This document shows, one piece after another, positions 1 through 64,000 of a stretch of 64,000 nt of DNA; position 1 is the first letter of the stretch, and each line of letters starts with the position of its first letter. The DNA comes from an uncultured delta proteobacterium. GTDB lineage: Bacteria > Desulfobacterota > Binatia > Binatales > Binataceae. The stretch covers positions 337,130 to 401,129 of the forward strand of contig CAWFBH010000001.1 of the NCBI GenBank assembly GCA_963814035.1, given 5' to 3'. A program made the position numbers and the translations under genes. The notes beneath the pieces are model-generated. The model was not told the DNA's origin. It ran no database searches and saw nothing but the letters and a program-made list of their open reading frames with translations.

Positions 1-251
1 TCAACATCACGTTCCTCGGCATATCGGGGTATTCGATTTGGCGATGGATTCGTCGACGCGCCCGCTTCGACTTTGAACTCGCTGTCATCGCGATCGTGCT
101 TGCCGGGTCGGTCGTGCAGGCATTCCTCGAATACGGCGAGAACGTCCGCTACCTCGCACCATTGGTGCCCTTGACAATTTACACGGTCGTGGCTTTCTTC
201 TGGCGCCGCTTGGAAAGGGCTACTCGGGGCAGAAGCACAATCGACAGCTGA
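1..251 (+). CDS. 3' end of a membrane-protein gene whose start lies left of the window
   Basis: The frame starting at position 3 is open to a TGA at 249-251 (82 codons). It has no in-window start codon, so it is absent from the ORF track. The translation NITFLGISGYSIWRWIRRRARFDFELAVIAIVLAGSVVQAFLEYGENVRYLAPLVPLTIYTVVAFFWRRLERATRGRSTIDS has two hydrophobic TM-like stretches and GC-rich third positions. Confidence 0.4.
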   Translation, partial: NITFLGISGYSIWRWIRRRARFDFELAVIAIVLAGSVVQAFLEYGENVRYLAPLVPLTIYTVVAFFWRRLERATRGRSTIDS

Positions 252-283
252 GCCCGCGCCCAGCCGCATAAACGAGGGAGCAG

Positions 284-318
284 AAATAAAAGGGCCGGGC
301 GACGAGGTCACCCGGCCC
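284..318 (-). terminator. Rho-independent terminator after hppA (hairpin lies between convergent genes)
   Basis: Read on the minus strand: GGGCCGGG, an 11-nt loop, CCCGGCCC, then TTTTATTT. It lies about 20 nt past the hppA stop at 341. Confidence 0.7.
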
Positions 319-340
319 TGTTGCATGGAGGAAAAAGAAA

Positions 341-2621
341 CTACGCGGCCTGCTTGGTTTCGCCCGCGGCCGGAGCTTCTTCGGCCAGCGAACCGCGCTT
401 GGAGAACACCACCGCGATGGTCAGCATGATCACCGACAGTGCCGTCACGAGGACACGCGTCGTGGTCACGACGTTGAGCGACTGCGTGCAGAACGGCGCC
501 GCCAGGATGCCGACAAGGTTCATCACCTTGATCATCGGATTGAGCGCTGGACCGGCGGTATCCTTGAATGGATCGCCGACCGTGTCGCCGACGACGGCGG
601 CCTTATGAATGTCGGTGCCTTTGCCGCCCAGGAATCCGTCTTCGAATTTCTTCTTCGCGTTGTCCCAGTTGGCGCCCGCGTTCGACATGAACACCGCCAT
701 CAACTGGCCGGTGAGGATGGTGCCGCCGAGGAAGCCGCCGAGCGCGCCCACATCGAGGCCAAACCCGACCATCAGCGGAGCGAATACGGCGAGGATGCCG
801 GGGCCGAGCAGTTCGCGCTGCGCGCTGGCGGTGACGATATCAACGCAGCGGCTGTAATCGGGCTTCTCGGTGTAGTCCATGATGCCCGGATGCTCGCGGA
901 ACTGGCGGCGCACTTCGAACACGACCTGGTAGGCCGCGCGGGTAACCGCTTTGATCGCGAACGAGCTGAACAGGAACGGCACCGCGCCGCCGATCATCAG
1001 GCCGACGAATACGGTGGGCATGTTGATCTGCACGCCGATCGCGCCGAGATGCGCTTCATCTATAAAGGAGCGGAACAGCGAAACGGCCGCCAGGACCGCG
1101 GTTGCGATCGCGAGGCCCTTGGTCAGCGCCTTGGTGGTGTTGCCGATCGCGTCCATCCAGGACAGCGTGCGCGACGCTTCTTCCTGATGGATACCGCCCA
1201 TCTCGAAAATTCCGTGCGCGTTGTCGGTGATCGGTCCGTAGGTATCCATCGCGAGGATGAATCCGGTGGTGGTCAGCAGTCCGAGGCCCGCCAGCGCGAT
1301 GCCGAAGAACTGCAGCGCCAGCGATTCGCGGAAGATGACCATCGCGCCGATGATGGTGGCCGCGATAACCATCAACGCCCACACCGATGATTCCATACCT
1401 TCCGCGAGACCCGACAGAATCAGCGTCGCCGGGCCAGTGCGCGCGGAGGTCGCGGTTTCGGTGACGGGTTTCTTATCCGGATGAGTGAAGTAGTTGGTGA
1501 GCCATAGCGTCACGACGGCGAGGATGATGCCGAGAGTGGCGCATTCGGCGAAGCGCCAGTCAGTGGCGCCGGTTCGCGGGTCCTGCAGATACATCCAGTT
1601 GACGACGAAGAAGCCGATGACCGAGGCGACCGCGGAGACCAGATAGCCGGTGACGATCGGCTTCATCGGATCGCGCATCGCGGTTCCGGCCGGTACGCGC
1701 ACGGCCATGATGCCGAGGATCGAGGAGAACACGCCGACCGCCCGCAGAATCAGTGCGAAGACGATCAGCCTCATCGCGAATGCGCCGGCGAGGCCGCCAT
1801 ATACCGCGATGAAGTCGGGCTCATTGACGGCATAGGCAGCGAGGATGATCGCGGCGACCAGGGTAACTTCGTAGGATTCGAAAACGTCAGCCGCCATTCC
1901 GGCGCAATCGCCGACGTTGTCGCCGACATTGTCCGCGATGGTCGCGGCGTTGCGCGGATCGTCTTCCGGGATTCCCGCTTCGACTTTGCCGACGAGATCG
2001 CCGCCGACATCAGCCGCCTTGGTGTAGATGCCACCGCCGACGCGCATAAAAAGGGCGGCCAATGAGCCGCCGAATCCGAAACCAACCAGCACCTTCATCG
2101 CATCCTGCTGGTAGACCAGGAAGATGATGGTGGCGCCGAGGAGCCCCAGCCCGACGGTCGCCATGCCCGATACGCCGCCCGCCTTGAAGGCGAGTTCCAT
2201 CGCATCCTTGAAGCTGGTCAGTGCGGCATTAGCACTGCGAACGTTACCTCGTACCGCAAGCCACATCCCGATGAAGCCGGCGAGGTAAGACGCACCGACC
2301 CCGAGCAGGAACGCGACGGAAATTCCGAGCGACAACCACAGGTCATGGTAGACGTTGCGGTACATCAGGAACAGCGCAATGAAGATGATCACCACGAAGA
2401 TGGACATGGTGCTCGACCTGGCGTTTGAGATACGCCATTGCGCCTTCTTCCACGGCGTCGCTCACATCGGTCATCGACTTTGGTCCCGGGTTGGCGGCCA
2501 GCACGGTGCGAACCAGGATGCCGCCGTAGAGCAAACCGATCACAGCGGAGCCAAGAATGAACCATAGGATCGCAACCTGCGCGCTGGTCAGCGCCGGCAG
2601 AACGATATTGGCTTCACTCAT
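341..2621 (-). CDS. hppA: H+-translocating (V-type) membrane pyrophosphatase, one frame break near 2405-2420
   Basis: ORF 341..2407 carries hallmark H+-PPase motifs (GGIYTKAADVGGDLVGKVE, DNVGDNVGDCAGMAADVFESYEV). The missing N-terminus (MSEANIVLPALTSAQ...EGAMAYLKRQ) is in ORF 2343..2621 in another frame. Confidence 0.95.
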
Positions 2622-3109
2622 TTAAATTCGATCTCCTGAAAATTTTGGGAATGCGGGATTCAGGTCAACAATGAAATTTCAATCGCACCAGAACCGACAG
2701 AATTGTTTCGTCAGACCTTTGCCCCAAGGGTTATCTGGCGCATCCTAGATTTTCCTGCGGATGAAGTCCAGCAATCTCGGCACTATGAGTTGAGGCATCG
2801 CGAGGCGCGGCCTATGGGCATCTTCGACCTGCTAATGTTGGCATCGAACGAATCTCGATGACGGAAATCTCGCCCGATTGAGATGATCGCTCGGCACGCG
2901 ATTTTCTTATTTCCACAATCGACGGTTTTCGATGTTGATAGACGCGTGCACTCAGGCGATGTCTCGTTTTTCAGCGCGGGATGGTTATGTTTCACCAACG
3001 ACGGGCATCGACGGATCGATTTTGCAAGCGCGCGATCATCTGCATAATGAGATGTGGCGTTGATCCATCTATCCGGCGTGTGTTTATCTGTTAAGGCTTT
3101 AACACCAAC

Positions 3110-4423
3110 ATGAACGTCAATATCGAAGAAAACTCCGCGCTCCGGCGCAAACTCACCATCGAGGTCGAGCCCGACGAAATCAAACGGGAACTCGATAAGA
3201 CCTACAACGAACTGCGCCGCGGCGTGGTGCTGAAGGGATTTCGTCCCGGCCATGCACCGCGCAATTTGCTGGAAAAGTTTTTCGGCGATCAGGTTCGCAG
3301 CGAAGTCCTCCAGAAGCTGGTCAAGGAATACACCGACAAGGCGCTCGAGGAGCACAACCTCAAGCCCATCGTCGAGCCTGAGATCATCAACGAGGAAACC
3401 AATCTTCCCGAGACGCTCAAGTTCAGCGCCGTCTTCGACCTCAAGCCCGAAGTCGTCATCAAGGACTACGAGGGGCTGAAGGTTCCGGAGGAGACCATCG
3501 CGATCTCCGATAAAGATGTCGACGACACTATCGAGCGGCTGCGCGAGCGGCAGGCGAGCCTCAAGAAGGTCGAGGGCCGCGACATCGTCGAGGAAGGCGA
3601 TGTCGCCGTCGTCACCATCGAAGGCTTCGAGGACGGCAAGCCGCTGTCAGAAACCAAGAGCGAGAATCGTCTGCTCGAAGATCTCGAAGACAAGCCTCGC
3701 GCATGGCGTCGATGAGGTGCTGATCGGCGCGAAGATCGGCGAGGAGAATCGCAAGACCAGAACCTACGCGCGCTGATTACGAACAGAAAGACCTCGCCGG
3801 CAAGACCATCGAATGGCGCGCCAACGTCAAGGAAATCTACAAGAAGGAACTGCCCCTCTAGATGACGACTTCGCCAAGGATCAGGGCGACCTCCAGAGTC
3901 TCGCCGAACTGCGCGACCGCGTCCGCACCGATCTGCTGACCCACGCCAAGTCCGAGGCCGATTCGCGCGCGAGGGCGGGACTTGCTCGACCTCGTGCTCG
4001 ATCGCAACAAGATCGACGTCCCCGAATCGCTGGTGACTCGCGAGCAGCGCGCGATGGAGTCCGAGCTGGCCTCGACGCTTCGTCAGGCCGGGATGCCGCG
4101 AAGAGCAGGTGACGGAGCGCGTGCAGGCGCTCGCCGAGGACATCAAGACTCGCGCGCAGAAGCGCGCAGCGAGCAGCCTCGTCCTCGATGCGCTCGCGGA
4201 ACAGGAAAAAGTCGAGGTCACCGACGATGAGTTGGCGGAGCGCATCGGTGCTATAATGAGGCAGGCCGGGACCAAGAATCGGGAGCGATTTCAGGAATTT
4301 TACGCGCAGGAGCAGAATCGCGAGGGTCTGCGGCAGACGATGCGACGTGAAAAAGCGATGGATCAGCTGCTGACGCGCGCGAAAGGTAGCAGCGAACCGG
4401 AGGTGGCGGCGCAACAAACATGA
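3110..4423 (+). CDS. tig: Trigger factor, broken into at least five frame segments
   Basis: The N-terminus MNVNIEENSALRRKLTIEVEPDEIKRELDKTYNELRRGVVLKGFRPGHAP is typical trigger factor. Later segments (DYEQKDLAGKTIEWRANVKEIYKKELP, LDDDFAKDQGDLQSLAELRDRV, LLDLVLDRNKIDVPESLV, and C-terminal ORF 4109..4423) continue in shifted frames. Synteny with clpP-clpX-lon supports the call. Confidence 0.9.
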
Positions 4424-4538
4424 AAAATCCTCGTAAACGTTGGTTCATGTTGCCCGAAAAATCTGAAACCGATAGACTTTATGCAGGGGAGTTAGGCAAC
4501 GCGCCAGGGTGGAAATCCCCCATCCGTGGCTCGGTTTT

Positions 4539-5135
4539 ATGAGCAATCTGGTCCCGATGGTTGTCGAGCAGACCGGCCGCGGCGAGCGAGCGTACGATAT
4601 CTACTCGCGGTTGCTGCGGGACCGCATCATCTTCCTCGGCACCGAAATCAATGACGACGTTGCTAATCTGATTACCGCTCAATTCCTCTTCCTCGAATCC
4701 GAGGATCCCGAAAAAGAGATTAGCCTCTACATCCATTCGCCCGGCGGTTCGGTGACCGCGGGTCTGGCGATTTACGACACGATGCAGTTCATCAAGCCGC
4801 CAGTGTCGACCCTATGCATGGGATTCGCGGCGAGCATGGGCGCGGTTCTGCTCGCAGCCGGCCAGAAGGGCAAGCGCTACGCCCTGCCCCATTCGACGAT
4901 TTGCATCCATCAGCCGCTCGGCGGCGCGCGCGGTCAGGCCAGTGATATCGAGATTCATGCGCGCGAGATTTTGCGGATGCGCGAAGAGCTCAACAACATT
5001 CTCGTGAAGCATACTGGACAGAGTTTGAAGAAACTGGAAAAAGACACCGATCGCGATTACTTCATGGCTCCCGACCAAGCGGTTGAATACGGCCTAATTG
5101 ATGAGGTAATCGTTAGCCGAGGGCCCTCCAAGTGA
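4539..5135 (+). CDS. clpP: ATP-dependent Clp protease proteolytic subunit
   Basis: [34 protein letters not shown]...[20 protein letters not shown]...[14 protein letters not shown] is canonical ClpP. The ATG at 4539 is preferred over the GTG at 4509 listed in the track. Confidence 0.95.
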
Positions 5136-5151
5136 AGCGTGGGAGGCATTA

Positions 5152-6403
5152 ATGGCGAAGCATGAGGACCGCTCGGGCAATCTGGTTTGCTCGTTCTGTG
5201 GCAAGAGTCAGGACGAGGTCCGCAAGCTCATCGCGGGACCCACTGTCTACATCTGCGATGAATGCATCGACCTCTGCAATGACATAATCGCTGAGGAAAC
5301 CGACAACGAAGAGGCCTTCAGCCAGTCCTCCGCGGTTCCCAAGCCGGCGGAAATCAAGCGGGTTCTTGATCAATATGTAATCGGACAGGAACGCGCCAAG
5401 AAGATTCTCTCGGTCGCCGTCCACAACCATTACAAGCGAATCGATTCGCAGATGGTGACCGGCGACGTTGAACTCCAGAAATCCAACATCCTGCTAATTG
5501 GGCCGACCGGAACCGGCAAGACGCTGCTGGCGCAAACACTGGCGCGCTTCCTTCAGGTTCCCTTCACGATTGCCGATGCGACCTCGCTCACCGAGGCCGG
5601 CTACGTCGGCGAGGATGTCGAAAACATCATCCTTTCTCTGCTGCAAAACGCCGATTACGACATCGAGCGATGTCAGCGCGGCATAGTTTACATCGACGAA
5701 ATCGACAAGATCGCGCGCAAGGGCGACAACCCCTCGATCACCCGCGATGTCTCCGGCGAGGGCGTCCAGCAGGCGCTGCTGAAAATCATCGAAGGCACGA
5801 TGGCGTCGGTCCCGCCCAAGGGCGGCCGCAAGCATCCGCAGCAGGAATTCCTCCAAGTCGATACGACCAATATCCTGTTCATCTGCGGAGGGGCGTTCGT
5901 CGGGTTGGAGGATATCATCCGACGCCGGTTGGCCGGCAAGACGATGGGCTTCCGCGCCGACATGACCCATCGCGACACCAAGTCAGTTTCCGAATTGCTC
6001 TACGACGTGCAGCCGGAGGACCTCCTGAAGTTCGGGTTGATTCCCGAATTCGTCGGCCGTTTGCCGGTTATCGCTACCCTCGGCGAGCTCGATGAGGATG
6101 CGTTGGTGCGCATTCTGACCGAGCCGAAGAATGCGCTGGTGCGGCAGTATCAGAAACTCTTCGACATGGAGAATGTGCACCTCAAGTTCAACCATGCGGC
6201 GCTGCGCGCGATCGCGCGCGAGGCGCTCAAACGGAAGTCGGGTGCGCGCGGACTTCAGGGCCATCATGGAAGCCATCATGGTGGACCTGATGTACGACAT
6301 TCCGTCGCAGCCCAACATCAAGGAGGTCCTGATCTCGGAGGAAACAGTAACCCAGAAAGAACAGCCGCTTTTAGTCTATCAAAAGACGGCAGAGACGGCC
6401 TGA
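5152..6403 (+). CDS. clpX: ATP-dependent Clp protease ATP-binding subunit ClpX, one frame break at about 6257
   Basis: It has the N-terminal Zn-binding CSFCGKS...CDEC motif, Walker A GPTGTGKT, and [10 protein letters not shown]. The C-terminus [18 protein letters not shown]... continues in ORF 6131..6403. Removing one A at about 6257 restores a single frame. Confidence 0.95.
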
Positions 6404-6422
6404 ACGGTCCGGGATCAATCAA

Positions 6423-8902
<2,480 letters not shown>

Positions 8903-8924
8903 ACTAGACAACCTGCTATAGATA

Positions 8925-8963
8925 CCGCGAGGCTGTACCGATAGAGTGCAGCCTCGCGGTTTT
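8925..8963 (+). terminator. Rho-independent terminator after lon
   Basis: CCGCGAGGCTG, a 13-nt loop, CAGCCTCGCGG, followed by TTTT. It lies 22 nt after the lon stop. Confidence 0.7.
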
Positions 8964-8995
8964 AACCGTGCTACGGGAGGGCGCCGCAGCAGCAA

Positions 8996-9319
8996 ATGAC
9001 AAAGGCGGAATTAATCGAGACACTGGCCAACAAGCTTCCAATGAACAAGGCCGAAGCTGAAAAGGCAATCAACATCGTCCTCGAGGATATCATCACGGCC
9101 CTGAAGAAGGGCGAGCGCGTGAACATCTCGGGGTTCGGCACCTTCTCGGTCTCGGATCGGCAGGCGCGCACCGGCCGCAATCCGAAGACCGGAGAATCGA
9201 TTCAGATTTCCGCGAGCCGCTCGGCGAAGTTCAAACCGGGCAAGCAGCTCAAGGATTCGCTGAATGAGGGATTGGAAGGCGCGCCGGCGGCCTCGAGCAC
9301 CAGCAGCTCCGAAGACTGA
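8996..9319 (+). CDS. hupB: HU-family nucleoid-associated DNA-binding protein with a short Ser/acidic C-terminal tail
   Basis: MTKAELIETLA...ISGFGTFSVSDRQARTGRNPKTGESIQISASRSAKFKPGKQLKD is the HU/IHF fold signature. The position after lon matches the widespread lon-hupB arrangement. Confidence 0.9.
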   Translation: MTKAELIETLANKLPMNKAEAEKAINIVLEDIITALKKGERVNISGFGTFSVSDRQARTGRNPKTGESIQISASRSAKFKPGKQLKDSLNEGLEGAPAASSTSSSED

Positions 9320-9342
9320 CGAAATTCATGGATAGGCACCTC

Positions 9343-9382
9343 GCGCCCGCCGGAGCCTCGCTCCGACCGGGCGCATTTTTTT
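9343..9382 (+). terminator. Rho-independent terminator after hupB
   Basis: GCGCCCG, an 18-nt loop, CGGGCGC, then A and seven T residues. Confidence 0.7.
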
Positions 9383-9407
9383 GGTAAGCTCGACCTAACC
9401 ACGCGAG

Positions 9408-9647
9408 GTGCGTAGGATTCATGATATGCGGGTTGCAACCGGAAAAGTCGTGGCCGGCAAAGTAGTTATCGAGGGCGAGCCCTTTGAAGAAGGCACTACC
9501 GTCGCCGTAATCGCCACCGATGATTCGGAGAGCTTCGAACTGACCGCGGAGCAGGAAGCCGAACTCCTCGAATCGATAGCTGAGATCGACCGGGGAGAGT
9601 TCGTCGATGGTGCAGCTCTGCTAAGCAACCTGAAACGCCGCGCTTGA
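9408..9647 (+). CDS. Putative type II antitoxin paired with the downstream ParE/RelE-family toxin
   Basis: It is a small acidic protein. The N-terminal part (GKVVIEGEPFEEGTTVAVI) resembles short beta-rich antitoxin modules. The C-terminal part is LTAEQEAELLESIAEIDRGEFVDG. Its stop overlaps the toxin start in the sequence TTGA. An ATG at 9426 is an alternative start. Confidence 0.55.
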   Translation: MRRIHDMRVATGKVVAGKVVIEGEPFEEGTTVAVIATDDSESFELTAEQEAELLESIAEIDRGEFVDGAALLSNLKRRA

Positions 9648-9945
9648 GAAGTGGGCGTCGAATCCGCGTCTCTCCACGTGCGTCCCGACAGATCGAGTCC
9701 GCTTCCATCTGGTGGACCCGAAACCGGGCCGATGCTGCTGGCCTGTTGCAGCCGAGATTCGCCGGGTCTTCGATCTGATATCGTCCCAGCCTGAGATTGG
9801 TTTGGTTACTCCGAACAGACAGATCACAGGCCTTCGGCGTATCCACCTTTCACGAACTAGATACTGCCTCTACTATCGCACGCGAAGATCAACTCTCGAC
9901 GTGTTGGCGTTCTGGCATTCGAGTCGAGGGTCCAATCCGTTTTGA
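9644..9945 (+). CDS. ParE/RelE-family toxin, one frame break near 9745
   Basis: My own translation from the TTG at 9644 gives LRSGRRIRVSPRASRQIESASIWWTRNRADAAGLLQ. ORF 9712..9945 then continues in another frame as AAEIRRVFDLISSQPEIG...LRRIHLSRTRYCLYYRTRRSTLDVLAFWHSSRG. This layout is typical of ParE-like toxins. Confidence 0.6.
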
Positions 9946-9990
9946 GTTTCGCGTGCAAGGCTCCAAGCGTATAAACTTTCGCTTTGGGAT

Positions 9991-10065
9991 GGGCGGTTAG
10001 CTCAGCGGTAGAGCATCGGCCTTACAAGCCGGGTGTCGCAGGTTCAATCCCTGCACCGCCCACCA
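9991..10065 (+). tRNA. tRNA-Val (anticodon TAC), CCA encoded
   Basis: Hand-folded cloverleaf: acceptor GGGCGGT/ACCGCCC, D arm GCTC-AGCGGTA-GAGC, anticodon arm TCGGC-CTTACAA-GCCGG, variable loop GTGTC, T arm GCAGG-TTCAATC-CCTGC, then discriminator A and CCA. Confidence 0.9.
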
Positions 10066-10400
10066 ACCCGGATGCTTTTAGGCGGCCAATTGTTCGTACG
10101 GACAGCGAACTTCCTGGGATTCGGGAGTCGCATCCGGCTCGATGAGTTTTTTATGCAGCACGGCATCTACGACTACCGCCTCCAAGACTATGAAGCGAAG
10201 TCTGCGTACACTCCGACGGGGCATGACCAAGGAGCGCAAAGTGCGAATGTGCCGGTACGTTTTCGTCCTCGAAGCTAAGCCGATCCTGCGCATCGCCCCG
10301 AGATAGTCGATTCGGCCATCAAAATTCACACTTGCCCGGGTGACGATTCGCTCATTCCGTTTGCGCCGAGGCCGTCCCAGTTGCTAACTCATCGCCATCA

Positions 10401-11156
10401 ATGAGTCCTGGTGAAATCTGGGCGATCGTATTCGCCTGCCTGTTCGCCGGCGGCATGCTCGGCATGTTCTTGCGCAATGTGCTTCCCGAGCATCACCTGA
10501 ACGCCGAATCGAAAGATGCTATCAAGTTCGGCGCCGCCCTGATCAGCACCATGGCGGCACTGGTTCTCGGTTTGCTCGTCGCTTCCGCGAAAGGCACCTA
10601 CGACACGCAGCGCTCGGAGGTCATTGAACTGTCTGCCCGAATCGCCTTGCTTGATAGGATCCTCGCGCACTACGGTCCCGAAGCTGCCACCGTCCGAGAT
10701 CTGCTTCGGCGCTCGGTCACGATGACAATCGATCGTCTGTGGCCTCAGGACCGGTCCGAGCACGCTGAACTTGATCCAACGGGATCGAAGGGCGAGGCTG
10801 CCTATGAGGCCTTGCAAGAACTTTCCCCCAAAACCGATGCGCAGCGATCTCTTCAGGCACAAGCTGAAAATCTGGCGATTGCGATCGGCAACACGCGTTT
10901 TCTGATGTTCGAACAATCCGGCGGCTCGATTTCGATGCCGTTTCTGCTGGTGCTGGTCTTGTGGCTGACGATTATTTTCCTCAGCTATGGGCTTTTCGCA
11001 CCTCGCAACGTCACTGTGATCATCACGATGTTGCTCTGCGCGGTGTCAGTATCGGCGGCAATCTTCCTGATCCTGGAGTTGGACCGCCCGTTCGAAGGAT
11101 TGATTCACATTTCCAGCCGCTCGATGCGCGATACCCTTGCGCATCTGGGACGATAG
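10401..11156 (+). CDS. Integral membrane protein (DUF4239-like by recollection)
   Basis: It has an N-terminal TM helix, a second TM helix (AALISTMAALVLGLLVA), a soluble helical middle, and two C-terminal TM helices ending in LILELDRPFEGLIHIS. The family assignment is from memory only. Confidence 0.45.
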   Translation: MSPGEIWAIVFACLFAGGMLGMFLRNVLPEHHLNAESKDAIKFGAALISTMAALVLGLLVASAKGTYDTQRSEVIELSARIALLDRILAHYGPEAATVRDLLRRSVTMTIDRLWPQDRSEHAELDPTGSKGEAAYEALQELSPKTDAQRSLQAQAENLAIAIGNTRFLMFEQSGGSISMPFLLVLVLWLTIIFLSYGLFAPRNVTVIITMLLCAVSVSAAIFLILELDRPFEGLIHISSRSMRDTLAHLGR

Positions 11157-11181
11157 GCGTCTTTGCGAATTTGTCGCGCGG

Positions 11182-11787
11182 CTATTTCTGCGCGGGGACA
11201 GGAAAGCACGGTAACTGTTTGGAAACCATGTAGTTGTAACGCACATCCCGCCATTCGAAGCTGCCCACCTTGGGCCCGAATTCGTCCGCGACGCTAATCA
11301 TCTGCTCGCTGTCTTCCGCGGTCTCGGGAACGCTCGCCACGTAGGCGAGATAGCGCGGCTTCTGGTCCGGCAGCAGATACTGCAGCGGCGGGTCGAAATG
11401 GAGGTGGTCCAACTTACTCTGGCGACGCCATCCTTCAGGCGAACTGCCGTGCGAACGATAAGCCTCCCATCGATAGCTCTCGCCCACCCGCTGCAGCCGC
11501 ATCTCGCGCGTTTCGATATTCAGGTCCGCGGTGCGCCGGATTTCCTCCACTCCCGGCGGATGGCGAACCAGCTGATCACACTTGGCCCTGCTGTCCTCGT
11601 CTTGAGTGTCTTTCGATGAGTCCTCGTCATTGTCAGACTTGCTGTTAGCAGTGGCGCCGGCCGCCGCCATCTGCTGCGCGCCCGCCATCGCGAGCGGTCC
11701 GGCAGTCTGCAGCGCCGACATCGCGGTCAATCCAGCGCAGCCCGGAAGCGCGGCCATCAGCAAACCGAGCAACAAAAACCTGTACAT
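11182..11787 (-). CDS. Lipoprotein of unknown function
   Basis: The internal ATG at 11787 gives MYRFLLLGLLMAALPGCAG, a signal peptide with a lipobox Cys. An Asp/Ser-rich linker and a globular domain follow. Confidence 0.6.
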   Translation of the reverse strand: MYRFLLLGLLMAALPGCAGLTAMSALQTAGPLAMAGAQQMAAAGATANSKSDNDEDSSKDTQDEDSRAKCDQLVRHPPGVEEIRRTADLNIETREMRLQRVGESYRWEAYRSHGSSPEGWRRQSKLDHLHFDPPLQYLLPDQKPRYLAYVASVPETAEDSEQMISVADEFGPKVGSFEWRDVRYNYMVSKQLPCFPVPAQK

Positions 11788-11831
11788 CGTACCTATGACA
11801 GCCGATATGAGATGCGACCTGAGAGGACCTG

Positions 11832-12188
11832 CTAACGCGTCAGCCACTTCGGATTTGCGATGGAGAGCGCATCCGACAGCGACTGCTTGATGTGCGTGCG
11901 CAGGCGCTCATCGTCGAGGCTGAAGTCGCCCGCGCGAATCCGCTCCGCCAACTCGCGGCTCATCGTTTCGACGTCGCCCTCGTGCCCGAGAATCGCGACC
12001 AGGCGCTCATGCTCGGCTTTGGACTGCCCTTCGCGCATCTCGAGTTCGCGGCGAATCGTGTTCAACACGTTGATGGTGACGCGCACTTTGAACCGATGAT
12101 AACCGTCGAGCGTCGGCATCAGCTCGTCTTCCATGTACTTGGTCGCGGCAACCAGGAGAGTCTTCGCGTCAGGAAAACTTTGCGGCAT
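11832..12188 (-). CDS. Small helical protein, partner of the adjacent APH-like kinase (DUF6285-like by recollection)
   Basis: 118 aa with no TM segment. It lies 21 nt downstream of the phosphotransferase gene on the same strand. Confidence 0.5.
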   Translation of the reverse strand: MPQSFPDAKTLLVAATKYMEDELMPTLDGYHRFKVRVTINVLNTIRRELEMREGQSKAEHERLVAILGHEGDVETMSRELAERIRAGDFSLDDERLRTHIKQSLSDALSIANPKWLTR

Positions 12189-12209
12189 CGTTCTTACTGC
12201 TCCGAATAG

Positions 12210-13214
12210 TCAGTCGCGGCCTTCGATGAGATTGAAGTAATCCCACAGTGGCTCCTCGATGCGGCGGCCGATCGCGCATCGCTCGACGTTTACTTCCTCG
12301 ACCCCGCGGGTCCCGAGCCTCAGGCATCCAGCCGCCCACTTCACCCCGCCCCACGCCTCCCACCATCGCACATGCTTGGGATCGACGCTGTGGCCGCTGG
12401 CTTTCTCGTAGGCCTCGAAGAGCTCCTCGCGAGTGCCGAATCCGCCCACCGGTTTGCGGCCGCCAAAGCGCCAGGTCTTCACGCATACCCACGCGAGGTC
12501 TTCCATCGGGTCGCCGCTATGCGCGACTTCCCAGTCGAGCAGGATGCGGATGCCCTCCTCGCCGACGATGAAATTGCCGTGACGAAAATCACCGTGCACC
12601 ACGGTGTGGCGCGCGCTCTTGGGTGCATTCTCGGCCGCCCACTTGAGTCCGAATTCCAGCGCGGGCAAGCGAAAGCCCGACAGGTCGACGACCTTGTAAT
12701 ATCCGGCGACCATCTGCGCGGCATCCTGGCGACCCAGAAACGGAACCTTTTTCAGATCGATGTTGTGGATGTCGGCGAGGATCTTCCCGCACTGCGCGGT
12801 CATCAGGGTGCGCGCCTTCGCGAATTTCTCCTCGCGCAAAATCTTTGTCGCTAGCGTCTCACCCGCAACGAATTCGGTGATATAGCCCGGATCGAGACCA
12901 TCGGAGGGCTCGAGGATCGCGCGGACCTTAGGCGCTGGAACGCCCGACTCGTAGGCCGCGATCATCAGGCGCGCATCCTCGTCGGCGGTGACCCGAGGCA
13001 TGACGCCTTCGAGGGGATTGGGCTCGTCCTCCTTCGGCTTGCCGGGGATCTGGAGAATCAGATGCAGCCGGTCGGCGCCGACATCGGCCTCGAAGGAATA
13101 GGTGTTCTTGTTCGCGCCGCCGGTCAGCTGATTAAAATTGTGAATGGTGCCGGGCGCGCCGATGTGACGCGCCACGGCAGCCTTGAGCTTCGTCGCAAAA
13201 TCATCGCTAGCCAT
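12210..13214 (-). CDS. Phosphotransferase-family (APH/choline-kinase-like) protein
   Basis: It has the Brenner-type catalytic motif VVHGDFRHGNFIV followed by LLDWEVAHSGDPMEDLAW. Confidence 0.85.
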   Translation of the reverse strand: MASDDFATKLKAAVARHIGAPGTIHNFNQLTGGANKNTYSFEADVGADRLHLILQIPGKPKEDEPNPLEGVMPRVTADEDARLMIAAYESGVPAPKVRAILEPSDGLDPGYITEFVAGETLATKILREEKFAKARTLMTAQCGKILADIHNIDLKKVPFLGRQDAAQMVAGYYKVVDLSGFRLPALEFGLKWAAENAPKSARHTVVHGDFRHGNFIVGEEGIRILLDWEVAHSGDPMEDLAWVCVKTWRFGGRKPVGGFGTREELFEAYEKASGHSVDPKHVRWWEAWGGVKWAAGCLRLGTRGVEEVNVERCAIGRRIEEPLWDYFNLIEGRD

Positions 13215-13226
13215 CAGTTGCCGAAC

Positions 13227-14504
13227 TTACTCCTCGGATTTGGCGCGGCTGCTGGTGATGCCGAACATGATTTGCGCGACCCGCCGCATCTGGATTTCCT
13301 CCGAGCCTTCGGTGATGCGATAGCGCCGATGATGCCGAAAGATGTGCTCGAACGGCTTGTGGCGCGAGTATCCGATGGCGCCATGGACCTGCATCGCGCG
13401 GTCGGCCGCGTTGCAGACCAGGCGATTCGCGCGATAGTTGCACATCGCAACTTTGTCCGAGAGGCGCCGCGCCACATCCTGCTTCGGCATCTGGTCCATT
13501 TCCCACGCCGTCTTATGGATCAGCTCGCGCAACATCGCGCATTCGGTATGCAGCTCGACCAATGGCCACTGGATCGCCTGGTTGACTGAGAGTGGCTTAC
13601 CGAAGGGCTTGCGCTCCTTCGCGTACTTTACGCTCTCGTTGACGCAGTACTGCGCCGCGCCGAGCGACGAGGCCGCCTGCCGGATGCGATTCTCATGCAC
13701 AAAGTGTTGCGCGACCGCCAGGCCATTCTCGGGATCGCCGAGGATGGCGTCGGGCTCGGCCGGAATGCGCACATCGATCGACACCCGCGGGTGGTCGGTC
13801 GGCATGTTGAAGGTCCACATGTACTCTTCAACTTTGAAACCCTCGTTCTTGGTCGGCACGATGAAACAGGTGATGCCGCGCGGGCTGCCGTCCTTGCCGC
13901 TGGTGCGGGTGAAAACGAAATCATGGGTCGCGACATGAAGACCGGTGTTCCACATCTTCGCGCCGGTGATATGCCACATATCGCCCTCGCGCACGCCGCG
14001 CGTCTCCATCCAGGTCGCATCGGAGCCGTGATTGGGCTCGGTGAGGCCGAACGCGACGCGCATCGAGCCGTCGAGAATTTTCGGGATGAACTCTTTCTTC
14101 TGTTTCTCGGTGCCGAAGTCGCGGAACATCAGCACGGTCGGCAGATTGCCAACGATGGAGCTCTCGTTCTGCAAATCGTTATGCAGCCCAAGGCCCTTGG
14201 CAGCGAGGTGCTCGCGGATGATCGCCATCGCGAGGTTAGTGCCGTCCTTGCCGCCGTACTCCTTGGGCAGCCCGTAGCGATAGTGTCCGGCCTGGTCAGC
14301 AAGCTTACGCATCTGGCCGAGCAGCGCTTCCCACTCATGGCGCGGGAGGCCCTGATTTTCGAAATCGGTGCGAGCCCATTCGCGGCGATGATCGAAGAAA
14401 CGGATATTGTCGTTCGAGTTCTCGAGCGGCTTGATCACCTTCGCGATGAAATCATCGAGCTCGACGAGATAATCGGAAACATCTTTTGGTATGGCAAAGT
14501 CCAC
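13227..14504 (-). CDS. Acyl-CoA dehydrogenase family protein
   Basis: GLTEPNHGSDATWMETR...ITGAKMWNTG, and the C-terminal helical domain with YRITEGSEEIQ, are typical of ACAD proteins. Confidence 0.9.
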   Translation of the reverse strand: MDFAIPKDVSDYLVELDDFIAKVIKPLENSNDNIRFFDHRREWARTDFENQGLPRHEWEALLGQMRKLADQAGHYRYGLPKEYGGKDGTNLAMAIIREHLAAKGLGLHNDLQNESSIVGNLPTVLMFRDFGTEKQKKEFIPKILDGSMRVAFGLTEPNHGSDATWMETRGVREGDMWHITGAKMWNTGLHVATHDFVFTRTSGKDGSPRGITCFIVPTKNEGFKVEEYMWTFNMPTDHPRVSIDVRIPAEPDAILGDPENGLAVAQHFVHENRIRQAASSLGAAQYCVNESVKYAKERKPFGKPLSVNQAIQWPLVELHTECAMLRELIHKTAWEMDQMPKQDVARRLSDKVAMCNYRANRLVCNAADRAMQVHGAIGYSRHKPFEHIFRHHRRYRITEGSEEIQMRRVAQIMFGITSSRAKSEE

Positions 14505-14681
14505 GGCTTTTCTCCTGTCGCATATTGTCCCCAGACAAGCGTGCGATTATGTCACGATCGAATGCAAGCCGTCATCTGAAATCGTCCCTCGACTACGCTA
14601 CCCTCTGCCTCGGGTACGGCTGCGCCGTGGCGCTTCGCGCCCCCTTCGGGTCTCTATCGACCTGAATGCTAATCTTAGCGG

Positions 14682-15224
14682 ATGCCGCTGCGCGATATTC
14701 TCACTCCGAACCCGCGCCTCTTATTCGTGGGAATTAATCCGAGTCTTCGATCGGAGCAGGTCGGGCATCATTTTGCCAGCCCGGGAAATCCTTTCTGGAA
14801 GTTGCTCTATGCGGCGAAGCTGATTCCCGAGCCGCTCACCTGCGACGATGATAAACGCCTCATCGAATTCAGCATGGCGATGACGAATCTTTGCGCGCGC
14901 GCCTCGCGCTCGGCGGCGGAACTCACGCGCGACGAGATCATCGCCGGTAAAGCCCTCCTCGCAAAAAAGATCAAGCGCGTCCGTCCCGAGGTCGTCGCCT
15001 TCGTCGGACTCAGCATCTACCGCGATTACTTCGGGAAGACTGCGAGTCCGGGCGCTGGCGCCAAGGATGAGCTGATATCGGGCGCGCGGGTTTTCGTGCT
15101 GCCCAACCCCAGCGGCCTCAATGCGAGTTTCCCCGGCTTCAAGCACAAGCTGATTTGGTTCGAGAAACTTCGCGAGTTCATCGAGGCTCAGGAAGTCGAA
15201 GCGGTCGCTGATGCAAAACATTGA
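14682..15224 (+). CDS. mug: G/U mismatch-specific uracil-DNA glycosylase
   Basis: LLFVGINPSLRS...GHHFASPGNPFWKLL...VFVLPNPSGLNA are the Mug/TDG family motifs. Confidence 0.85.
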   Translation: MPLRDILTPNPRLLFVGINPSLRSEQVGHHFASPGNPFWKLLYAAKLIPEPLTCDDDKRLIEFSMAMTNLCARASRSAAELTRDEIIAGKALLAKKIKRVRPEVVAFVGLSIYRDYFGKTASPGAGAKDELISGARVFVLPNPSGLNASFPGFKHKLIWFEKLREFIEAQEVEAVADAKH

Positions 15225-15717
15225 AACCTTCACTACCCCCAGAATGAACGCGGCGCGGATCAGCGAGGCGGACTTCGATGATCTATTTCGGCTGAATCAG
15301 GATCCCGAGGTCGCGAAGACGATGGCCGGCACGCGCGGCGAAGCGGAAACGCACGAGTTCATTCGAGGGAGCATCGAGTAGTGGAAGCTTCACGGATATG
15401 GCTATTGGATCTTTCGCGACCGAGCCGATGGCTGCTTCATCGGGCGCTCCGGGCTTCATCATGTCGAAATCGATGGCGCTCCCGAAATCGAGATCGCGTA
15501 CGCGCTAATGCCGGAATTCTGGCGTCGAGGATTCGCAACGGAGATGGCGCGCGCGATTCTCGATATCGCAACGAAGCTCGGCATCCGCGACCTGGTGGCG
15601 TTCACTCTTCCGACCAACCTGGGGTCGCGTGGCGTGATGGAAAAGGCTGGCTTCCGCTACGAACGCGACATCACCTGGGCCAATCTCCCGCACGTGCTGT
15701 ATCGCAGGAAGACTTGA
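15211..15717 (+). CDS. GNAT-family N-acetyltransferase interrupted by an in-frame TAG at 15379-15381
   Basis: The ATG at 15211 and ORF 15508..15717 are in the same frame. My translation is MQNIETFTTPRMNAARISEADFDDLFRLNQDPEVAKTMAGTRGEAETHEFIRGSIE(stop)WKLHGYGYWIFRDRADGCFIGRSGLHHVEIDGAPEIEIAYALMPEFWRRGFATEMA.... This is the RimJ/RimL-like GNAT layout. Confidence 0.7.
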
Positions 15718-15732
15718 ATCTCTATGTCGCTG

Positions 15733-16878
15733 CTAACACGCGGCAAGCATCGCGGTGAGCTGGCGATCGGAGCTGAACAAGTCCTCGGCGAGCTCGCGCG
15801 CCCACCGGCTGTGGAGCGGATAGTTACCGTCGATTTCGGCCACGCCGGCGCGCGCTTCATCAATATCGCGAAAATCGAGGACGCCGCGGCCGGTTGGGAT
15901 GTATTGGCTGAAGCCTGTCTCCTCGGCGAGGACCGGCCGCCCCAGCGCCATGTAGCAAACGCTGCGATCGCTGAACCATCCGGTATTCATCTCGCGAAAG
16001 ATCGGCTTGGGGCACAAAATCTCGGCGCGCGAGGCACGCAGGTACTCGCGATAGGCCTCGGGCGTCGGCACCACCTCATGCGGATTCGCCACCCGCCATC
16101 CGCCGGAGATTAGCGTCTCGCGATCATGCATCGGGTCGGTCTCGCCGATGTTGGTCGCCAGCTCGAAGGGACGTCCCGTCCGATTCGGCAGGTCCACATA
16201 ACGCATGTATGCGGCCCGTTTCGATGCGCTCAGCCCGCGGCCCTGGTAGGAAAGTTCTTCCCACGTCCATTGCGTGATCGAGGTGAACGGCGCATCACGG
16301 CCGGGATCGGAAGCCAGGTCCCACATCGGCAGATAAACGAAGGGCAAAAACGTTCGCCAGGTGAGACCGAGAGTCGGCACCTCGCAATCGGGGTCGGGAA
16401 GATTCGCGCCGACACTCAGATGAACGTCGTGCTCTTTGAGGCCGAACTCGAACTGCGTGGCAATGATTTGCAGATGACCGGGGTCGACATCGATCAGAGC
16501 CTTGCGGCGGAAGCGCGATAGAAACGGCGGATGGATGGTGCTCGCGAGGTTCCACAGCAGATCGGCGCTGCGCACGGTGTCGTAGACGGTCAGAGCGGGG
16601 CGGCCGTAGATCTCAGCGCGGCCGAGCTCCTGGATTTCAATATCCTCGAACACCAGCACGGCGGCATGTCCCGAAAGTCCGTACGGCCCGATGCGCGCGA
16701 GAAAATCGTTGGCGAGCTTAGCGTCGTGCGCACGGTCGCCCGAGGACTTCATCAACTCGAGCCAGAAAATGTTGTGACCGAGCGCGCGCAGGCCCATCGG
16801 ATATTGCAGCATCCAGGCCCAGACCCCGCCGCCGAGCGGGTAGCTCGCAAGCGTGCGACTAGCGATGGCGATTAACAT
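15733..16878 (-). CDS. Hypothetical protein with a GT1/CgeB-like glycosyltransferase C-terminal domain
   Basis: The C-terminal region (WFSDRSVCYMALGRPVLAEETGFSQYIPTGRGVLDFRDIDEARAGV) resembles the Glyco_trans_1_2 type. The N-terminal half was not recognised. Confidence 0.4.
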   Translation of the reverse strand: MLIAIASRTLASYPLGGGVWAWMLQYPMGLRALGHNIFWLELMKSSGDRAHDAKLANDFLARIGPYGLSGHAAVLVFEDIEIQELGRAEIYGRPALTVYDTVRSADLLWNLASTIHPPFLSRFRRKALIDVDPGHLQIIATQFEFGLKEHDVHLSVGANLPDPDCEVPTLGLTWRTFLPFVYLPMWDLASDPGRDAPFTSITQWTWEELSYQGRGLSASKRAAYMRYVDLPNRTGRPFELATNIGETDPMHDRETLISGGWRVANPHEVVPTPEAYREYLRASRAEILCPKPIFREMNTGWFSDRSVCYMALGRPVLAEETGFSQYIPTGRGVLDFRDIDEARAGVAEIDGNYPLHSRWARELAEDLFSSDRQLTAMLAAC

Positions 16879-16995
16879 TTAGGGAAGGCACCGAACAGCG
16901 GCATGCCTGGAATGATACCCGTTCCCATGCACTGCGTCACAACCATCTAGCGAGGAATTCCGCCCCACCGCGCTGATTGCTACCGACAAGTCACA

Positions 16996-17496
16996 TCACA
17001 CATCGCATTCGAGGTGGATATCTTCAGGTTCGCGCTCGAACAGCATCTGATCAGGCGTATTGGTAACTCTACAACCCAAACGCAGATAGAAGTTAATCGT
17101 GTTCCTCGAGGGCGTGGCCGAGATGTAGAGTCGCCGCGCGCCTCGCTCGCGCGCGGTAGTTCTGGCGAGTTGAAACAGCTTCGCGCCCATCCCGTGATTC
17201 CGATACGCGCTGCTGACGTGAAGGGATTCGAGCTGGAGTTGATCCATCTGTTTGCCGATGCGCTTGCTGTCGAGGACCACGACTCCCACCAGTTTCGCGC
17301 GATCGAATTCGCCGTAGAACCATCCGCCGCGGTCAAAGCAATCGAGCAGGATTGGCGTATATTTCTCCGCTTCGCCGGGGGGCAAGCCGGAGACAACGCG
17401 GTGCTCGGGTATGAGTATCAACGCGCCGTTTCGAAGATAATAAACCCCGTCGATTACTTCGCTTCGATCGATGGTCCAGACCTGCGCGAATCTCAT
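16996..17496 (-). CDS. GNAT-family acetyltransferase
   Basis: LHVSSAYRNHGMGAKLFQLARTTARERGARRLYISATPSRNTINFYLRLGC matches the acetyl-CoA binding motif A region. Confidence 0.8.
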   Translation of the reverse strand: MRFAQVWTIDRSEVIDGVYYLRNGALILIPEHRVVSGLPPGEAEKYTPILLDCFDRGGWFYGEFDRAKLVGVVVLDSKRIGKQMDQLQLESLHVSSAYRNHGMGAKLFQLARTTARERGARRLYISATPSRNTINFYLRLGCRVTNTPDQMLFEREPEDIHLECDV

Positions 17497-17534
17497 CGCG
17501 GAGCAATTGCCTACCGACAGTTATCATCCTTGGG

Positions 17535-18395
17535 TTACTTCTCGAGGAACTCGCGCAGCAGGCGCGCGAGCTCTTCGGGCCGCTCCTCGGGAATGAAATG
17601 TCCACAATCGGCGATCGCGCCGCCCTCCGCGCGCATGGCCACGCGACGCAGTGACTGGACGATAAGATCACCGCGGCCTCGGCTGCCGCCGCCTCCGATC
17701 CCGAGCGTCGGCATCGGCAGTTTGAAGCCGGTCGCGAGGAGTTCGCGGTTGTCGGCCACATCTTGTGGCAGCGCGCGATAGAAGTTGAACCCGGCCCGCA
17801 TCGCGCCGGGTTGCGAATAGGTGCGCACGTATTCCGCGATGTCGGCTTCGTTGAACACCCCCGCCTGATCGGTGCCGGCCATGAAAAACCATTCGAGGTA
17901 GATGCGCTCGCGGCCATAGACCAGCGCTTCGGGCAGGTCGGGCACCTGATGGAACATATGATGCCATCGCGCCCCGCCGGCGAGCGCCGCGCCAGCAGGC
18001 ATGTCGCCAGGCACGGGCGCATCGAGCATCGCGAGATGCGTGACCGCATCGGGATGATCGGCGGTGAGCCGAAACGCGGTCGGGGCACCCCAATCATGAC
18101 CGACCACATCGAAATGCTCGAAGCCTAGATGCTCGTGCATCAGGTTCCAAAGATCGCCCGCGACTGTTTTCTTGTCGTAGCCTTTCGAGGGGCGCGAAGA
18201 ATCTCCGAGCCCTCGCAAGTCGGGCGCGACCAGAAAGAACTTGTCGGCGAGGAGCGGCATGACGCGGCGCCATTCGTACCAGGTCTGCGGCCATCCGTGG
18301 ATGAGAATGACGGGTTTGCCTTTGCCGAGCGTGACGTAATGAAGCCGCACGCCTTTGAGATTGGCGTAGTGATGTTGGAAATCGGGAGTGCTCAT
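17535..18395 (-). CDS. Alpha/beta hydrolase, epoxide hydrolase / haloalkane dehalogenase-like
   Basis: It has the HGWP oxyanion motif (VILIHGWPQTWYEW), the nucleophile motif GHDWGA, and a C-terminal His context (CGHFIPEE). Confidence 0.85.
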   Translation of the reverse strand: MSTPDFQHHYANLKGVRLHYVTLGKGKPVILIHGWPQTWYEWRRVMPLLADKFFLVAPDLRGLGDSSRPSKGYDKKTVAGDLWNLMHEHLGFEHFDVVGHDWGAPTAFRLTADHPDAVTHLAMLDAPVPGDMPAGAALAGGARWHHMFHQVPDLPEALVYGRERIYLEWFFMAGTDQAGVFNEADIAEYVRTYSQPGAMRAGFNFYRALPQDVADNRELLATGFKLPMPTLGIGGGGSRGRGDLIVQSLRRVAMRAEGGAIADCGHFIPEERPEELARLLREFLEK

Positions 18396-18424
18396 GGTGA
18401 CGTTCCTTTAAGGCTCTGCGCGGT

Positions 18425-19696
18425 TCAGACCTGACCCCTAACCCCTTCCCCTGAAGTGGAAGGAGAACCGGATAACGCAGAGAAGTCGCGAGGGGAGTTT
18501 CCAGCTAATGGCAGCAGCGCGAGGTAGGAGGCTAGTCCCGTGGTTAGCGAGAATGCGATCGCCCATCGATAGCCACTGTGCCCGATGATGAAGCCTGCCA
18601 CCGGCGGGCCCATCAGCACGCCGACGCCACCGCTGGTGTACAGCGCACCGAGTAAGCTGCCGAGACGCTGCGTGCCGTAGAAATGCGCCAGTACCGCGGG
18701 CGACAACGCGACGTATCCGCCATAGCCGACGCCGAGGACCAGGGCGAACACGACCAACATCGCGTAGGAATTCGCGACCAGCCACAGGATGAAGCTGCAT
18801 CCGACTACCAGGTAGCAGAGCTGATAGAGCCGCACGACGCCAAGACGATCGGCGATTGCCCCGAGACCCGTTCGCCCTACTACACTGGCGCCGCCGATGA
18901 GTCCGACCAAGGTCGCGGCGGCGACCTCGCTCGCGCCATGATCGCGCGCGAAGGCGGGAAGGAACACGAACGGCGTGAACAGCCCCATTGAGGAGAGCAC
19001 CGCGGAGAAATAGAGCAACTTGAAGGCGCGGGTTCCGATCGCCTCGCGGAGGTTGAAGGGCGCCATCGCGACATGCACCGGCGGACGTTTCACGACCAAG
19101 GCGCATCCGAGCAGGACCACCGCACTCACCACACCGAGCACGATGAAGGTTTCGCGCCATCCAAGGTGCTGAATCAATGCGGCATTGATGGGCGCCACGA
19201 ATAGCGTGCCGCATCCGATGCCGGCCACCGCGATGCCGAGTGCGGTGTTGCGTCGATGCAGGAACCATCCGCCGACCACGGCGACGGTCGGCACGTATCC
19301 GCACGCGATGCCGAGACCGACGCCAACGCCGTAGGTGAGATAGGCGATCCACAAGTGGTGGATCGAGGCAGTCATCAGCAGACCGATGCCGATCGCGATG
19401 GCTCCGACGATGATAACCGGCCGTGGGCCCCAGCGATCGGCGAGGTGTCCGCTCGGCCAGCCAAGCAGGCCCCAGACGAAGACGGTGGTAGAAAAAACCG
19501 CGGAGGTGGCGCCGGGGCCGGCGCCGAACTCGCGCGCCATCGGTTTGAAGAAGGCGCCGAAGCTGTAGGCGACCCCATAGACGGTGAAGAGCGCGACGAA
19601 GGAGACGCCAACCATGAGCCACGCCGTGGGTGAATCGAGCTGTGAGACGGCGGCCTGGAAGTCAGCGTCGGCAGATTGCGCGGCAGAGGAACTCAT
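18425..19696 (-). CDS. MFS transporter
   Basis: About 12 predicted TM helices. The loop 2-3 motif GHLADRWGPRP is typical of MFS transporters. Confidence 0.85.
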   Translation of the reverse strand: MSSSAAQSADADFQAAVSQLDSPTAWLMVGVSFVALFTVYGVAYSFGAFFKPMAREFGAGPGATSAVFSTTVFVWGLLGWPSGHLADRWGPRPVIIVGAIAIGIGLLMTASIHHLWIAYLTYGVGVGLGIACGYVPTVAVVGGWFLHRRNTALGIAVAGIGCGTLFVAPINAALIQHLGWRETFIVLGVVSAVVLLGCALVVKRPPVHVAMAPFNLREAIGTRAFKLLYFSAVLSSMGLFTPFVFLPAFARDHGASEVAAATLVGLIGGASVVGRTGLGAIADRLGVVRLYQLCYLVVGCSFILWLVANSYAMLVVFALVLGVGYGGYVALSPAVLAHFYGTQRLGSLLGALYTSGGVGVLMGPPVAGFIIGHSGYRWAIAFSLTTGLASYLALLPLAGNSPRDFSALSGSPSTSGEGVRGQV

Positions 19697-19814
19697 TAGC
19701 GTAGCTAATATATAGCCGCACCAACATGACCTCGGTCATGAGGTAGCTGAGGGGCGTATGGGCTGTATGAACCTGAATAGTGGAGTTCGTTCACAGCATC
19801 ATAGCGCCATTACT

Positions 19815-20105
19815 TCAATGCGACACCACCGGAGCCGAGGCCGCGGCGTTGGAAGCAGCCGGCTCATCGGGGCAAGCGCCGTCGTCGCAAGCGCAGGTGG
19901 TGCCGGCATTCGCGCTAGTATAGGTGCTGCACCAGTCAGTGCAGTTGCCGCGGTTGTCGTCGGTCCCGGTGAAGTTCTTGCACTTGGCGACAGCGGCGCC
20001 TGCTGGTCCTTCGGTGTAGTTCCCGTGACGATCGATGTCGGTGGCGAATGCCGGTCCGGCGAAGAGCGCGATCACAATAGCGACGGCCAATACGCGATGA
20101 GTCAT
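19815..20105 (-). CDS. Small secreted cysteine-rich protein
   Basis: The signal peptide is MTHRVLAVAIVIALFAGPAFA. The mature part of about 75 aa has 6 Cys (KCKNF, GNCTDWC, TTCACDDGACPDEP). Confidence 0.5.
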   Translation of the reverse strand: MTHRVLAVAIVIALFAGPAFATDIDRHGNYTEGPAGAAVAKCKNFTGTDDNRGNCTDWCSTYTSANAGTTCACDDGACPDEPAASNAAASAPVVSH

Positions 20106-20236
20106 ATTTCTCCCGCGGCAGAGGCGTTAGATGCGCCCGTGTCGCAATACCATTGCCGCGACCGTAGCAATGTTCAATCGATTTACCAAACGAGCCGCGC
20201 TAACAATTATTCTCAACTCAACTTAAGCGAGGTGTA

Positions 20237-20948
20237 ATGATGAATGGACGCGACACATCAATCATCGCGAGCGACGGCGGCAAGTTCAGCGGCTATCTCA
20301 GTATGCCCAAAAGCGCGAAGGCTCCTGGGGTGGTGATCATCCAGGAGATTTTCGGCGTCAATGACCACATCCGCGAAGTCGTCGATGAATACGCCGCGGC
20401 CGGTTACGTCGCCCTCGCACCCGATATGTTCTGGCGCATCGAACCAAACGTGCAGCTCGGCTATACGCCCGAGGACGTGCAGAAGGCGCGCGCTTACCGG
20501 CCCAAATTCAACCTCGATCTCGGAGTGCGCGACATCGAATCGACCATCCGCACGATGCGCGCAATGCCCGAATGCGACGGCAAGGTCGCTGTGGTTGGCT
20601 ACTGCTTCGGCGGGCTGATGGCGTATCTCACGGCCGCACGCACCGATGTAATGGCGGCCCTCGTGCTACTACGGTGGCGGAATCGATAGCTTCATCGGCG
20701 AGGCAAACGCGGTGAAGTGTCCGATCCAGTTTCACTTCGGCGAGAAGGACGCCGCAATTCCCGCCGAGGTATGGGATAAGGTTCGGACCGCATTCGCGAA
20801 TCGCGCGGATGCCGAGGTCTTCGTGTACGCGGGCGCGCAGCATGGCTTCAATTGCACCAAGCGCGCGTCATTCGATCCGGCGGCCTCGAAACTCGCGGGC
20901 TCGCGAACCCTGGAGCTGCTGCGCAAGACGGTCGGCCCGCACGCCTGA
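20237..20948 (+). CDS. Dienelactone hydrolase family protein, one frame break near 20650
   Basis: GVVIIQEIFGVNDHIR...VAVVGYCFGG in ORF 20237..20689 is the nucleophile elbow. The C-terminal part, with FHFGEKD...GAQHGF, is in ORF 20712..20948 in another frame. Confidence 0.85.
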
Positions 20949-21002
20949 ACCCGAATCCATCGCCGATAGCGGCGCTGCGCTTCATTCGGTAACCTCGCCG
21001 CT

Positions 21003-21587
21003 ATGGCGATAAATCGAGTCTGCGTCTACTGCGCTTCGAGCCGACAATGCGATCGGATTTACTATGACGCTGCCGCGCATCTTGGCGCGGTGCTCGCACA
21101 CCATCACGTCACCATCGTATATGGCGGCGGCAAATCCGGTTCGATGGGAGCGCTGGCCGATGCGGCTTTGGCAGAAGGTGGCCGCGTGATCGGGGTGCTG
21201 CCGCGATTTATGGATGAGGTCGAATGGGGCCACCAGCGCCTGAGCGAATTGATCCTCGTCAACGATATGCACGAACGCAAACGCCTCATGATCCAGGAGG
21301 TCGATGCGGTCATCGCGCTGCCGGGCGGGTGCGGCACCTGGGAGGAACTCTTCGAGGCGATGAGCTTCAAGCGCCTGGGCCTCTTCACCGGGCCGATCGT
21401 CATCGTCAACACGAACCAGTACTACGCTCCGATGCTTGAGATGCTCGATCGCTCGGTGGACTACCACTTCATGGATGAACGCCATCGCGCGATGTGGGTG
21501 GTGGTAGAGGACGCGGAGCAGGTTCTCGATGCGATTCGAAATTCACCGCCCTGGAGTGCGGCCAATCGCAGCTTTGCCGCAAGCTGA
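21003..21587 (+). CDS. LOG-family (TIGR00730-type) nucleotide phosphoribohydrolase
   Basis: The family hallmarks are IVYGGGKSGSMGALADAAL and ALPGGCGTWEELFEA (the PGGxGTxEE motif). Confidence 0.85.
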   Translation: MAINRVCVYCASSRQCDRIYYDAAAHLGAVLAHHHVTIVYGGGKSGSMGALADAALAEGGRVIGVLPRFMDEVEWGHQRLSELILVNDMHERKRLMIQEVDAVIALPGGCGTWEELFEAMSFKRLGLFTGPIVIVNTNQYYAPMLEMLDRSVDYHFMDERHRAMWVVVEDAEQVLDAIRNSPPWSAANRSFAAS

Positions 21588-21629
21588 TTTGTTGCGACAT
21601 CGCCTCACTGTCGCTAGCTTTTAGATGAA

Positions 21630-23217
21630 ATGAAACAACTCCAGGTCTTGGCCGTGGTCTTGTTCGCGTTTGCGATTTATCCGGCCGCTGCTGCCCCATC
21701 CCCAATTCCGGGAATCTTCACCTATCATTACGATAACGCGCGCGACGGACAGAACCTCAATGAGACGATTCTCACTCCGGCCAACGTCAACAAGAATGCC
21801 TTCGGCAAATTGTTCTCCCGGGCGGTTGACGGCTATGTGTATGCGGAGCCGTTGTATGTGAATAGCGTGCAGATTCCAAATCTCGGCGCGCGCGAAGTGG
21901 TTTATGTAGCCACCGAGCACGACAGCATGTACGCCTTCGATGCGACCGGTGCCATGTCCAAGCCGTTTTGGCGAGTCAGTTTCATCAATCCGAAAAAAGG
22001 AATCAGGACAGTGCCATGGAGTACGGTCGGGACTCAGGACCTGGTTCCGGAAATCGGGATCACTGGGACCCCCGTCATCGACCCAGCTTCCAACACCTTG
22101 TACGTGTCTGTCGCGACACTCGAAAAGAGAACGTTCTTCCATCGGCTGCACGCACTCGACCTCTCGACCGGCACGGAGAAGTTCGGCGGCCCGGTCGTGA
22201 TTAGCGCCTCGATACCAGGCACCGGCGACGGCAGCGACGCAAACGGGAACCTCAATTTCATTCCACAGATCGCCAATCAGCGGAGCGGCCTCGCGCTGAA
22301 CAACGGCGTCGTCTATGTCTCCTTCGCGTCGCACGGCGACAACGGCCAGTACCACGGTTGGATACTCGGTTACGACGCATCGACGCTTCAGCAGGTGGCC
22401 GTTTTCAATCCGACTCCCAATGGCTTCCAGGGCGGCATCTGGATGGCCGGCGGTGCGCCGGTGATAAACGATCAAGGCGATTTCTTCGTCGCGATCGGAA
22501 ATGGAACTTTCGATGCCAATATGGACGATGGTCTCGACTATGGGGACAGCCTTGTGAAGCTGGGGCCGACTGATGGTTCTAATTTCGGAGTAGTCGATTA
22601 TTTCACCCCGTACGATCAAGCGACTCTGGACGAGTTGGATATCGACTACGGCGCGAGCGGAGTCATCGCACTACCCGATCAAACAGTGGGGCCACTCCAT
22701 CTTCTGTTCAGCGGCAGCAAAGAAGGCACGCTCTACCTCCTCGACGCCGATAACCTGGGACACTTCCACGCGGATGACGATAGCCAGGTCGTCCAATCAA
22801 TCGCCGGTGAAACCATGGGAGAATGGTCCACGCCGGCATATTTCAACGGAACGAATCTATGTCGATGGTGAGTCCGACAACCTGAAGGCCTTCAGTTTGA
22901 CGAACGGACAACTCTCAACCTCGCCGGTCAGCATCTCGAATAATGACTTCGGCTACCCCGGCGCCACCCCAGTGGTCTCCGCCAACGGCACGCAAAACGG
23001 CATTGTGTGGGCAATCGCAAACGCAGGCACGGCCGTCCTGCACGCCTACGATGCGACTGATCTAACGAAAGAGCTCTACAACAGCTCGCAGAAGAAGGCG
23101 CGCGACGGGATCAGCGGCTTCGTCAAATTCTCTGTTCCGACCGTAGCAAACGGACGCGTGTTCGTCGGCTCACAAAAGCGGCTTACCGCGTTCGGACTGC
23201 TCCCACCGAAGAGATAG
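21630..23217 (+). CDS. Secreted PQQ-like beta-propeller repeat protein, one frame break near 22850
   Basis: It has the signal peptide MKQLQVLAVVLFAFAIYPAAAAP and repeated propeller-blade patterns (VYVATEHDSMYAFDA, LYVSVATL, VVYVSFASHGD). The C-terminus continues in ORF 22774..23217. Confidence 0.6.
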
Positions 23218-23229
23218 GTGAACCGATTG

Positions 23230-24387
23230 TTAATCTTCCGCGCCTGCGTGCGCGCCCTGCATCACCGCTTGAACCACCTCACCCTCACGAGCTGATTGAC
23301 CGACGTTGACGGCGACAACATCGCTATCGCTAATGCCGCTGGTAACTTCCACATTGATCCCATTGTCGTAGCCGAGGGTGACTTCAGCCAGATGCATCCG
23401 CCCATCGCGAATCACCGGGACCAGGACCTTTCCACCGTGAAAAATCAGCGCGTCGTCCGGCACCATCGGGACCGATGAAGGAGTCGCGACCGCGAGAGCT
23501 ACGATCGCATACATCCCAGGCAACAGCGCAGTGTCACGATTTTCGAGGTCCACCTCAACCCGCATCGTGCGGCTTCCCGCATCGAGGGCGGTGGAACGGC
23601 GCGTTACGGTACCCGGAAACGGCCGCCCCGGATACTCGCCCACCGTAACGGTAACTTTATCGCCATCCTTGATGAAGGGCGCGGCGCTTTGCGGCACATC
23701 GGCGTAAATTCGCAGCGGCGTCAGGGTCGCCATCGTCAAAATCGGCGCTCCGCTTCCAGTAGTGCTGACGGTCGCTTGCGGAATCATCGCGCCGGGATCG
23801 ACATTGCGCGCAGTGACGATGCCATCGAACGGGGCTTTTACAATCTCATATGTTTGCATGGCGACGAGCTGGTTGAGTGCCTCAAGGGCTTCCAGCATTG
23901 CGGCATGCGAATCATCCGCGGTCTGCTCGGCGACGACGCCGGTTCGCAGTAACATCTGATTGCGATCGTCGGTAATCTTCTGCAACTCGTAGGTCGCGCG
24001 CGCGTTTTCAACTTGATGATCCAGCTCGGGAGAGTCGAGCACCGCGAGCACCTGGCCCTGCTTGACGCGATCTCCCTTATCCACCTTGATCGTCTTCAGA
24101 TAGCCGGCGACTTTTGCGTAGACCGGCGTTTCAACAAAACCGTGGATGCTCGCGGGAATCTTGAGTTGTCGCGACTTGGGGCTGTGGATCACCTTCGTCA
24201 CCAGAACTCGCTGCCCCTGCTCGTATTCGCGTTCCAGCTCGGAGCTCTGACGCCCGATCCAAAGATTCCGGGCAAGCACCAATCCGGCGGTCAATCCCAC
24301 CACCACAACCACCGCGCCAATCCATCCGACGACAAAAATTTTCCCGGTCGCGGGAGGCGTATAATTTTTCGGATCTTCTTCAGCCAT
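23230..24387 (-). CDS. RND efflux periplasmic adaptor (membrane fusion protein)
   Basis: It has an N-terminal TM anchor, a lipoyl/hairpin/beta-barrel pattern (VKQGQVLAVLDSPELDHQVENARA...VKAPFDGIVTARNVDPGAMI), and sits next to an RND permease. Confidence 0.9.
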   Translation of the reverse strand: MAEEDPKNYTPPATGKIFVVGWIGAVVVVVGLTAGLVLARNLWIGRQSSELEREYEQGQRVLVTKVIHSPKSRQLKIPASIHGFVETPVYAKVAGYLKTIKVDKGDRVKQGQVLAVLDSPELDHQVENARATYELQKITDDRNQMLLRTGVVAEQTADDSHAAMLEALEALNQLVAMQTYEIVKAPFDGIVTARNVDPGAMIPQATVSTTGSGAPILTMATLTPLRIYADVPQSAAPFIKDGDKVTVTVGEYPGRPFPGTVTRRSTALDAGSRTMRVEVDLENRDTALLPGMYAIVALAVATPSSVPMVPDDALIFHGGKVLVPVIRDGRMHLAEVTLGYDNGINVEVTSGISDSDVVAVNVGQSAREGEVVQAVMQGAHAGAED

Positions 24388-24402
24388 CGGCTCTGCGATT
24401 TT

Positions 24403-27400
24403 TCATGCGCCCGGAAGCGTGATCGCGTCTATCTCAGCGTCGCGCTCATGTTTGCCTTTGATACTTCCACCGAACATCGAGTACACCGCCGGCACCACCA
24501 GCAGCGTCATCGCGGTTGCGGCGAGCAAGCCGCCGATCACCGCACGCCCAAGCGGCGCGTTCTGCTCCGATCCTTCCCCGATCGCGAGCGCCATCGGCAG
24601 CATACCCAGGATCATCGCGAGCGCGGTCATCAACACCGGCCGGAGCCGGATAGTCGCCGCCTCAATTGCCGCCGCCGCCGGGGTATAGCCATCCTCGCGC
24701 AGTTCGTTGGCGAATGTTATCACGAGATTGCCGTTGGCGACGCCGACGCCGACCGCCATGATCGCTCCCATCATCGATTCCACGTTGATGGTCGTGCCCG
24801 TCAGAACCAGCATCCACAGAACGCCCGCGAGCGCACCCGGGACCGCTAACATAATGATGAACGGCTCCAGCCACGACTGGTAGCTGGAAACCATCAGCAG
24901 GTAGACGAGGATAATCGCGAGCACGAGACCGAGCTCGAGCGCGCCGAAGGATTCCCGCATCGCCCGGCTTTGACCTCGAATGACAACCTCGGTGCCTTTG
25001 GGCAGTTGCCCCAATGAATCGATTGCGCGTTGCACATCGCTCGACGACGCGCCCAGATCGCGGCCACTCACGCCGGCATTGACATCGATGACGCGTTGCA
25101 CGGTGTAATGATCGAGCGCCGCCGGCTCGACAGTTTGACTGACGGTCGCCACGTTGCCGAGGAATTGTGGCGGGCGCTCCGCTCCATCAACCGAGGTAGG
25201 TGTGAGCGGTGTATTCACCAGTTCGCCGACGGAGTCGACGATATGTTGCGGGACCTGAACGTTGACGTTGTAGTTCACGCCATTTTTTGGATCGAGCCAA
25301 AAATTCGGCGACAGCAGAAAGCTCGAACTGAGCGAGATTAAGAGATCGCTCGCGACTGCGGACTGATCGACCCCGAGTTCCAACGCTTTGGAGCGATCGA
25401 CGTTTACCCGCAGGGTCGGATAGTCGAGGCGTTGCGCGATGCGAATGTCCGTGAGCCCGGGAATCCGATGCATCTTGGCATCGAGTTTCGACGCGACCTC
25501 GTAGTCCGAATTGATATCGTTGCCAATGACCTGCACGTCGATCGCCGCCGGGAGGCCGAAATTCAGCACCTGGCTGACGATATCAGCCGCCTGGAAGTAG
25601 CCTTCAATATCGGGGAAGTCGTGTTTGAGAAGTTGGCGGATCTTCTCGGTATAACCCTCAGTCGGACGATGCCCCGGTTTGAGCTGGATGAGCACATCGG
25701 CGTCCTGCGGACCGATACTGTCGGTCTGATAAAACGCCAGATTGAAGTATTGCGGCAGTCCGATGGTATCGCTGATATCGCCCAGATCCTCGCGCGGAAT
25801 AACCTTGTGGATGGCGCGTTCGATGTTGTCGACAATTCGCTCGGTCTCTTCGATGCGAGTGCCGGTCGCGGCCCGGATGTGAAGTTTCATCATCCCGGCG
25901 TCGATGGTGGGAAAGAAATCCTGCCCTGCGACCGGAATCAGTACCAGACTCGCTAATATGATGATGGAAACGCAGCTGAGACATAGTTTGCGGCGCGCGA
26001 TGAACTTCGCGAGGACGCTCCGATAACGCTCCTTGAAACCGTCGAAACGCGCATCGAAGCCGGTCACAAACCGGTTCCACCAACCACTACCGCCGCCGAC
26101 GTTTTCTTCGTGGCTATCCGAGAGCAGATAGCGCGCCATGCTCGGAACCAGCGTGCGCGACAGCAAATAAGAGGTGAGCATCGAATACACGACCGCGAAA
26201 GCGAGCGGCGTGAAGAGATATTTCGCTACGCCGCCGAGCAGGAACACCGGAAAGAACACGATACAGATCGCGAGCGTGCCGACGAACGCCGGCGTGGCGA
26301 TTTGACTGGCGCCATCTAGAATCGCCACTAGCAATGGTTTTCCCATCGCATGGTTGCGGTGGATATTTTCGATTTCCACCGTCGCGTCGTCGACCAGCAT
26401 TCCGATCGCGAGTGCCAGCCCACCCAACGTCATGATGTTGATCGTCTGTCCGGAAAGTTTGAGCCCGATGATCGCGGTCAGGATCGACAACGGAATCGAA
26501 ATGATCACGATGATCATGCTGCGCGGCGAGCCGACGAACACCAGCACCATGATCGCGACCAGGGTCGCCGCGATCACCGCCTCGCGCACGACCTCCCAAA
26601 GCGCGTTGCGCACGAACTGCGACTGGTCGAATGCAATCGACATGTTCATGCCGGCGGGCGCGGTGGCCATAATTGAGGGGATCCGTTTCTTGACGTTGCT
26701 CACCACCGCCATCGTCGAGGCCGCCGCGTGCTTGATGATCGCGAGGTAGGTGCCGCGCTTGCCATTAACGCGCACTACGTTGGTTTGCACGGTATGCGAA
26801 TCGTGTACTGGCGCCACGTCGCCGAGGAAGACCGGCGTTTGCCCCACGACCTTCACCGGCAGCTGATTGAATTCCTTGATGTGATCGGGACTTCCGTTGA
26901 GCTCGACGTAGTACTCGCGATCGCCGATCTTCACGCTGCCCGCCGGCAGGATGACGTTGGTGAGATTGAGCGCATTGCTGATGTCGTTGGCGGAGAGCGA
27001 GTTCGCATAAAGCGCCGCCGGATCAATATTCACCATGATCGCACGGCTGCGTCCGCCGTACGGCGCGGGCGAGGAGAGACCTTCGATCGTGAACAGCTTG
27101 GGACGGATGAAATTCAGTCCGTAGTCGAACAGCGCCTGCTCGGAAAGAGTTTCGCTCGAAATGTTGAGCTGCGCGACCGGAACGTTCGCCGCGTTGAAAT
27201 CAACCACGTTGGGCGCTTGAATGCCTGGCGGCATGATCTTGATGATGCCCTGCGTGACCGACGTCATCTGCGCGATTCCGCCCGCAGTGGTCTCGCCCGC
27301 ATGAAAGTAGATTTTCATCAAACCGACGCCCTGGATCGATCGGGACTCGATATGCTCGATGCCATTGACGGTGGTGGAAAACGCGCGCTCGGTGATAAAG

Positions 27401-27591
27401 ACGACGCGGCGCTCCATATCGATGGCGGGCAGTCCCGGGTAGTTCCAGATGACCATGACGACCGGCAGATCAATCGCCGGAAAAATGTCGATGTTCATCA
27501 TGCTGAACGAGAGCACGCCCAGAACCAGCATCAGCGCCGCCATGACTGCGACGGAAAGCGGACGGCGCAACGCGAATCGTACTATCCACAT
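24403..27591 (-). CDS. RND efflux permease (AcrB/HAE1-like), intact 1062 aa
   Basis: It shows 12-TM RND architecture, with conserved TM4 LGGLALAIGMLVDDATV and TM10-11 regions. Confidence 0.95.
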   Translation of the reverse strand: MWIVRFALRRPLSVAVMAALMLVLGVLSFSMMNIDIFPAIDLPVVMVIWNYPGLPAIDMERRVVFITERAFSTTVNGIEHIESRSIQGVGLMKIYFHAGETTAGGIAQMTSVTQGIIKIMPPGIQAPNVVDFNAANVPVAQLNISSETLSEQALFDYGLNFIRPKLFTIEGLSSPAPYGGRSRAIMVNIDPAALYANSLSANDISNALNLTNVILPAGSVKIGDREYYVELNGSPDHIKEFNQLPVKVVGQTPVFLGDVAPVHDSHTVQTNVVRVNGKRGTYLAIIKHAAASTMAVVSNVKKRIPSIMATAPAGMNMSIAFDQSQFVRNALWEVVREAVIAATLVAIMVLVFVGSPRSMIIVIISIPLSILTAIIGLKLSGQTINIMTLGGLALAIGMLVDDATVEIENIHRNHAMGKPLLVAILDGASQIATPAFVGTLAICIVFFPVFLLGGVAKYLFTPLAFAVVYSMLTSYLLSRTLVPSMARYLLSDSHEENVGGGSGWWNRFVTGFDARFDGFKERYRSVLAKFIARRKLCLSCVSIIILASLVLIPVAGQDFFPTIDAGMMKLHIRAATGTRIEETERIVDNIERAIHKVIPREDLGDISDTIGLPQYFNLAFYQTDSIGPQDADVLIQLKPGHRPTEGYTEKIRQLLKHDFPDIEGYFQAADIVSQVLNFGLPAAIDVQVIGNDINSDYEVASKLDAKMHRIPGLTDIRIAQRLDYPTLRVNVDRSKALELGVDQSAVASDLLISLSSSFLLSPNFWLDPKNGVNYNVNVQVPQHIVDSVGELVNTPLTPTSVDGAERPPQFLGNVATVSQTVEPAALDHYTVQRVIDVNAGVSGRDLGASSSDVQRAIDSLGQLPKGTEVVIRGQSRAMRESFGALELGLVLAIILVYLLMVSSYQSWLEPFIIMLAVPGALAGVLWMLVLTGTTINVESMMGAIMAVGVGVANGNLVITFANELREDGYTPAAAAIEAATIRLRPVLMTALAMILGMLPMALAIGEGSEQNAPLGRAVIGGLLAATAMTLLVVPAVYSMFGGSIKGKHERDAEIDAITLPGA

Positions 27592-27628
27592 AAGCGGGCG
27601 TTCTCAGTTGCCTGCGAAAAAGCGAACC

Positions 27629-28588
27629 TCAGCGCGTATCGTCTTTGGACGGATCGGAAGGAGAATAAGGCAGCGATCCAAAACAGGCAAGGTGGACTAT
27701 TTTTTGGGGCGCGCGGCTCTCTTCGTACGGGCCGAGGCAATTTTCGCGCTCGGTCGATGGAGCATCGCGAGCAGGCGGCGAGAGTGTCGCGCGCATTTGG
27801 CCGCGTTGCACGATGGCGTCGAGCATTCCATGGGCGAGGAGAAATTCCGCGCGCTGAAAGTCAGCGGGAAGATCCTCGCCGGTGGTCTGCTTGGTCACCC
27901 GTCGTCCCGCGAAGCCGATCAAAGCGCCCGGCTCCGAAATGTTGAGGTCACCCAGCATCGCGAATGAGGCCGCGACGCCGCCCGTAGTCGGATCGCATAG
28001 CACGGATATGAAGGGCAGCCTCGCATCACGCAGTCGTGCGATCGCCGAGGAGACTTTCGCCATTTGCATCAGCGAGAGCGCGCCTTCCTGCATCCGCGCG
28101 CCGCCCGATGCCGCGAACAGCACGACGGGCAATCCCTGTTCGAGCGCATGTTCGAAAAGCCTCGCGAGTTTTTCCCCTACGACGACGCCCATGCTGCCGC
28201 CCATGAATTCGAAATCCATGATGGCGAGCGCGACCGGATGCTCTTCGATACTCGCGGTGCCGACCACTACCGCATCGTTGCGGCCGCTGGACTTGCGGGC
28301 GGCATTGAGACGGCTGGGATAGGGTTTGCTATCGACAAATTCGAGCGGGTCACCGATTGCGATGTCCGCGAAGAGTTCACGCCAGCTTCCGCGATCGGCG
28401 GTGATCGAGAGGCGCTGACTCAGGGTGAGCCGGAAATGATGACCACACTTGCCGCATACGTTGAGGTTGCGTTCGACTTCCTTGCGGAAGGCGATCTCTT
28501 TGCACTTCGGGCACTTGACCCAGATGTCTTCGGCGACCGGCGCGGTCTCGGCCGGCTTTTCGATTGGTACAGTCTCGCGCTCCGCCAT
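27629..28588 (-). CDS. accD: Acetyl-CoA carboxylase carboxyltransferase beta subunit; probable 3' frame break near 27778
   Basis: It has the Zn ribbon CPKCKE...CGKCGHH and GGSMGVVVGEK...ASGGARMQEG. The ATG at 28588 is preceded by GGGTGGA. Removing one C near 27778 gives a more typical tail, ...RLLAMLHRPSAKIASARTKRAARPKK, with a stop at 27697-27699. Confidence 0.9.
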   Translation of the reverse strand: MAERETVPIEKPAETAPVAEDIWVKCPKCKEIAFRKEVERNLNVCGKCGHHFRLTLSQRLSITADRGSWRELFADIAIGDPLEFVDSKPYPSRLNAARKSSGRNDAVVVGTASIEEHPVALAIMDFEFMGGSMGVVVGEKLARLFEHALEQGLPVVLFAASGGARMQEGALSLMQMAKVSSAIARLRDARLPFISVLCDPTTGGVAASFAMLGDLNISEPGALIGFAGRRVTKQTTGEDLPADFQRAEFLLAHGMLDAIVQRGQMRATLSPPARDAPSTERENCLGPYEESRAPQKIVHLACFGSLPYSPSDPSKDDTR

Positions 28589-28604
28589 TTGTCCACCCGT
28601 CTTA

Positions 28605-29444
28605 TTAGGCAATCGCGGCCTCGGTTCCGGCCCGCGCATGCTTCATCGCGCTCTTCATCGATCCTACCAGTTCGCCAACCTTTTTAACGAGATCCGGCGA
28701 CGAGCCATTGGTCTCGATCAGCAGTGAAAGCGCGCTACCTACGACCACCGCGTCCGCGAAGCGAGCGACCTGCGCCGCCTGGGCGGGCGTCGAGATCCCG
28801 AAGCCTACTCCAATCGGCAAATCCGTCACGCCGCGAAGATTGTTCACGTGCTCCTCGATATCAGATGCGAGTGCGGTGCGCGCGCCGGTCACGCCAGTCA
28901 CCGAGACATAATAAATGAAGCCGCTCGCGGAGCGCACTACAGTGCGTGCGCGATCGATGGGCGTTGTGGGCGCGAGCAGGTAGATGAGATCGAGGCCATT
29001 GGCATGCGCGGGCCTCTTCAACTCGCCGGCTTCGTCGGGCGGAAGATCGACCACCAGCAGGGCATCGATTCCGGCACGTGCGGCATCGGCGCAAAGTCGC
29101 TCGCAACCGTAGTGGAAAATCGGATTGAAGTAACCGAACAGGATCAGCGGAATTTCGGTTTCCTTGCGCAGCTCACTCACCATCGAAAGAATCGCGGCGA
29201 GCGATGCGCCGGATTTCAGGCCGCGCTGGGCCGCGCGCTGGTTCGCAGGACCGTCAGCCATCGGATCGGAGAACGGCACGCCCAGTTCGATGATGGCGGC
29301 GCCCTGCGCCTCGAACTCGCGGATCAGCGCCGCGGTGGCATCGAGATCCGGATCGCCTGCCACGACGTACGGAATTAGCGCGCTTTCGTTTCGCGCGCGC
29401 AGTTCTTTGAATTTGGCGCTGATCCTATGTTTCATGATGGACAT
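28605..29444 (-). CDS. trpA: Tryptophan synthase alpha chain
   Basis: ALIPYVVAGDPD...IELGVPFSDPMADGP...GFIYYVSVTGVTG is canonical TrpA. Confidence 0.95.
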   Translation of the reverse strand: MSIMKHRISAKFKELRARNESALIPYVVAGDPDLDATAALIREFEAQGAAIIELGVPFSDPMADGPANQRAAQRGLKSGASLAAILSMVSELRKETEIPLILFGYFNPIFHYGCERLCADAARAGIDALLVVDLPPDEAGELKRPAHANGLDLIYLLAPTTPIDRARTVVRSASGFIYYVSVTGVTGARTALASDIEEHVNNLRGVTDLPIGVGFGISTPAQAAQVARFADAVVVGSALSLLIETNGSSPDLVKKVGELVGSMKSAMKHARAGTEAAIA

Positions 29445-29445
29445 C

Positions 29446-30666
29446 TCAAACCCTCGCTCCCAGCGCGCCTACAATCGTATGCATGTCTTTGTCGCCACGC
29501 CCTGATAGATTGATGATCATCACCTGGTCCGGGCGCATGGTCGGCGCGAGCTTCGCCGCATACGCAACCGCATGTGAACTTTCCAGCGCCGGAATGATCC
29601 CCTCGGTCTCGGAGAGAAGTTTGAGTGCGTCGAGCGCCTCCGCATCGGTCACAGCTACATATGATGCGCGCCCACTTTGATTCAGGTACGCGAGCTCGGG
29701 GCCGACCCCGGGATAATCGAGGCCCGCAGCGATCGAATGCGTCTCGCGAACTTGCCCCAGCTCATCCTGCAAAAGGTAGGTTTTGTTGCCATGCAGTACG
29801 CCGACGCTGCCGGCGTTGATGGTCGCCGCATGCGAGGAAGTGTTGAGCCCGAGACCCGCCGCCTCGACGCCAACCATCTCGACTCCGGCGTCCTTGATGA
29901 ACGGATAGAAAAGTCCGATCGCATTGGAGCCGCCGTTGACACATGCGACCAGCACGTCGGGCAGGCGATTTTCCTTTTGCATGATTTGCTTGCGCGCCTC
30001 GCGCCCGATCACCGATTGGAAGTCGCGCACGATCATCGGATAAGGATGCGGCCCGGCCGCGGTTCCGATGAGGTAGTAGGTGTTGCGCACGGTCGCGATC
30101 CAGTCGCGCAGCGCCTCGTTGAGCGCGTCCTTGAGGCTCTTGCTGCCCGCATCGACGGCGGTGACTTTGGTGCCCAGCAGCTTCATGCGAAACACGTTGA
30201 GCGCCTGGCGTTCCACATCAACCGAGCCCATGAAGACTTCGCACTCGCGCTGAAACAGCGCGGCCATCGTCGCGGTCGCGACGCCATGCTGACCTGCGCC
30301 GGTTTCCGCGGTGATCCGCGTCTTGCCCATCCGTACCGCGAGCAGCGCCTGACCCAGCGCGTTGTTCACCTTGTGCGCGCCGGTATGACAAAGGTCCTCG
30401 CGCTTGAGATAAATCTTCGCGCCGCCGAGGCGCGCGGTGAGATTCGCCGCATGATAGAGCGGCGTCGGACGGCCGACGAACTCGCGCGAGCGCTCTTCCA
30501 GTTCGCGCTTGAAGGCCGGATCGCGGCGCGCCTCTTTGTAGGCTTTTTCCAGTTCAGCCAGCGCCGGCATCAGCGTCTCGGCGACATACTTGCCGCCGAA
30601 TTCGCCGAAGTGGCCGTGGCTATCGGGCAGACTTGGCATTGCGAATGAATCTCCTGAGTTTGTCAT
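29446..30666 (-). CDS. trpB: Tryptophan synthase beta chain
   Basis: [19 protein letters not shown]...[16 protein letters not shown] (PLP lysine context)...GGGSNAIG. The start is uncertain (30666 or 30639); the track ORF begins at 30717. Confidence 0.95.
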
Positions 30667-31232
30667 GGTCCTTGATGCCCGGAACCGATTCGACCCCGCT
30701 CGCGACATCAACCGCATAGGGCGAAAGCTCGGCGGCCTCGTGAACGTTATCGGGATTCAACCCTCCCGAGATAAACGCGCGGCTCAAATCGAGACCGCGA
30801 AGGTCGGTGAGCGAGCGTTTCGCGCCGGTGCCTCCGTAAAGTCCCGGATGAAAGGTATCGAGCAGCGTATATATGGATGTTGCGGGCGCGGCAGGTTGAA
30901 ATGTCTCGCCGGGTTTTAGCCGCAATGCTCGAATCACCGGCACCGGCCATCCCTCGAGAAATGAGTCGGGCTCGTCGCCGTGAAATTGCAGCATGTCGAG
31001 CCGCATCTGCTCGAGACAATCCATGATGAATTCGCGTGCCGCGTTCACAAACACGCCGACCACCTGGTGCGGCTCGGGAATCGCCTCGCGAATTTCGCGC
31101 GCGCGCTCGCATCGAGACCGAGCGCGGGCTGCGCGCATAAAAATTGATTCCGATCATATCGGCGCCGAAATCGATTGCGGCAAGGGCGTCCTCGACGCGG
31201 GTGATCCCGCAGATTTTGACCTTGATGTTCAT
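30620..31232 (-). CDS. trpF: Phosphoribosylanthranilate isomerase, one frame break near 31110
   Basis: The N-terminus [37 protein letters not shown] is in ORF 30747..31232. The remainder (...LQFHGDE...GGTGAKRSL...[11 protein letters not shown]) is in ORF 30620..31138. Confidence 0.9.
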
Positions 31233-32024
31233 CGCGCAGGTTCCAGCGCCTTGATTAGCTCGGGAAGTTTACCGGCGGGATTGCCGTCGCGGAGCAGGCT
31301 CTCGCCAATCAGAAATGCGCGCGCGCCCGCAGCATCGAGACGCCGAATGTCTGCTGACGTGCTGATTCCGCTTTCGGCAACGATGAGCGCCTCGCCACGA
31401 TAGTCGGCGAGCAGATTCTCGGTCACCGCCAGGTCGGTCACAAAGGTATGCAGGTCGCGATTGTTGATGCCGATCAGTTCCGCACCGATCCGGCGTCGCG
31501 AGCGCGAACTCTTCGGGATTGTGAACCTCGATCAGCGCGGCCATTTTGACTTCGCGCGCCAGCGCCGCCAGCGATCGCAGCTCGCCCTCTTTCAACATCG
31601 CAAGCGATAAGAAGGATACAGTCCGCGCCCGCCGCGCGCGCCTCGTAAATCTGGTACGGATGAAAAATGAAGTCCTTGCGCAGCAGCGGCAGATCGACCG
31701 CCTCGCGCACCGCGCGCAAATCATCGAGGGTGCCTTTGAAGTGGCGATCGGTGAGCACCGAAATCGCCGCCGCGCCGCATGCCTGGTACTCGCGCGCGAC
31801 CGCCTTCGGATCGAGATTCGGCAGAATGTCGCCCTTGCTCGGAGAGGCGCGTTTGATTTCCGCGATAATCGCGGGACGGCGTGCGCGCAGCGCGGCAATG
31901 AAGTCGCGCGGCGGCGGTGCCTCCTTTGCGCGCGCGACGATCGCGACATCGCTGACGAGCTGGCGTTGCGTCTTCGAATTCTTCGCGTTTGGCGGCGAAT
32001 ATTTTGTCGAGAATCGAAGCTCAT
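31229..32024 (-). CDS. trpC: Indole-3-glycerol-phosphate synthase, at least three frame breaks
   Basis: The fragments are (M)[14 protein letters not shown] (after removing one T near 32017), [60 protein letters not shown] and [29 protein letters not shown]. The ATG at 32024 overlaps the trpD stop in ATGA. Confidence 0.9.
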
Positions 32025-33077
32025 TTGGCTTTCGGATTTTCTTCCTGATTCCGTGCCGCCGTTGGTGATGCGTCGCATCTCGCCGATCACTTCCAGTGCG
32101 GATTCCGATTCGATGATTTCGCGCGCTCTCGCGACGCCATCGGCGAGGGACGTAGCTTTGCCGCCGACATAAATCGCCGCGCCGCCATTGAGCGCGAGTA
32201 TATCCTGCGCCGGACCCTCTTCATCTCCCACCAGGGCGGCGCGCAACAACTTCGCGGAATGGTCAGCATCATCGGCGCGCAACCCGCTGCGACCGGAGCG
32301 TTCGATTCCGAATTGCTCGGGCACGATAGTGTATTCGCGAAATCGAGTCGCCGCGGATTTCGGCAACTTTGGTTTCCGCGCTGATGGAAATCTCGTCGAG
32401 GCCGTCGAGCCCATGCACCACCATCGCGTGCTCGGTTCCGAGGACGGCAATTGCGCGCGCAACTTCCTCGAACAATTGCGCCTCCGCCACGCCGGTAACT
32501 TGGCGCGACGGCGCGGCGGGATTCACCAACGGCCCCATCAGGTTGAACAGCGTGCGGGTCTTGAGCGTGCGCCGCAGCGGTGCGAGCCGCGCCATCGCCG
32601 GATGATATGCGGGCGCGAAGATGAAGCAGCATCCGGCGGTCCGCAAGCATTTTCGCAGAATGGCGGATCGCAGATCGATCTTGATGCCGAATTTCTCCAG
32701 CACGTCGGCGCCGCCGACCTTGCCGCTGATTGCGCGATTGCCATGCTTCGCGACCGGAACCCCGGCCGCCGCCGCGATAAAAGCCGCGCCGGTCGAAATG
32801 TTGAAGGTGCCGGCGTTGTCGCCGCCGGTGCCGCACGGTGTCGAGGAGACCATCGACGCCGAGCTTGAGCGGCACGCGCGCGACGACGCATCGCCCGCGC
32901 ACATCCAGCAATCTCGTCACCGGTTTCACCCTTGACCTTGAGCGCGATCAGAAACGCGGCGGCCAATATTTCCGAAACGTCACCGTCGAGCACCTCGCCA
33001 AAAGCTCGTTCGGCGTCTTCGGCAGAAAGCGCGTGACGAGCGAGGACCGCCTCGTATGCGGATGCAAAATCGCTCAC
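32021..33077 (-). CDS. trpD: Anthranilate phosphoribosyltransferase, at least three frame breaks
   Basis: The N-terminal part is [22 protein letters not shown]. The core is [45 protein letters not shown]...[11 protein letters not shown]. The C-terminal part is [14 protein letters not shown]. These are spread over three overlapping ORFs. Confidence 0.9.
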
Positions 33078-33650
33078 GCGGCCGCTCGCTTCATGAAGTT
33101 GTGCAGGAGGTGTTTTCCCTCCGGGGTTCCGATCGATTCGGGATGAAACTGCACCCCCTCCACGAATAGCTTCTTATGACGCAAGACCCATCACTTCACC
33201 TTCCGCGGTGCGCGCGCTGATTTCGAGACATTCGGGAATCGAGTTCGCGTCGACGATGAGCGAATGATAGCGCATCGCGTCGAAGGGATTCGGCATGCCT
33301 TCGAAGATCGAGCGGCCATCGTGAATCACCGGCGAGGTCTTCCCATGCATCAGGCGTGGCGCGCGATCGACCCGGCCTCCGAACGCCTCGCCCATGCATT
33401 GCTCGCCGAGGCAGACGCCGAGAATCGGCACCTCGCCCGCGAGCTCCTTGAAAATCGAGAGCGAGATTCCCGCCTCTTTGGGCGTGCAGGGACCCGGCGA
33501 AACCACGATCGCGTCGGGATGAAGCGCGCGAACGCCCGCGATATCGATGACATCGTTGCGCTTCACGGTCACATCGGCGCCGAGCTCGCCGAGATATTGC
33601 ACGAGGTTGTAGGTGAACGAATCGTAATTATCGATCATCAAAATCTTCAC
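33074..33650 (-). CDS. trpG: Anthranilate synthase component II (glutamine amidotransferase), one frame break near 33182
   Basis: [24 protein letters not shown]...[13 protein letters not shown] carries the catalytic Cys. The tail [34 protein letters not shown] is read in the next frame. Its stop overlaps the GTG start of trpD in GTGA. Confidence 0.9.
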
Positions 33651-33654
33651 GATG

Positions 33655-35176
33655 TCACCTGACCACCGCTGCGGCAGCGGCTTCGAATTCGCGCGCCGCG
33701 TTGAGCGCGCGAATCATCGCGCGCGCCTTGTTGACGGATTCATCGAACTCCGCGCCGGGATCGGAATCGGCGACCACGCCGCCGCCGGCCTGCACATAGA
33801 CGCGATTGTTTTTGATCAGCAGCGTGCGCAACGCGATCGCGGTATCGGTATTGCCGGTGAAGCTGAAATAGCCGACCGCGCCCGCATAAACGCCGCGCCG
33901 CACCGACTCCAGCTCGTCGATAATTTCCATCGCGCGGATTTTCGGCGCGCCCGAAACCGTGCCCTGCGGAAACGTCGCGGCGAACGCATCGAAGGCGTCG
34001 CATCCGTCGCGCAGCTCGCCGGTGACATTCGAAACGATATGCATCACGCTGTAGTAGCGCTCGACCACCATCAGCTCGGTCACTTTGACCGAACCGATTT
34101 TCGCGACGCGGCCAACGTCGTTGCGACCGAGATCGACCAGCATGATGTGCTCGGCGCGCTCCTTCGGATCGGCGAGCAGTTCCTTTTCGAGGTCGCGGTC
34201 TTCGGATTCGGTCTTGCCGCGCGGGCGCGTCCCCGCGATCGGACGCAAGGTGATCTCGCTGCCCTCGACCCGCACCATCACCTCGGGCGACGCGCCGACG
34301 ATCGTGTGGTCGCCGAGCCGCAGATAAAACATGTAGGGCGAGGGATTGATGGTGCGCAGGCTGCGATAAATGTTGAACGGATGAACTTCGAGCGGCGCTT
34401 CGAAGCGCTGCGAGGGAACCACCTGGATGATGTCGCCGGCGGTGATGTACTCCTTGGCGCGCGACACCGTCGTCATGTAGGCCTCGCGATTGGTGTTCGA
34501 GGTAACGGCGACTGGAGCATCGAAGGCGATCGCGCTTCCCTCCAGCCGCGGCGGGAATGACCGGGCCGGCCAGCCGATCGATCAACTCATCGATCTTTCG
34601 CTGCGCATGCTCGTAGCCCTCGCGCGGGGAAGCGAAATCATTCACCGCGACATTGACGATCAGCGTCAGCGATTGCCGCACGTTATCGAACATGATGACG
34701 GAATCGGTGAACATCATGTAGAGATCCGGCGTGCCGAGGTCGTCGTGCGCGCGCGCCGGGATGCGCGGCTCGAAGCATCGCACGATATCATAGGCAAGAA
34801 AGCCGACCGCGCCGCCGAAAAAACGCGGCAAGCCGGGAATTTCCGGGGCCTTGAAGCGCTGCACTTCCTTGCGCAGCTCCTCGAAGGCGTTCGGCGCGAT
34901 CCGCGATTCGGTTGCGCGGCCGGGCCGGATGATATCGGTGCGGTCGCCGCGCGCGCGCATGACCATCGACGGTTCGGTCCCGAGAAAGGTATAGCGCCCC
35001 CATTTCTCGCCGCCGCGAACGCTTTCCAGCAGGAACGAGTAGTCGCCGCGCGCGACCTTCAGAAACGCCGATACGGGCGTCTCCAGGTCGGCGGCGATTT
35101 CGCGGCTGACGGGAATCAGGTTGAACCCGTCGCGCGCGAGCCGTTCGAATTGTTGCAGGTCCGGCAACAGCGCCAT
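33655..35176 (-). CDS. trpE: Anthranilate synthase component I, two frame breaks near 34480-34560
   Basis: The N-terminal half is in ORF 33740..35176 ([21 protein letters not shown]...). The C-terminal chorismate-binding half is in ORF 33655..34476 ([12 protein letters not shown]...[15 protein letters not shown]...[11 protein letters not shown]). A GGAG lies 9 nt upstream of the ATG. Confidence 0.95.
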
Positions 35177-35221
35177 TTTGTTTTCTCCCGTCTCCTGCCG
35201 CGGATCCCACGCCCCTCGCCA

Positions 35222-35264
35222 TCAAATGAAAAGGGCCGCAGGATTTTCGCCCGCGGCCCTTTGG
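35222..35264 (-). terminator. trp attenuator terminator hairpin in the trpE leader
   Basis: Minus strand: CCAAAGGGCCGC-GGGCGAAAATCCT-GCGGCCCTTTTCATTT. It lies 22 nt after the leader-peptide stop, and about 45 nt upstream of the trpE ATG. Confidence 0.7.
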
Positions 35265-35285
35265 ATCAACTGGTTTTGCGATGGA

Positions 35286-35372
35286 CTACAAAACCGGCGC
35301 GCAGGCGAATGCCGTGGTGGACCACCACCAGTTCGCCCAAGCGCTGCCGTTTACGTATTCCATTACCGTCAT
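35286..35372 (-). CDS. trpL: trp operon leader peptide (28 codons, 4 Trp, three consecutive)
   Basis: My own reading of the minus strand is ATG ACG GTA ATG GAA TAC GTA AAC GGC AGC GCT TGG GCG AAC TGG TGG TGG TCC ACC ACG GCA TTC GCC TGC GCG CCG GTT TTG TAG, which translates to MTVMEYVNGSAWANWWWSTTAFACAPVL. It is too short for the ORF track. The second in-frame ATG at 35363 is an alternative start. Confidence 0.7.
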   Translation of the reverse strand: MTVMEYVNGSAWANWWWSTTAFACAPVL

Positions 35373-35401
35373 TAAGTATGATCAGTTCGCGTCTCTGTCA
35401 A
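35373..35401 (-). promoter_or_regulatory. Candidate sigma70-type promoter for the trp leader
   Basis: A perfect TTGACA at 35401-35396 (minus strand) lies immediately after the SPOR gene stop. After a 15-nt spacer there is CATACT at 35380-35375; with a 17-nt spacer there is TACTTA. The -10 match is weak. Confidence 0.3.
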
Positions 35402-36091
35402 CTATCGCATCGCTAGGGAGCGTACGGTGTCCTTGTACTTCGCGCGAAGTTCCTGCTCAGCGGCGCTTGCCTCATCCTGACTTTGATACGGTCCCACGCG
35501 CACCCGCCACCAGGTCTGGCCGTCGATATCGGTGGGTACCATGAAGGCGCGATATCCAAGTTTCTGCAGGCGCGCAGTCATCTGCTCCGCATTAGAGCGA
35601 TCCATCGCGGCATCGATTTGGATGTTGAACGGCTTATGATGACCACCCGATGAATCGGTCGCCGAGGCATACTTCGCGGGAGGATTCGGCGCCACCGGCT
35701 TGCGTAGCGGCTGCGTCTGGGTTTGAAATCTTCGGCGCAGCCGCGGCCGCATTCGAAACCAGGCGTCGATGAAGGCGACGCAACCGGACCCGCATTCTTA
35801 TCCATCGCGAGCGAAGCGCGGCTCGCCAGGCTTTAGTCTTTTTCACCACCGCATTGGGACGCGGCCTTCATCGCGGCGGTCTGCTCCGGCGCAGCAGCGG
35901 AGCCTTCGCCACTTCGGGCGCGGGCGGCGGATTCGGCAGCGGATAAAGCTTGCGGCCTGCGGAGCTTCAGGCGCGGTACTGCGGGCGATGTCGTATCCGG
36001 CATAAATTCCGAACGCGAATACGATCACCGAAAGACCCAAGAGGCCAAGCGCGATTAAAATCCAGCCCCCGGTTCTGATCTCAAAACGCAT
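35402..36091 (-). CDS. SPOR-domain membrane protein, at least two frame breaks
   Basis: The N-terminal TM segment MRFEIRTGGWILIALGLLGLSVIVFAFGIYAGY starts at the ATG at 36091. The C-terminal SPOR domain (FNIQIDAAMDRSNAEQMTARLQKLGYRAFMVPTDIDGQTWWRVRVGPYQSQDEA) is in ORF 35402..35752. The middle is Pro/Ala-rich and spread across frames. Confidence 0.75.
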
Positions 36092-36098
36092 ATGTCCT

Positions 36099-37787
36099 TT
36101 ACATGCGCTCCGGAGCGGAGACTCCCAGCAATGCGAGCCCTGACGCGAGTCCGGTCTTGAGCAGATTCGCAAGATAGAGCCGGGAAAGACTCAGCTCGCG
36201 CTCAGGGCCGATTATACGATTGTGCGGCTGGTTATAGTAGCGATGGAATTCGCCCGCCAGTTCGAGGAGGTAGAAGGGCATACGATGAGGCTCGAGGGCC
36301 TGCGCAGCAGCAGTAGCCACTTCAGGAAATTCTAGCACACGTTTCGCCAAATCGAGTTCCTCGGCCGAGAGCAGGTCGAGGTCTATTTTCGAGGTGTCAT
36401 CGGGAATCTCCAGCCCGGCCTTTTCGGCCTCGCGGAAAACGCTGGCGAGCCGCGCATGCGCATATTGAACATAAAAGACCGGATTTTCGGGTGCCTGCTT
36501 TTGCGCCAAATCGAGATCGAAATCGAGGTGGCTATTATGTTTGCGGAACAGGAAAAAGAACCTGACGACGTCGGTGCCGACTTCCTCGATAAGTTCGTCT
36601 AGCGTGACGTAGGTAGCCTTGCGCGTCGACATCTTCACCTTTTCGCCGCCCCGCGTCAGTGTCACGAACTGATAGATAATGGCTTTGATTCGCGATGTTT
36701 CATGGCCCAGCGCCTTCACCGCCGCGATCACGTCCTCATGTTCCGCGATGTGATCCGCCCCGAAGACATCGACGATCAAATCGAAGCCGCGCTCCAGCTT
36801 CTCGATGTGATAGGCGATGTCGGGGGTGCGATAGATCGGATCAGCGTCCTCGCCCGAGCGCACGATTACGCGATCCTTGGGCAGTCCGAGCGGCTCGGCC
36901 CGCAGCCATAGCGCGCCGTCTTTCTGCGTGACGAGGCCACGATCTTCGAGGCCATGAATGACCCTGTCGACGCGACCGTCGCGCACCAGATCGAGTTCAT
37001 TCTTGAAGCTATCGAAGCGGATGCTCAGCGTTTTGCAGGTGGCGAGGATTTCCGCGAAGATCGCCTTGACCGCCGCCGCCCGGAAGACCTCGCGATCCTC
37101 GGTGTCGGCCAGCTCCTCGCCCCGCTCTCTTCGCAGCGCGCGCGCGATCTCTTTTATGTACTCGCCCTGATAGCCATCCTCGGGCATCGTGGCCTCGCGC
37201 CCGAGCTCCTGCAGGTAGCGCACTCGAACCGACTCGCCGAGCAGCCGCATCTGACGGCCACCATCGTTGAAGTAATACTCGCGATTAACCGTGAAGCCCG
37301 CGGCCTCGTAGAGCCTTGCGATGGTATCGCCGAGCACCGCGTTGCGGCCGTGGCCGACGGTGAGGGGGCCGGTAGGATTGGCCGAAAGGAACTCAACCTG
37401 CACCGTATCGTTGCCGCCTTCGCGAAGTTTCCATTTGCGCGGACGAAAATACTTCGCGCCTTTCGCGATGGCGTGGCGCATCTCGCGATGCCAATAGCTC
37501 GACGCCATCCGGAAGTTGATGAATCCGGGACCGGCGACGGTCACTTCCCTGATCTCACCCGGCAGCTCGACATGCTCGCGAATGATCTCCGCGATCGCGC
37601 GCGGCGGCTTGCCTTCGGCCTTTGCCAGCGTCAGCGCGATATTCGAGGCGATATCGCCATGCGACGGATCCTTGGGCGATTCAGTACCGACCACGACGCC
37701 GGAAGATTTCAGCTTTCCAGCCGTGTGCGCCTTTTCGATTGCCGCGGAAATAATCGGGACGATGAGGTCTTTCATCAGATGAGGCAT
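36099..37787 (-). CDS. argS: Arginine--tRNA ligase
   Basis: An intact 562 aa. It has the class I HIGH-type motif context (SANPTGPLTVGHGRNAVLGD), a KMSTRK (KMSKS-type) motif, and a DALR anticodon-binding C-terminus. Confidence 0.95.
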   Translation of the reverse strand: MPHLMKDLIVPIISAAIEKAHTAGKLKSSGVVVGTESPKDPSHGDIASNIALTLAKAEGKPPRAIAEIIREHVELPGEIREVTVAGPGFINFRMASSYWHREMRHAIAKGAKYFRPRKWKLREGGNDTVQVEFLSANPTGPLTVGHGRNAVLGDTIARLYEAAGFTVNREYYFNDGGRQMRLLGESVRVRYLQELGREATMPEDGYQGEYIKEIARALRRERGEELADTEDREVFRAAAVKAIFAEILATCKTLSIRFDSFKNELDLVRDGRVDRVIHGLEDRGLVTQKDGALWLRAEPLGLPKDRVIVRSGEDADPIYRTPDIAYHIEKLERGFDLIVDVFGADHIAEHEDVIAAVKALGHETSRIKAIIYQFVTLTRGGEKVKMSTRKATYVTLDELIEEVGTDVVRFFFLFRKHNSHLDFDLDLAQKQAPENPVFYVQYAHARLASVFREAEKAGLEIPDDTSKIDLDLLSAEELDLAKRVLEFPEVATAAAQALEPHRMPFYLLELAGEFHRYYNQPHNRIIGPERELSLSRLYLANLLKTGLASGLALLGVSAPERM

Positions 37788-37880
37788 CCATGGTGCCAGA
37801 TAGCAGCCGCGCTGTTAAGGCGGTCCCTTGACGCACCGCGCGCGCCGATGCGAGCGTTGCGCGACCTAACGAGGTGCAAC

Positions 37881-38672
37881 ATGGAACTCGAGCTGGCAGG
37901 GAAAGTCGTAATCGTCACCGGTGGGAGCAAGGGCATCGGACGCGCCGCGGCATTAGGCTTCATCAAAGAAGGCGCGTCAGTCGTGGTATGCGCGCGTGGT
38001 CGCGAGGCTCTCGATGAGACGGTCGCGGCGGTTGACGCATCGGGGCGCGAGCGCATCGCGGCGGTCGCCGCTGACCTTACCGATCCTGCGGCAATTCAAA
38101 ACGTGATCGATCGCACGATAGAGGAATTCGGGCGCGTTGACATCCTCGTGAACAATGCTGGTAGCGCGCGGCCTGGCGATTTTCAGAAGATTTCCGACGA
38201 CGATTGGAAGCTCGACTTCGAGCTCAAGTTTTTCGGCTATGTGCGAATGGCTCGCGCGGCGATGGCGCGAATGGCCGAAAGCAAGACCGGAGTAGTCGTC
38301 AATGTCATCGGCACCGGCGGTCTGGTTCCGTCCGCAGGATATATGGTGGGCGGCGCCGCGAATGCCGCGCTCAATCACTTCACCAAAAGCCTCGCCGGTG
38401 AAGGAGCGAAGCATGGAGTTCGTGTGGTCGGTATCAATCCCGGACCTATCCTCACCGAGCGCCTGGAGTTGTTCCTCGCGCAGCGCGCCCGGGAAGCTGG
38501 AGGGGCGCAAGCTCCCGAGGAAATCATGCGGCGCATGACGCCGCTGGGCCGCCCCGGCAAAGCTGATGAGGTAGCGGATCTGATTTTGTTCCTCGCGTCG
38601 GCGCGCGCGGCATTCATCCACGGCGCGAACATCACCATCGATGGCGGCGCGAACCCGGGTCTCATCGGATGA
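37881..38672 (+). CDS. SDR-family protein with non-canonical active-site positions
   Basis: The start is the ATG at 37881 (MELELAGKVVIVTGGSKGIGRAAA, a TGxxxGxG Rossmann motif; NNAG is present). The track ORF start at 36954 is an antisense extension across argS. Confidence 0.85.
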   Translation: MELELAGKVVIVTGGSKGIGRAAALGFIKEGASVVVCARGREALDETVAAVDASGRERIAAVAADLTDPAAIQNVIDRTIEEFGRVDILVNNAGSARPGDFQKISDDDWKLDFELKFFGYVRMARAAMARMAESKTGVVVNVIGTGGLVPSAGYMVGGAANAALNHFTKSLAGEGAKHGVRVVGINPGPILTERLELFLAQRAREAGGAQAPEEIMRRMTPLGRPGKADEVADLILFLASARAAFIHGANITIDGGANPGLIG

Positions 38673-38734
38673 ACCCCTTCGAGCGATGTGGAGCAGCTTG
38701 ATCTCGACGGTGGGATTGGTCGGCGGGTACCGGC

Positions 38735-39103
38735 CTAGTTTGCCAGACGTGGGTCATCTGCGGATAGGCACAGCGACATGCCTACATATTTTCGCAAATC
38801 ATCAAAATATTGCTTCTCGAAATAGCTGGGAGGAATTTGCGCTTCGGGCGATTGGCGGCGCGCCTCCGCTAGCAGCTCAGGCAATTTGTTTTTCCGGAAA
38901 TCATCACGAAAGTTTGGATCGTCCAACTGTTTCAGTGACCTGAGTCGCCTGGCTTCGCAATCGGCCTTCGACCGTACCGGCCCGACCCTTGACCACTTTG
39001 AAATTGGCAGAGACAGGTCCGGTTTCGGCGAATGATACAGAGCGTGTGGGAAAACCAAATACCACCCCACAAGCGCGAGCGCGGCAGAGTGGCGGAACTT
39101 CAT
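38735..39103 (-). CDS. Small secreted protein, paralog a
   Basis: The ATG at 39103 gives MKFRHSAALALVGWYLVFP..., a signal-like N-terminus. The C-terminus ends in ...MSLCLSADDPRLAN. Confidence 0.5.
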   Translation of the reverse strand: MKFRHSAALALVGWYLVFPHALYHSPKPDLSLPISKWSRVGPVRSKADCEARRLRSLKQLDDPNFRDDFRKNKLPELLAEARRQSPEAQIPPSYFEKQYFDDLRKYVGMSLCLSADDPRLAN

Positions 39104-39173
39104 GCGGCATGTTGTACCGTCTGCGCAGCGCGCATTGAAGTACCTCAAGTTCAATACGGGCCTAATTTGCCCG

Positions 39174-39433
39174 TCAGTGGCCTAGTTTTACTGACGGGGT
39201 TGCCTGATTTGGGGTAGCGGATTTGACCAGACGAGGATCGTCGGAACTGATGCATCTCCCTAATGACAAACCTTGCCGCGCTGGGCTTTACATTGAGCCG
39301 CAGAATCATAGGCCCATACCTGATTCCACTCTGATAGTGGGGCATGAACATTGTAGTCATAAGCTCCTCTTCGCGGCGGGTACATCAGATACCAACTCGC
39401 AAGCGCTAGTGCAGCGGCGTGGCGGAGTTTCAT
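39174..39433 (-). CDS. Small secreted protein, paralog b (not in ORF track; one frame break near 39265)
   Basis: My own translation from the ATG at 39433 is MKLRHAAALALASWYLMYPPRRGAYDYNVHAPLSEWNQVWAYDSAAQCKAQRGKVCH(stop). The next frame continues LSLGRCISSDDPRLVKSATPNQATPSVKLGH, which matches the C-terminus of paralog a. Confidence 0.45.
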
Positions 39434-39621
39434 GGGTCCATCTAGCGCCGCTGCGCCCGAAAAGCGAAGTGGCCGTGTATGACAATCTCAGTGGCCTAAT
39501 TCGCCAGTACCTCACATTGGGTCCCGACGTCTGATGCCAGTACCGGAGGCGTTTCCGGCTTGCCTTCGATCGCGAACACGAATTAGCGTGCAAACACATT
39601 CATCTTTGGAGGACCTGCATC

Positions 39622-40179
39622 ATGGCTGCTGATATCTACGGAATTCCGACCAAACGCATCGATGGTTCTGAGGCTACCCTGGGCGACTACAAGGGCGAGG
39701 TGCTGCTGATCGTCAATGTCGCATCGAAGTGCGGACTGACTCCGCAGTACGCCGAGCTGGAAAAAATCTACGAGACCTACCATGGCAAAGGATTCGAGGT
39801 TCTCGGGTTTCCGGCCAACGAATTCGCCGGACAGGAACCCGGATCGAATCCCGAGATCAAGCAGTTCTGCGAGACGAAATTTGGCGTCAAGTTTCCCATG
39901 TTCGAAAAGATCGTGGTGAAAGGCGAGGGGCAGCATCCCCTGTATCGCCATCTGATCAGCGCAGTACCCAAGGCCCAGGGCAAAGCCGACAGCGCGCTAC
40001 GCAAGACCCTCGATCAGCATGGGCTGGGACCCAAGAACGAAACCGACATCGCCTGGAACTTCGAGAAATTTCTGGTCGATCGCAAGGGTGAAGTCGTGGC
40101 TCGATTTGCTCCGGACATCACCCCGACGGATCCGCTCGTCACCGCCTCTATCGAGGCACAGCTCTCGAAGAGCGCCTGA
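39622..40179 (+). CDS. Glutathione peroxidase (Cys-type)
   Basis: LLIVNVASKCGLTPQY...LGFPANEFAGQEPG...WNFEKFLVDRKG are the three GPx signature blocks. The active site is Cys, not an in-frame TGA. Confidence 0.9.
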   Translation: MAADIYGIPTKRIDGSEATLGDYKGEVLLIVNVASKCGLTPQYAELEKIYETYHGKGFEVLGFPANEFAGQEPGSNPEIKQFCETKFGVKFPMFEKIVVKGEGQHPLYRHLISAVPKAQGKADSALRKTLDQHGLGPKNETDIAWNFEKFLVDRKGEVVARFAPDITPTDPLVTASIEAQLSKSA

Positions 40180-40211
40180 CGGTTGATTGGCGGCGGCTGT
40201 TCGCGGAGCTG

Positions 40212-41210
40212 TTATTCGAGTCGCAGCTTCGCGAACACGCCGGCGTGATCGGTGGGCCAGACCCCAGAAGCGGTTCGCGCCGCCGGCTGCGCTGCCACCA
40301 ACTTCGCGGAAATCGGGGTGATCGCGCCGCGCAGAAGAATCAAATCGAGTCGGCGGTTGAGTTCGGCGGCGATGTTGCGCAAATCCGGCGCGTGGCAGCA
40401 GGTGTTCCCGGGATCTCCGGAGTTCACCGCCGCCCACGCGTCGGTAAATCCGGCGGCGATCAGGTCCGGGTAGGTGCGGGTGTAATCCTCGACCTCGGGG
40501 CGTCGATTCGCATTCGAATTGAAGTCCCCCACCATGATGATGGGGAACCCTACATTCGCGAGCGCTGCGATGAGCTCATTGTTTTGCGCTACTTGAACCG
40601 CCTCTTCCAGCGATTCGATGTGCGTCTCGACGAAGCGGAATTTCCGGTCATCGAGTAGCGCATCAACTGCGATCCAACTGCGCGGGACGTTCACTGTTCC
40701 CATCAACGGGCTGCCAACTTCGTAGAGGGTCGTGAATGTTTTGGCCTCCGCATCGTAGGGGCGGACTTTACTGGGATTCGGACCAACCCGGAGAAGCACC
40801 GCGTGTCGATCCTGAAATTCCACGAAGTTTCCATTCATATCGCAGGGCGCGGAGCGATTGAGGTCTCGATTCACCGCGATTGGCGTGTAGAAGAAGCCCT
40901 CTTTCTGCAGCGCCTGGAGAACCAGCAGTAGAAAATCATACTTCGGCGCCATGGTGCCCGGCGCTCCTGCGGACCAGAGAGCGATCTCCTGCAAAGCTAC
41001 CAGGTCGGGCGCGGATGCCGCGATCTGATGCGCGATGCTGACTGCTCGCGCGGGAATATCGGTAGCCTGAACCTCGGCCCAGAGTTTTCCGAGCGTTTCG
41101 ATCAGCCCCGGGAAATCCTTCGCGCCGAATGCCGGCCCGAGATCGGTCCCGAAATAGACGTTCAAGGTCAGGACGGTGACATCGCGAGGACCAGAACTTG
41201 ATTCTTCCAT
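40212..41210 (-). CDS. Endonuclease/exonuclease/phosphatase (EEP) family hydrolase
   Basis: It has the EEP motif series: LTLNVYFG, VALQEI, IMVGDFNS, and PTDHAGVFAKL at the C-terminus. Confidence 0.75.
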   Translation of the reverse strand: MEESSSGPRDVTVLTLNVYFGTDLGPAFGAKDFPGLIETLGKLWAEVQATDIPARAVSIAHQIAASAPDLVALQEIALWSAGAPGTMAPKYDFLLLVLQALQKEGFFYTPIAVNRDLNRSAPCDMNGNFVEFQDRHAVLLRVGPNPSKVRPYDAEAKTFTTLYEVGSPLMGTVNVPRSWIAVDALLDDRKFRFVETHIESLEEAVQVAQNNELIAALANVGFPIIMVGDFNSNANRRPEVEDYTRTYPDLIAAGFTDAWAAVNSGDPGNTCCHAPDLRNIAAELNRRLDLILLRGAITPISAKLVAAQPAARTASGVWPTDHAGVFAKLRLE

Positions 41211-41285
41211 CTTTGCCTTTGGCGATTGCCTCGTGCTCGGACGTGGCAGTTGGACGCGATTCCTTGTTTTACAGCGGTTGGAACT

Positions 41286-44200
41286 TCAGGCCTGCGAATT
41301 CGTGGCGGCGATGCGTCCTTCGCTAAGCTTGAGCCATCCGGTCATTTCGAGGCTGCGAAATTGTCGCGCGGCTACTTCGAGAAGCGGTAGCGCTCGCGCG
41401 GTGTCTCCTGGCTGATGGCGCCGAAGGTACATCAACGCCTCATCGTAATCCGCAATCGCGCGAAGCGGTCGCGCTCCGGCCTCTTCCAGAACCTTCCGGG
41501 CCTTGGCAAACCATTCGGACGCTTCATCATGCCGCCCCTGAAGCGCACACAAGTGCGCGAGTTCGAGACGAGCGTCAACCGCGGGCCATCGCAAGTCAGG
41601 CGCGAGAACCTTCTGGCGAATGCTTTGCTCAATCACTTCCACATGATCAGTGCGGTTGAGCAGCCACAGCGTAGCTGCAGCCAACAGGGTCATCGGAATG
41701 TAGTTGATGCCCCAGGAGGCGCCCTTCTCAACCGCCAGCGGAAGTTCGTTCAGGTAGCGCAGCGCACGATCGGGTTGGCCCGAGTAAGCATAGCCGCATG
41801 CCACATAGGCAGTGGCCCCGGACAGGGTCCATTTTATTTCCTCGCCGATGGCCTTTAACGCTTCAACCACGCTGATTTGTGATTCCGACGGATGTCCAAG
41901 GCTGCTGGTCATATCGGCGAGGAACTGGGGCCAGTCCTGGTTGAGCAACATCTGGAATTCGACCCGTGCACCTAGAAAGCTAACCGTACCAAACGAGGGA
42001 CGCGCGAGACGTGCGGCCAGAGCCGCGGCGCGATCCAGCGCGGCGCGCGTCTCAACGAATTCACCCAATGCCGCGCGGCATCTGGCCACGCCCGCCCATG
42101 CCCGCACCGCTCTCGCGAGTGAGCCGCTGCGCTCGCCCTCGATCCCTTCCTGCTGCCATAGCGCAAGGGCGAGGCGAAAATCTCCGCCCCGCATGGTAAT
42201 CCTTGCCACCGGCGCCGGGTCGCTGATGATTTCCTCCCGCGTGTAGTGGACCGGATCGATGTGGCGCGATCTCAATTGCTCCGGTGGCAGCCGCCGAAGC
42301 ACTTCGCAGAGCTGGCGGCTCTCGGGCGAATCCATCGAAGTTCCGGGATTTGCCGGGTCTTCGGCCTCGGCGCGATTGAGGTCGATCTCGGTCAGACTCG
42401 CCCAGGTTATGTCGCGCCTGGCCTCGATGTAGCGCAAACCCTCTTTGGCCAGTTCCCATGCGCCGCGGGTGAGGCTGGCATTGAACATCGCGCGGGCGAT
42501 CTGTTCGTAGTAATCGGCGGTGGCATCTGTACCCTCGGAAGCCATGACAGCCTTTCCGGCGGCATGGGCCGTCTTCAGAGCTTCCGCCCCGTCGAACGAC
42601 CAGGTCAGCGCGAAGCTCAGGCGCGCGAGTATTCGCGGACGCCGGGGATCGTCTTTCGGCAGCAATTCCAGTGCGATGCGCAGGAAAGCCGCGACATCGT
42701 CGTGACCATAGGCGGCTTCGGCGTTGTCGGCCGCGGCAACTGCATAGTCTGCTCCGCGTCCGGTGCCGGCCTCTGCGGAGCCACGCCAGAACTGAAATGC
42801 CACTTCCGCCGCATGATGTGCCACGAGCTCGCCCCACGCGCGCTCCATCTCTTCGGCAATTTTTCGATGCAGTCTGACGCGCCGAACCGAATTGAGTTGC
42901 GCATAGAGCGTGTGCCGAATGATGGCATGGGTGAAATCGAAACTTTCCGCGTCGGGGCCGGGGCGCAACAGTTTCGCTTCCAGCGCCTCATCGATGGAGG
43001 ATAAGGCCGCGTTCTCATCGAGTTCCGCCACCGAGGCGGCCACTTCGAGTGCGAATGGACCATTGAAGGCCGAGGCCACGGAAAGCAGCCGATTGGCCGG
43101 CTCCGAGAGCCTCAAAACCCGTCTGCCGATTAACTGCCGCACGCTTTCGGGGATGCCGAGCTCGTCAATGTTCGGCCGCGAACTCCAACCTTTGCCTTCG
43201 CGCAGGATCTCGCCCTTTTCGAAAAGGTCGAGCAGCAGCTCGCGAATAAACAGCGGGTTACCATCGGTCGCCTCGCCGAGCGCTTTGACCAGGTTTTCAG
43301 GCGCGCCTTGATCGCCGATGAGGCCGAGCAAGTCCGCCAACTCCTCACGCTTGAGCCCGTCGAGGGTCAAACTCTCGAAATTGCGCACCCGGCTCATCCC
43401 GGCCAGCGCCGCCGTAAGCGGATGTTTGCGGTCCACTTCGGCGTCGCGATAGGCGCCAAGCAGGAGGATGGAATTGGCGGCGACGAAATGGGCGACGTGA
43501 CTCAGCATCGCAACCGTGCCGCGATCGGCCCAGTGTAAGTCATCCAGCAGCAGGACCAGAGGGCCGCGATGTGAAAGCGTAATAACGAACTGCGCGACCG
43601 CATCAAACAGCCGGAAGCGCTCATCTTCCTTGTCCAGCGAGGCAGGTTCCGCGGCATCGTTCAGCGATTCGCGCAGCGACGGTGCGATGCGCGCGAGGAT
43701 CGATCCACGCTTCCCCAACACTGCCGCGAACTGCGCCGGATCGGCATGGCGGGCGTATTCCGCAATCGCCTCGGCGAAGGGCGCGAAGGGCGGTTGCCAT
43801 TCGCCGTCGTAACACGCGCCGCGCAGGATGGTTACCCCTTGCTGCCGCGCCTGGTCGGCAAATTCGTCGATGGTGCGGGTTTTGCCGATGCCCGGTTCGC
43901 CTCGCAGCATCACAATTGAGCCGCGACCGTTGCGCGCTTCTTCGAGTCTGTTCGCCAGCCGTTTGAGCTGCTTGACCCGCCCGACGAAGGGCGTCCGGTT
44001 CAGCATCACCGCCGGATCGTTGCGCTCGTAAACCACCTCGCAAACGCCAATGGACGTCGCGGTTCCCTTGAGCTCGATCGAGCCGACATCGTGAAAGCTG
44101 AAAGCCTGACGTGAGGCGAGCAGTTCCGCGATCAGCCTGCTGCATAGGATTTGTCCGCTCGCGGCTCGATCGCACAACTGGCGCGCGACTACCACCGGGG

Positions 44201-44528
44201 TCCCGAAATATCCCCCGTCGCGGCGCAGCACCTCGCCCATATGGATACCGACGCGGATCTCGAATCGAATGCCGGCGGTGGGTCGCCCCGCCGTTTGTTG
44301 CACGGTTATCGCGCATCGCACGGCGTCCGCCGCCGATGGAAACGCCGCGAGCATCCCGTCGCCGAGCCACTTCAATTCCTGCCCACCGCCCGCCGTGACC
44401 GCATCGCTCATAAGCTTGTGATGGACGCGGAAGAGCTGATCGCCGGCCTCGTCGCCCGCGCGCTGCAAATGCTGGGTGGAGCTGACGAGGTCAGTATAAA
44501 GCAGGGTCAGGGTGCCCGATTCTGTCAT
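41286..44528 (-). CDS. Class III nucleotide cyclase - AAA_16/STAND NTPase - TPR-like repeat protein (copy 1, 1080 aa, intact)
   Basis: The N-terminal cyclase homology domain has LLYTDLVSST, ELKWLGDGMLAAF and EIRVGIHMGEV. It has Walker A LRGEPGIGKTR and Walker B LVLLLDDLHWAD. About 650 aa of helical repeat region follow. I could not see a C-terminal HTH. Confidence 0.85.
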   Translation of the reverse strand: MTESGTLTLLYTDLVSSTQHLQRAGDEAGDQLFRVHHKLMSDAVTAGGGQELKWLGDGMLAAFPSAADAVRCAITVQQTAGRPTAGIRFEIRVGIHMGEVLRRDGGYFGTPVVVARQLCDRAASGQILCSRLIAELLASRQAFSFHDVGSIELKGTATSIGVCEVVYERNDPAVMLNRTPFVGRVKQLKRLANRLEEARNGRGSIVMLRGEPGIGKTRTIDEFADQARQQGVTILRGACYDGEWQPPFAPFAEAIAEYARHADPAQFAAVLGKRGSILARIAPSLRESLNDAAEPASLDKEDERFRLFDAVAQFVITLSHRGPLVLLLDDLHWADRGTVAMLSHVAHFVAANSILLLGAYRDAEVDRKHPLTAALAGMSRVRNFESLTLDGLKREELADLLGLIGDQGAPENLVKALGEATDGNPLFIRELLLDLFEKGEILREGKGWSSRPNIDELGIPESVRQLIGRRVLRLSEPANRLLSVASAFNGPFALEVAASVAELDENAALSSIDEALEAKLLRPGPDAESFDFTHAIIRHTLYAQLNSVRRVRLHRKIAEEMERAWGELVAHHAAEVAFQFWRGSAEAGTGRGADYAVAAADNAEAAYGHDDVAAFLRIALELLPKDDPRRPRILARLSFALTWSFDGAEALKTAHAAGKAVMASEGTDATADYYEQIARAMFNASLTRGAWELAKEGLRYIEARRDITWASLTEIDLNRAEAEDPANPGTSMDSPESRQLCEVLRRLPPEQLRSRHIDPVHYTREEIISDPAPVARITMRGGDFRLALALWQQEGIEGERSGSLARAVRAWAGVARCRAALGEFVETRAALDRAAALAARLARPSFGTVSFLGARVEFQMLLNQDWPQFLADMTSSLGHPSESQISVVEALKAIGEEIKWTLSGATAYVACGYAYSGQPDRALRYLNELPLAVEKGASWGINYIPMTLLAAATLWLLNRTDHVEVIEQSIRQKVLAPDLRWPAVDARLELAHLCALQGRHDEASEWFAKARKVLEEAGARPLRAIADYDEALMYLRRHQPGDTARALPLLEVAARQFRSLEMTGWLKLSEGRIAATNSQA

Positions 44529-44558
44529 GACGGCATGCCCGCACTTCGCCCGCGGCGC

Positions 44559-46355
44559 TTAACCGGGAGCGGCCTGCGAATGATTCGCGCCCGCAAACAG
44601 GACGCCTTTCCGTTTTTCCAAAACTTCCATGGTGTGCCGATAGCCGGCATTGACGGTGAAATCGAATGCCTTCCAATCGAGCATGCTCACTTCTTCGAGT
44701 GGGGGTTGAAACAGCAGATCGACCTGCCCGCGCATCCTTTTCAGTTGGAGATGTCCACCGATCGTTCCCGACGCCATCAACAATCTGAGGATGTTGGGAG
44801 TGCCCTGCCGCGCATGGCTAAAGAGCTGCCAAAGCGGACGATGATCGATGTCATCGACGGTGGCTTTGAATCCGTAATCGTTGGAAGCGTCCGCCGCGAT
44901 GATCGGACCGCGACGCATCTCACTCATGATATCGATGGGAAGATTATTGACCAGCCCGCCATCGATCAGGATGTCAGACCCTTCGATCATCGGCGGCAGC
45001 ACGCCCGGAATCGCCACGCTGGCGCGCACCGCCCACCAGATCGGACCGGTTCGATGAACCTTCAGCACGCCCTTGGTGAGGTTGGCGGACACGCAGAAGT
45101 AAGGATAGGAACAGTCCTCGATCAACGCTTCGCCAAAATGCTTGCGAAACAATCCGGTCGCCTTCCTTCCTCGTGCCAGCGCAATCAGGGGAACGGTGTA
45201 GTCTCCGACCGGGTTGGTGAAGCCGAACGCATCTTTCATGCGTTCCAGGAGAATCCGATCATCCCAGTCAAGCGCCACGCCTCCGGCGATGATCGCGCCC
45301 ATACTGGCGCCGCCGAAGAGATCCAGCTCGATGCCCGCTTCACGCAGCGCACGAATCACTCCGATATGGGTAAGCGCGCGCGCCCCGCCTCCCGACAAGA
45401 CCATGCCCATCGCGCGGCCCGTGAGCATCCGCGCGAGACGGCGAAAATCGCGCGGCACCTGCCGGCGCACATGATGATGCTGCGTCACTTCCACCAGCTT
45501 CAGCAGAGAAATCGTCTCCGCAGGCGAGACCGACTGATCGCGATATAACACCAGCTCGACCACCGCCCGGCGCGGATTGTTCAACGCGGCTTCAATCGAA
45601 GGCGGGACAAAGGCCGGCGGTCGAGTCGCTTCGGCCAGCAGCACGACACGGTCAGCCTGGCGCAAACAATGACTCGTCCACTCCGACTCTTCGGCGTCGG
45701 CCTGGTAGAGGACTACGTCGTGGGCTTCTTCGAGCGCGTTGAACCATTCGATGGGACGATCGACCGAGGTATGGTCGAGGACATTAGACTTGAGTCCCAA
45801 CTCCGCAAACGTCTGCGCCAGCGTTCGAGTGAAACTTGAAGCGGCGAGATCGCGGTTGAATGGAAATATCGCAATCGTCCTCGGGGCCTGGGTCGCCGGC
45901 GCCAGCCGCGGCGGCTCTCGGAGCCGCCGGACCAGCAAATCGGTTACGAAGCGAAGCGACTTCGGATGCGCGTCGATGAGTTTGTCGAAGGCCGATTTCG
46001 ACAACCGCACAACCTCGGTATCGCGCAGCGCGATGACGGTCGCAGATCGCGGCTCACCGGATAAAACCGCCATCTCACCTACCGTCTCTCCGCGTGGCAT
46101 CTGACGGACCAGAACCTCCTTGCCTTCGTCATTGGGCAGGAAAGCTCCGAGACGCCCGGACAGAACTACATAGAGCGAATCGTCGCGGTCGCCCTGGCGA
46201 AAAAGCAATTGTCCGCCGGGCAAACTGAACCAGTCGAATTCGGAGGCGATGGCTTCGAGGAGACGCGGCTCGATGCCATCAAATAGCGTCAGTCCGGAAA
46301 GCTTTTCGATGAGTCCGGGAGCGGCGTCAGGAGTACCTATCGATGAAGTTGTCAA
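44559..46355 (-). CDS. Cyclic-nucleotide-binding domain protein fused to a patatin-like phospholipase
   Basis: The cNMP-binding domain has FRQGDRDDSLYVVLSGRL...GETVGEMAVLSGEPRSATVIAL (phosphate-binding cassette). The patatin domain has the oxyanion motif VLSGGGARALTHIG, nucleophile GASMG, and catalytic Asp in ILIDGGLVNNLP. The apparent start codon is TTG. Confidence 0.85.
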   Translation of the reverse strand: MTTSSIGTPDAAPGLIEKLSGLTLFDGIEPRLLEAIASEFDWFSLPGGQLLFRQGDRDDSLYVVLSGRLGAFLPNDEGKEVLVRQMPRGETVGEMAVLSGEPRSATVIALRDTEVVRLSKSAFDKLIDAHPKSLRFVTDLLVRRLREPPRLAPATQAPRTIAIFPFNRDLAASSFTRTLAQTFAELGLKSNVLDHTSVDRPIEWFNALEEAHDVVLYQADAEESEWTSHCLRQADRVVLLAEATRPPAFVPPSIEAALNNPRRAVVELVLYRDQSVSPAETISLLKLVEVTQHHHVRRQVPRDFRRLARMLTGRAMGMVLSGGGARALTHIGVIRALREAGIELDLFGGASMGAIIAGGVALDWDDRILLERMKDAFGFTNPVGDYTVPLIALARGRKATGLFRKHFGEALIEDCSYPYFCVSANLTKGVLKVHRTGPIWWAVRASVAIPGVLPPMIEGSDILIDGGLVNNLPIDIMSEMRRGPIIAADASNDYGFKATVDDIDHRPLWQLFSHARQGTPNILRLLMASGTIGGHLQLKRMRGQVDLLFQPPLEEVSMLDWKAFDFTVNAGYRHTMEVLEKRKGVLFAGANHSQAAPG

Positions 46356-46674
46356 ACCGAGCTACTCGCGCGATCGCAAAAAACGATACAGAGGAGGTCG
46401 TGCTACAGTCAGGCTCAAATTAATACAAGGTAGCTTGCGCGAGATCAAGGATAGTCGCATTTGCGTACTCAATGTCGGCTTATTTCATGCTGACGCAGCC
46501 TTATTTAGGCATCGCGACTTTACCTCCATGCCACATAGTATTACGATTGCGTCGATTTATCCTTCAGATTGTTATGTTAGCCAGCGCGTTGCGACACCTT
46601 CCAGATTCTCTCTTCAGGCTTCACACGCTGCGGCTCGCTATGACGGCTTTTGTGACCGTCAAGGACGTATTCGC

Positions 46675-47805
46675 TTGAGATTCAACATTGTGATGACACT
46701 TCTCATAGGCGGCGCGCTGGCTGTTTTCGTCGGATGCGGCAGCGACTCGCGCCCCGCGGAACAAACGAAGATTGCCGTGACCGTCCTCAAGGTGAGCGAG
46801 GGAGAGGAATCCAATTCCGGCGCGTATACCGCGAGCTTTCAGCCCCATCGCCAGACTGCCCTCTCATTCCAGGTCGGCGGTTATGTCGATTCCATCAAAC
46901 AAGTGCCCGGCGGCGATGGACGGATGCGTGACCTGCAGGGAGGCGATTCGGTCAAGGAACACGAACTGCTCGCGACCGTGAAGGCCGATACCTATCAAGC
47001 CCAGGTCAGTCAGTCCGAATCCGCGCTCGCGGGAGCGAAAGCGGTCTATGAAAAGGCCAAGCGGGATTTCGAGCGCGATGGCCAGTTGCTCGGCCAGCAC
47101 ATCATCGCGCGCGAAACCTACGACCTATCGTCCGAGCAATATCAATCCGCGCAATCGCAGGTTGCACAGGCGGAAGCGGCGCTGAAGCAAGCGCAAATCA
47201 ACCTGGGATATTGCAAGCTGACGGCGCCGATGGATGGGATAATTCTGGAACGCGGCATCGAGGTCGGTTCTCTCGCAGGACCGGCCAATGCCGCCTTTCA
47301 AATCGCCGACACTTCCACCATGAAGGCGGTGTTCGGCAGCTCCGACATCCAGGTGGCGCAATTCAAGCAAGGTCAAGCCCAAACCCTCACCACCGAAGCG
47401 ATTCCCGGGGCGCAATTGGTGGGAACCATCACACGCGTCGCGCCGAACGCGGATCCGACTACCAGGGTTTATGACGTCGAGATCACCGTCCCCAACAAGG
47501 ACGGCAAAATTCGCACCGGCATGATCGCGTCGCTGAAGGTCGCCGGCGCGGTCACCGCGGCCAGCACCGCCGCTACCCTTCCCCTCAATGCGATCGTCCG
47601 CCCGCCCGACGACCAGAAAGATTTCGCGGTTTATGTGGTCGAAGAAAAAGCCGGCAAGAGCCTCGCGCGACTGCGCAGGGTTCGCCTCGGCGACATCGTC
47701 GGCAACGAAATCGCCGTGTCCTCGGGAGTCCAGATGGGAGATGAGGTGATCGTGCGCGGCGCGACGATGGTATCGGATGGCACCGAAGTTCAGGTCATTC
47801 GCTGA
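46675..47805 (+). CDS. RND efflux periplasmic adaptor, probable lipoprotein
   Basis: An in-frame TTG at 46675 gives (M)RFNIVMTLLIGGALAVFVGCGS, which contains a lipobox; the ATG at 46693 is an alternative start. Adaptor pattern: YCKLTAPMDGIILERGIEVGS. The upstream 142 codons of the track ORF look non-coding. Confidence 0.85.
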   Translation: MRFNIVMTLLIGGALAVFVGCGSDSRPAEQTKIAVTVLKVSEGEESNSGAYTASFQPHRQTALSFQVGGYVDSIKQVPGGDGRMRDLQGGDSVKEHELLATVKADTYQAQVSQSESALAGAKAVYEKAKRDFERDGQLLGQHIIARETYDLSSEQYQSAQSQVAQAEAALKQAQINLGYCKLTAPMDGIILERGIEVGSLAGPANAAFQIADTSTMKAVFGSSDIQVAQFKQGQAQTLTTEAIPGAQLVGTITRVAPNADPTTRVYDVEITVPNKDGKIRTGMIASLKVAGAVTAASTAATLPLNAIVRPPDDQKDFAVYVVEEKAGKSLARLRRVRLGDIVGNEIAVSSGVQMGDEVIVRGATMVSDGTEVQVIR

Positions 47806-50800
47806 TGGCGCATCGTAGCGATTCCGAGATCATCGCCACCACCCACAATGTGGCGCGGTTCTTCGTCGAGAACCGTGCCATCGCCTGGATGCTGCTTATC
47901 GGGGTGATGGCCTGGGGCATCCTCGGCTATGCGCGCATGCCCAAGCGCAAGGATCCTGAGCTTCCGGTTCGCGAGGCGGTCGCCATATGTCCGTGGCCCG
48001 GCGTCCGCGCCGAGAAAATCGAGCAGATGGTGACGCGGAAGATCGAAGCGGTGATGGCGGAGAATTCTTCCGTCAATTCCGCCGGCGCCAGCAGCACCTA
48101 CGGCATCAAATCCACCACCCTCGACGGGGTCGCCATCGTCAACGTTCAGTTGGCTGAAAATGTCACTGACACCGGCAAGCAATTCAGTGACATCAATCTG
48201 CGCCTGAACAGCATCAACGATCTTCCAAACGGCGCGGGGCCCATTCAGTTCATCAGCGACTATGGCGACACCGCCGCGCTGATGCTCACCGTCGCGAGTC
48301 CCAAGCTAGGCGAGGTGGAGCTTGCGCTGCGGGCGCGCGCCATTCGTGCCGCGATCGAGAAGGCTCGCGAGTCGGCGCCGGCTGATGCAAAAACCTCGCG
48401 CGTGTCGCTGGTGACATTATTTCCCGAGGCGATCGGCACCGAAAACGTCGCTCGGGTGCGCGATGGGCTGACGCTCTATCTTCAGGCGCATAAGCTTGCG
48501 CGCGATATTCGTCCACTCGACGGCAACGGTTTCATCGGTTTGGATGCCGCGATCGCCCCCAATGTCGATCTCGCGGGGATCACGCGCACCTTCATCGCCG
48601 ATCATGTCGGCACTTCGGTCTTTCCCATCGTGCATCCCGATGCGTGGGCTCCGGTGCTGATTCGAAATCCCGCCGATACCGAGGCCGATCTGGATGCGGC
48701 GGCGGGCGACAAGTACACCTATCGCGAACTCGATCGTTATACCGACCTGATCCAGCGCGCACTCGAGACGCTACCGAATGTAGGGAAAGTGACGCGCTCG
48801 GGAGTGCTGCCGGAATGGATTCAGCTCGCCTACTCGCAGCGGCGGCTCGCGTCCTACGGCGTGCAGCCCGCGCGCCTCGCGCAGATCCTCGCCGAGCGCA
48901 ACATCACCCGCGCGGGAGGAACCATCGATGCGGCCGGGACCGATGTCACGGTGCATCCGAGCGGTGAATTTACCAATGCCGCGGAAATCGGCGACGTCAT
49001 CGTGCAGGCGACGCCGTCCGGCACTCCGCTCTATCTGCGCGATCTGGTGGAGGTCTTGCGCGGCTATCAGAATCCGCCGCAGTTGCTCAACTTCTACACC
49101 TCACGCAATGCGAAGGGCCGCTGGAACCGCAATCGCGCAATTACCCTGGCCATTTTTATGCGCTCCGGCCAGCAGATCGGCGCGTTCGGCAAGTCAGTCG
49201 ATCGCGCGCTGGGCGACCTGAAGAGCCGGCTTCCCGAGGACCTTATCATCGCGCGAACTTCCGACCAGCCGCGCCAGGTGCATGAAAACATCGACCTGCT
49301 GATGGGCGCGCTTTACGAAGCTATCGTGCTGGTCATCTTTGTCGCGCTGATCGGCTTTTGGGAATGGCGCTCCGCCTTGCTGATTGCGCTGGCGATTCCG
49401 ATCACGCTCGCGATGACGTTTGGGATGATGGATGTTCTCGGGATCGATTTGCAACAGGTTTCGATCGCAAGCCTCATCATCGCGTTGGGACTGCTGGTCG
49501 ATGATCCGGTGGTCGCGGGCGACGCGATTAAACATGAACTGGGGATGGGGAAGCCGGCGGCGATCGCGGCATGGCTTGGGCCCACCAAACTCAGCCGCGC
49601 CATCCTGTTCGCGACCATCACCAATATCGTCGCCTACCTGCCCTTCCTGATGCTGACCGGCGACACCGGGCGATTCCTGTATAGCCTGCCGATCGTGATG
49701 ACCTGCGCGCTGGTGGCCTCGCGAATCGTGTCGATGACCTTCATCCCGCAACTGGGCTACTACCTGATGCGACCCGGCAAACCGCTGCCGCCGATCGAGT
49801 ATCGCCGCACGCATGGAGTGACGGGGCTCTACTACAAGCTCGGGCACTACGCGCTCGAACATCGCAAGGCGTTCGTCGTAGTGTTCGTTCGTCTTCCTCG
49901 CGGGAGGTTTTTTCATCGGCAAGCATCTCCGGACCGCGTTCTTTCCCGAGGACGTTCAATATCTCGCGTATGTTGACGTATGGCTGCCGAACGGCGCCGC
50001 GCTCTCCGATACGAATGCGTGGCATCGCGGGCCGAAAGCGTGGTTCGAAAAGTCGCCCAGGACTATGGACATCGACATCCGGGTCGCGATGGCAAGCCTC
50101 GCGAGATCCTGAAATCCGTGACCAGCTTCGTCGGCGGCGGCGGTCCACGCTTCTGGATCTCCGCGCCTTCGGAATCGCAGCAAAGTAATTTTGCTCAGCT
50201 GGTTCTCGAAATCGAAGACAAGGACGACATGCCCAAGCTTGTCGGTCCGCTGCAAACCGCGCTGACCGAATCGGTACCCGGCGCTTACCTCGACGCGCGC
50301 CAGTTGCTGACCAATCCGGTGCGCTTCCCGATCGAGATTCATGTCTTCGGCCATGCGGATATCGACGCATCCCAGGAAGATTCGGACATCGACACGCTGC
50401 GGACCACCGCGGGCCGCATCGAGCAGATCCTGCGCTCGACTCCCGGGCGTTGCAAAACGTTCGCACTGACTGGATGGAGGAGAGCCCCGGCGTCGAGCTG
50501 ACGATCAATGCCGACCGCGCCAACATGGCGGGCATCAGCAACGCCGATATCGCGCGCTCCGCAGCCGCGGGTCTCAGCGGATGGCCGGTCGGAACGCTGC
50601 TCGATGGCGATACTCGCGTACCGATCGTTGCCCGCCTTCGGCAGGAAGAGCGCGCGAAGCTCGCCGATGTGGAGAATCTCTACGTCTATGCGCAGAACGG
50701 ACCCGGCCGCCCGTTAAATTCACTGGCGCCGGTGATCTTTCAGATGAGCCAGGAGCGCATCGTGCGGCGCGATCATTTCCGCACCATGACCATCAACGCG

Positions 50801-51457
50801 TTGACCAAGAGCGGCGTCCTGTCCTCGCAAGTGATGAGTCAGGCGATGCCGCAAATCAACGCGCTGCGCGACCAGCTCCCGCCGGGCTATCGCATCGTGA
50901 TCGGCGGCGAGCAGTACAAGCAGGAAGACGGCTTCGGGCAATTGACCCTGGTGCTGGAAATTTCGGTCGCGCTGATTTTCATCGCGCTGGTTTTGCAGTT
51001 CAACAACCTCATCAAACCGTGGCTGATTTTCGTGGCGGTGCCCTACGGCGTCGTGGGCGCGCTCGGAGCGCTCTGGCTAACCGGCACGCCGTTCGGCTTC
51101 ATGGCGTTCCTGGGAGTCGCGAGTTTGATCGGCGTAATCGTCAGCCATGTGATCGTCTTGTTCGAGTTTATCGAGGAGCGCCAGGACCTGGGCGAGGAAC
51201 TCATCCAGGGACTCCTCGATGCCGGCATCGAACGGCTGCGCCCGGTGATGGTGACCGTCGGCGCCACGGTGCTGGCGCTGTTGCCGCTGGCCTTTCACGG
51301 CGGGCCATTATGGCGTCCACTCTGCTTCGCGCAGATCGGCGGGCTTAGCCTCGCGACGATCATCGAGTTGGTCTTGGTGAAGTCGTTCTATGCGATCTTT
51401 GTCGCCGACCTGGGCATCCTGAAATGGGGCCCGTCGACGCCAGCGACGCACGAATAA
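47805..51457 (+). CDS. RND efflux permease with enlarged first periplasmic loop, at least two frame breaks (about 49880-49980 and 50460)
   Basis: The ORFs 47805..49976, 49980..50501 and 50450..51457 join to give about 1217 codons. It has RND TM4 ALGLLVDDPVV and C-terminal TM bundles. Its ATG overlaps the adaptor stop in TGATG. Confidence 0.85.
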
Positions 51458-51466
51458 AACCAGCGC

Positions 51467-54400
51467 TTACTTTCCGCTGCCCTCGGTCATCGCGGCTTCG
51501 GCGCGGCGGACCCATCCGGTCATTCCGATCTCGCGAAATTGATGCAGGGCAAGATCCAGCAGCGGACGCGCGCGCTCGAGGTCGCCGGCGTCGCCGCGAC
51601 GCAGGTACATCAGCGCTTCGTCGTAGTCGGTGATAGCTCGCAGTGGACGGGCACCCTGCTCTTCCAATACCAGCCGCGCCTTGGCGAACCAATCGACGGC
51701 CTCGTCGTAGCGATGTTGCAGCGCGCACAGGCGAGCGATCGACAAGCGGCTGTCGCGCATCGGCAACCGATAGTCGGGAGCGAGGACTTTGTTTCGGATA
51801 TTTCGCTCCACGATGCCGATCGAATCGGTACGGTTGAGGAACCACAACGTCGCCGCAGTATCACAGGCCATGGCGCTATACACGTAGGTCCATCCGGCGC
51901 CGGCTTCAATCGCGCGGAACAGCAGCTCGAGCCGTTGCAACGCCAGTTCGGTCTGATTGATGCGACTTAGGATGTAGGCCGCGGCGCCGTGGATGCCGGC
52001 CTCGGCATATCTGTTCTCATCGCGGCACTCCAGCATCATCGCCATGAACGCAGGATCGCTAAAAACATCCCCCCATCCTTCATCCAGCATGATGCGTAGA
52101 TCCTGTTTGGCCGAGAGCAGATTCAGCAGCCACGGAGACGACCCAACCCGGCGCGTCGAGAATCCGACCGCGCGATCGTAGGCCGCCTGCGCGAGGGTAA
52201 GATCTCCCAGCGCCGTGTGGCATCGTGCCACGCTCGCCCACGCATGCATCGCCCACGTGATGCGGCCCGCACGTTCCGCCTCAGCGGCCTCGTGTTGCCA
52301 GATCGGCAAAGTGCGCCGGAATTCACCGGCAAGGAACGCCAGCGCAGTCGGCGAGGCATCCGGGGATTCGATAATCTCTTGCCTCGATTCATACGGCCGT
52401 TCGAGGCCAACCGCGCGCAGTTGCTCGGGCGGTAGCTGTTTCAGAAAGGCGCGATGCTCGCGTTCGTTTGCGGTCTCGCATCGAATACCCGGATTGGCCG
52501 GGTCCTCGGCTGCGCGGCGCATCAAATCCACCTCGTTGAGGGCGGCCCAGTTGACGTCGCGCCGATCGCCCGCATAACGGAGGCCTTCCTTGGCCAGCGT
52601 CCAGGCGCCGCGCTGCAACCCTCCGTTGTACATCGCGCGCACCGCCGTGCGGTAATATTCGACCGCGGCGGCCGGGCTTTCCACGACCGCAACCAGGTCT
52701 GCGGCCTCACGACTCGCCTTAACCGCCTCCTCGAGGTTGAGGGTATATGCGAACGACAGTCCGAGGCGCGCCATCAGCCGAGGCCTTTGAGGATCCTCCG
52801 GCGCCAGCAGTTCCAGTGCGATGCGCAAAAACGCGATTACCTCGTCATGCGCATACGCGGCCTCGGCATTATTCGCCGCGGCAATCGCGTAATCCGCTCC
52901 GCGTTTGGCCCCGGAAGCCGCCGCGCCGCACCAGAACTGATAGGCGACCTCGGCCGCGTGATCCGAGGCGCGGTCACCCCAGGTTTGTTCCATCGCTTCC
53001 GCGATCCGCCGATGCAGCCGCACTCTGCGGGCAGGATTCAATCCGGAGTAAAGCGAATGACGAATGAGCGCATGCGTGAAGTCGAAAGTTTCCGCCGTGG
53101 TCCCGGGCCGCAAAAGCTGCGCATCGAGCGCTTCGTCAACCGCCGTCAGCGCAGCATCTTCATCCAACTCGGCAACCGCCGCCGCCACATCGAATGAGAA
53201 TGCACCCTTGAAGCATGCGCCCACCGTCAGCAGCCGATTCGCATCTTCGGAAAGCTTCAGCAGGCGGCGTCCGATGACACTGCGCACGCCTTCCGGAATG
53301 CCCAACTCGGTAACGCTGAACCTGGCTCCCCATCCCTTGCCGTCGCGCAGAATCTTGCCCTCTTCCATCAGATGCAGGAGGACTTCGCGGATGAACAGCG
53401 GATTTCCTTCGGTCTCCGTCGTGAGAGTCTGGACCAGCGCCTCGGGCGCGTCCTGGTCGGCGATGATGGAAAGCAGTTCCACCAACTCGGTGCTCTGCAA
53501 GCCCTTGAGAGCGAGAACTTCAAAGTTGGGAAGTCGCCGGACCGTCGCAAGGGCGCGCGCCAGCGGATGCATCCTGTCCACTTCCGCATCGCGGTAAGCG
53601 CCGATCAACAGCATCGAATTGGCGGCGACGCTATGGGCAACGTGGTTAAGCAGCCCGACGGTGCCGCGATCCGCCCAGTGCAAATCATCGAGCACCAGCA
53701 CCAGCGGCGCGCGCCGCGAAAGCTCGATCAGAAACTGCGACACCGCATCGAGGAGACGGAATCGTTCCTCCTCCTTGTCGAGCGCGATCGGCTCGGTGAT
53801 CGCTCCGATTTTTTCGCGCAACACCGGTGCGATGCGGGCCAGCGTGGCGGCATTATTCCCGCATACGGCGATGAGCTCGGAGGACTGCGCCTGGCGCGCA
53901 TACTGACTGATCGCTTCCGCGAAGGGACCGTAAGGCGGTTGCCATTCGCCGTCGTAGCAGGAGCCCTTCAGCACAATCGCTCGGCGCTCGCGCGCGAACT
54001 CCGAGAACTCAGCAATCATGCGGCTCTTTCCGATGCCCGGCTCGCCCTGCAGCATCACGATCGAGCCCTGGCCATTGCAAGCCTCTTCGAGCCTCGCGGA
54101 GAGCCGTTTGAGTTGCTCGGCACGGCCCACGAAAGGGGTGCGATTGATCAGGGCCGCGGCATCGTTGCGCTGATAAAGGACCTCGGCGACGGCGGTTGGG
54201 GTCGCGATGCCTTTGAGCGCGAGCGTCCCCTTGTCGCGAAAAGAAAAGGTTTGCCGCGCCGACAACATATCGACGACCAGCTTGCTGACCAGGATCTGCC
54301 CGGCCACCGCGCTATCGCATAACCGGCGCGCCAACACGATCGGGACGCCAAAGTAACCGTCCTCACGGCGCAACACCTCGCCGACATGGATGCCGATGCG

Positions 54401-54673
54401 GATCTCAAATTTGGCGCCGTCGATGGGGCGGCGCGCGGTCTGCTCAATTCGAATCGCACAGCGCACCGCGTCGGCGGCCGAAGAAAACGCGGCCAGCACC
54501 CCATCCCCGAGCCATTGCAGCTCCTCGCCGCCGCAGCCGCCGATCGCATCGGACATCAGTTTGTGATGGGCCCGAAAGAGCCGATGGCCAGTCTCGTCGC
54601 CGGCGCGCTCCAACAGCTGGGTGGAGTTGACTAGATCGGTAAAGAGCAGGGTCTGAGTGCCGGATGCCGCCAT
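51467..54673 (-). CDS. Class III nucleotide cyclase - AAA_16/STAND NTPase - TPR-like repeat protein (copy 2, intact)
   Basis: Same architecture as copy 1. The ATG at 54673 gives MAASGTQTLLFTDLVNST.... It has ELQWLGDGVLAAF, Walker A LQGEPGIGKSR and Walker B LVLVLDDLHWAD. Confidence 0.85.
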   Translation of the reverse strand: MAASGTQTLLFTDLVNSTQLLERAGDETGHRLFRAHHKLMSDAIGGCGGEELQWLGDGVLAAFSSAADAVRCAIRIEQTARRPIDGAKFEIRIGIHVGEVLRREDGYFGVPIVLARRLCDSAVAGQILVSKLVVDMLSARQTFSFRDKGTLALKGIATPTAVAEVLYQRNDAAALINRTPFVGRAEQLKRLSARLEEACNGQGSIVMLQGEPGIGKSRMIAEFSEFARERRAIVLKGSCYDGEWQPPYGPFAEAISQYARQAQSSELIAVCGNNAATLARIAPVLREKIGAITEPIALDKEEERFRLLDAVSQFLIELSRRAPLVLVLDDLHWADRGTVGLLNHVAHSVAANSMLLIGAYRDAEVDRMHPLARALATVRRLPNFEVLALKGLQSTELVELLSIIADQDAPEALVQTLTTETEGNPLFIREVLLHLMEEGKILRDGKGWGARFSVTELGIPEGVRSVIGRRLLKLSEDANRLLTVGACFKGAFSFDVAAAVAELDEDAALTAVDEALDAQLLRPGTTAETFDFTHALIRHSLYSGLNPARRVRLHRRIAEAMEQTWGDRASDHAAEVAYQFWCGAAASGAKRGADYAIAAANNAEAAYAHDEVIAFLRIALELLAPEDPQRPRLMARLGLSFAYTLNLEEAVKASREAADLVAVVESPAAAVEYYRTAVRAMYNGGLQRGAWTLAKEGLRYAGDRRDVNWAALNEVDLMRRAAEDPANPGIRCETANEREHRAFLKQLPPEQLRAVGLERPYESRQEIIESPDASPTALAFLAGEFRRTLPIWQHEAAEAERAGRITWAMHAWASVARCHTALGDLTLAQAAYDRAVGFSTRRVGSSPWLLNLLSAKQDLRIMLDEGWGDVFSDPAFMAMMLECRDENRYAEAGIHGAAAYILSRINQTELALQRLELLFRAIEAGAGWTYVYSAMACDTAATLWFLNRTDSIGIVERNIRNKVLAPDYRLPMRDSRLSIARLCALQHRYDEAVDWFAKARLVLEEQGARPLRAITDYDEALMYLRRGDAGDLERARPLLDLALHQFREIGMTGWVRRAEAAMTEGSGK

Positions 54674-55006
54674 GCTAAACCTACATGGCTCCCGCGACTC
54701 ACGAGGATGCGACGGATCGGAACATGTGGGTTTCCGAACCGAAACCATCGCGGCTGTTCCGAAATGCTTGAGGGTGCATTGGGTTGGCGGGCCACCGCAA
54801 CTTCTCGAACTAAAAGAGCAATCGCGTCAATTGTTGGCTTTAATGCGCTCTGTTTGGCTTATTCTTCCGAATCGTACGATCGGCCTATTCTTCTGTCAAA
54901 CTGTAGTCAAATCTGGACGTTGAGTAGCGATACCCGCGTATTTCGTACCCGCCGTAAGTCCTTCGACGTCGAGGATCCATCGGTGATACCGCGCGCGCGA
55001 AATTTA

Positions 55007-55028
55007 GTGGCACAGGCTTCAGCCTGTG
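55007..55028. repeat. REP-like palindrome GTGGCACAGGCTTCAGCCTGTG (left inverted-repeat copy)
   Basis: It forms the hairpin CACAGGC-TTCA-GCCTGTG. It is the exact reverse complement of 57053..57074. Confidence 0.85.
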
Positions 55029-55059
55029 TCTTCTTCTTCGCTGTGTTGTCGATTGACAT

Positions 55060-55126
55060 CAATCGTCCACAGACCTAAAGCCCGTGCCACCGAAGATCGC
55101 GACCGTAGAAGGCTGTGCGATGGCAC
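55060..55126 (+). repeat. 67-bp direct repeat, copy A (contains a degenerate CACAG..GTGCCAC element)
   Basis: CAATCGTCCACAGACCTAAAGCCCGTGCCACCGAAGATCGCGACCGTAGAAGGCTGTGCGATGGCAC. By eye it is about 85-90% identical to copy B, which lies 299 bp downstream. Confidence 0.8.
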
Positions 55127-55135
55127 CATCGCTGC

Positions 55136-55155
55136 GGGTCGTTCGCGAACGACCC
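55136..55155. repeat. Perfect 20-bp palindrome GGGTCGTTCGCGAACGACCC
   Basis: It is self-complementary. Its right part, plus CTACGAGGA (55142..55164), recurs exactly at 56956..56978. Confidence 0.85.
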
Positions 55156-55228
55156 CTACGAGGATCCGGCGGATCGCAACCTGGTCTGAGAGGTGCTTCC
55201 GATAAGTTTGCGATCTGGATTGCTGGTA

Positions 55229-55248
55229 GGGGCGGTTCGCGAACCGCC
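55229..55248. repeat. Perfect 20-bp palindrome GGGCGGTTCGCGAACCGCCC (REP-like, second family)
   Basis: It is self-complementary, is preceded by GTAG, and shares the TTCGCGAA core with 55136..55155. Confidence 0.85.
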
Positions 55249-55358
55249 CGCAACGATGTTCCAGTTGCGATGATTCTCGCGATTGCCTCAGATCCGTCTT
55301 TCGTAACTGGCAGAGCTTCGGCCCGTATCTGCTCTTCGATGGAATGTGGGAGTGACAG

Positions 55359-55426
55359 CAATCGTCCAGAGACTAAAGCCCTGTGCCACCGAAGATCGCG
55401 ACCGTAGAGGGTCTGTCAGATGGCAC
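55359..55426 (+). repeat. Direct repeat, copy B
   Basis: CAATCGTCCAGAGACTAAAGCCCTGTGCCACCGAAGATCGCGACCGTAGAGGGTCTGTCAGATGGCAC. Confidence 0.8.
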
Positions 55427-55518
55427 TGTAAATCACGGCGACCAGCAATACTCACCGAGTTTTCTTGCCGCTTTAATCATCGAAAGAATCCGGAAATTTT
55501 CGGAGAGTTGGTTTCCCG

Positions 55519-55752
55519 TTGCTAGCCTTCCCGCGATTCCGCCCGCAAAGCGGATGCGTGGAGAAATCAGCCTCGAATTCGACCGAATCCATAGAAGAAA
55601 GGCTCGCAAGAGAACGCGCAGAGGCGCGCGAAGAACTGCGAAACGCGGACATGGGCGCGTTCGATCGCGCTATTGATGCGCTGCTTAAGACAGGAAATAG
55701 CCAAAAACCCAGTAGAAAGAAAAAGCGGCTGGAGCAGTCGGAACAATTTTAG
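55519..55752 (+). CDS. Possible small basic coiled-coil protein (weak call)
   Basis: The ORF ends ...ESIEERLARERAEAREELRNADMGAFDRAIDALLKTGNSQKPSRKKKRLEQSEQF. Only TTG (55519) or an internal GTG is available as a start. Its stop overlaps the stop of gene C convergently. Confidence 0.25.
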   Translation: MLAFPRFRPQSGCVEKSASNSTESIEERLARERAEAREELRNADMGAFDRAIDALLKTGNSQKPSRKKKRLEQSEQF

Positions 55753-56177
55753 ATCACGTCTTGCATCAACTCTATCGGATAAGATGCGAGAGAAATCCAG
55801 TCTCGTACTCCGACCACACGGTAGGCAAGCTTTACATTAATTTTTCGTGAGCTTACAGGAATGCCCGGAACTTGAGCAATGATCCGATGACTGGGCGCGG
55901 TAAATTTCCACTTCATTTCGCTCACGGCTAGCGTCGTACCTGCGCCGGTCTCTATGGACAATTGTTGCTCGAATTCGACGTTGTTATCTTGCGGTTCTTC
56001 TTCTCGCCAAAGGGTCAGCACTGACCATTGTATCGGAAGCATGGCATTAGGCTGAATTTGAGCACCTGGAGGTAGTTTGTAGTGTATCTCCTGCAAAACT
56101 ACTATTAGCGAAATAGATTTGCTCTGTTCGTCGATAAGAACCTTCTCGCAAGGCGCGAACAACAATAGTTTTGGCAT
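55749..56177 (-). CDS. Hypothetical protein (cassette gene C, 142 aa)
   Basis: It starts 5 nt after the stop of gene B. It looks beta-rich, has no TM segment, and has low GC. I could not assign a family with confidence. Confidence 0.6.
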   Translation of the reverse strand: MPKLLLFAPCEKVLIDEQSKSISLIVVLQEIHYKLPPGAQIQPNAMLPIQWSVLTLWREEEPQDNNVEFEQQLSIETGAGTTLAVSEMKWKFTAPSHRIIAQVPGIPVSSRKINVKLAYRVVGVRDWISLASYPIELMQDVI

Positions 56178-56182
56178 CCGTT

Positions 56183-56497
56183 TCAGGCCACGCGCACGAA
56201 CTCGATCTCTGTACGCTGAGTGTTGTCTTCCTTGGAAGTAATAGCTGAGAGCTGTATTTTCTCAAGCTGGATCAATCGCTCAAGTTGCTGGAACGGTTGC
56301 CAATCTTTCGGCTTCTCGGTGGCGACGCTAAACCAAGGCGCACCGCGTAACATCCAATTGCGTCGAAGTTCCACCCAACTGTATCCAACATCGTGATACC
56401 CAAACTCAGTCCCGCAGCAAGGACAAATGTTGTGGTTTGCCGCTGGCTCGTCCATTTTGTCGTATCCGCAAACGGGGCAATAGTATGTTTGGTTCAT
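56183..56497 (-). CDS. Zinc-ribbon protein (cassette gene B, about 104 aa)
   Basis: MNQTYYCPVCGYDKMDEPAANHNICPCCGTEFGYHD has two CxxC pairs. The ATG at 56497 overlaps the stop of gene A in ATGA. The track ORF starts 12 nt further upstream. Confidence 0.6.
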   Translation of the reverse strand: MNQTYYCPVCGYDKMDEPAANHNICPCCGTEFGYHDVGYSWVELRRNWMLRGAPWFSVATEKPKDWQPFQQLERLIQLEKIQLSAITSKEDNTQRTEIEFVRVA

Positions 56498-56820
56498 CTT
56501 CTGGCACACTCACTTTGAAAGTACGCGAGATTGCTCGCTAGTCGATGCCAAGCGATTGTTGGTCGGAAAAATGTTCGTATCCTTCCGTCTGCCCTCATCA
56601 CTGCAAAGTTCTCGGTAGCTGGCTCGTATCTGATGGTATCACCATCGCGTGGCCGCACGCATTCGTACACTTTGCTTGGATCGATGGGCGCGTTCAAAAA
56701 TGCAATGGCCTCGCGTTCATACGCCTGTTCGTCGGCTATCTCAGGAAACTCCTGACTGTGCAGCAACCAATGATCTGCGCGTTTTGAAACGTGCGCGAAC
56801 GCGGTTGCTACAATTGCCAC
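56494..56820 (-). CDS. Hypothetical protein (cassette gene A, 108 aa)
   Basis: GTG start, low GC. The sequence is AHVSKRADHWLLHSQEFPEIADEQAYEREAIAFL...GDTIRYEPATENFAVMRADGRIRTFFRP. No family was recognised with confidence. Confidence 0.55.
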   Translation of the reverse strand: MAIVATAFAHVSKRADHWLLHSQEFPEIADEQAYEREAIAFLNAPIDPSKVYECVRPRDGDTIRYEPATENFAVMRADGRIRTFFRPTIAWHRLASNLAYFQSECARR

Positions 56821-56955
56821 AGTTCCAATCGGTTAAATCCCAGCAACAAATTAGTACGCATTGCTTGCTAGTGTAAAAGAAGCAAATTCCGGCCCGTCAC
56901 GTCCACCAAGAATTTAGCGAAGCTTCGACGAAGAGTCGACATTCACCTAATCCCC

Positions 56956-56978
56956 TTCGCGAACGACCCCTACGAGGA
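56956..56978 (+). repeat. 23-nt direct-repeat copy TTCGCGAACGACCCCTACGAGGA
   Basis: It is identical to 55142..55164, on the other side of the three cassette genes. Confidence 0.85.
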
Positions 56979-57052
56979 ATAGGAAGGCTCAGATAGGGGC
57001 AAGGCTTCCTCTTGGTTATTTTTTTCGATTTGGTGGATTGATCTGCGTCGGC

Positions 57053-57074
57053 CACAGGCTGAAGCCTGTGCCAC
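57053..57074. repeat. REP-like palindrome CACAGGCTGAAGCCTGTGCCAC (right inverted-repeat copy)
   Basis: It is the exact reverse complement of 55007..55028. It lies 37 nt downstream of the stop of cyclase copy 3 and could also act as that gene's terminator hairpin. Confidence 0.85.
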
Positions 57075-57110
57075 TGAAGAGAATGGTCATATCAGAAGGA
57101 GAGATTTCAG

Positions 57111-60100
57111 CTATTCTACGCCGCCGCCGCTCATCGCGGCCAGCGCACGCCGGATCCATCCGGTCATGCCGATCTCGCGAAATTGACTCAGCGCAACTTC
57201 CAGCAGCGGTCGCGCTCGTGCCAGGTCGCCGGTGCCGCCGCGACGGAGGTACATCAGCGCTTCGTCGTAGTCGGTGATCGCACGCAGCGGACGCGCGCCC
57301 TGCTCATCCAGTACCGTCGCGTGCCTTGGCGAACCAATCGACCGCCTCATCATAGCGACGTTGCAGCGCGCACAAACGACCCATCGACAAACGGCTATCG
57401 CGCATCGGATAGCGGAAGTCGGGAACGAGGACTTTTTCGCGCAGGTTGCGCTCCACCAGCCCGATCGAATCGGTACGGTCGAGGAACCACAGCGTCGCGG
57501 CCGTGTCACAGGCCATGCCGCCATAGACGAAAGTCCAACCGGCGCCGGCTTCAATCGCGGGAAACAGCAATTCGAGCCGCTGCAGCGCCATTTCAGTCTG
57601 GTTGATGCGGCTAAGGACGTATGCAGCCGCGGCGTGGATGGCCGCGGAGGCCCATTTGTTGTCCTCGCGGGTCTCCTGCATGATCGCCATCAGCACCGGA
57701 TCGGTAAAAACCTCGTCCCAGCCATCATCCAACATGATGCGCAAATCCTGCCTGGCCGAGAGCAGATTCAGCAGCCATGGCGACGATCCGACTCTGCGCG
57801 CCGAGAAGGCGACGGCGCGATCGTAGGCCGCCTGCGCCTGAGCGAGCTCTCCCAAGGCCATGTGGCATCGCGCGACGCTAGTCCACGCGTGCATTGCCCA
57901 CATGATGCGTCCGGCGCGTTCCGCCTCGACCGCCTCCTGGTGCCAGATGGGCAGGCTGCGCCGGAGCTCCCCGGCCAGGAACAGCAGCGCGCTCGGTGAG
58001 GGGTCGGGAGATTCGAGGACCTCTTTTCTCGATTCCACCGGCTGGTCCAGACCAACCGCGCGCAGTTGCTCAGGCGGGAATTGCTTCAAAATCGCCCGAT
58101 GTTCGCGTTCGTTGGGCGTCTCGACACGGATACCCGGATTGGCCGGGTCCTCGGCTGACTGGCGCATCAAATCCATCTCGTTGATCGCGGCCCAGTTGAC
58201 GTCGCGCCGATCGCCCGCATGGCGGAGCCCGTCTTTCGCCAGGGTCCATGCGGCGCGCAGCAGGCCCCCGTTGTACAGCGCACGAACGACTATCCGCAGG
58301 TATTCGGTGGCCGCGACTGGGCCTTCCGCGGCGGCAATCATGTCAGCGGCCTCGCTGCTGACTTTGACCGCCTCATCGGCACTGAGCGTATATGCGAGAG
58401 AGAGCCCGAGGCGCGCCATCAGCCGCGATCGTTGCGGATCGTCCGGCGCCAAAAGCTCGAGTGCGATGCGCAGAAACGCGACTACCTCATCATGCGCATA
58501 CACCGCTTCGGCATTGTTCGCGGCGGAGATCGCATAGTCGGCGCCGCGCTTCGCGCCGGAAGCGGCCGCGCCGCACCAGAATTGATAGGCGACCTCGGCC
58601 GCATGATCCGACACCCGCTCGCCCCACGTACGTTCCATCGCCTCGGCAATCCGCCGATGCCATCGCACCCTGCGGGCAGGATTCAAGCCCGAGTAAAGCG
58701 AATGACGAATGAGGGCGTGGGTGAAATCGAAAGTTTCTGCGGTGGTTCCCGGACGCAGAAGCTGCGCATCGAGGGCTTCGTCAACCGCGGTCAGCGCCGC
58801 ACCTTCATCCAGCTCGGCAACCGCGGCGGCGACATCGAATGAGAACGCACCCTTAAAGCATGCGGCGACGGTCAGCAGCCGGTTGGCGTCTTCAGAGAGC
58901 TTCATCAGGCGGCGCTCGATGACGCTGCGCACGCCTTCGGGAATGCCCAGTTCGGTGACGCTGAACCGCGAGCCCCATCCCTCGCCGTCGCGCAGAATCT
59001 TGCCCTCTTCCATCAGATGAAGGAGGACTTCGCGAATAAAGAGCGGATTGCCTTCGGTTTCCGCGGTCAGGGTCTGGACCAGCGGCTCGGGCGCCTCCTG
59101 GTCGGCGATGATGGACAGCAACTCGACCAACTCGGTGCTCTTCAAACCTTTGAGGGCGAGGACTTCGAAGTTCGGCAGCCGCCGAACCGTGGCAAGGGCG
59201 CGCGCCAGCGGATGCATCCGGTCCACCTCGGCATCGCGGTAAGCGCCGATAAGCAGCATCGAATTGGCGGCGACATTATTGGCCACATGGTTGAGCAGCC
59301 CGACGGTGCCGCGATCGGCCCAGTGCAAATCATCGAGCACCAGCACCAGGGGCGAGCGGCGCGCGACTTCGATGAGAAACTGCGAAACCGCATCGAGGAG
59401 GCGGAATCTTTCTTCTTCTTTGTCGAGCGGAGCGGGCTCGATGATGGTGCCGATTTTCTCGCGCACCGCCGGTGCGATGCGGGCAAGCGTGGCGGCATTG
59501 TTCCCGCATACCGCGATAAGCTCGGAGGACTGGGCCTGGCGCGCATACTGGCTGATGGCCTCGGCGAAGGGGCCGTAGGGCGGTTGCCATTCGCCGTCGT
59601 AGCAGGCGCCGCGCAGCACGATCGCTCGGCGCTCGTGCGCGAACTCGGAAAACTCAGCAATCATGCGGCTTTTTCCGATGCCGGGCTCGCCCTGGAGCAT
59701 CACGATCGAGCCCTGGCCGTTGCAAGCCTCTTCGAGCTTCGCGGAAAGGCGGCTGAGTTGCTCGGCACGGCCGACGAAGGGGGTGCGATTGATCAGGGCG
59801 GCGGCATCATTGCGCTCATAGACCACCTCGGCAACGGGGGTGGGCGTCGGGATGCCTTTGAGCATGCGGGCATCGAGTTCGCGAAAAGCGAATGCTTGCC
59901 GCGCCGACAACATATCAACTATGAGCCTGCTACATAGGATCTGCCCGGCGACCGCGCTATCGCATAGCCGGCGCGCCAACACGATCGGGACGCCGAAGTA
60001 ACCGTCCTCACGTCGGAGCACTTCGCCGACGTGAATGCCGATGCGGATCTCAAATTTGGCGCCGTCGATCGGGCGACGCGCGGTCTGCTGGATTCGAATC

Positions 60101-60318
60101 GCGCAACGCACAGCGTCGGCGGCGGAGGCATAGGCGGCCAGCACGCCATCGCCTAACCATTGCAACTCCTCGCCGCCATTGGTGCTGATGGCGTTAGACA
60201 TCAACTTGTGATGGGCCGCGAAGAGGCGATGACCGGCTTCGTCACCGGCGCGCCCCAAGAGCTGCGTAGAATTCACCAAATCTGTGAAAAGCAGCGTTAA
60301 GGTTCCTGATTCCGCCAT
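57111..60318 (-). CDS. Class III nucleotide cyclase - AAA_16/STAND NTPase - TPR-like repeat protein (copy 3), one frame break at about 57318
   Basis: ORF 57304..60318 (1004 aa) ends prematurely at ...WFAKARDGTG. Removing one G near 57318 gives ...AKARTVLDEQGARPLRAITDYDEALMYLRRG..., which continues in ORF 57111..57554 and parallels the copy 2 C-terminus. Confidence 0.85.
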
Positions 60319-60691
60319 CTCATACCTCGGTGGCGGGAACGGCGCGGAAATCGATAAATTGAGGGCTCATGCTGACATGCACGGGGACGTTGAATCCCCA
60401 GATGCAGACAAACCGGACGGCGGTATTAGCCCGTCTCATTCGTAGCTCACTTCAGACCCTCAAACGTGCTCGAAACTTAGCTCCGCGATGCACGTTTAAG
60501 CTTAATTGAGCTACATGCTACGACGCCGCGACATTCTATGTCAAATTGTAGGCGAACCCCAACAAACTGTTTATCTTCGTACGCCGGCTGTGTGGCTTGA
60601 AGTTGAGGAAATGTCCACTCTGTGTCGGCCTATAACCCGACTCGATGTCGGCATGGGGCGAGCGGAAAGCAGCGCGACGGATATATGAGGG

Positions 60692-60729
60692 CCGGCCGGT
60701 CCGGGAGCATAGCGCGCCGAACCGGCCGG
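60692..60729 (-). terminator. Hairpin after the amidohydrolase gene (possible terminator, no clear U-tract)
   Basis: CCGGCCGGT and ACCGGCCGG form a 9-bp stem with a 20-nt loop, directly downstream of the stop at 60738. Confidence 0.35.
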
Positions 60730-60737
60730 TTATCTAT

Positions 60738-62402
60738 TCAGACAATCTGGCCCGCGCGTGACGCGGTGTATTTTCCCGCATCGACCACCACGTCGCCATT
60801 GACGATTACCTTATCGATGCCGCGCGCATGGCGGATGTAGCGGTTGCCGCCGCCGGGAAAATCGTTGACAAACTCCTCGGCGCCGCGCTCGATCGTTTTG
60901 GGGTCGAAGAGCGTCAAATCGGCGGCAGCTCCGACCGCGATGCGTCCGCGATTCTTGATCCCCCACGCATCGGCGGGCTCCGCCGTGATGCGATGAATCG
61001 CGCGCTCGAGGCTGAGTTTCCCGAACTGGCGCACGAACCGCGCAAGGAGATCGCTGGTGTCGCCCGCGCCGCAGAACTGCGCGACATGCGCGCCCGCATC
61101 GGAAGCGCCGATATGAATCGATGGATGGTCCAGTATCTGCGCGACGATATCCTTGTCGGCGTGAATGAAGTCGTTGATCTGGAACTCGGTCTGGAGGTCG
61201 TCCGCCACCGCGATTTCGAGCATCGCCTCGGAAATCGGCTTGCCCATCGACTTCGCGATCTCGGTTAGGCGGCGGCCTTTGAACTCCTGATTGGCCTGGC
61301 TGTAAACCTCGCCGACGACCGATCCCCGCAGCAGCACGGCGATGCGGCGCTCGGCGTCCTCGACCAGCTTCGGACGCGCATCGCGATCGGCAAAAGCCGC
61401 AATTCGCTGCGCCAGCGGAAGCTGCATGATGCGATTCCACGATGGCAGTCCATAGAGCAGGAACGAAGTCTCCGAAAGCCGGATGTTGATGTTGAAACTC
61501 CGAGTCATCGATTGCCCAAACACCTTGGCGCCTCGCGCGCGCTGCTCATCGAGCTTCTCGAGGTTGCGCTTGTAGAGCTCGGGCGCTGCGGGACTGTAGA
61601 TGATCGGCGCAATGGTGCAGAAGACGCCGCTGGCGAGGCTTAGCTCGGCCAACTCCTCGATGTTCTTGAGTTGCTGCTCCGGATCGATGAAGTACGGAAC
61701 CGTCTGCAGAGTGCCGCGGCCACTCTTAGCCATCGCTTTGCAAAGCGCGATCTTCTCGCGCATGTCAGCGAGCCGACTCGGAACCGGACGGTTGTTCTCA
61801 TCGATGTCGACATAAGAAGTGGATAGCCCAATCGCTCCCGCCGCCATCGCTTCTTCGAGGAGGTCGCTCATCTGCGCGATCTCGGCATCGGTGGCGACGC
61901 GCTCCTGGCTCTCCGCGCCCATCACGTAGTAGCGCAGCGCGGAATGACCCACCAGCGCGCCGACGTTGATGCCGAGCCCGGGCCGAATGAAATCGAGATA
62001 CTGCCCGAAGCTCTCCCATTTGAAAGGCACTCCCGCATCGAAGGTCGGCTCCTTGATGTCTTCGATCTTCCCGAACATCTTGATCAGCTTGCGACTCGCG
62101 CCTTCATGCACCGGCGCGAGGCTCAAGGAGCAATTGCCGACGACCACCGTGGTTACGCCATGCTCCAGACTCGGAGTGGCAAGGCGATCCCAGCATAGCT
62201 GCGGATCGAAGTGGGTATGGATGTCGATAAATCCGGGGCTGAGCACATGGCCGCCCGCATTGATTTCTTTAGCCGCGGTTCCGTCGAATTTTCCGACCGC
62301 GAGAACCTTGCCATCGGCGATTGCGACGTCACCCTGAAATGAAGGCGCGCCGGTTCCGTCGACGATCTTTGCATTGCGGATCGCGAGATGTGCCTGACTC
62401 AT
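60738..62402 (-). CDS. Amidohydrolase-family protein, N-acyl-D-amino-acid deacylase (D-aminoacylase)-like
   Basis: The N-terminus is IRNAKIVDGTGAPSFQGDVAIADGKV...SPGFIDIHTHFD (metal-binding HxH). The length and C-terminal beta-barrel pattern are typical of the D-aminoacylase subgroup. Confidence 0.75.
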   Translation of the reverse strand: MSQAHLAIRNAKIVDGTGAPSFQGDVAIADGKVLAVGKFDGTAAKEINAGGHVLSPGFIDIHTHFDPQLCWDRLATPSLEHGVTTVVVGNCSLSLAPVHEGASRKLIKMFGKIEDIKEPTFDAGVPFKWESFGQYLDFIRPGLGINVGALVGHSALRYYVMGAESQERVATDAEIAQMSDLLEEAMAAGAIGLSTSYVDIDENNRPVPSRLADMREKIALCKAMAKSGRGTLQTVPYFIDPEQQLKNIEELAELSLASGVFCTIAPIIYSPAAPELYKRNLEKLDEQRARGAKVFGQSMTRSFNINIRLSETSFLLYGLPSWNRIMQLPLAQRIAAFADRDARPKLVEDAERRIAVLLRGSVVGEVYSQANQEFKGRRLTEIAKSMGKPISEAMLEIAVADDLQTEFQINDFIHADKDIVAQILDHPSIHIGASDAGAHVAQFCGAGDTSDLLARFVRQFGKLSLERAIHRITAEPADAWGIKNRGRIAVGAAADLTLFDPKTIERGAEEFVNDFPGGGNRYIRHARGIDKVIVNGDVVVDAGKYTASRAGQIV

Positions 62403-62423
62403 TCTAAATTCCTCTCTCCTCGG

Positions 62424-63416
62424 TCAATTCTTTTTGAAGCGCCGTTTCAGCCACCCGACGATCGTTTCATTCACCGCATCCGGAAATTCCTGCTGCACCC
62501 AGTGTCCCGCGCGCTCGATGTTGTGCATCTCCAGGTCGGAGCACAGCGCCGGCATCCCGGCCGCCATGCGCGGGGGCAGCGCGCCGTCCCATTCGGCGGT
62601 GACCATCAAACATGGCAGCGTGAGCTTCTCGACGCCGACCTGCGGATGCTCCCGCGCGTTGCGATCGATGTTGCGGTACCAGTTGATACCGCCGCGAAAG
62701 CCGGTCTTCTCATAGGCGTGCACGTAAACGTCAAGCTCTTCGGGCGTAACGATGAGCGCGGTCTCGGGCTTGAGGTCTTCGATGTGGCGGAACGGATTCA
62801 TATCCAGCTCGCCGCTCGCCATCATGCGCTTCACAGCTTCGGCGGGTTCCAGCGGCGCGCGCATCAGGCGATCAAAAATCAGCCGCGCCTTCGAATCCAT
62901 CACTGCCTCGGCGCGCCCGGGTTCCTGAAACCACAGGATGTACATCCGCTCGTCCTTCCCGTTGACCAGCGTGCGCATGAATGAGGTAAGCGGGAACGGC
63001 ATGTAGGGGGTGCAAACGCCGATGACGCCGGCGGTGCGCTGCGGATGCAGAACCGGCATCGCCCACGCGACGAAGCCGCCCCAATCGTGACCGACGAAGA
63101 CCGCGCGCTCGATTTGCATCGCATCGAGCAGACCGACCAGGTCGCCGGTCAATTCGGTCAGGCCGTAATCGCTGACTGCGGGTGGCGCACTCGAATCGGC
63201 ATAGCCACGCTGGTCGGGCGCGATCGCGCGGAAGCCCGCCGCCGCGATCGCCGGCAGTTGATGGCGCCATGAGAACGCGAGCTCGGGAAATCCATGGCAG
63301 AAGACCACCGCCGGTCCTTCGCCGGTTTCATGGACGGTAAGATTTACCGAAGGTTGATTCGCGCGCGGCGCGAGCTTTACCGAGCGGCCCTGCGGCCAGG
63401 TCGAAGTCGACATCAT
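62424..63416 (-). CDS. Alpha/beta hydrolase, soluble epoxide hydrolase-like
   Basis: It has the HGFP oxyanion motif (VVFCHGFPELAFSWRHQ), nucleophile GHDWGG, and C-terminal AGHWVQQE. Confidence 0.85.
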   Translation of the reverse strand: MMSTSTWPQGRSVKLAPRANQPSVNLTVHETGEGPAVVFCHGFPELAFSWRHQLPAIAAAGFRAIAPDQRGYADSSAPPAVSDYGLTELTGDLVGLLDAMQIERAVFVGHDWGGFVAWAMPVLHPQRTAGVIGVCTPYMPFPLTSFMRTLVNGKDERMYILWFQEPGRAEAVMDSKARLIFDRLMRAPLEPAEAVKRMMASGELDMNPFRHIEDLKPETALIVTPEELDVYVHAYEKTGFRGGINWYRNIDRNAREHPQVGVEKLTLPCLMVTAEWDGALPPRMAAGMPALCSDLEMHNIERAGHWVQQEFPDAVNETIVGWLKRRFKKN

Positions 63417-63469
63417 GTGCCTCGTATAGCGGTTAATGTTTCAGCTTCGTCGATGATTCGCAAAGCTCA

Positions 63470-64000
63470 TCAGCTGGCGATCTCTGCCGGTGGATACGGC
63501 GGCACCTGGTCGGCTTCGATCGGAGGCCGCGGTGGGCGCTGCATGATCTCATTCACCGCCGCAAGAAATTCCGTATCCGTCGCCAGCGACTCGGCGGGAC
63601 GGTTCAGGTTGATGACGTTGAAGAGCGCCTCGGCAATGACCGGCACGCCCGCGCCTTCGCGCAGAATCCGCTCCCACGCCTCGCCGCCCATCGCGCCTTC
63701 GGAGCCGGTGCTTTGGCCGAGCGCCTGCCGATCGCGCGCGACCGACAGGTCCCAGGGCATTTTCAGGAACTCCGCCTGACGCTGATAAAACGTCGCGGGA
63801 AAATTTGCCTCGGTCGGATCCAGTTCGGCCACCAGCTTGCCGAGGATCTGCGAGCATACCGACGCGCTGGTCATGCCCTGGGCATAAACCGGATTGAATG
63901 CGCACACCGCGTCGGCCATCGCCACGAATCCCGCCGGGCCCCTGCTCTTCTCGTAATGCTTCCAGATGTTCTGCATCCCCTTGCGATGGAAAATCGCGGA
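63470..64000 (-). CDS. FAD-dependent monooxygenase/oxidoreductase, C-terminal part (gene continues past the right edge)
   Basis: The frame stays open upstream of the listed ATG to position 64000. ADAVCAFNPVYAQGMTSA resembles the GDAxxxxxPxxGQG FAD-binding motif found late in flavin monooxygenases. Confidence 0.55.
   Translation of the reverse strand, partial: SAIFHRKGMQNIWKHYEKSRGPAGFVAMADAVCAFNPVYAQGMTSASVCSQILGKLVAELDPTEANFPATFYQRQAEFLKMPWDLSVARDRQALGQSTGSEGAMGGEAWERILREGAGVPVIAEALFNVINLNRPAESLATDTEFLAAVNEIMQRPPRPPIEADQVPPYPPAEIAS

What the first reader, a model, noticed from the sequence alone, without database searches (positions are those of the whole stretch)
35222..35401. Unlisted Trp-rich leader peptide (W-x-x-WWW) plus terminator: a ribosome-mediated trp attenuator
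Upstream of trpE, on the minus strand, a 28-codon ORF (35372 to 35286) encodes MTVMEYVNGSAWANWWWSTTAFACAPVL. It has four Trp codons, three of them consecutive (TGG TGG TGG at 35330-35322). Trp is normally among the rarest residues.

Twenty-two nt after its TAG lies a GC-rich hairpin (GGGCCGC, a 13-nt loop, GCGGCCC) running into TTTTCATTT. That hairpin ends about 45 nt upstream of the trpE ATG.

Alternative pairings are visible:
- The Trp codons sit in GTGGTGG-T-CCACCAC.
- Leader codons 22-25 (TTCGCCTGCG, 35309-35300) can pair over 10 positions, with one G-U, with CGCGGGCGAA (35255-35246). That stretch overlaps the 5' arm and loop of the terminator and is a plausible antiterminator.
- A GGTTTTG/CAAAACC hairpin spans the leader stop codon.

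A perfect TTGACA sits at 35401-35396. Together these match the logic of classical E. coli-type transcription attenuation, and the six-frame track misses the ORF entirely because it is under 60 codons.
Basis: partly seen in the sequence, partly recalled or inferred. Interest (0 to 1): 0.6.

Follow-up and report, generated by a model that had tools for sequence, protein, structure and literature searches.

The report
Tryptophan attenuator of uncultured Binataceae
A short tryptophan-rich mini-gene and switchable RNA hairpins ahead of the tryptophan-synthesis genes of an uncultured soil bacterium form a classical ribosome-sensing on/off switch; the switch is conserved across the bacterial family and has been copied and re-coded to sense other amino acids.

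Summary
On the minus strand, upstream of a trpEGDCFBA-accD operon in a Candidatus Binataceae MAG, a Trp-rich leader ORF is followed by an intrinsic terminator.

The leader can form three mutually exclusive pairings:
- 1:2, -27.6 kcal/mol
- 2:3 antiterminator, -30.6 kcal/mol
- 3:4 terminator, -23.9 kcal/mol

Folding with a ribosome footprint masked on the Trp codons gives the antiterminator. A ribosome at the stop codon, or no ribosome, gives the terminator.

A covariance model built from the element hits 145 of 151 Binataceae genomes and 30 of 30 genera. No Trp mini-ORF precedes trpE in 20 genomes of sister families.

- The conserved start is the ATG at 35363, giving 25 codons. The ATG at 35372 abuts the -10 box.
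- The distance from TTGACA to the ATG is fixed at 37-39 nt and there is no Shine-Dalgarno sequence, so the leader is probably translated from a (near-)leaderless mRNA.
- An extra covarying helix joins the start-codon and stop-codon regions.

The same scaffold occurs as a paralog with Asn/Asp codons upstream of non-discriminating AspRS. An Ile/Leu/Val leader precedes ilvB.

The mechanism is classical. This is a new lineage with some variant features.

The parts
35396..35401 (-). -35 box TTGACA of the leader promoter
   Evidence: Present in all aligned relatives (TTGACA or TTGACT). It sits 37-39 nt from the leader ATG in 37 of 41 sequences.
35373..35378 (-). -10-like hexamer TACTTA, 17 nt after the -35 box and 9 nt before the conserved ATG
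   Evidence: Read from the sequence. Relatives have GATACT, CTATTT, TATCTA and similar hexamers at the same spacing. The consensus scanner did not call it, so it is a weak -10.
35286..35363 (-). Leader ORF trpL: 25 codons plus TAG, MEYVNGSAWANWWWSTTAFACAPVL; no Shine-Dalgarno sequence
Evidence: The 25-26-codon ORF is conserved with the motif AWxxW[W/R]W...ACAPVL in about 50 genomes.
35322..35339 (-). Sensor codons: TGG at 35339-35337 and TGG TGG TGG at 35330-35322
   Evidence: The two outer TGG codons of the triplet are invariant in alignment A1. The middle codon is CGN (Arg) in most genera and TGG in this genus.
35332..35338 (-). Region 1 (GGGCGAA), which pairs with region 2; same sequence as part of region 3
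   Evidence: The 1:2 helix forms in the MFE fold (-27.6 kcal/mol for the isolated 1-2 segment). The core pairs are kept in 21-39 of 42 sequences, with some AU-to-GC changes.
35314..35329 (-). Apical hairpin over the Trp codons (GGTGGTGG-T-CCACCAC)
   Evidence: In other genera the equivalent pairing is GGCG of TGG-CGN with CGCC of region 2 (RNAalifold consensus). At fixed columns it is only 58% paired.
35296..35309 (-). Region 2 (TTCGCCTGCG-C-GCC): the switch strand, pairing with region 1 or with region 3
   Evidence: The columns are nearly invariant, wobble positions included. It pairs with region 3 in 90.8% of cells, against 37-49% in slid controls.
35272..35295 (-). Stop-spanning hairpin S (GGTTTTG ... 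CAAAACC), nested inside the antiterminator
   Evidence: 95.9% of cells are paired, with compensatory UA-to-CG and UA-to-GC changes.
35281..35289 (-). 3' strand of helix P0 (G-TAG-TCCAT); its partner is the 5' strand at 35355-35363 (ATGGAATAC)
   Evidence: Register-specific pairing of 70.6%, against 29-47% in other registers, and 0 of 2000 permutations reach it. Each position shows several pair types.
35246..35258 (-). Region 3 (GGC-CGCGGGCGAA): the 5' arm of the terminator and partner of region 2 in the antiterminator
   Evidence: The G/A polymorphism at column 128 pairs with U in both alternative helices.
35224..35259 (-). Intrinsic terminator: stem 35259-35250 with 35242-35233, 7-nt loop, U-tract TTTTCATTT at 35232-35224
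   Evidence: -23.9 kcal/mol. 96.7% of cells are paired across 42 sequences.
35174..35189 (-). trpE ribosome-binding site (GGGAG, 35189-35185) and start codon (35176-35174)
   Evidence: The product matches Anth_synt_I_N and Chorismate_bind.
27629..35176 (-). Regulated operon trpE-trpG-trpD-trpC-trpF-trpB-trpA-accD
   Evidence: Pfam hits. trpE, trpD and trpC are split between frames in this assembly by single-base indels.

Best explanation
This is a ribosome-mediated (leader-peptide) transcription attenuator of the trpEGDCFBA-accD operon of a Candidatus Binataceae bacterium.

Transcription starts at a TTGACA-17-TACTTA promoter, and the 25-codon leader ORF begins only about 9 nt after the -10 box. 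The ORF is therefore probably translated from a leaderless or near-leaderless 5' end.

When charged tRNA-Trp is plentiful, the ribosome runs to the TAG. There it covers the 3' part of region 2 and the 5' arm of hairpin S. The terminator (3:4) forms and RNA polymerase stops at the U-tract, 47 nt before trpE. With no translation at all, the whole ORF folds into a long rod (helix P0 joining the start and stop regions, plus 1:2, plus the Trp-codon hairpin). Region 3 is again left free for the terminator.

When Trp-tRNA is scarce, the ribosome stalls on W-x-x-W-W-W. Its footprint hides region 1 but ends just before region 2. Region 2 pairs with region 3 as region 3 emerges, giving a 13-bp antiterminator with hairpin S nested inside. 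The terminator cannot form and the operon is transcribed.

Shown here: the sequence elements, their competing energies, the geometry, and conservation and covariation. Inferred: the transcription start site, translation of the ORF, and Trp dependence in vivo.
For: - ORF, Trp codons and helices are at the stated coordinates.
- The downstream genes are trpE, G, D, C, F, B, A and accD.
- Isolated helix energies are 1:2 -27.6, 2:3 plus S -30.6 and terminator -23.9 kcal/mol.
- With a 30-nt footprint masked on any of the three consecutive Trp codons, and RNA transcribed through region 3, the MFE is the antiterminator. With the footprint on the stop codon, the terminator forms. The unconstrained fold gives 1:2 plus the terminator, z = -3.6.
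- The same 25-26-codon ORF (AWxxW[W/R]W...ACAPVL*) lies 110-175 nt upstream of trpE in more than 40 Binataceae contigs and in 9 of 9 further family genomes.
- Covariance model R1 hits 145 of 151 family genomes, 94 of 95 high-quality ones and 30 of 30 genera.
- Pair counts, against 34-53% in slid controls: terminator 96.7%, antiterminator 90.8%, hairpin S 95.9%.
- P0 covaries.
- The -35 to ATG distance is 37-39 nt in 37 of 41 sequences, with no SD. trpE itself has GGGAG.
- A paralog of the same scaffold matches R1 over its full length at 54-86 bits. It carries Asn/Asp codons in the sensor region and precedes aspartate--tRNA(Asn) ligase. It folds the same way.
- A third leader...ILGLILVVVVV..., precedes acetolactate synthase with the same promoter-to-ATG spacing.
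- Leaderless trp leader peptides have a precedent in Deinococcus deserti (PMC4007540).
Against: - There are no experimental data: the lineage is uncultured, and the metatranscriptome material available is assembled contigs that do not define 5' or 3' ends. One 164-nt RNA-run contig from a relative extends to 35402, over the -35 box. This could be DNA carry-over or read-through from the upstream SPOR gene. If it is read-through, it argues against a leaderless start.
- The -10 hexamer is weak, and the promoter and terminator scanners called nothing here.
- Most helix columns are invariant, so covariation support for 1:2 and 2:3 is thin.
- Genome-wide, ATG codons at the leaderless distance from TTGAC[AT] are only modestly enriched.
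- At equilibrium the terminator state always wins, so antitermination depends on kinetics, which were not modelled.
- In this assembly trpE is frameshifted. This is probably a sequencing error, but it is formally a pseudogene here.
Confidence: 0.87

Rival explanations
1. The attenuator is the same, but the leader ORF is not leaderless. Transcription would start further upstream, or read through from the SPOR-domain gene that ends at 35402. The ORF would then be translated by SD-independent internal initiation, and the conserved TTGACA would have another role.
For: An RNA-run contig from a relative covers 35246-35402, including the -35 box. The -10 hexamer is weak and was not called by the scanner. 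Genome-wide enrichment of leaderless-type spacing is only modest.
Against: The TTGACA-to-ATG distance is fixed at 37-39 nt in 37 of 41 sequences although the intervening sequence varies. The same spacing is seen in the Asx paralog and in the unrelated ilvB leader, which has good -10 boxes such as TATGTT, TATTGT and TAGTAT. There is no SD before the leader ATG. Metatranscriptome contigs may contain DNA.
Confidence: 0.3
2. The mini-ORF is an independent small-protein gene with its own terminator, or its RNA or peptide acts mainly in trans as rnTrpL and peTrpL do in Sinorhizobium. On this view trpE is expressed from its own promoter.
For: The peptide's N-terminal part (NRKAWANW) and C-terminus (ACAPVL) are conserved. 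Trans functions of a trp attenuator RNA and its peptide are documented in S. meliloti (PMC6614838, PMC7298713; abstracts).
Against: Only 47 nt, including the trpE SD, separate the U-tract from the trpE ATG, so there is no room for a promoter. Conservation of the C-terminal codons includes wobble positions, which points to constraint on the RNA rather than the peptide. The paralog changes its sensor codons to match its downstream gene. A trans role in addition to cis attenuation is not excluded.
Confidence: 0.05
3. Termination is controlled by a factor other than the ribosome, such as a TRAP-like protein, uncharged tRNA (T-box) or a ligand-binding RNA, and the Trp codons are incidental.
For: The terminator and antiterminator alternative is by itself compatible with any such effector.
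Against: No Rfam family, including T-box, matches even at E<=10 or at gathering score anywhere in the window. Only 4 (G/U)AG triplets occur in 190 nt. The two outer TGG codons are invariant and lie at the right distance from region 2. The codons are swapped in the paralog.
Confidence: 0.03

Closest known systems
Escherichia coli trpL attenuator (Rfam RF00513, Trp_leader)
   Same: The logic is the same. A short ORF with Trp codons precedes the operon. Helices 1:2, 2:3 and 3:4 compete, and there is an intrinsic terminator before trpE. A stalled ribosome frees region 2, and a ribosome at the stop codon masks it.
   Different: No sequence or structure similarity was detected (no RF00513 hit at E<=10). 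The leader has 25 codons rather than 14, and its sensor is W-x-x-W-[W/R]-W rather than W-W. There is no SD, and the start codon lies about 9 nt from the -10 box. It has an extra start-stop helix (P0) and a hairpin nested in the antiterminator. The operon is trpEGDCFBA-accD.
Sinorhizobium meliloti trpL attenuator of trpE(G) (rnTrpL / peTrpL; PMC6614838, PMC7298713)
   Same: It is a ribosome-dependent attenuator upstream of trpE in a soil bacterium. From my own knowledge, its peptide contains three consecutive Trp residues.
   Different: From my own knowledge, the S. meliloti leader is SD-led, has 14 codons and controls trpE(G) only. Its released RNA and peptide have documented trans functions. 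Nothing of that kind was tested here.
Leaderless leader peptides of Deinococcus deserti, including trpEGD (PMC4007540), and leader peptides of Corynebacterium glutamicum trpE, leuA, ilvB and aroF (PMC3890552)
   Same: In D. deserti the leader peptide starts at or 1 nt from the transcription start, and such leaders precede both amino-acid biosynthesis genes and aminoacyl-tRNA synthetase genes.
   Different: Those start sites were mapped by dRNA-seq, whereas here the start is inferred from spacing only. The phylum is different (Binatota). Here two attenuators with different amino-acid specificity are demonstrably paralogous copies of one RNA scaffold.

Membership tests
Ribosome-mediated (leader-peptide) transcription attenuators | A short ORF enriched in codons of the pathway's amino acid, immediately upstream of the biosynthetic operon | tested here: met
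   4 Trp in 25 codons, 3 of them consecutive, 110 nt before trpE. Conserved in about 50 relatives.
Ribosome-mediated (leader-peptide) transcription attenuators | An intrinsic terminator (GC-rich hairpin plus U-tract) between the leader ORF and the first structural gene | tested here: met
   A 10-13-bp stem of -23.9 kcal/mol followed by UUUUCAUUU. 96.7% of cells are paired across 42 sequences.
Ribosome-mediated (leader-peptide) transcription attenuators | An antiterminator helix mutually exclusive with the terminator | tested here: met
   Region 2 pairs with the terminator's 5' arm (13 bp; -30.6 kcal/mol including the nested hairpin). 90.8% paired against 37-49% in slid controls. A compensatory UGCC/GGCA variant occurs in a paralog, read from the sequences.
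Ribosome-mediated (leader-peptide) transcription attenuators | An upstream anti-antiterminator (1:2) hidden by a ribosome stalled at the sensor codons, while a ribosome at the stop codon masks region 2 | tested here: met
   Footprint-masked folds. The last Trp codon ends 12 nt before region 2, and region 2 ends 11 nt before the stop codon (coordinates).
Ribosome-mediated (leader-peptide) transcription attenuators | The leader ORF is actually translated | not testable with these tools
   There is no SD. Translation is inferred from the leaderless-type promoter-ATG spacing and from ORF conservation. No ribosome profiling or proteomics exists for this uncultured lineage.
Ribosome-mediated (leader-peptide) transcription attenuators | Read-through depends on the supply of the cognate charged tRNA | not testable with these tools
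   Only assembled metatranscriptome contigs were available. The indirect support is the Asn/Asp-coded paralog upstream of AspRS(ND).
Rfam Trp_leader (RF00513) | A match to the family covariance model | tested here: not met
   No hit at E<=10 in 34900-35800, and none at gathering score in the window.
T-box leader / TRAP-controlled trp leader | A T-box consensus and specifier loop, or an array of about 9-11 (G/U)AG repeats | tested here: not met
   No Rfam T-box hit. Only 4 scattered (G/U)AG triplets in the 190-nt leader.
Leaderless mRNAs | A primary 5' end at or within a few nt of the start codon | tested here: inconclusive
   A fixed 37-39 nt from -35 to ATG and the absence of an SD support it. 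No TSS data exist, and one RNA-run contig overlaps the promoter.

The most novel reading that the evidence does not exclude
Binataceae carry a re-codable, probably leaderless leader-peptide attenuator module. It is one scaffold of about 145 nt, consisting of:
- an AUG abutting the promoter;
- 25-26 codons;
- a helix joining the start and stop regions;
- a region-2 switch strand, a nested hairpin and a terminator.

This scaffold has been duplicated and its sensor codons exchanged, from Trp to Asn/Asp. The second copy controls a non-discriminating AspRS, so a single leader would monitor charging of both tRNA-Asp and tRNA-Asn, the two substrates of the enzyme it regulates.

This would be a natural example of modular evolution of ribosome-sensing attenuators, comparable to specifier swapping in T-boxes.
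Probability: 0.55. Interest if true: 0.55.

Novelty: new member of a known kind. Interest (0 to 1): 0.42.

Why it matters
The finding extends classical trp attenuation to Binatota, an uncultured phylum. The full-text search found no paper mentioning both Binatota and tryptophan.

It provides a covariance model that annotates an unlisted small ORF and regulatory RNA in about 96% of Binataceae genomes.

The wider interest lies in the variant features:
- Translation is apparently SD-less and leaderless.
- A helix ties the start region to the stop region.
- One scaffold has been duplicated and re-coded from Trp to Asn/Asp for a non-discriminating AspRS.

The trp and Asx pair is a natural codon-swap experiment. 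It supports the mechanism without culture work and gives a tractable system for studying how attenuators change specificity.

Tried and rejected
- **Rfam at permissive threshold.** Only sub-threshold noise. The best match, BjrC68 at 19.8 bits against a gathering score of 39, is just the terminator.
- **Consensus promoter and terminator scan.** Nothing was called, because the -10 is weak and the U-tract is interrupted.
- **Metatranscriptome contigs.** They show that relatives are present in RNA runs. They are assembled unitigs at a depth of 2-5 and cannot define 5' or 3' ends, so they were not used as evidence for a TSS or for termination.
- **Genome-wide distance histogram from TTGAC[AT] to ATG-led long ORFs.** There is only a modest excess at 35-39 nt, so this is not evidence that leaderless mRNAs are common in this genome.
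- **Weak R1 hits below 36 bits.** These are ordinary terminators at gene ends, not attenuators.
- **L187 and L189 (55-67 bits).** They look like the 3' half of the scaffold at the end of a coding region and have no leader ORF. They remain unexplained and were not counted.
- **L118 (a 'Nannocystis' contig).** A chance match to my DNA pattern, with no Trp codons and no trpE.
- **Frame-shift origin of the Asx sensor.** I considered that the Asx sensor region arose from the Trp one by a 1-nt frame shift. A by-eye comparison gave only about 6 of 18 matches, so I dropped the idea.
- **A downstream 4:5 pairing seen in the long fold.** It is not conserved in relatives, so I ignored it.

Full report
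**What is there.**
The minus strand between 35401 and 35177 reads, in order:
- TTGACA (35401-35396), a 17-nt spacer, TACTTA (35378-35373), then 9 nt.
- ATG (35363) opening a 25-codon ORF, MEYVNGSAWANWWWSTTAFACAPVL, that ends in TAG (35288-35286).
- A hairpin that spans the stop codon (GGTTTTG 35295-35289 with CAAAACC 35278-35272).
- A GC-rich hairpin (GGGCCGCGGG 35259-35250 with CCTGCGGCCC 35242-35233, 7-nt loop) running into TTTTCATTT (35232-35224).
- 47 nt later, behind a GGGAG Shine-Dalgarno sequence, the ATG of trpE (35176).

The minor corrections are listed in the observation check.

The downstream genes are trpE, trpG, trpD, trpC, trpF, trpB, trpA and accD (Pfam). Upstream lie a SPOR-domain gene that ends at 35402 and argS.

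**Which organism.**
Relatives of the neighbouring ArgRS are MAGs labelled Candidatus Binataceae, Binatia or 'uncultured delta proteobacterium'. That places the window in the uncultured phylum Binatota (PMC8262859, listed).

**Conservation.**
- The leader DNA is found in the genus and, more weakly, across the family.
- In every oriented relative, a 25-26-codon ORF with the motif AW-x-x-W-[W/R]-W ... ACAPVL* occupies the same place.
- A degenerate DNA pattern for the end of the ORF plus the terminator arm retrieved 44 contigs from 185,579 species genomes. Of these, 42 carry the Trp ORF and 41 have trpE detectable downstream (110-175 nt after the leader stop); the other (L135) ends at the contig edge. 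One is a chance hit, and one is the Asx paralog described below.
- A covariance model built from 42 distinct sequences (A1, R1) hits 145 of 151 Binataceae genomes, 94 of 95 high-quality ones and 30 of 30 genera.
- In 20 genomes from five sister families of the same class, no mini-ORF with clustered Trp codons lies within 450 nt upstream of trpE. The element is therefore a family-specific lineage.
- Rfam has no match, including Trp_leader and T-box.

**Start codon and promoter.**
Several congeners lack the ATG that corresponds to 35372 but keep the one at 35363.

The distance from the T of TTGAC(A/T) to the A of the conserved ATG is 37-39 nt in 37 of 41 sequences, although the intervening sequence differs widely. 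That distance is -35 box, 17 nt, hexamer, then 8-10 nt. No Shine-Dalgarno sequence precedes the leader ATG, whereas trpE has one.

The ATG at 35372 directly abuts the -10-like hexamer, so it should lie upstream of the transcript.

I infer that the leader is translated from a leaderless or near-leaderless 5' end, with about 55-60% confidence. A trpEGD leader peptide with its TSS 1 nt from the start codon has been mapped in Deinococcus deserti (PMC4007540).

The evidence on this point is incomplete:
- The -10 is weak and was not called by the scanner.
- A genome-wide test shows only a modest excess of ATG-led ORFs at this spacing.
- The metatranscriptome material is assembled contigs that cannot define ends. 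One of them overlaps the -35 box.

**RNA switch.**
The unconstrained fold of the leader gives a long hairpin over the ORF plus the terminator (z = -3.6).

| Structure | Energy |
|---|---|
| 1:2 (GGGCGAA 35338-35332 with TTCGCCT, plus flanking pairs and an apical hairpin over the Trp codons) | -27.6 kcal/mol |
| Antiterminator 2:3 (TTCGCCTGCG-C-GCC 35309-35296 with GGC-CGCGGGCGAA 35258-35246, stop-spanning hairpin nested inside) | -30.6 kcal/mol |
| Terminator | -23.9 kcal/mol |

With a 30-nt ribosome footprint masked on any of the three consecutive Trp codons, and RNA transcribed through region 3, the MFE structure is the antiterminator. With the footprint on the stop codon, the terminator forms.

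The geometry fits the classical model. The last Trp codon ends 12 nt before region 2, and region 2 ends 11 nt before the stop codon.

At equilibrium the full-length leader always prefers the terminator. As in other attenuators, the decision must therefore be kinetic.

**Comparative support for the helices.**
Across 42 distinct sequences, against 34-53% when partners are slid:

| Helix | Cells paired |
|---|---|
| Terminator | 96.7% |
| Antiterminator | 90.8% |
| Stop-spanning hairpin | 95.9% |
| 1:2 helix (as drawn, incl. flanking pairs) | 71.9% |

Most columns are invariant, wobble positions of the A-C-A-P-V-L codons included. This points to constraint on the RNA, not the peptide, but it leaves little covariation. 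Compensatory changes do occur in the stop-spanning hairpin, and a G/A polymorphism in region 3 pairs with U in both alternative helices.

RNAalifold additionally pairs GGCG of the TGG-CGN codons with CGCC of region 2. That is a second way in which the sensor codons occlude region 2.

The first codons of the ORF pair with the stop codon and the 8-9 nt after it (in the window, AUGGA/UCCAU plus UAC/GUA). These segments vary between genera yet stay complementary. In one fixed register 70.6% of positions pair, against 29-47% in other registers. No permutation out of 2000 reaches this value, and each position shows several pair types. This helix (P0) extends 1:2 into a rod that covers the whole ORF. 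It is incompatible with the nested hairpin of the antiterminator state.

**A natural control: paralogs.**
R1, which was built only from trp leaders, finds a second full-length match in this genome (G000:C6:60454-60598) and in many relatives. There a 25-codon ORF, MMLNRDNRNDGDNRRSCVCARVPVS, has the same TTGACT-17-CTAACT-8-ATG arrangement, region 2, nested hairpin and terminator. It lies 18-23 nt upstream of a gene scored as aspartate--tRNA(Asn) ligase (NF003483, 467.6 bits against a cutoff of 353).

Asn/Asp-rich variants occur in at least ten genomes spanning at least five genera. Footprint-masked folding behaves as for trp. One variant changes region 2 to UGCC and the terminator arm to GGCA, which keeps the antiterminator pairing (sequences).

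So the same scaffold senses Trp before trp genes, and Asn plus Asp before the enzyme that charges both tRNAs. I take this as the strongest available argument that the codons are the sensor.

A third, unrelated leader (MFSADAHDNRIPSAQILGLILVVVVVTEAIAP) precedes acetolactate synthase (NF006016, 910 bits). It has a -35.4 kcal/mol terminator and TTGCAT-17-TATGTT-9-ATG, and it is conserved in the genus.

A strict scan of the 4.95-Mb assembly for TTGAC[AT], 36-42 nt, ATG, an ORF of 12-40 codons and a terminator returns only the trp and Asx leaders plus one other hit, a 15-codon ORF with no gene downstream.

**Verdict.**
The mechanism is the classical one, so the trp element itself is a new member of a known kind. 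It is a new sequence lineage in an uncultured phylum, not described in the literature I could search.

The variant features raise the interest above that of a routine annotation:
- A probable leaderless start.
- The start-stop helix P0.
- A duplicated scaffold re-coded for a non-discriminating AspRS.

Nothing here was tested in vivo.

**Caveat on the assembly.**
trpE, trpD and trpC are split between frames by single-base indels relative to a close congener (92% identical over the 4-kb leader-trp stretch) whose trpE is an intact 511-codon ORF. Two such indels fall in the promoter spacer (35381) and the terminator loop (35243). They look like long-read errors; the genome's completeness is 75.6% in only 29 contigs. 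They do not affect the conclusions.

Noticed in passing
G000:C6:60454-60598 (minus strand; locus L174 2955-3099); relatives L176, L208-L214, L112: A paralog of the trp leader scaffold. It has a 25-codon Asn/Asp-rich ORF (MMLNRDNRNDGDNRRSCVCARVPVS), the same promoter-ATG spacing, and the same region 2, nested hairpin and terminator. It lies 18-23 nt upstream of aspartate--tRNA(Asn) ligase (non-discriminating AspRS). It is conserved in several genera.
   Followed up: yes
G000:C23:26416-26661 (minus strand; locus L215): A third leader-peptide attenuator. The 32-codon ORF MFSADAHDNRIPSAQILGLILVVVVVTEAIAP is followed by a very stable terminator (-35 kcal/mol) and the acetolactate synthase large subunit gene. 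The arrangement TTGCAT-17-TATGTT-9-ATG again places the ATG about 9 nt after the -10 box. It is conserved within the genus.
   Followed up: partly
window 31495-34552 (also 35381 and 35243): At least 14 single-base indels relative to a close congener (92% identical over the compared 4-kb stretch) split trpE (about 34552), trpD and trpC between reading frames. The congener's trpE is an intact 511-codon ORF. These are most likely long-read assembly errors, which fits 75.6% completeness in only 29 contigs. ORF-based annotation of this genome will be unreliable.
   Followed up: partly
L187 (G191:C4:442385-442560) and L189 (G041:C47:14474-14650): Matches of 55-67 bits to the trp-leader model that retain region 2, the nested hairpin and the terminator. 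They have no Trp-rich or other leader ORF and seem to sit at the 3' end of a coding region. They may be decayed or re-used copies of the scaffold.
   Followed up: no
window 35402-35752 (minus strand): The upstream SPOR-domain gene (116 aa) ends at 35402, 1 nt before the -35 box of the leader promoter. No terminator is evident between them, so read-through into the leader is conceivable.
   Followed up: no
alignment A1, column 46-48 (window 35327-35325): In most Binataceae genera the middle codon of the sensor triplet is Arg (TGG-CGN-TGG). Its CG pairs with region 2. Only the window's genus has TGG-TGG-TGG, a CGG-to-TGG change that adds a third consecutive Trp codon.
   Followed up: partly

Follow-up and report, generated by a model that had tools for sequence, protein, structure and literature searches.

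An NTE-family lipase gene clustered with cyclase-STAND, exporter and EEP phosphoesterase genes in Binataceae: a candidate cyclic-nucleotide-modulated lipid circuit

In Binataceae, four gene families remain clustered through many rearrangements: an NTE-family lipase, an exporter, an EEP phosphoesterase, and a protein joining a nucleotide cyclase domain to a STAND NTPase (cyclase-STAND). The cluster was analyzed from a 64,000-nucleotide stretch of an uncultured soil delta proteobacterium of this family (GCA_963814035.1, contig CAWFBH010000001.1, positions 337,130 to 401,129), referred to here as the window. We lean, by a modest degree, towards the view that the locus encodes a chromosomal, vertically inherited, Binataceae-specific circuit for cNMP-modulated membrane-lipid turnover and export, and not a defence system. 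A housekeeping membrane-lipid signalling circuit had been the fallback of a first-pass annotation that put forward a signalling-suicide module; given the lipid and housekeeping context and the synteny of the locus, the fallback is now preferred.

Three minus-strand genes encoding the NTE-lipase, a cyclase-STAND protein (CYC1) and the EEP lie in series, and the open reading frame coordinates and spacers of exactly 30 and 75 nt were reproduced as first annotated (Table 1). No terminator-like site was found between the three genes in a promoter/terminator scan. A putative promoter read in the sequence (TTGATC, a 17-nt gap, TATTAA) precedes the lipase start codon by ~65 nt, within the intergenic region from which the lipase and the pump operon diverge; the same scan did not report this sigma-70-like candidate. 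The promoter block can be aligned across seven divergently arranged loci, with strictly conserved positions only scattered. Among the window ORFs scanned, the flanks are housekeeping in nature (argS, trp genes, glutathione peroxidase and an SDR by Pfam), and no mobile-element, integrase, transposase or defence genes were detected. A low-GC insert of 2.4 kb lies between two of the cyclase-STAND paralogs of the window. The divergent RND pump and the two further cyclase-STAND genes had been overlooked in the first-pass annotation.

Table 1. Features of the lipase locus in the window, with the basis for each assignment.
Feature	Position	Strand	Details and basis
NTE-family lipase	44559..46355	-	598 aa, TTG start; Pfam and translation
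CYC1, cyclase-AAA_16-repeat protein	41286..44528	-	1080 aa; Pfam, PDB match, residue map, AlphaFold, Foldseek
EEP phosphoesterase	40212..41210	-	332 aa; Pfam, structure model, Foldseek
Sigma-70-like promoter candidate	46419..46448	-	Consensus match only
RND membrane-fusion protein	46249..47805	+	Pfam HlyD_D23, HlyD_3; NCBIfam RND_mfp
AcrB-type RND permease, broken	47805..51457	+	Pfam ACR_tran on both fragments; tblastn
CYC2, cyclase-AAA_16-repeat paralog	51467..54748	-	Pfam, translation, residue map
CYC3, cyclase-AAA_16-repeat paralog	57111..60318	-	Pfam; C-terminal sequence in ORF 57111-57554

The lipase contains, in this order, cNMP_binding (residues 44-130, E = 5e-24), NTE_Ploop (159-298, E = 1.6e-22) and Patatin (318-476, E = 1.3e-27) domains, all above the Pfam gathering score. 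Both domains named in the earlier description are borne out by the translation: the cyclic-nucleotide-binding domain has an intact, canonical phosphate-binding cassette (GEMAVLSGEPRSATV, with Arg103), and the patatin catalytic elements are complete, with SGGGAR providing the GGGxR motif (G322-G324 and R326), GASMG the nucleophile S351, and DGG the acidic D465. The NTE_Ploop domain was absent from that description. Since it carries this domain, the protein belongs with the standard bacterial 'NTE family proteins' and is not a novel fusion, and it is predicted to be an ordinary bacterial NTE-family (lyso)phospholipase. It resembles the bacterial members (KEGG K07001) in all three domains, with the Ser-Asp dyad and the oxyanion GGGxR intact. 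More than 5345 homologues carry the label 'NTE family protein' or patatin-like phospholipase. Among the 120 best, almost every one has the same three domains in precomputed annotation, while a few shorter, apparently truncated proteins have no cNMP_binding match. The catalytic Ser and Asp are invariant across 224 homologues. M. tuberculosis Rv2565 and the eukaryotic PNPLA6/NTE and PNPLA7 are members of the same family. Human NTE has three receptor domains and a transmembrane anchor; its bacterial counterparts have a single receptor domain and no anchor (PMC6995513). Of the 134 closest homologues, mostly from Binataceae and made up of the top-120 list together with the loci at ≥50% identity, 127 retain Arg103, whereas in cyclase-less orthologues below 50% identity this position is Arg in 41 of 90 and His in 46 of 90. 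This retention in the cyclase-bearing lineage suggests that the receptor site tracks the presence of a cyclase.

CYC1 is best described as a predicted STAND NTPase with winged-helix and repeat regions, in which a class III cyclase would be the sole catalytic output. Pfam places Guanylate_cyc at residues 4-156 (E = 7.7e-7, only 29 bits) and AAA_16 at 180-351 (E = 1.4e-28), with the Walker A sequence GEPGIGKT(R) and the Walker B sequence LLLDD (within LLLDDLHWAD) both present in the translation, while TPR matches are confined to 983-1057. In the AlphaFold model (pLDDT 86), the NTPase and winged-helix portion extends to ~545 and all-alpha repeats occupy 547-1079, giving ~530 residues of repeats in place of the ~650 initially estimated. 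Foldseek matches to the model were 6mfv (a STAND-TPR protein), Ma1120, Avs3 and Apaf-1. The cyclase domain (residues 1-166) has Ma1120 as its closest solved relative by sequence (E = 4e-25), with Rv1900c also matched in the PDB, and its model superposes on Ma1120 with a TM-score of 0.93 and an rmsd of 1.4 Å. An HTH was found neither in the Pfam scan nor in the model, which is built of all-alpha repeats through the C-terminus. The N-terminal class III cyclase, the AAA_16/STAND P-loop NTPase and the lack of a DNA-binding output domain thus agree with what had first been read from the sequence.

Sequence and model together indicate a real cyclase domain with a non-canonical active site. D13 and D57 of CYC1 align with both metal-binding Asp residues of Ma1120. 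The transition-state Asn-Arg pair is absent, with V113 at the Asn position, Q117 at the Arg position, and R116 adjacent. Gln117 (R168 in Ma1120) is common to CYC1 and its close orthologues, whereas Arg occupies this position in 110 of 122 family sequences. Ma1120, from which these residue roles are taken, is an active cyclase despite an Ala at the canonical Asn position (PMC4215837), and according to the same paper (its ref 33) the transition-state Arg is essential to mammalian cyclases. Because Gln sits at this Arg position, the catalytic activity of CYC1 appears doubtful. The base-specifying pair, K53 and G106, is a hybrid between the Lys-Asp of adenylyl cyclases and the Glu-Cys/Gly/Ser of guanylyl cyclases. 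No other part of the protein is as well conserved as the cyclase domain, at 97% identity versus 92% in comparison with L001 and 65% versus 50-63% with L002, and most cyclase-STAND paralogs retain both metal Asp residues and Arg117, which indicates that the cyclase domain is under constraint.

The best NCBIfam match of CYC1 is TIGR03903 ('TOMM system kinase/cyclase fusion protein'; residues 7-625), at 180 bits against a cut-off of 706. CYC1 shares with this family and with the mycobacterial Rv0386/Rv1358/Rv2488c class a class III cyclase, N-terminal or internal in position, followed by AAA_16 and helical repeats. It differs in having neither a C-terminal LuxR/GerE HTH nor a kinase domain, and in belonging to a family that is massively expanded in Binataceae. 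In most of these paralogs the first base-specifying residue is Gln, as is reported for Rv0386. The window carries three cyclase-STAND genes, and loci L001, L081, L085 and L088 carry two each; around three paralogs picked at random, no further cyclase-STAND gene was seen. CYC2 is 56% identical to CYC1 and has Q53, G106 and R116-R117. In CYC3, the last ~65 residues are in another frame; we place a frameshift near 57304-57330, because the conserved C-terminal sequence sits in a separate ORF. L001 has a single gene where the window has CYC2 and CYC3, which points to a recent duplication or deletion.

The EEP (Pfam Exo_endo_phos, E = 1.1e-9) returned no NCBIfam match and no PDB sequence match, and its family is small, with 294 matches, mostly in Binataceae. 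The best Foldseek matches of its structure model (pLDDT 92) were TDP2, unassigned EEPs and nocturnin (TMq ~0.58), and N17, E75, D229, N231, D289, D321 and H322, which cover the metal and catalytic residues of the superfamily (N, E, D, N, D, H), are invariant in 30 homologues. In keeping with its initial assignment as an EEP-family hydrolase, the protein is predicted to be a divergent cytoplasmic metal-dependent phosphoesterase of the endonuclease/exonuclease/phosphatase fold. Divergent from the lipase lies the RND membrane-fusion protein, a periplasmic adaptor (NCBIfam RND_mfp, 218 bits, above cut-off), whose true start is probably near 46.6-46.7 kb since its homologues are 375-381 aa long. 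When searched by tblastn with the intact L001 protein, the window copy of the adaptor's partner, the AcrB-type permease, shows an in-frame stop at ~49976 and a frameshift at ~50448; these are either indel errors of the assembly or signs of a non-functional pump in this genome. In relatives the permease is intact (1216-1217 aa), and orthologues 70-97% identical adjoin the lipase in 17 loci.

Conservation of the neighbourhood was followed in 24 Binataceae-type loci (window, L001-L003, L081, L083, L085-L096, L098, L118 and L121-L124), which are phylogenetically related, so that the counts are not independent events and overstate independence. The locus is syntenic across Binataceae MAGs, with lipases 54-96% identical to that of the window. 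The most constant partner of the lipase is a fusion-protein-dependent exporter, adjacent to it in 19 loci (RND in 17, ABC in L118, MFS in L121), followed by a cyclase-STAND gene within the flank examined in 12 and the EEP in 10. Gene order is PAT>CYC>EEP in the window, PAT>EEP>CYC in L124, EEP>MFP>AcrB>PAT in L083 and L089, EEP>PAT>MFP>AcrB in L095, PAT>CYC>MFP>AcrB..<EEP in L093 and <CYC|PAT> in L085. In L083, L089, L091, L118, L121 and L124, an exporter operon of the RND, ABC or MFS type ends with the lipase gene. The first-pass annotation had read the three minus-strand genes as one tight operon; the strand and position of the EEP vary between close relatives, and it is not a fixed operon member. 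The retention of clustering through such reshuffling argues for selection on proximity.

The proposed pairing of a cyclase with a cNMP receptor as a recurring logic is upheld within Binataceae, where lipase and cyclase genes are repeatedly adjacent, whether in tandem, divergent or interleaved, so that a conserved neighbourhood between the two families does exist in other genomes. Outside this family, co-localization did not extend: a cyclase-STAND gene was found in 0 of 77 more distant lipase loci, mostly proteobacterial, within up to 10 kb on each side. Nor was one found in four of the Binataceae loci, L003, L121, L122 and L123, with ~9-10 kb examined per side. Lipase orthologues outside Binataceae adjoin SDR, thiolase or phospholipid-synthesis genes, and the genes after the L123 lipase encode CDP-alcohol phosphatidyltransferase, PLD/cardiolipin-synthase-like and PAP2 proteins. 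What sets the Binataceae lipase gene apart from the NTE family elsewhere is its clustering with those for cyclase-STAND proteins, exporters and the EEP, and our literature searches found no description of such clustering for the NTE family. A link between cNMP-binding or NTE-type domains and exporters is also seen in the M. tuberculosis efflux proteins of the Rv3728/Rv3239c type and in TIGR03896 ('cyc_nuc_ocin'), which comprises cNMP-binding proteins of bacteriocin-type ABC/HlyD export systems. The match to TIGR03896 is weak (37 bits; cut-off 161), and here the lipase and exporter are separate proteins and not fused. The table of one review lists Rv3728 as an efflux protein with cNMP/NTE-like regions (PMC10865251). 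L118 includes a cNMP_binding-PeptidaseC39-ABC transporter.

How these proteins might act together can be sketched as follows. The helical-repeat domain of the STAND protein would sense a ligand or stress, and NTP-dependent STAND oligomerization would then join the cyclase domains as active dimers. The product, cAMP or cGMP, would bind the receptor domain of the lipase and alter its activity or location, and the lipase would deacylate phospholipids or lysophospholipids. The EEP and pump may process or export the deacylation products, or the triggering amphiphile. We infer the cyclase activity, the nucleotide made, its sensing by the lipase, and all substrates. The lipid-gene neighbours in L123 and beside the proteobacterial orthologues (SDR, thiolase), together with the housekeeping flanks and the build-up of cyclase-STAND paralogs at the lipase locus, were counted in favour of a lipid circuit; set against it are the half of the 24 Binataceae loci and all 77 distant loci without a cyclase-STAND gene, Gln117 in CYC1, the polyphyly of the adjacent cyclases, and the broken pump permease in the window.

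Some of these same observations would fit another arrangement, one we consider possible and on balance improbable, in which there is no private signalling link. Here, the NTE-lipase and exporter, perhaps with the EEP, would form the functional unit, the lipase receptor would answer a global cNMP pool or another ligand, and the cyclase-STAND genes would derive from a duplication hot-spot of an abundant family, with CYC1 perhaps a weakened pseudo-cyclase acting as a scaffold. The exporter accompanies the lipase in more loci than the cyclase does (19 versus 12 of 24), and cNMP binding has never been shown for eukaryotic NTE (PMC6995513). The lipase-adjacent cyclases fall into at least five clades of a rough neighbour-joining tree and are not one orthogroup, and they have K, E or Q at position 53, with E-G pairs (as in guanylyl cyclases) or Q-G pairs occurring; this spread suggests that lipase and cyclase may not form a fixed pair. 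Of four random paralogs, three lie in unrelated contexts without a cNMP-binding neighbour. The presence of CYC2 and CYC3 opposite a single L001 gene, and Gln at the transition-state Arg position of CYC1, point the same way, and a hot-spot of paralog duplication could account for part of the lipase-cyclase adjacency. However, adjacency in tandem, divergent and interleaved forms is hard to derive from duplication alone. It is specifically the lineage with cyclase neighbours that keeps the canonical receptor Arg, and the cyclase domain is the part of CYC1 that is best conserved.

The signalling-suicide or abortive-infection module originally proposed, in which the STAND protein senses a phage component, the cyclase makes a cNMP alarm and the cNMP-gated patatin destroys the membrane, with the EEP as a second effector or signal terminator, now seems very improbable. 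Its domain logic does parallel known systems. As in Pycsar, a cyclase gene lies beside one for a destructive enzyme that carries a cNMP-binding domain, and the lipase matches the PADLOC PycTIR model, through its receptor part only (E = 5.5e-20). In contrast to Pycsar, the cyclase here is not PycC and is joined within one protein to a 900-aa STAND sensor, a patatin replaces the TIR or TM effector, and the context is housekeeping with syntenic inheritance. A patatin phospholipase under nucleotide second-messenger control, as predicted here, recalls CBASS-CapV, but no CD-NTase was found among the window ORFs scanned. CapV itself lacks a CRP-type receptor domain. The STAND-repeat fold resembles Avs3 and Apaf-1, to Avs3 only at the general STAND level (TM ~0.17); in Avs the N-terminal position holds a nuclease, protease or other killing domain, and in CYC1 a cyclase. 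Paralog expansion with K, E or Q at position 53 recalls diversifying sensors, and the low-GC insert would also suit a defence locus. However, a PADLOC check gave only weak, domain-level matches, all through generic domains: PycC models reached 17-20 bits over part of the CYC1 cyclase (E = 8.6e-5 to 8e-4), phospholipase effector models matched the lipase at E of about 1e-4 to 1e-5, and none of the three cyclase-STAND paralogs matched an Avs model. The NCBIfam CBASS_lipase score was 23.6 bits, where the cut-off is 200. A patchy distribution is typical of defence loci, whereas this locus is inherited in synteny between housekeeping flanks in which no defence, integrase or transposase genes were detected. 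Members of the very large lipase family usually stand among lipid-metabolism genes without a cyclase, the cyclase-STAND paralogs are mostly in unrelated contexts, the EEP is not fixed in place, and the exporter, the most constant partner, has no part in a suicide model. Our literature searches also turned up no report of Pycsar-type cyclases paired with a cNMP-binding patatin.

Beyond the cNMP-modulated lipid turnover and export that we favour, we tentatively raise a more specific possibility, which we think less probable, that Binataceae possess dedicated local circuits in which STAND sensors with a cyclase output act with a cNMP-gated NTE-type phospholipase, its cognate exporter and the EEP in an undescribed membrane-stress or envelope-immunity response. 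If true, this lipase would be the first NTE-family enzyme with a defined ligand for its cNMP domain and an identified cognate cyclase.

Three closely spaced minus-strand genes in the window encode a lipase, a cyclase-STAND protein (CYC1) and an EEP hydrolase. An ORF listing agrees with the first-pass annotation on their positions and on the stop-to-start spacers, which are exactly 30 nt and 75 nt, with no terminator-like sites found between the trio genes. All of the motifs quoted there can be read in the translations, and every proposed Pfam domain was recovered. The lipase contains cNMP_binding (E = 5e-24) and Patatin (E = 1.3e-27) domains, as described, but the additional NTE_Ploop match (E = 1.6e-22) gives it the full architecture of the bacterial NTE family, to which it conforms in the features tested. 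CYC1 matches Guanylate_cyc (E = 7.7e-7, only 29 bits), AAA_16 (E = 1.4e-28) and, over a short stretch at its C-terminus, TPR, and the EEP hydrolase matches Exo_endo_phos (E = 1.1e-9). In the AlphaFold model of CYC1 (mean pLDDT 86), a cyclase fold (residues 1-166) is followed by the NTPase domain, a winged-helix region to about residue 545, and unbroken helical repeats across residues 547-1079, giving a repeat region of about 530 aa rather than the 650 or so first claimed. Foldseek aligned the cyclase part of this model with Ma1120 (TM 0.93, rmsd 1.4 A) and matched the rest to the STAND-TPR protein 6mfv, Avs3, and Apaf-1. As had been proposed, no DNA-binding domain is present; CYC1 resembles the mycobacterial Rv0386 class, but without the LuxR domain of that class, and also resembles the cyclase-AAA_16-repeat part of the TOMM kinase/cyclase fusion TIGR03903. 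An NCBIfam scan of the trio gave no match at cut-off. Because the ORFs, Pfam domains, motifs, and CYC1 model concur, the observation is confirmed, apart from two points to correct (repeat length and lipase architecture); the feature exists and was described accurately.

Features of the window and of homologous loci in other genomes and metagenomes
Feature	Locus	Coordinates	Strand	Remarks
Lipase (protein 1)	window	44559-46355	minus	598 aa, TTG start (ORF listing)
CYC1, cyclase-STAND (protein 2)	window	41286-44528	minus	1080 aa (ORF listing)
EEP hydrolase (protein 3)	window	40212-41210	minus	332 aa (ORF listing)
RND adaptor and permease pair	window	46249-51457		divergent from lipase
RND permease	window	47805-51457	plus	in-frame stop ~49976, frameshift ~50448
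CYC2, cyclase-AAA_16-repeat paralog	window	51467-54748	minus	beyond RND pair
Lower-G+C stretch	window	54750-57110		2.4 kb, G+C ~0.565
CYC3, cyclase-AAA_16-repeat paralog	window	57111-60318	minus	beyond RND pair; frameshifted near 3' end (57111-57554 / 57304-60318)
Other AcrB	window	24403-27591
ORF between lipase and cyclase	L001	11840-12445	plus	201 aa
Lipase with ABC exporter operon	L118	985-6131
Lipase with MFS exporter operon	L121	6123-10791
Lipase with phospholipid genes	L123	9001-19168
RHS/YD-repeat gene fragments	L083	10765-17782		downstream of lipase

For each of the three proteins, the nearest homologues belong to Candidatus Binataceae MAGs. The lipase on one soil MAG contig (L001, the closest relative) is 96% identical to that of the window, while an exact look-up of the window lipase in a contig index gave no match. 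G+C is even across the trio, and the rest of the window is housekeeping in character, encoding an H+-pyrophosphatase, ClpX, an MFS transporter, tryptophan-biosynthesis genes, arginyl-tRNA synthetase, an SDR, glutathione peroxidase, an amidohydrolase, an alpha/beta hydrolase, and a second, unrelated AcrB pump. Among the ORFs scanned, none encoded a CD-NTase, integrase, or transposase, and an Rfam scan of 36-61 kb returned no regulatory RNA family. The original gene inventory was right for the trio itself but overlooked the RND adaptor and permease and the two extra cyclase-STAND paralogs. The window permease is broken, reflecting either a pseudogene or assembly indel errors; the same lipase-linked permease is intact in L001 and L081 (1216-1217 aa), and comparable breakage affects AcrB and cyclase genes in L082, L083, and L124. 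This permease is atypical (window 47805-49976; L001 4901-8551), with AcrB profiles aligning only from about residue 300 (profile position ~150), every NCBIfam score far under cut-off, and 22% identity to the other window AcrB. In CYC3, the conserved last ~65 residues lie in another frame. L001 carries one paralog in place of these two, and the lower-G+C stretch that separates CYC2 from CYC3 in the window resembles an inserted segment or a duplication/deletion remnant between paralogs; its small ORFs encode products of 142 aa and twice 108 aa, one of the latter bearing a Cys_rich_CPCC zinc-ribbon-like motif, for which Pfam and PADLOC gave nothing except a borderline Cys_rich_CPCC Pfam match (24.1 bits, cut-off 24.5).

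The proposed pairing of cyclase and lipase across genomes recurs within the Binataceae but in none of 77 distant loci. In a broad scan of species-representative genomes with the lipase profile (80 loci, up to 10 kb each side), tblastn detected a cyclase-STAND relative only beside the two closest lipases (96% and 70% identity), and none at a third Binatia locus (59%) or at the other 77 loci, which are mostly alpha- and gammaproteobacterial (36-48%). A tblastn search with a divergent cyclase domain has limited sensitivity. Neighbour clustering in these 77 loci placed an SDR directly upstream in 32, a Sel1-repeat protein in 26, and a thiolase in 22; it also yielded an aldo-keto reductase and a methyltransferase family, but no cyclase. 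On these searches, the idea that the pairing is broadly conserved was rejected. An ancestral SDR-lipase link was also discarded: the window SDR and the SDR that adjoins the proteobacterial lipases share only 25% identity, with no evidence of orthology.

Within 24 Binataceae loci, assembled from a genome scan, a metagenome scan, and contig look-ups and mapped by tblastn or precomputed Pfam, the exporter is the most faithful partner of the lipase. An exporter with a membrane-fusion protein lies beside it in 19 loci (RND in 17, ABC in L118, MFS in L121), a cyclase-STAND gene lies in the available flank in 12, and an EEP partner occurs in 10. Writing PAT for the lipase, CYC for the cyclase-STAND gene, MFP for the membrane-fusion adaptor, and AcrB for the RND permease, the order is PAT>CYC>EEP in the window, PAT>CYC><EEP in L081 and L088, PAT>EEP>CYC in L124, EEP>PAT>MFP>AcrB in L095, PAT>CYC>MFP>AcrB..<EEP in L093, PAT>MFP>AcrB..CYC><EEP in L098, and EEP>MFP>AcrB>PAT with a divergent and distant cyclase-STAND gene in L083 and L089; CYC and PAT diverge in L085. 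Relative to the window, the EEP-peroxidase block of L001 is inverted and 5 kb off, with HAD hydrolases between. An extra ORF in L001, overlapping the cyclase start by 4 nt and without a Pfam or PADLOC match, is absent from the window. Since order differs between loci, the tight three-gene operon, although correctly spaced in the window, is one local arrangement, and the EEP gene is not a fixed member of it. That four families are kept together through such shuffling supports a functional association, in a set whose loci are interrelated and several of which have short flanks.

The lipase also keeps other company. Four Binataceae loci with about 9-10 kb on each side contain no cyclase: in L003 the lipase is followed by the RND pair, in L121 an adaptor and an MFS transporter precede a lipase starting 20 nt after the transporter, L122 has an SDR and thiolase context, and in L123 the genes after a lipase of 57% identity encode a CDP-alcohol phosphatidyltransferase, a PLD/cardiolipin-synthase-like protein, and PAP2 phosphatases, a phospholipid-metabolism cluster without cyclase or pump. 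In L118, genes for an AprE-type adaptor and for a cNMP_binding-PeptidaseC39-ABC transporter form an operon that ends with the lipase. L083 differs from the window in its fragments of a polymorphic-toxin-type region.

The lipase has a canonical phosphate-binding cassette, with Gly93 and Glu94 unchanged in 224/224 homologues. In the patatin domain, the Ser, Asp, and oxyanion residues do not vary in any of the homologues examined. Among the 134 closest homologues, mostly Binataceae, Arg103 is kept in 127 and Ser104 and Ala105 show little or no variation; the latter two vary in the more distant set, and 90 cyclase-less orthologues below 50% identity have Arg (41) or His (46) at position 103. An intact receptor site thus correlates modestly with the presence of cyclase neighbours. 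The EEP family is small (294 matches, mostly Binataceae), and 30 homologues share all of the canonical EEP metal and catalytic residues. Searches of NCBIfam and PDB sequences gave no match for the EEP hydrolase, no signal-peptide-like N-terminus was seen in its translation, and its confident model (pLDDT 92) has TDP2, unassigned bacterial EEPs, and nocturnin as fold matches, at TM ~0.58, with no specific sphingomyelinase or inositol phosphatase match. Fold matches of this kind are too general to point to a subfamily or a substrate; a role as a cNMP or lipid phosphodiesterase is speculative.

Active-site positions in 122 family members aligned to Ma1120, in window CYC1 numbering (Ma1120 residue roles from PMC4215837)
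Position	Role	Family	CYC1
13, 57	metal-binding Asp	conserved	D13, D57
53	Ma1120 K101, base-specifying	Q 68, E 41, K 10	K53
106	Ma1120 D157, base-specifying	G 113	G106
113	Ma1120 A164, in place of usual Asn	V 113	V113
117	Ma1120 R168, steadies transition state	R 110, Q 10	Q117, R116 adjacent

The combination of K53-G106 with R116-Q117 is found in CYC1 and its close orthologues (window, L001, L081, P0122-P0124), and the sole other sequences with K53 and Q117, P0192 and P0198 (~1255 aa), have Asp at position 106. In all K53 + Q117 sequences the essential Arg is replaced, and an Arg is present one residue earlier. Other lipase-adjacent paralogs have E53-G106-R117 (L002, L085, L088) or Q53 (L093), E53-G106 being the usual pair in guanylyl cyclases. 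With position 53 variable, Gly106 nearly fixed, and a guanylyl-type pair in some, the nucleotide product may differ between paralogs.

The best-supported reading of the locus is a Binataceae-specific, chromosomally inherited association in which STAND-type cyclase sensors are joined with an ordinary NTE-type (lyso)phospholipase, an exporter, and an EEP phosphoesterase. Here, a cyclic nucleotide would modulate membrane-lipid turnover and export, with the cyclase product acting on the lipase receptor, a step suggested by domain logic and recurrent adjacency. The main rival holds that the lipase and exporter form the true module, that the cyclase paralogs are frequent neighbours without a private link, and that CYC1 may be catalytically attenuated. 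The cyclase-STAND family is large (more than 4900 matches, with many paralogs of 53-66% identity on shared contigs), and when the neighbourhoods of four paralogs picked regardless of context were looked up, three had unrelated housekeeping neighbours and neither a cNMP-binding neighbour nor a second cyclase-STAND gene, so pairing with cNMP-receptor effectors is not a property of the whole family; the fourth (L118) is 6 kb away from the exporter-operon NTE-lipase. Lipase-adjacent cyclases also fall into at least five separate clades of an NJ tree (a rough distance tree without support values), which, like the active-site signatures, speaks against one lipase-linked orthogroup; lipases and cyclases do not form one conserved orthologous pair. 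On the side of the association, cyclase-STAND copies gather at the lipase-exporter locus (three in the window; two each in L001, L081, L085, and L088), Ma1120 is active despite Ala at the Asn position, and within CYC1 conservation is highest in the cyclase domain (97% versus ~92% with L001; 65% versus 50-63% with L002), indicating that this domain is under constraint.

The first-pass annotation put the trio forward as a candidate abortive-infection module, a reading that finds little support. PADLOC, applied to the trio, all three cyclase paralogs, the pump genes, and the small ORFs of the low-G+C stretch, matched no defence system and gave only domain-level matches: the lipase receptor domain to the receptor part of PycTIR, the CYC1 cyclase domain to PycC models (17-20 bits), and the patatin domain to CBASS phospholipase models (E ~1e-4 to 1e-5). 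Avs models matched none of the three cyclase-STAND paralogs, the NCBIfam CBASS_lipase model scored 23.6 bits against a cut-off of 200, and the flanks are housekeeping genes. The interpretation is lowered to match: in place of a candidate defence system, the locus is taken as ordinary cNMP signalling in a lineage-specific form, tied to lipid and export genes. For defence-system discovery this serves as a warning, in that the logic of cyclase, cNMP-receptor effector, and STAND protein can occur in ordinary chromosomal signalling.

The association with export has precedents. A cNMP-binding domain is linked to an exporter in TIGR03896 bacteriocin-transport proteins and among the efflux/NTE-like proteins reviewed for M. 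tuberculosis (PMC10865251), which the lipases closing other exporter-class operons (L118, L121) recall. In the literature searches, no paper described a cognate cyclase for a cNMP-binding patatin, or a patatin effector in a Pycsar system. The window lipase could help to clarify what the cyclic-nucleotide-binding domains of NTE/PNPLA6-family lipases do; in eukaryotic NTE, no ligand of the receptor domains is known to date (PMC6995513). A canonical cassette and a cyclase encoded 30 nt downstream are combined here, and since the pair is small and soluble the receptor question could be put to it directly; the window lipase with CYC1 may be a tractable model for NTE receptor-domain function. NTE-type lipase genes, moreover, repeatedly close RND, ABC, or MFS exporter operons, which suggests that phospholipid deacylation is linked to export, a link for which no description was found in the literature searches. 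The main interest of the locus lies in this possible model system for the NTE receptor domain and in the unreported lipase-exporter link.

Follow-up and report, generated by a model that had tools for sequence, protein, structure and literature searches.

The 2.4-kb low-GC spacer between two tandem cyclase genes in the window (the whole 64,000-nt stretch of Binataceae DNA analyzed here) is very probably a cluster of REP-like host repeats into which a cargo-bearing IS1595-family transposon was inserted and later truncated. The foreign segment, 55457-56955, is a 5′-truncated IS1595-family transposon. Its right terminal inverted repeat (IRR) is intact, and it still has the final 22 codons of the transposase gene, followed by a small ORF and three passenger genes. 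An earlier, sequence-only reading had described 55007-57074 as one cassette bounded by a 22-nt inverted repeat and a 23-nt direct repeat. Both repeats are exact: GTGGCACAGGCTTCAGCCTGTG at 55007-55028 is the reverse complement of 57053-57074, and TTCGCGAACGACCCCTACGAGGA occurs at 55142-55164 and at 56956-56978. The description "bounded by" nevertheless misleads: each repeat is a pair of copies from a dispersed host family (A and B, respectively), and neither marks the element ends. The features of the region are as follows.

51467-54673, minus strand: cyclase paralog 1, with adenylate/guanylate cyclase, AAA_16, and TPR domains (Pfam)
55005-55032, plus strand: family-A hairpin (GTGGCACAGGCTTCAGCCTGTGT; nhmmer E 2.5e-11), the left arm of the 22-nt inverted repeat
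55051-55125, plus strand: first copy of direct repeat D1, made up of a left extension and a degenerate family-A copy in reverse orientation (55075-55091)
55127-55164, plus strand: complete family-B palindromic repeat (CATCGCTGCGGGTCGTTCGCGAACGACCCCTACGAGGA), including the left copy of the 23-nt direct repeat
55223-55258, minus strand: inverted family-B repeat with a compensated stem (variant C), forming an inverted pair with 55127-55164
55350-55425, plus strand: second copy of direct repeat D1, with a degenerate family-A copy inside it (55371-55390)
55457-55525, plus strand: surviving 3′ end of an IS1595-family transposase gene, its final 22 codons (EFSCRFNHRKNPEIFGELVSRC, then stop), identified by nucleotide identity and a tblastn match
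55558-55752, plus strand: small conserved ORF following the transposase
55749-56177, minus strand: passenger gene 3, for a 142-aa protein with an all-beta sandwich fold and a distant relationship to DUF6941 (homologues, structural model)
56183-56509, minus strand: passenger gene 2, a CPCC zinc-ribbon protein and candidate immunity protein (PF14206 and PDB chain matches)
56494-56820, minus strand: passenger gene 1, for a predicted stand-alone toxin of 108 aa with a tRNase fold of the colicin-D/CdiA-CT type (phmmer, structural model, Foldseek)
56933-56955, minus strand: IRR, reverse complement GGGGATTAGGTGAATGTCGACTC
56956-56978, plus strand: octamer TTCGCGAA (56956-56963) and the right half of a disrupted family-B repeat, together the right copy of the 23-nt direct repeat
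57053-57076, minus strand: family-A hairpin (nhmmer E 1.6e-9), the right arm of the 22-nt inverted repeat
57111-60318, minus strand: cyclase paralog 2, orthologous by position and by sequence to the lone cyclase gene of the nearest relative, G002

The transposon remnant and its intact relatives

Positions 55451-55731 (281 nt) aligned at 85% nucleotide identity with the 3′ end of the intact elements found in G002:C7 and in G004:C1. The transposase ORF of the intact relatives encodes 300 aa and contains the domains DDE_Tnp_IS1595 (PF12762, E 1.5e-38) and Zn_ribbon_IS1595 (PF12760). The small ORF behind it was compared among three copies, and the differences were mostly synonymous changes at third positions; its start is likely the GTG at 55558, and its equivalent in the metagenomic contig L020 lies at 5233-5424. 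At the other end of the segment, the IRR matches those of the intact elements L011 and L012, ends at 56955, and directly abuts TTCGCGAA, the central octamer of the family-B palindrome. The left terminal inverted repeat (IRL) motif GGGGATTAGG was absent from the window. Because the IRR is present and the IRL absent, the window copy is a truncated remnant; the left element end is missing, and only the right copy of the target octamer is left. The whole of 55457-56955 is collinear with the intact order of IRL, transposase, small ORF, opposite-strand cargo, and IRR. The statement that neither transposase nor integrase lies inside therefore overlooked the transposase codons and the IRR and held only for integrase: the integrase domain that would mark an integron or a site-specific cassette was found in no ORF of 54700-57110.

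Five complete elements with both ends present had matching 8-bp duplications (L011, L012, L063, L066, and L074), and two empty sites were located in the host genome itself, G000. L011 has the IRL GGGGATTAGGTTGCTGTTGACTC, a matching IRR, and the 8-bp duplication TTCGCGAA; its empty site, G000:C23, is an uninterrupted family-B repeat. The junction in G002:C7 is the same as that in the window, and its empty site is the unbroken repeat of G000:C23. G002:C7 is not syntenic with the cyclase locus; this IS lineage inserted there separately. For L012 the duplication is GTCGCGAC, and the empty site lies at G000:C1:131625-131633. Strict targeting of the family-B apex (TCGCGA) by this lineage was rejected, since other insertions have unrelated 8-bp targets. 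The IRR of several lineage members encodes the start of a passenger gene (ATG-TTG-ACT-CC, giving M-L-T-P), and passengers in the IRR-proximal slot include unrelated DUF3800 proteins and unknown 300-aa proteins. In L020, 37-nt inverted repeats (95% complementary) surround the toxin, the CPCC gene, a 140-aa gene, the small ORF, and the transposase; these terminal repeats differ from those of the IS lineage in the window.

The passenger genes

The 108-aa protein matched chain 8ey4_A by phmmer (E 7e-8). Its structural model (pLDDT 95) gave the same chain as best Foldseek match (TM 0.87, E 1.8e-6, 31% identity), followed by colicin D tRNase domains. The open frame spans only 112 aa, is single copy in the genome, and has no fused delivery protein; neither a PT-VENN motif nor a delivery region was found on the toxin, which is a free-standing ORF. 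The CPCC gene lies directly downstream, overlapping the toxin gene by 16 nt. Its product matched PF14206 weakly (E 3.2e-5, 24.1 bits against a cut-off of 24.5) and had weak matches to 8ey3_A (E 0.0045, "Cys_rich_CPCC domain-containing protein") and 8ey4_I (E 0.0075), the latter a chain of the same entry as the best structural match of the toxin. A literature search with the code 8EY4 found no paper. These sequence and model comparisons suggest that the two proteins form a toxin/immunity pair in which the CPCC protein would neutralize the tRNase.

For the 142-aa protein, 25 homologues were found, with DUF6941 detected on the distant ones. The search of reference genome contigs found no relative, the relatives coming from genome searches and from the protein database, and a profile search against PDB sequences gave zero matches. 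The model (pLDDT 89) had only generic Ig-like or PDE6-delta-like fold matches (TM ~0.45). Of 121 family genomes, 9 carried the gene. Protein identity to the nearest cargo relative was 77%.

Host repeats and the cyclase locus

The spacer, 54674-57110, separates paralogs that are 85% identical in amino acid sequence and differ by 17% in nucleotide sequence. The true ATG of paralog 1 is at 54673, exactly where homology to the single G002 gene begins; paralog 2 is 91% identical in nucleotide sequence to that gene (G002_X) and carries a 1-nt insertion (frameshift) near 57315. GC content was 0.47-0.53 across 54650-57050, compared with 0.61-0.66 for the cyclase genes and 0.604 for the whole genome, and GC3 was 0.48-0.60 in the three small genes against 0.75 in neighboring genes, as the sequence-only reading's observation of AT-rich small genes had indicated. 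Its proposal of horizontally acquired cargo is borne out by this foreign composition, the absence of the cargo from G002, the patchy occurrence of the 142-aa gene, and the presence of the trio inside the intact L020 element. G002 lacks the insert, its flanks being 89-92% identical, but it also lacks the entire spacer and one cyclase copy, and no clean empty site for the exact 55457-56955 insertion was found. G003 also has tandem cyclase paralogs, with a 3-kb spacer whose debris comprises a HigB-like toxin and an IS110-family fragment. An insertion hotspot between the duplicated cyclase genes is plausible.

Neither repeat is specific to this locus. Using an nhmmer model built from 12 family-A copies elsewhere in the genome, we found 19 copies at a score of at least 25 and 30 at a score of at least 12 (about 25-30 in all), four of them within the spacer; the right hairpin lies 34 nt past the stop codon of cyclase 2. 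Several copies across the genome form inverted pairs 48-113 nt apart. Family B/C has ~24 copies in the genome, with compensatory stem variants, and was present in all nine same-genus genomes. The two family-B/C copies at 55127-55164 and 55223-55258 form a REPIN-like doublet, and the stretch containing them (55120-55265) folds at −43.2 kcal/mol (z −5.96). Both families thus resemble REP/REPIN elements in being short, imperfect palindromes with many dispersed copies, often in inverted doublets. The left extension of D1 copy 1 was also found beside family-B elements elsewhere, and extended family-B matches reach 55088-55097. D1 copy 2 would have flanked, on the left, the family-B element struck by the transposon. 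Treating the two perfect family-A copies as arms of one split doublet is less likely than treating them as separate copies, the left copy having a degenerate partner 43 nt away. A picture of three family-A doublets is only partly supported, because the model missed the forward partners proposed for the other two copies.

These results bear on the mechanism that the sequence-only reading had favored, in which 55007-57074 was inserted or exchanged as one cassette by recombination at the two repeats, for example by a REP/RAYT-mediated or site-specific process. In favor of such a cassette, the low-GC genes have exact repeats on either side, and the two family-A copies face each other like inverted doublets elsewhere; we nevertheless consider it very improbable. 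The repeats are dispersed, the right copy of the direct repeat is directly accounted for as a target half-site next to the real right end at 56955, the left copy is a separate, complete family-B element, and the left arm of the inverted repeat has its own nearby partner. No integrase was found, and a search with PF01797 gave zero RAYT/Y1 matches in G000 (76% complete) and only borderline ones in relatives (22-29 bits, near the cut-off). Elsewhere, moreover, the same cargo sits within IS1595 terminal repeats and not between family-A or family-B repeats.

The location of the trio between both cyclases and on their strand, together with its toxin-like content, would also fit a native functional partner of the cyclase-STAND proteins, such as a set of signaling or defense effectors. 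This is most unlikely: the trio occurs in G018, L017, and L020 with no cyclase neighbor, G002 retains a cyclase without the trio, the trio was not seen to recur alongside cyclase-AAA16-TPR genes in unrelated genomes, and the trio is foreign in composition and flanked by the IRR and the transposase remnant. A chimeric join in the assembly might be suspected in a repeat-rich region of a metagenome-assembled genome (4.95 Mb, 29 contigs), the more so with a frameshift in cyclase 2. The chance that the spacer or the tandem arrangement arose in this way is nonetheless slight, since the divergence of the paralogs makes an easy collapse or mis-join unlikely, G003 has tandem paralogs independently, and both flanks are collinear with G002.

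Proposed history and comparison with known systems

Under the preferred reading, truncation of an inserted transposon, an IS1595-family element with passenger genes would have entered a family-B palindrome at TTCGCGAA inside the repeat cluster. A later deletion of ~0.9 kb would have taken away ~275 transposase codons together with the left terminal repeat and the left half of the target repeat. Having lost its left end and most of its transposase, the element would be immobile. The toxin/CPCC pair could serve as an addiction or competition module riding on the transposon. Because the closest cargo relative is only 77% identical and the ends of L020 differ, the trio may have entered the IS lineage by cargo exchange. 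Still more tentatively, the Binataceae IS1595-type lineage might be a small cargo-exchange platform in which a CdiA-CT-like tRNase, free-standing and accompanied by its CPCC immunity protein, took over the slot in the window, as a transposon addiction module or an orphan toxin/immunity reservoir; on balance we think this somewhat doubtful.

The scar at 55457-56955 is a fairly routine mobile-element remnant and represents no new class of mechanism. Perfect repeats bracketing low-GC genes can mimic cassette ends; here they are REP-like host repeats, and the true element boundary lies elsewhere. Cargo-carrying IS1595-family transposons are documented here in the little-studied, uncultured Binataceae, and one such cargo appears to pair a CPCC immunity protein with a colicin-D/CdiA-CT-type toxin that stands alone. 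These two findings should be useful for annotation and for tracing how toxin/immunity modules travel.

The insertion sequences IS1397 and ISKpn1 insert into REP/BIME elements of enterobacteria. The repeats described here resemble enterobacterial REP/REPIN sequences in their small size, dispersal, palindromic form, and compensated stems, and in frequently occurring as inverted doublets; the transposon likewise sits at a palindrome apex, both in the window and at another palindrome in G002:C7. They differ in that targeting by the IS1595 lineage is not strict and in that no RAYT gene was detected in the 76%-complete G000.

An 8-bp target duplication is typical of the IS1595 family (PMC12561309), and family members with passenger genes have been termed "transporter IS" (Siguier, Gagnevin & Chandler 2009, as cited in PMC12561309). 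The intact relatives share with these a DDE_Tnp_IS1595 and zinc-ribbon transposase, terminal inverted repeats starting with GGGG, 8-bp duplications, and extra non-transposition genes within the ends. The differences are that the window copy is missing its left end and almost the entire transposase, that its cargo is a putative toxin/immunity trio, and that this lineage has a conserved small ORF behind the transposase.

The predicted toxin fold is like that of the E. coli O32:H37 CdiA-CT/CdiI complex (PDB 8EY4) and, next, the tRNase domain of colicin D, whose immunity protein is ImmD; as in 8EY4, the toxin has beside it a protein matching a chain (8ey4_I) described as a CPCC protein. Here, however, sequence identity is low, the toxin stands free of any PT-VENN or delivery region, the candidate immunity protein is longer (108 aa vs. 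65-70), and a third gene follows. With orphan cdiA-CT/cdiI modules and type II toxin-antitoxin pairs the trio shares a small toxin gene followed by a probable neutralizer gene, carriage on a mobile element, and a patchy distribution. It differs in having no full-length cdiA or rhs gene upstream of it and in that no antitoxin-type DNA-binding domain was detected in it.

Composition and repeats of the inter-paralog spacer

The sequence between the two cyclase genes is low in GC content (0.47–0.53 from ~54650 to 57050, versus 0.61–0.66 in the cyclase genes), as the sequence-only reading had reported; the genome-wide value for the source genome (G000) is 0.604. The foreign composition of the three small genes was also confirmed, their GC3 being 0.48–0.60 versus ~0.75 in neighbouring genes. 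The 22-nt inverted repeat (55007–55028 and 57053–57074) and the 23-nt direct repeat (55142–55164 and 56956–56978), which had been proposed as the boundaries of an inserted cassette, are both exact. A genome-wide copy search of the G000 assembly (4.95 Mb in 29 contigs; incomplete), where the window spans C1:337130–401129, removed them as boundaries: both are host repeats belonging to dispersed families.

The inverted repeat belongs to family A, a short palindromic repeat with the hairpin GTGGCACAGGCTTCAGCCTGTGT. Exact 22-mers occurred seven times in G000, a model derived from 12 copies outside this locus found 19 copies at a score of at least 25 and 30 at a score of at least 12, and inverted pairs 48–113 nt apart were present at several loci. 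The same model detected four copies in the spacer, namely the two arms of the inverted repeat and two degenerate copies:

55075–55091, degenerate family-A copy
55371–55390, degenerate family-A copy

Thus the left arm already has a partner of its own at a distance of 43 nt. The direct repeat is a member of family B, CATCGCTGCGGGTCGTTCGCGAACGACCCCTACGAGGA, which has ~24 copies in both orientations in G000, with compensatory stem variants, and was found in all nine same-genus genomes. The spacer also contains an inverted doublet of family-B elements (55127–55164 and 55223–55258) with a folding energy of −43 kcal/mol (z −6). A search for RAYT genes found none in the incomplete G000 genome and gave borderline matches only in relatives. 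Another abundant dispersed repeat, GGAAGGGG(Y)TAGGGGTTAGGTC, was seen on many contigs in both orientations (e.g., G000:C2:193205, C2:195319, and C20:244736).

A transposon remnant in a family-B repeat

Window positions 55451–55731 were 85% identical to loci in the nearest relative (G002, contig C7) and in a second genome (G004, contig C1). The aligned stretch consists of the last ~25 codons of a 300-aa ORF followed by a small downstream ORF, in which differences between copies are synonymous, at third codon positions. In the relatives, the 300-aa ORF contains DDE_Tnp_IS1595 and Zn_ribbon_IS1595 domains. The earlier statement that no transposase lies inside the spacer holds insofar as most of the gene is missing, but homology, starting only at ~55457, identified the 3′ remnant of an IS1595-family transposase.

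The right end is intact: the terminal inverted repeat (56933–56955) is followed by TTCGCGAA (56956–56963) and then by the right-hand half of a family-B repeat (CGACCCCTACGAGGA), so that the right copy of the direct repeat is the family-B half-repeat beyond the transposon end. A left terminal repeat was not found within the window. The second copy of a local 75-nt direct repeat (55350–55425) stops exactly where the family-B repeat starts in the first copy. We conclude that the spacer holds the remnant of a transposon whose right end is intact and which is located in a family-B repeat. The transposon would have inserted into a second family-B repeat 3′ of the second 75-nt copy, and a subsequent deletion would have taken most of the transposase together with the left terminal repeat and the left half of the target repeat. 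None of the relatives compared provided an exact empty site for the insertion. The proposal of inserted foreign cargo is retained on the basis of the right terminal repeat, the composition, and absence in G002, but not with the inverted and direct repeats as insertion ends.

Locus comparison showed that the intact G002 and G004 insertions have clean empty sites in G000. The G002 element (~2.6 kb) ends in GGGGATTAGGTTGCTGTTGACTC and the complement of GGGGATTAGGTGAATGTTGACTC, with TTCGCGAA at both flanks; its empty site is an uninterrupted family-B repeat in G000:C23. The G004 element (~3.1 kb) is flanked by GTCGCGAC, and its empty site is G000:C1:131625–131633. A right-end scan revealed more elements in Binataceae genomes, and matching 8-bp duplications were present in five complete ones, these two included (GTCGCGAC, TTCGCGAA, ATTCTAGT, ACTAGCCG, and CTTGGGGA), consistent with the 8-bp duplication and GGGG-initiated terminal repeats of the IS1595 family (PMC12561309). 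The family-B apex was hit at 2 of ~10 insertion sites seen; targeting of the repeat apex by this lineage is at most a preference.

Two further IS1595-family elements with cargo were observed in G000:

G000:C1:319128–324360, 13 kb upstream of the window, 8-bp duplication TTTGTTTT
G000:C2:109920–112802, 8-bp duplication AGTTGACT

Within the former, an IS21 (istA/istB) is nested, and a 302-aa gene weakly matches HATPase_c_2.

In four intact elements the passenger gene nearest the right end begins within the terminal repeat, GGGGATTAGGTGA-ATG-TTG-ACT-CC:

L011 (the G002 element), 10923–10938
L012 (the G004 element), 11211–11226
L063, 2483–3395
L074, 6325–7162

All four products begin MLTP yet are diverse (two DUF3800 proteins and two uncharacterised ~310-aa proteins with 24% identity). 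The corresponding ATG of the window element (56942–56940) opens a 24-codon ORF only. It is possible, though less likely than not, that the right end of this lineage serves as a translation start for interchangeable MLTP-beginning passengers.

The cyclase paralogs in related genomes

The genes flanking the spacer are tandem paralogs (cyclase, AAA_16, and TPR) with 85% amino-acid identity:

51467–54673 (−), cyclase 1
57111–60318 (−), cyclase 2

G002 has one cyclase gene at the corresponding locus, with which window positions 46650–54673 and 57121–64000 align at 89–92% identity; 54674–57120 has no counterpart in this alignment. At the nucleotide level, cyclase 2 and the G002 gene share 91% identity, and cyclase 1 shares 83% with each of them; by this measure, cyclase 2 is taken to be the orthologue of the single G002 gene. 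Because cyclase 1 is at 83% and the flanks at 89–92%, either the duplication is older than the species split or copy 1 was imported. Homology between the copies ends at the cyclase-1 start codon and at about the cyclase-2 stop codon.

G003 has tandem paralogs 3 kb apart, with a HigB-like toxin gene and a fragment of an IS110-family transposase between them (L015 7731–10746, from G003:C4), and in G008 475 nt lie between the two copies. The arrangements in these three genomes therefore describe a variable paralog array with gaps gathering mobile DNA, as the gap does in a second species, G003.

The last ~40 nt of the G002 gene are closer to copy 1 than to copy 2, as expected had G002 lost one copy through recombination near the 3′ end. 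Relative to paralog 1, G002, and G003, cyclase 2 has a 1-nt insertion (within 57308–57325) that causes a frameshift 68 codons from its end; this reflects genuine pseudogenisation or else an error in the assembly. Upstream of the start codon of cyclase 1, at a distance of 198 nt, is a promoter-like site at 54871–54899 (−) (TTGACA, 17 nt, TACGAT), which falls within sequence lacking a counterpart in G002.

Cargo genes and known systems

The remnant carries three genes:

56494–56820, gene 1, toxin-like; PDB 8ey4_A by sequence (E 7e-8)
56183–56509, gene 2, CPCC zinc ribbon by domain match
55749–56177, gene 3, 142-aa beta-sandwich protein; generic fold matches only, distant DUF6941 link

The trio is conserved in another genus (G018) at 44–55% amino-acid identity. 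In a JGI metagenomic contig (L020) it lies inside an intact element with 37-nt terminal repeats, where the toxin-like and CPCC genes are accompanied by a 140-aa gene, the small ORF, and a 300-aa IS1595 transposase. The 142-aa gene was present in 9 of 121 family genomes (7 of 30 genera). The GC content of the trio and the transposon relatives is ~0.47–0.54, and that of the hosts ~0.58–0.62; the cargo is foreign in origin.

The gene 1 model (pLDDT 95) superposes on the CdiA-CT toxin 8ey4_A (TM 0.87), the next matches being colicin D tRNase domains, and its homologues bear source names such as filamentous hemagglutinin and pyocin large subunit-like. Gene 2 weakly matched 8ey4_I and 8ey3_A, each of which has the description Cys_rich_CPCC domain-containing protein; because 8ey4_I is another chain of the toxin-immunity entry, gene 2 is taken as the putative immunity partner. 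These likenesses suggest a toxin/immunity function for the cargo, and an addiction role is possible.

Passenger-bearing IS1595-family elements, REP-like repeats, and CdiA-CT/CdiI-type pairs are already known kinds. Gene 1 resembles the CdiA-CT toxin in sequence and modelled fold, whereas it is a stand-alone ORF, with one copy in G000. The window element is a decayed new example of these known kinds, from an uncultured lineage.
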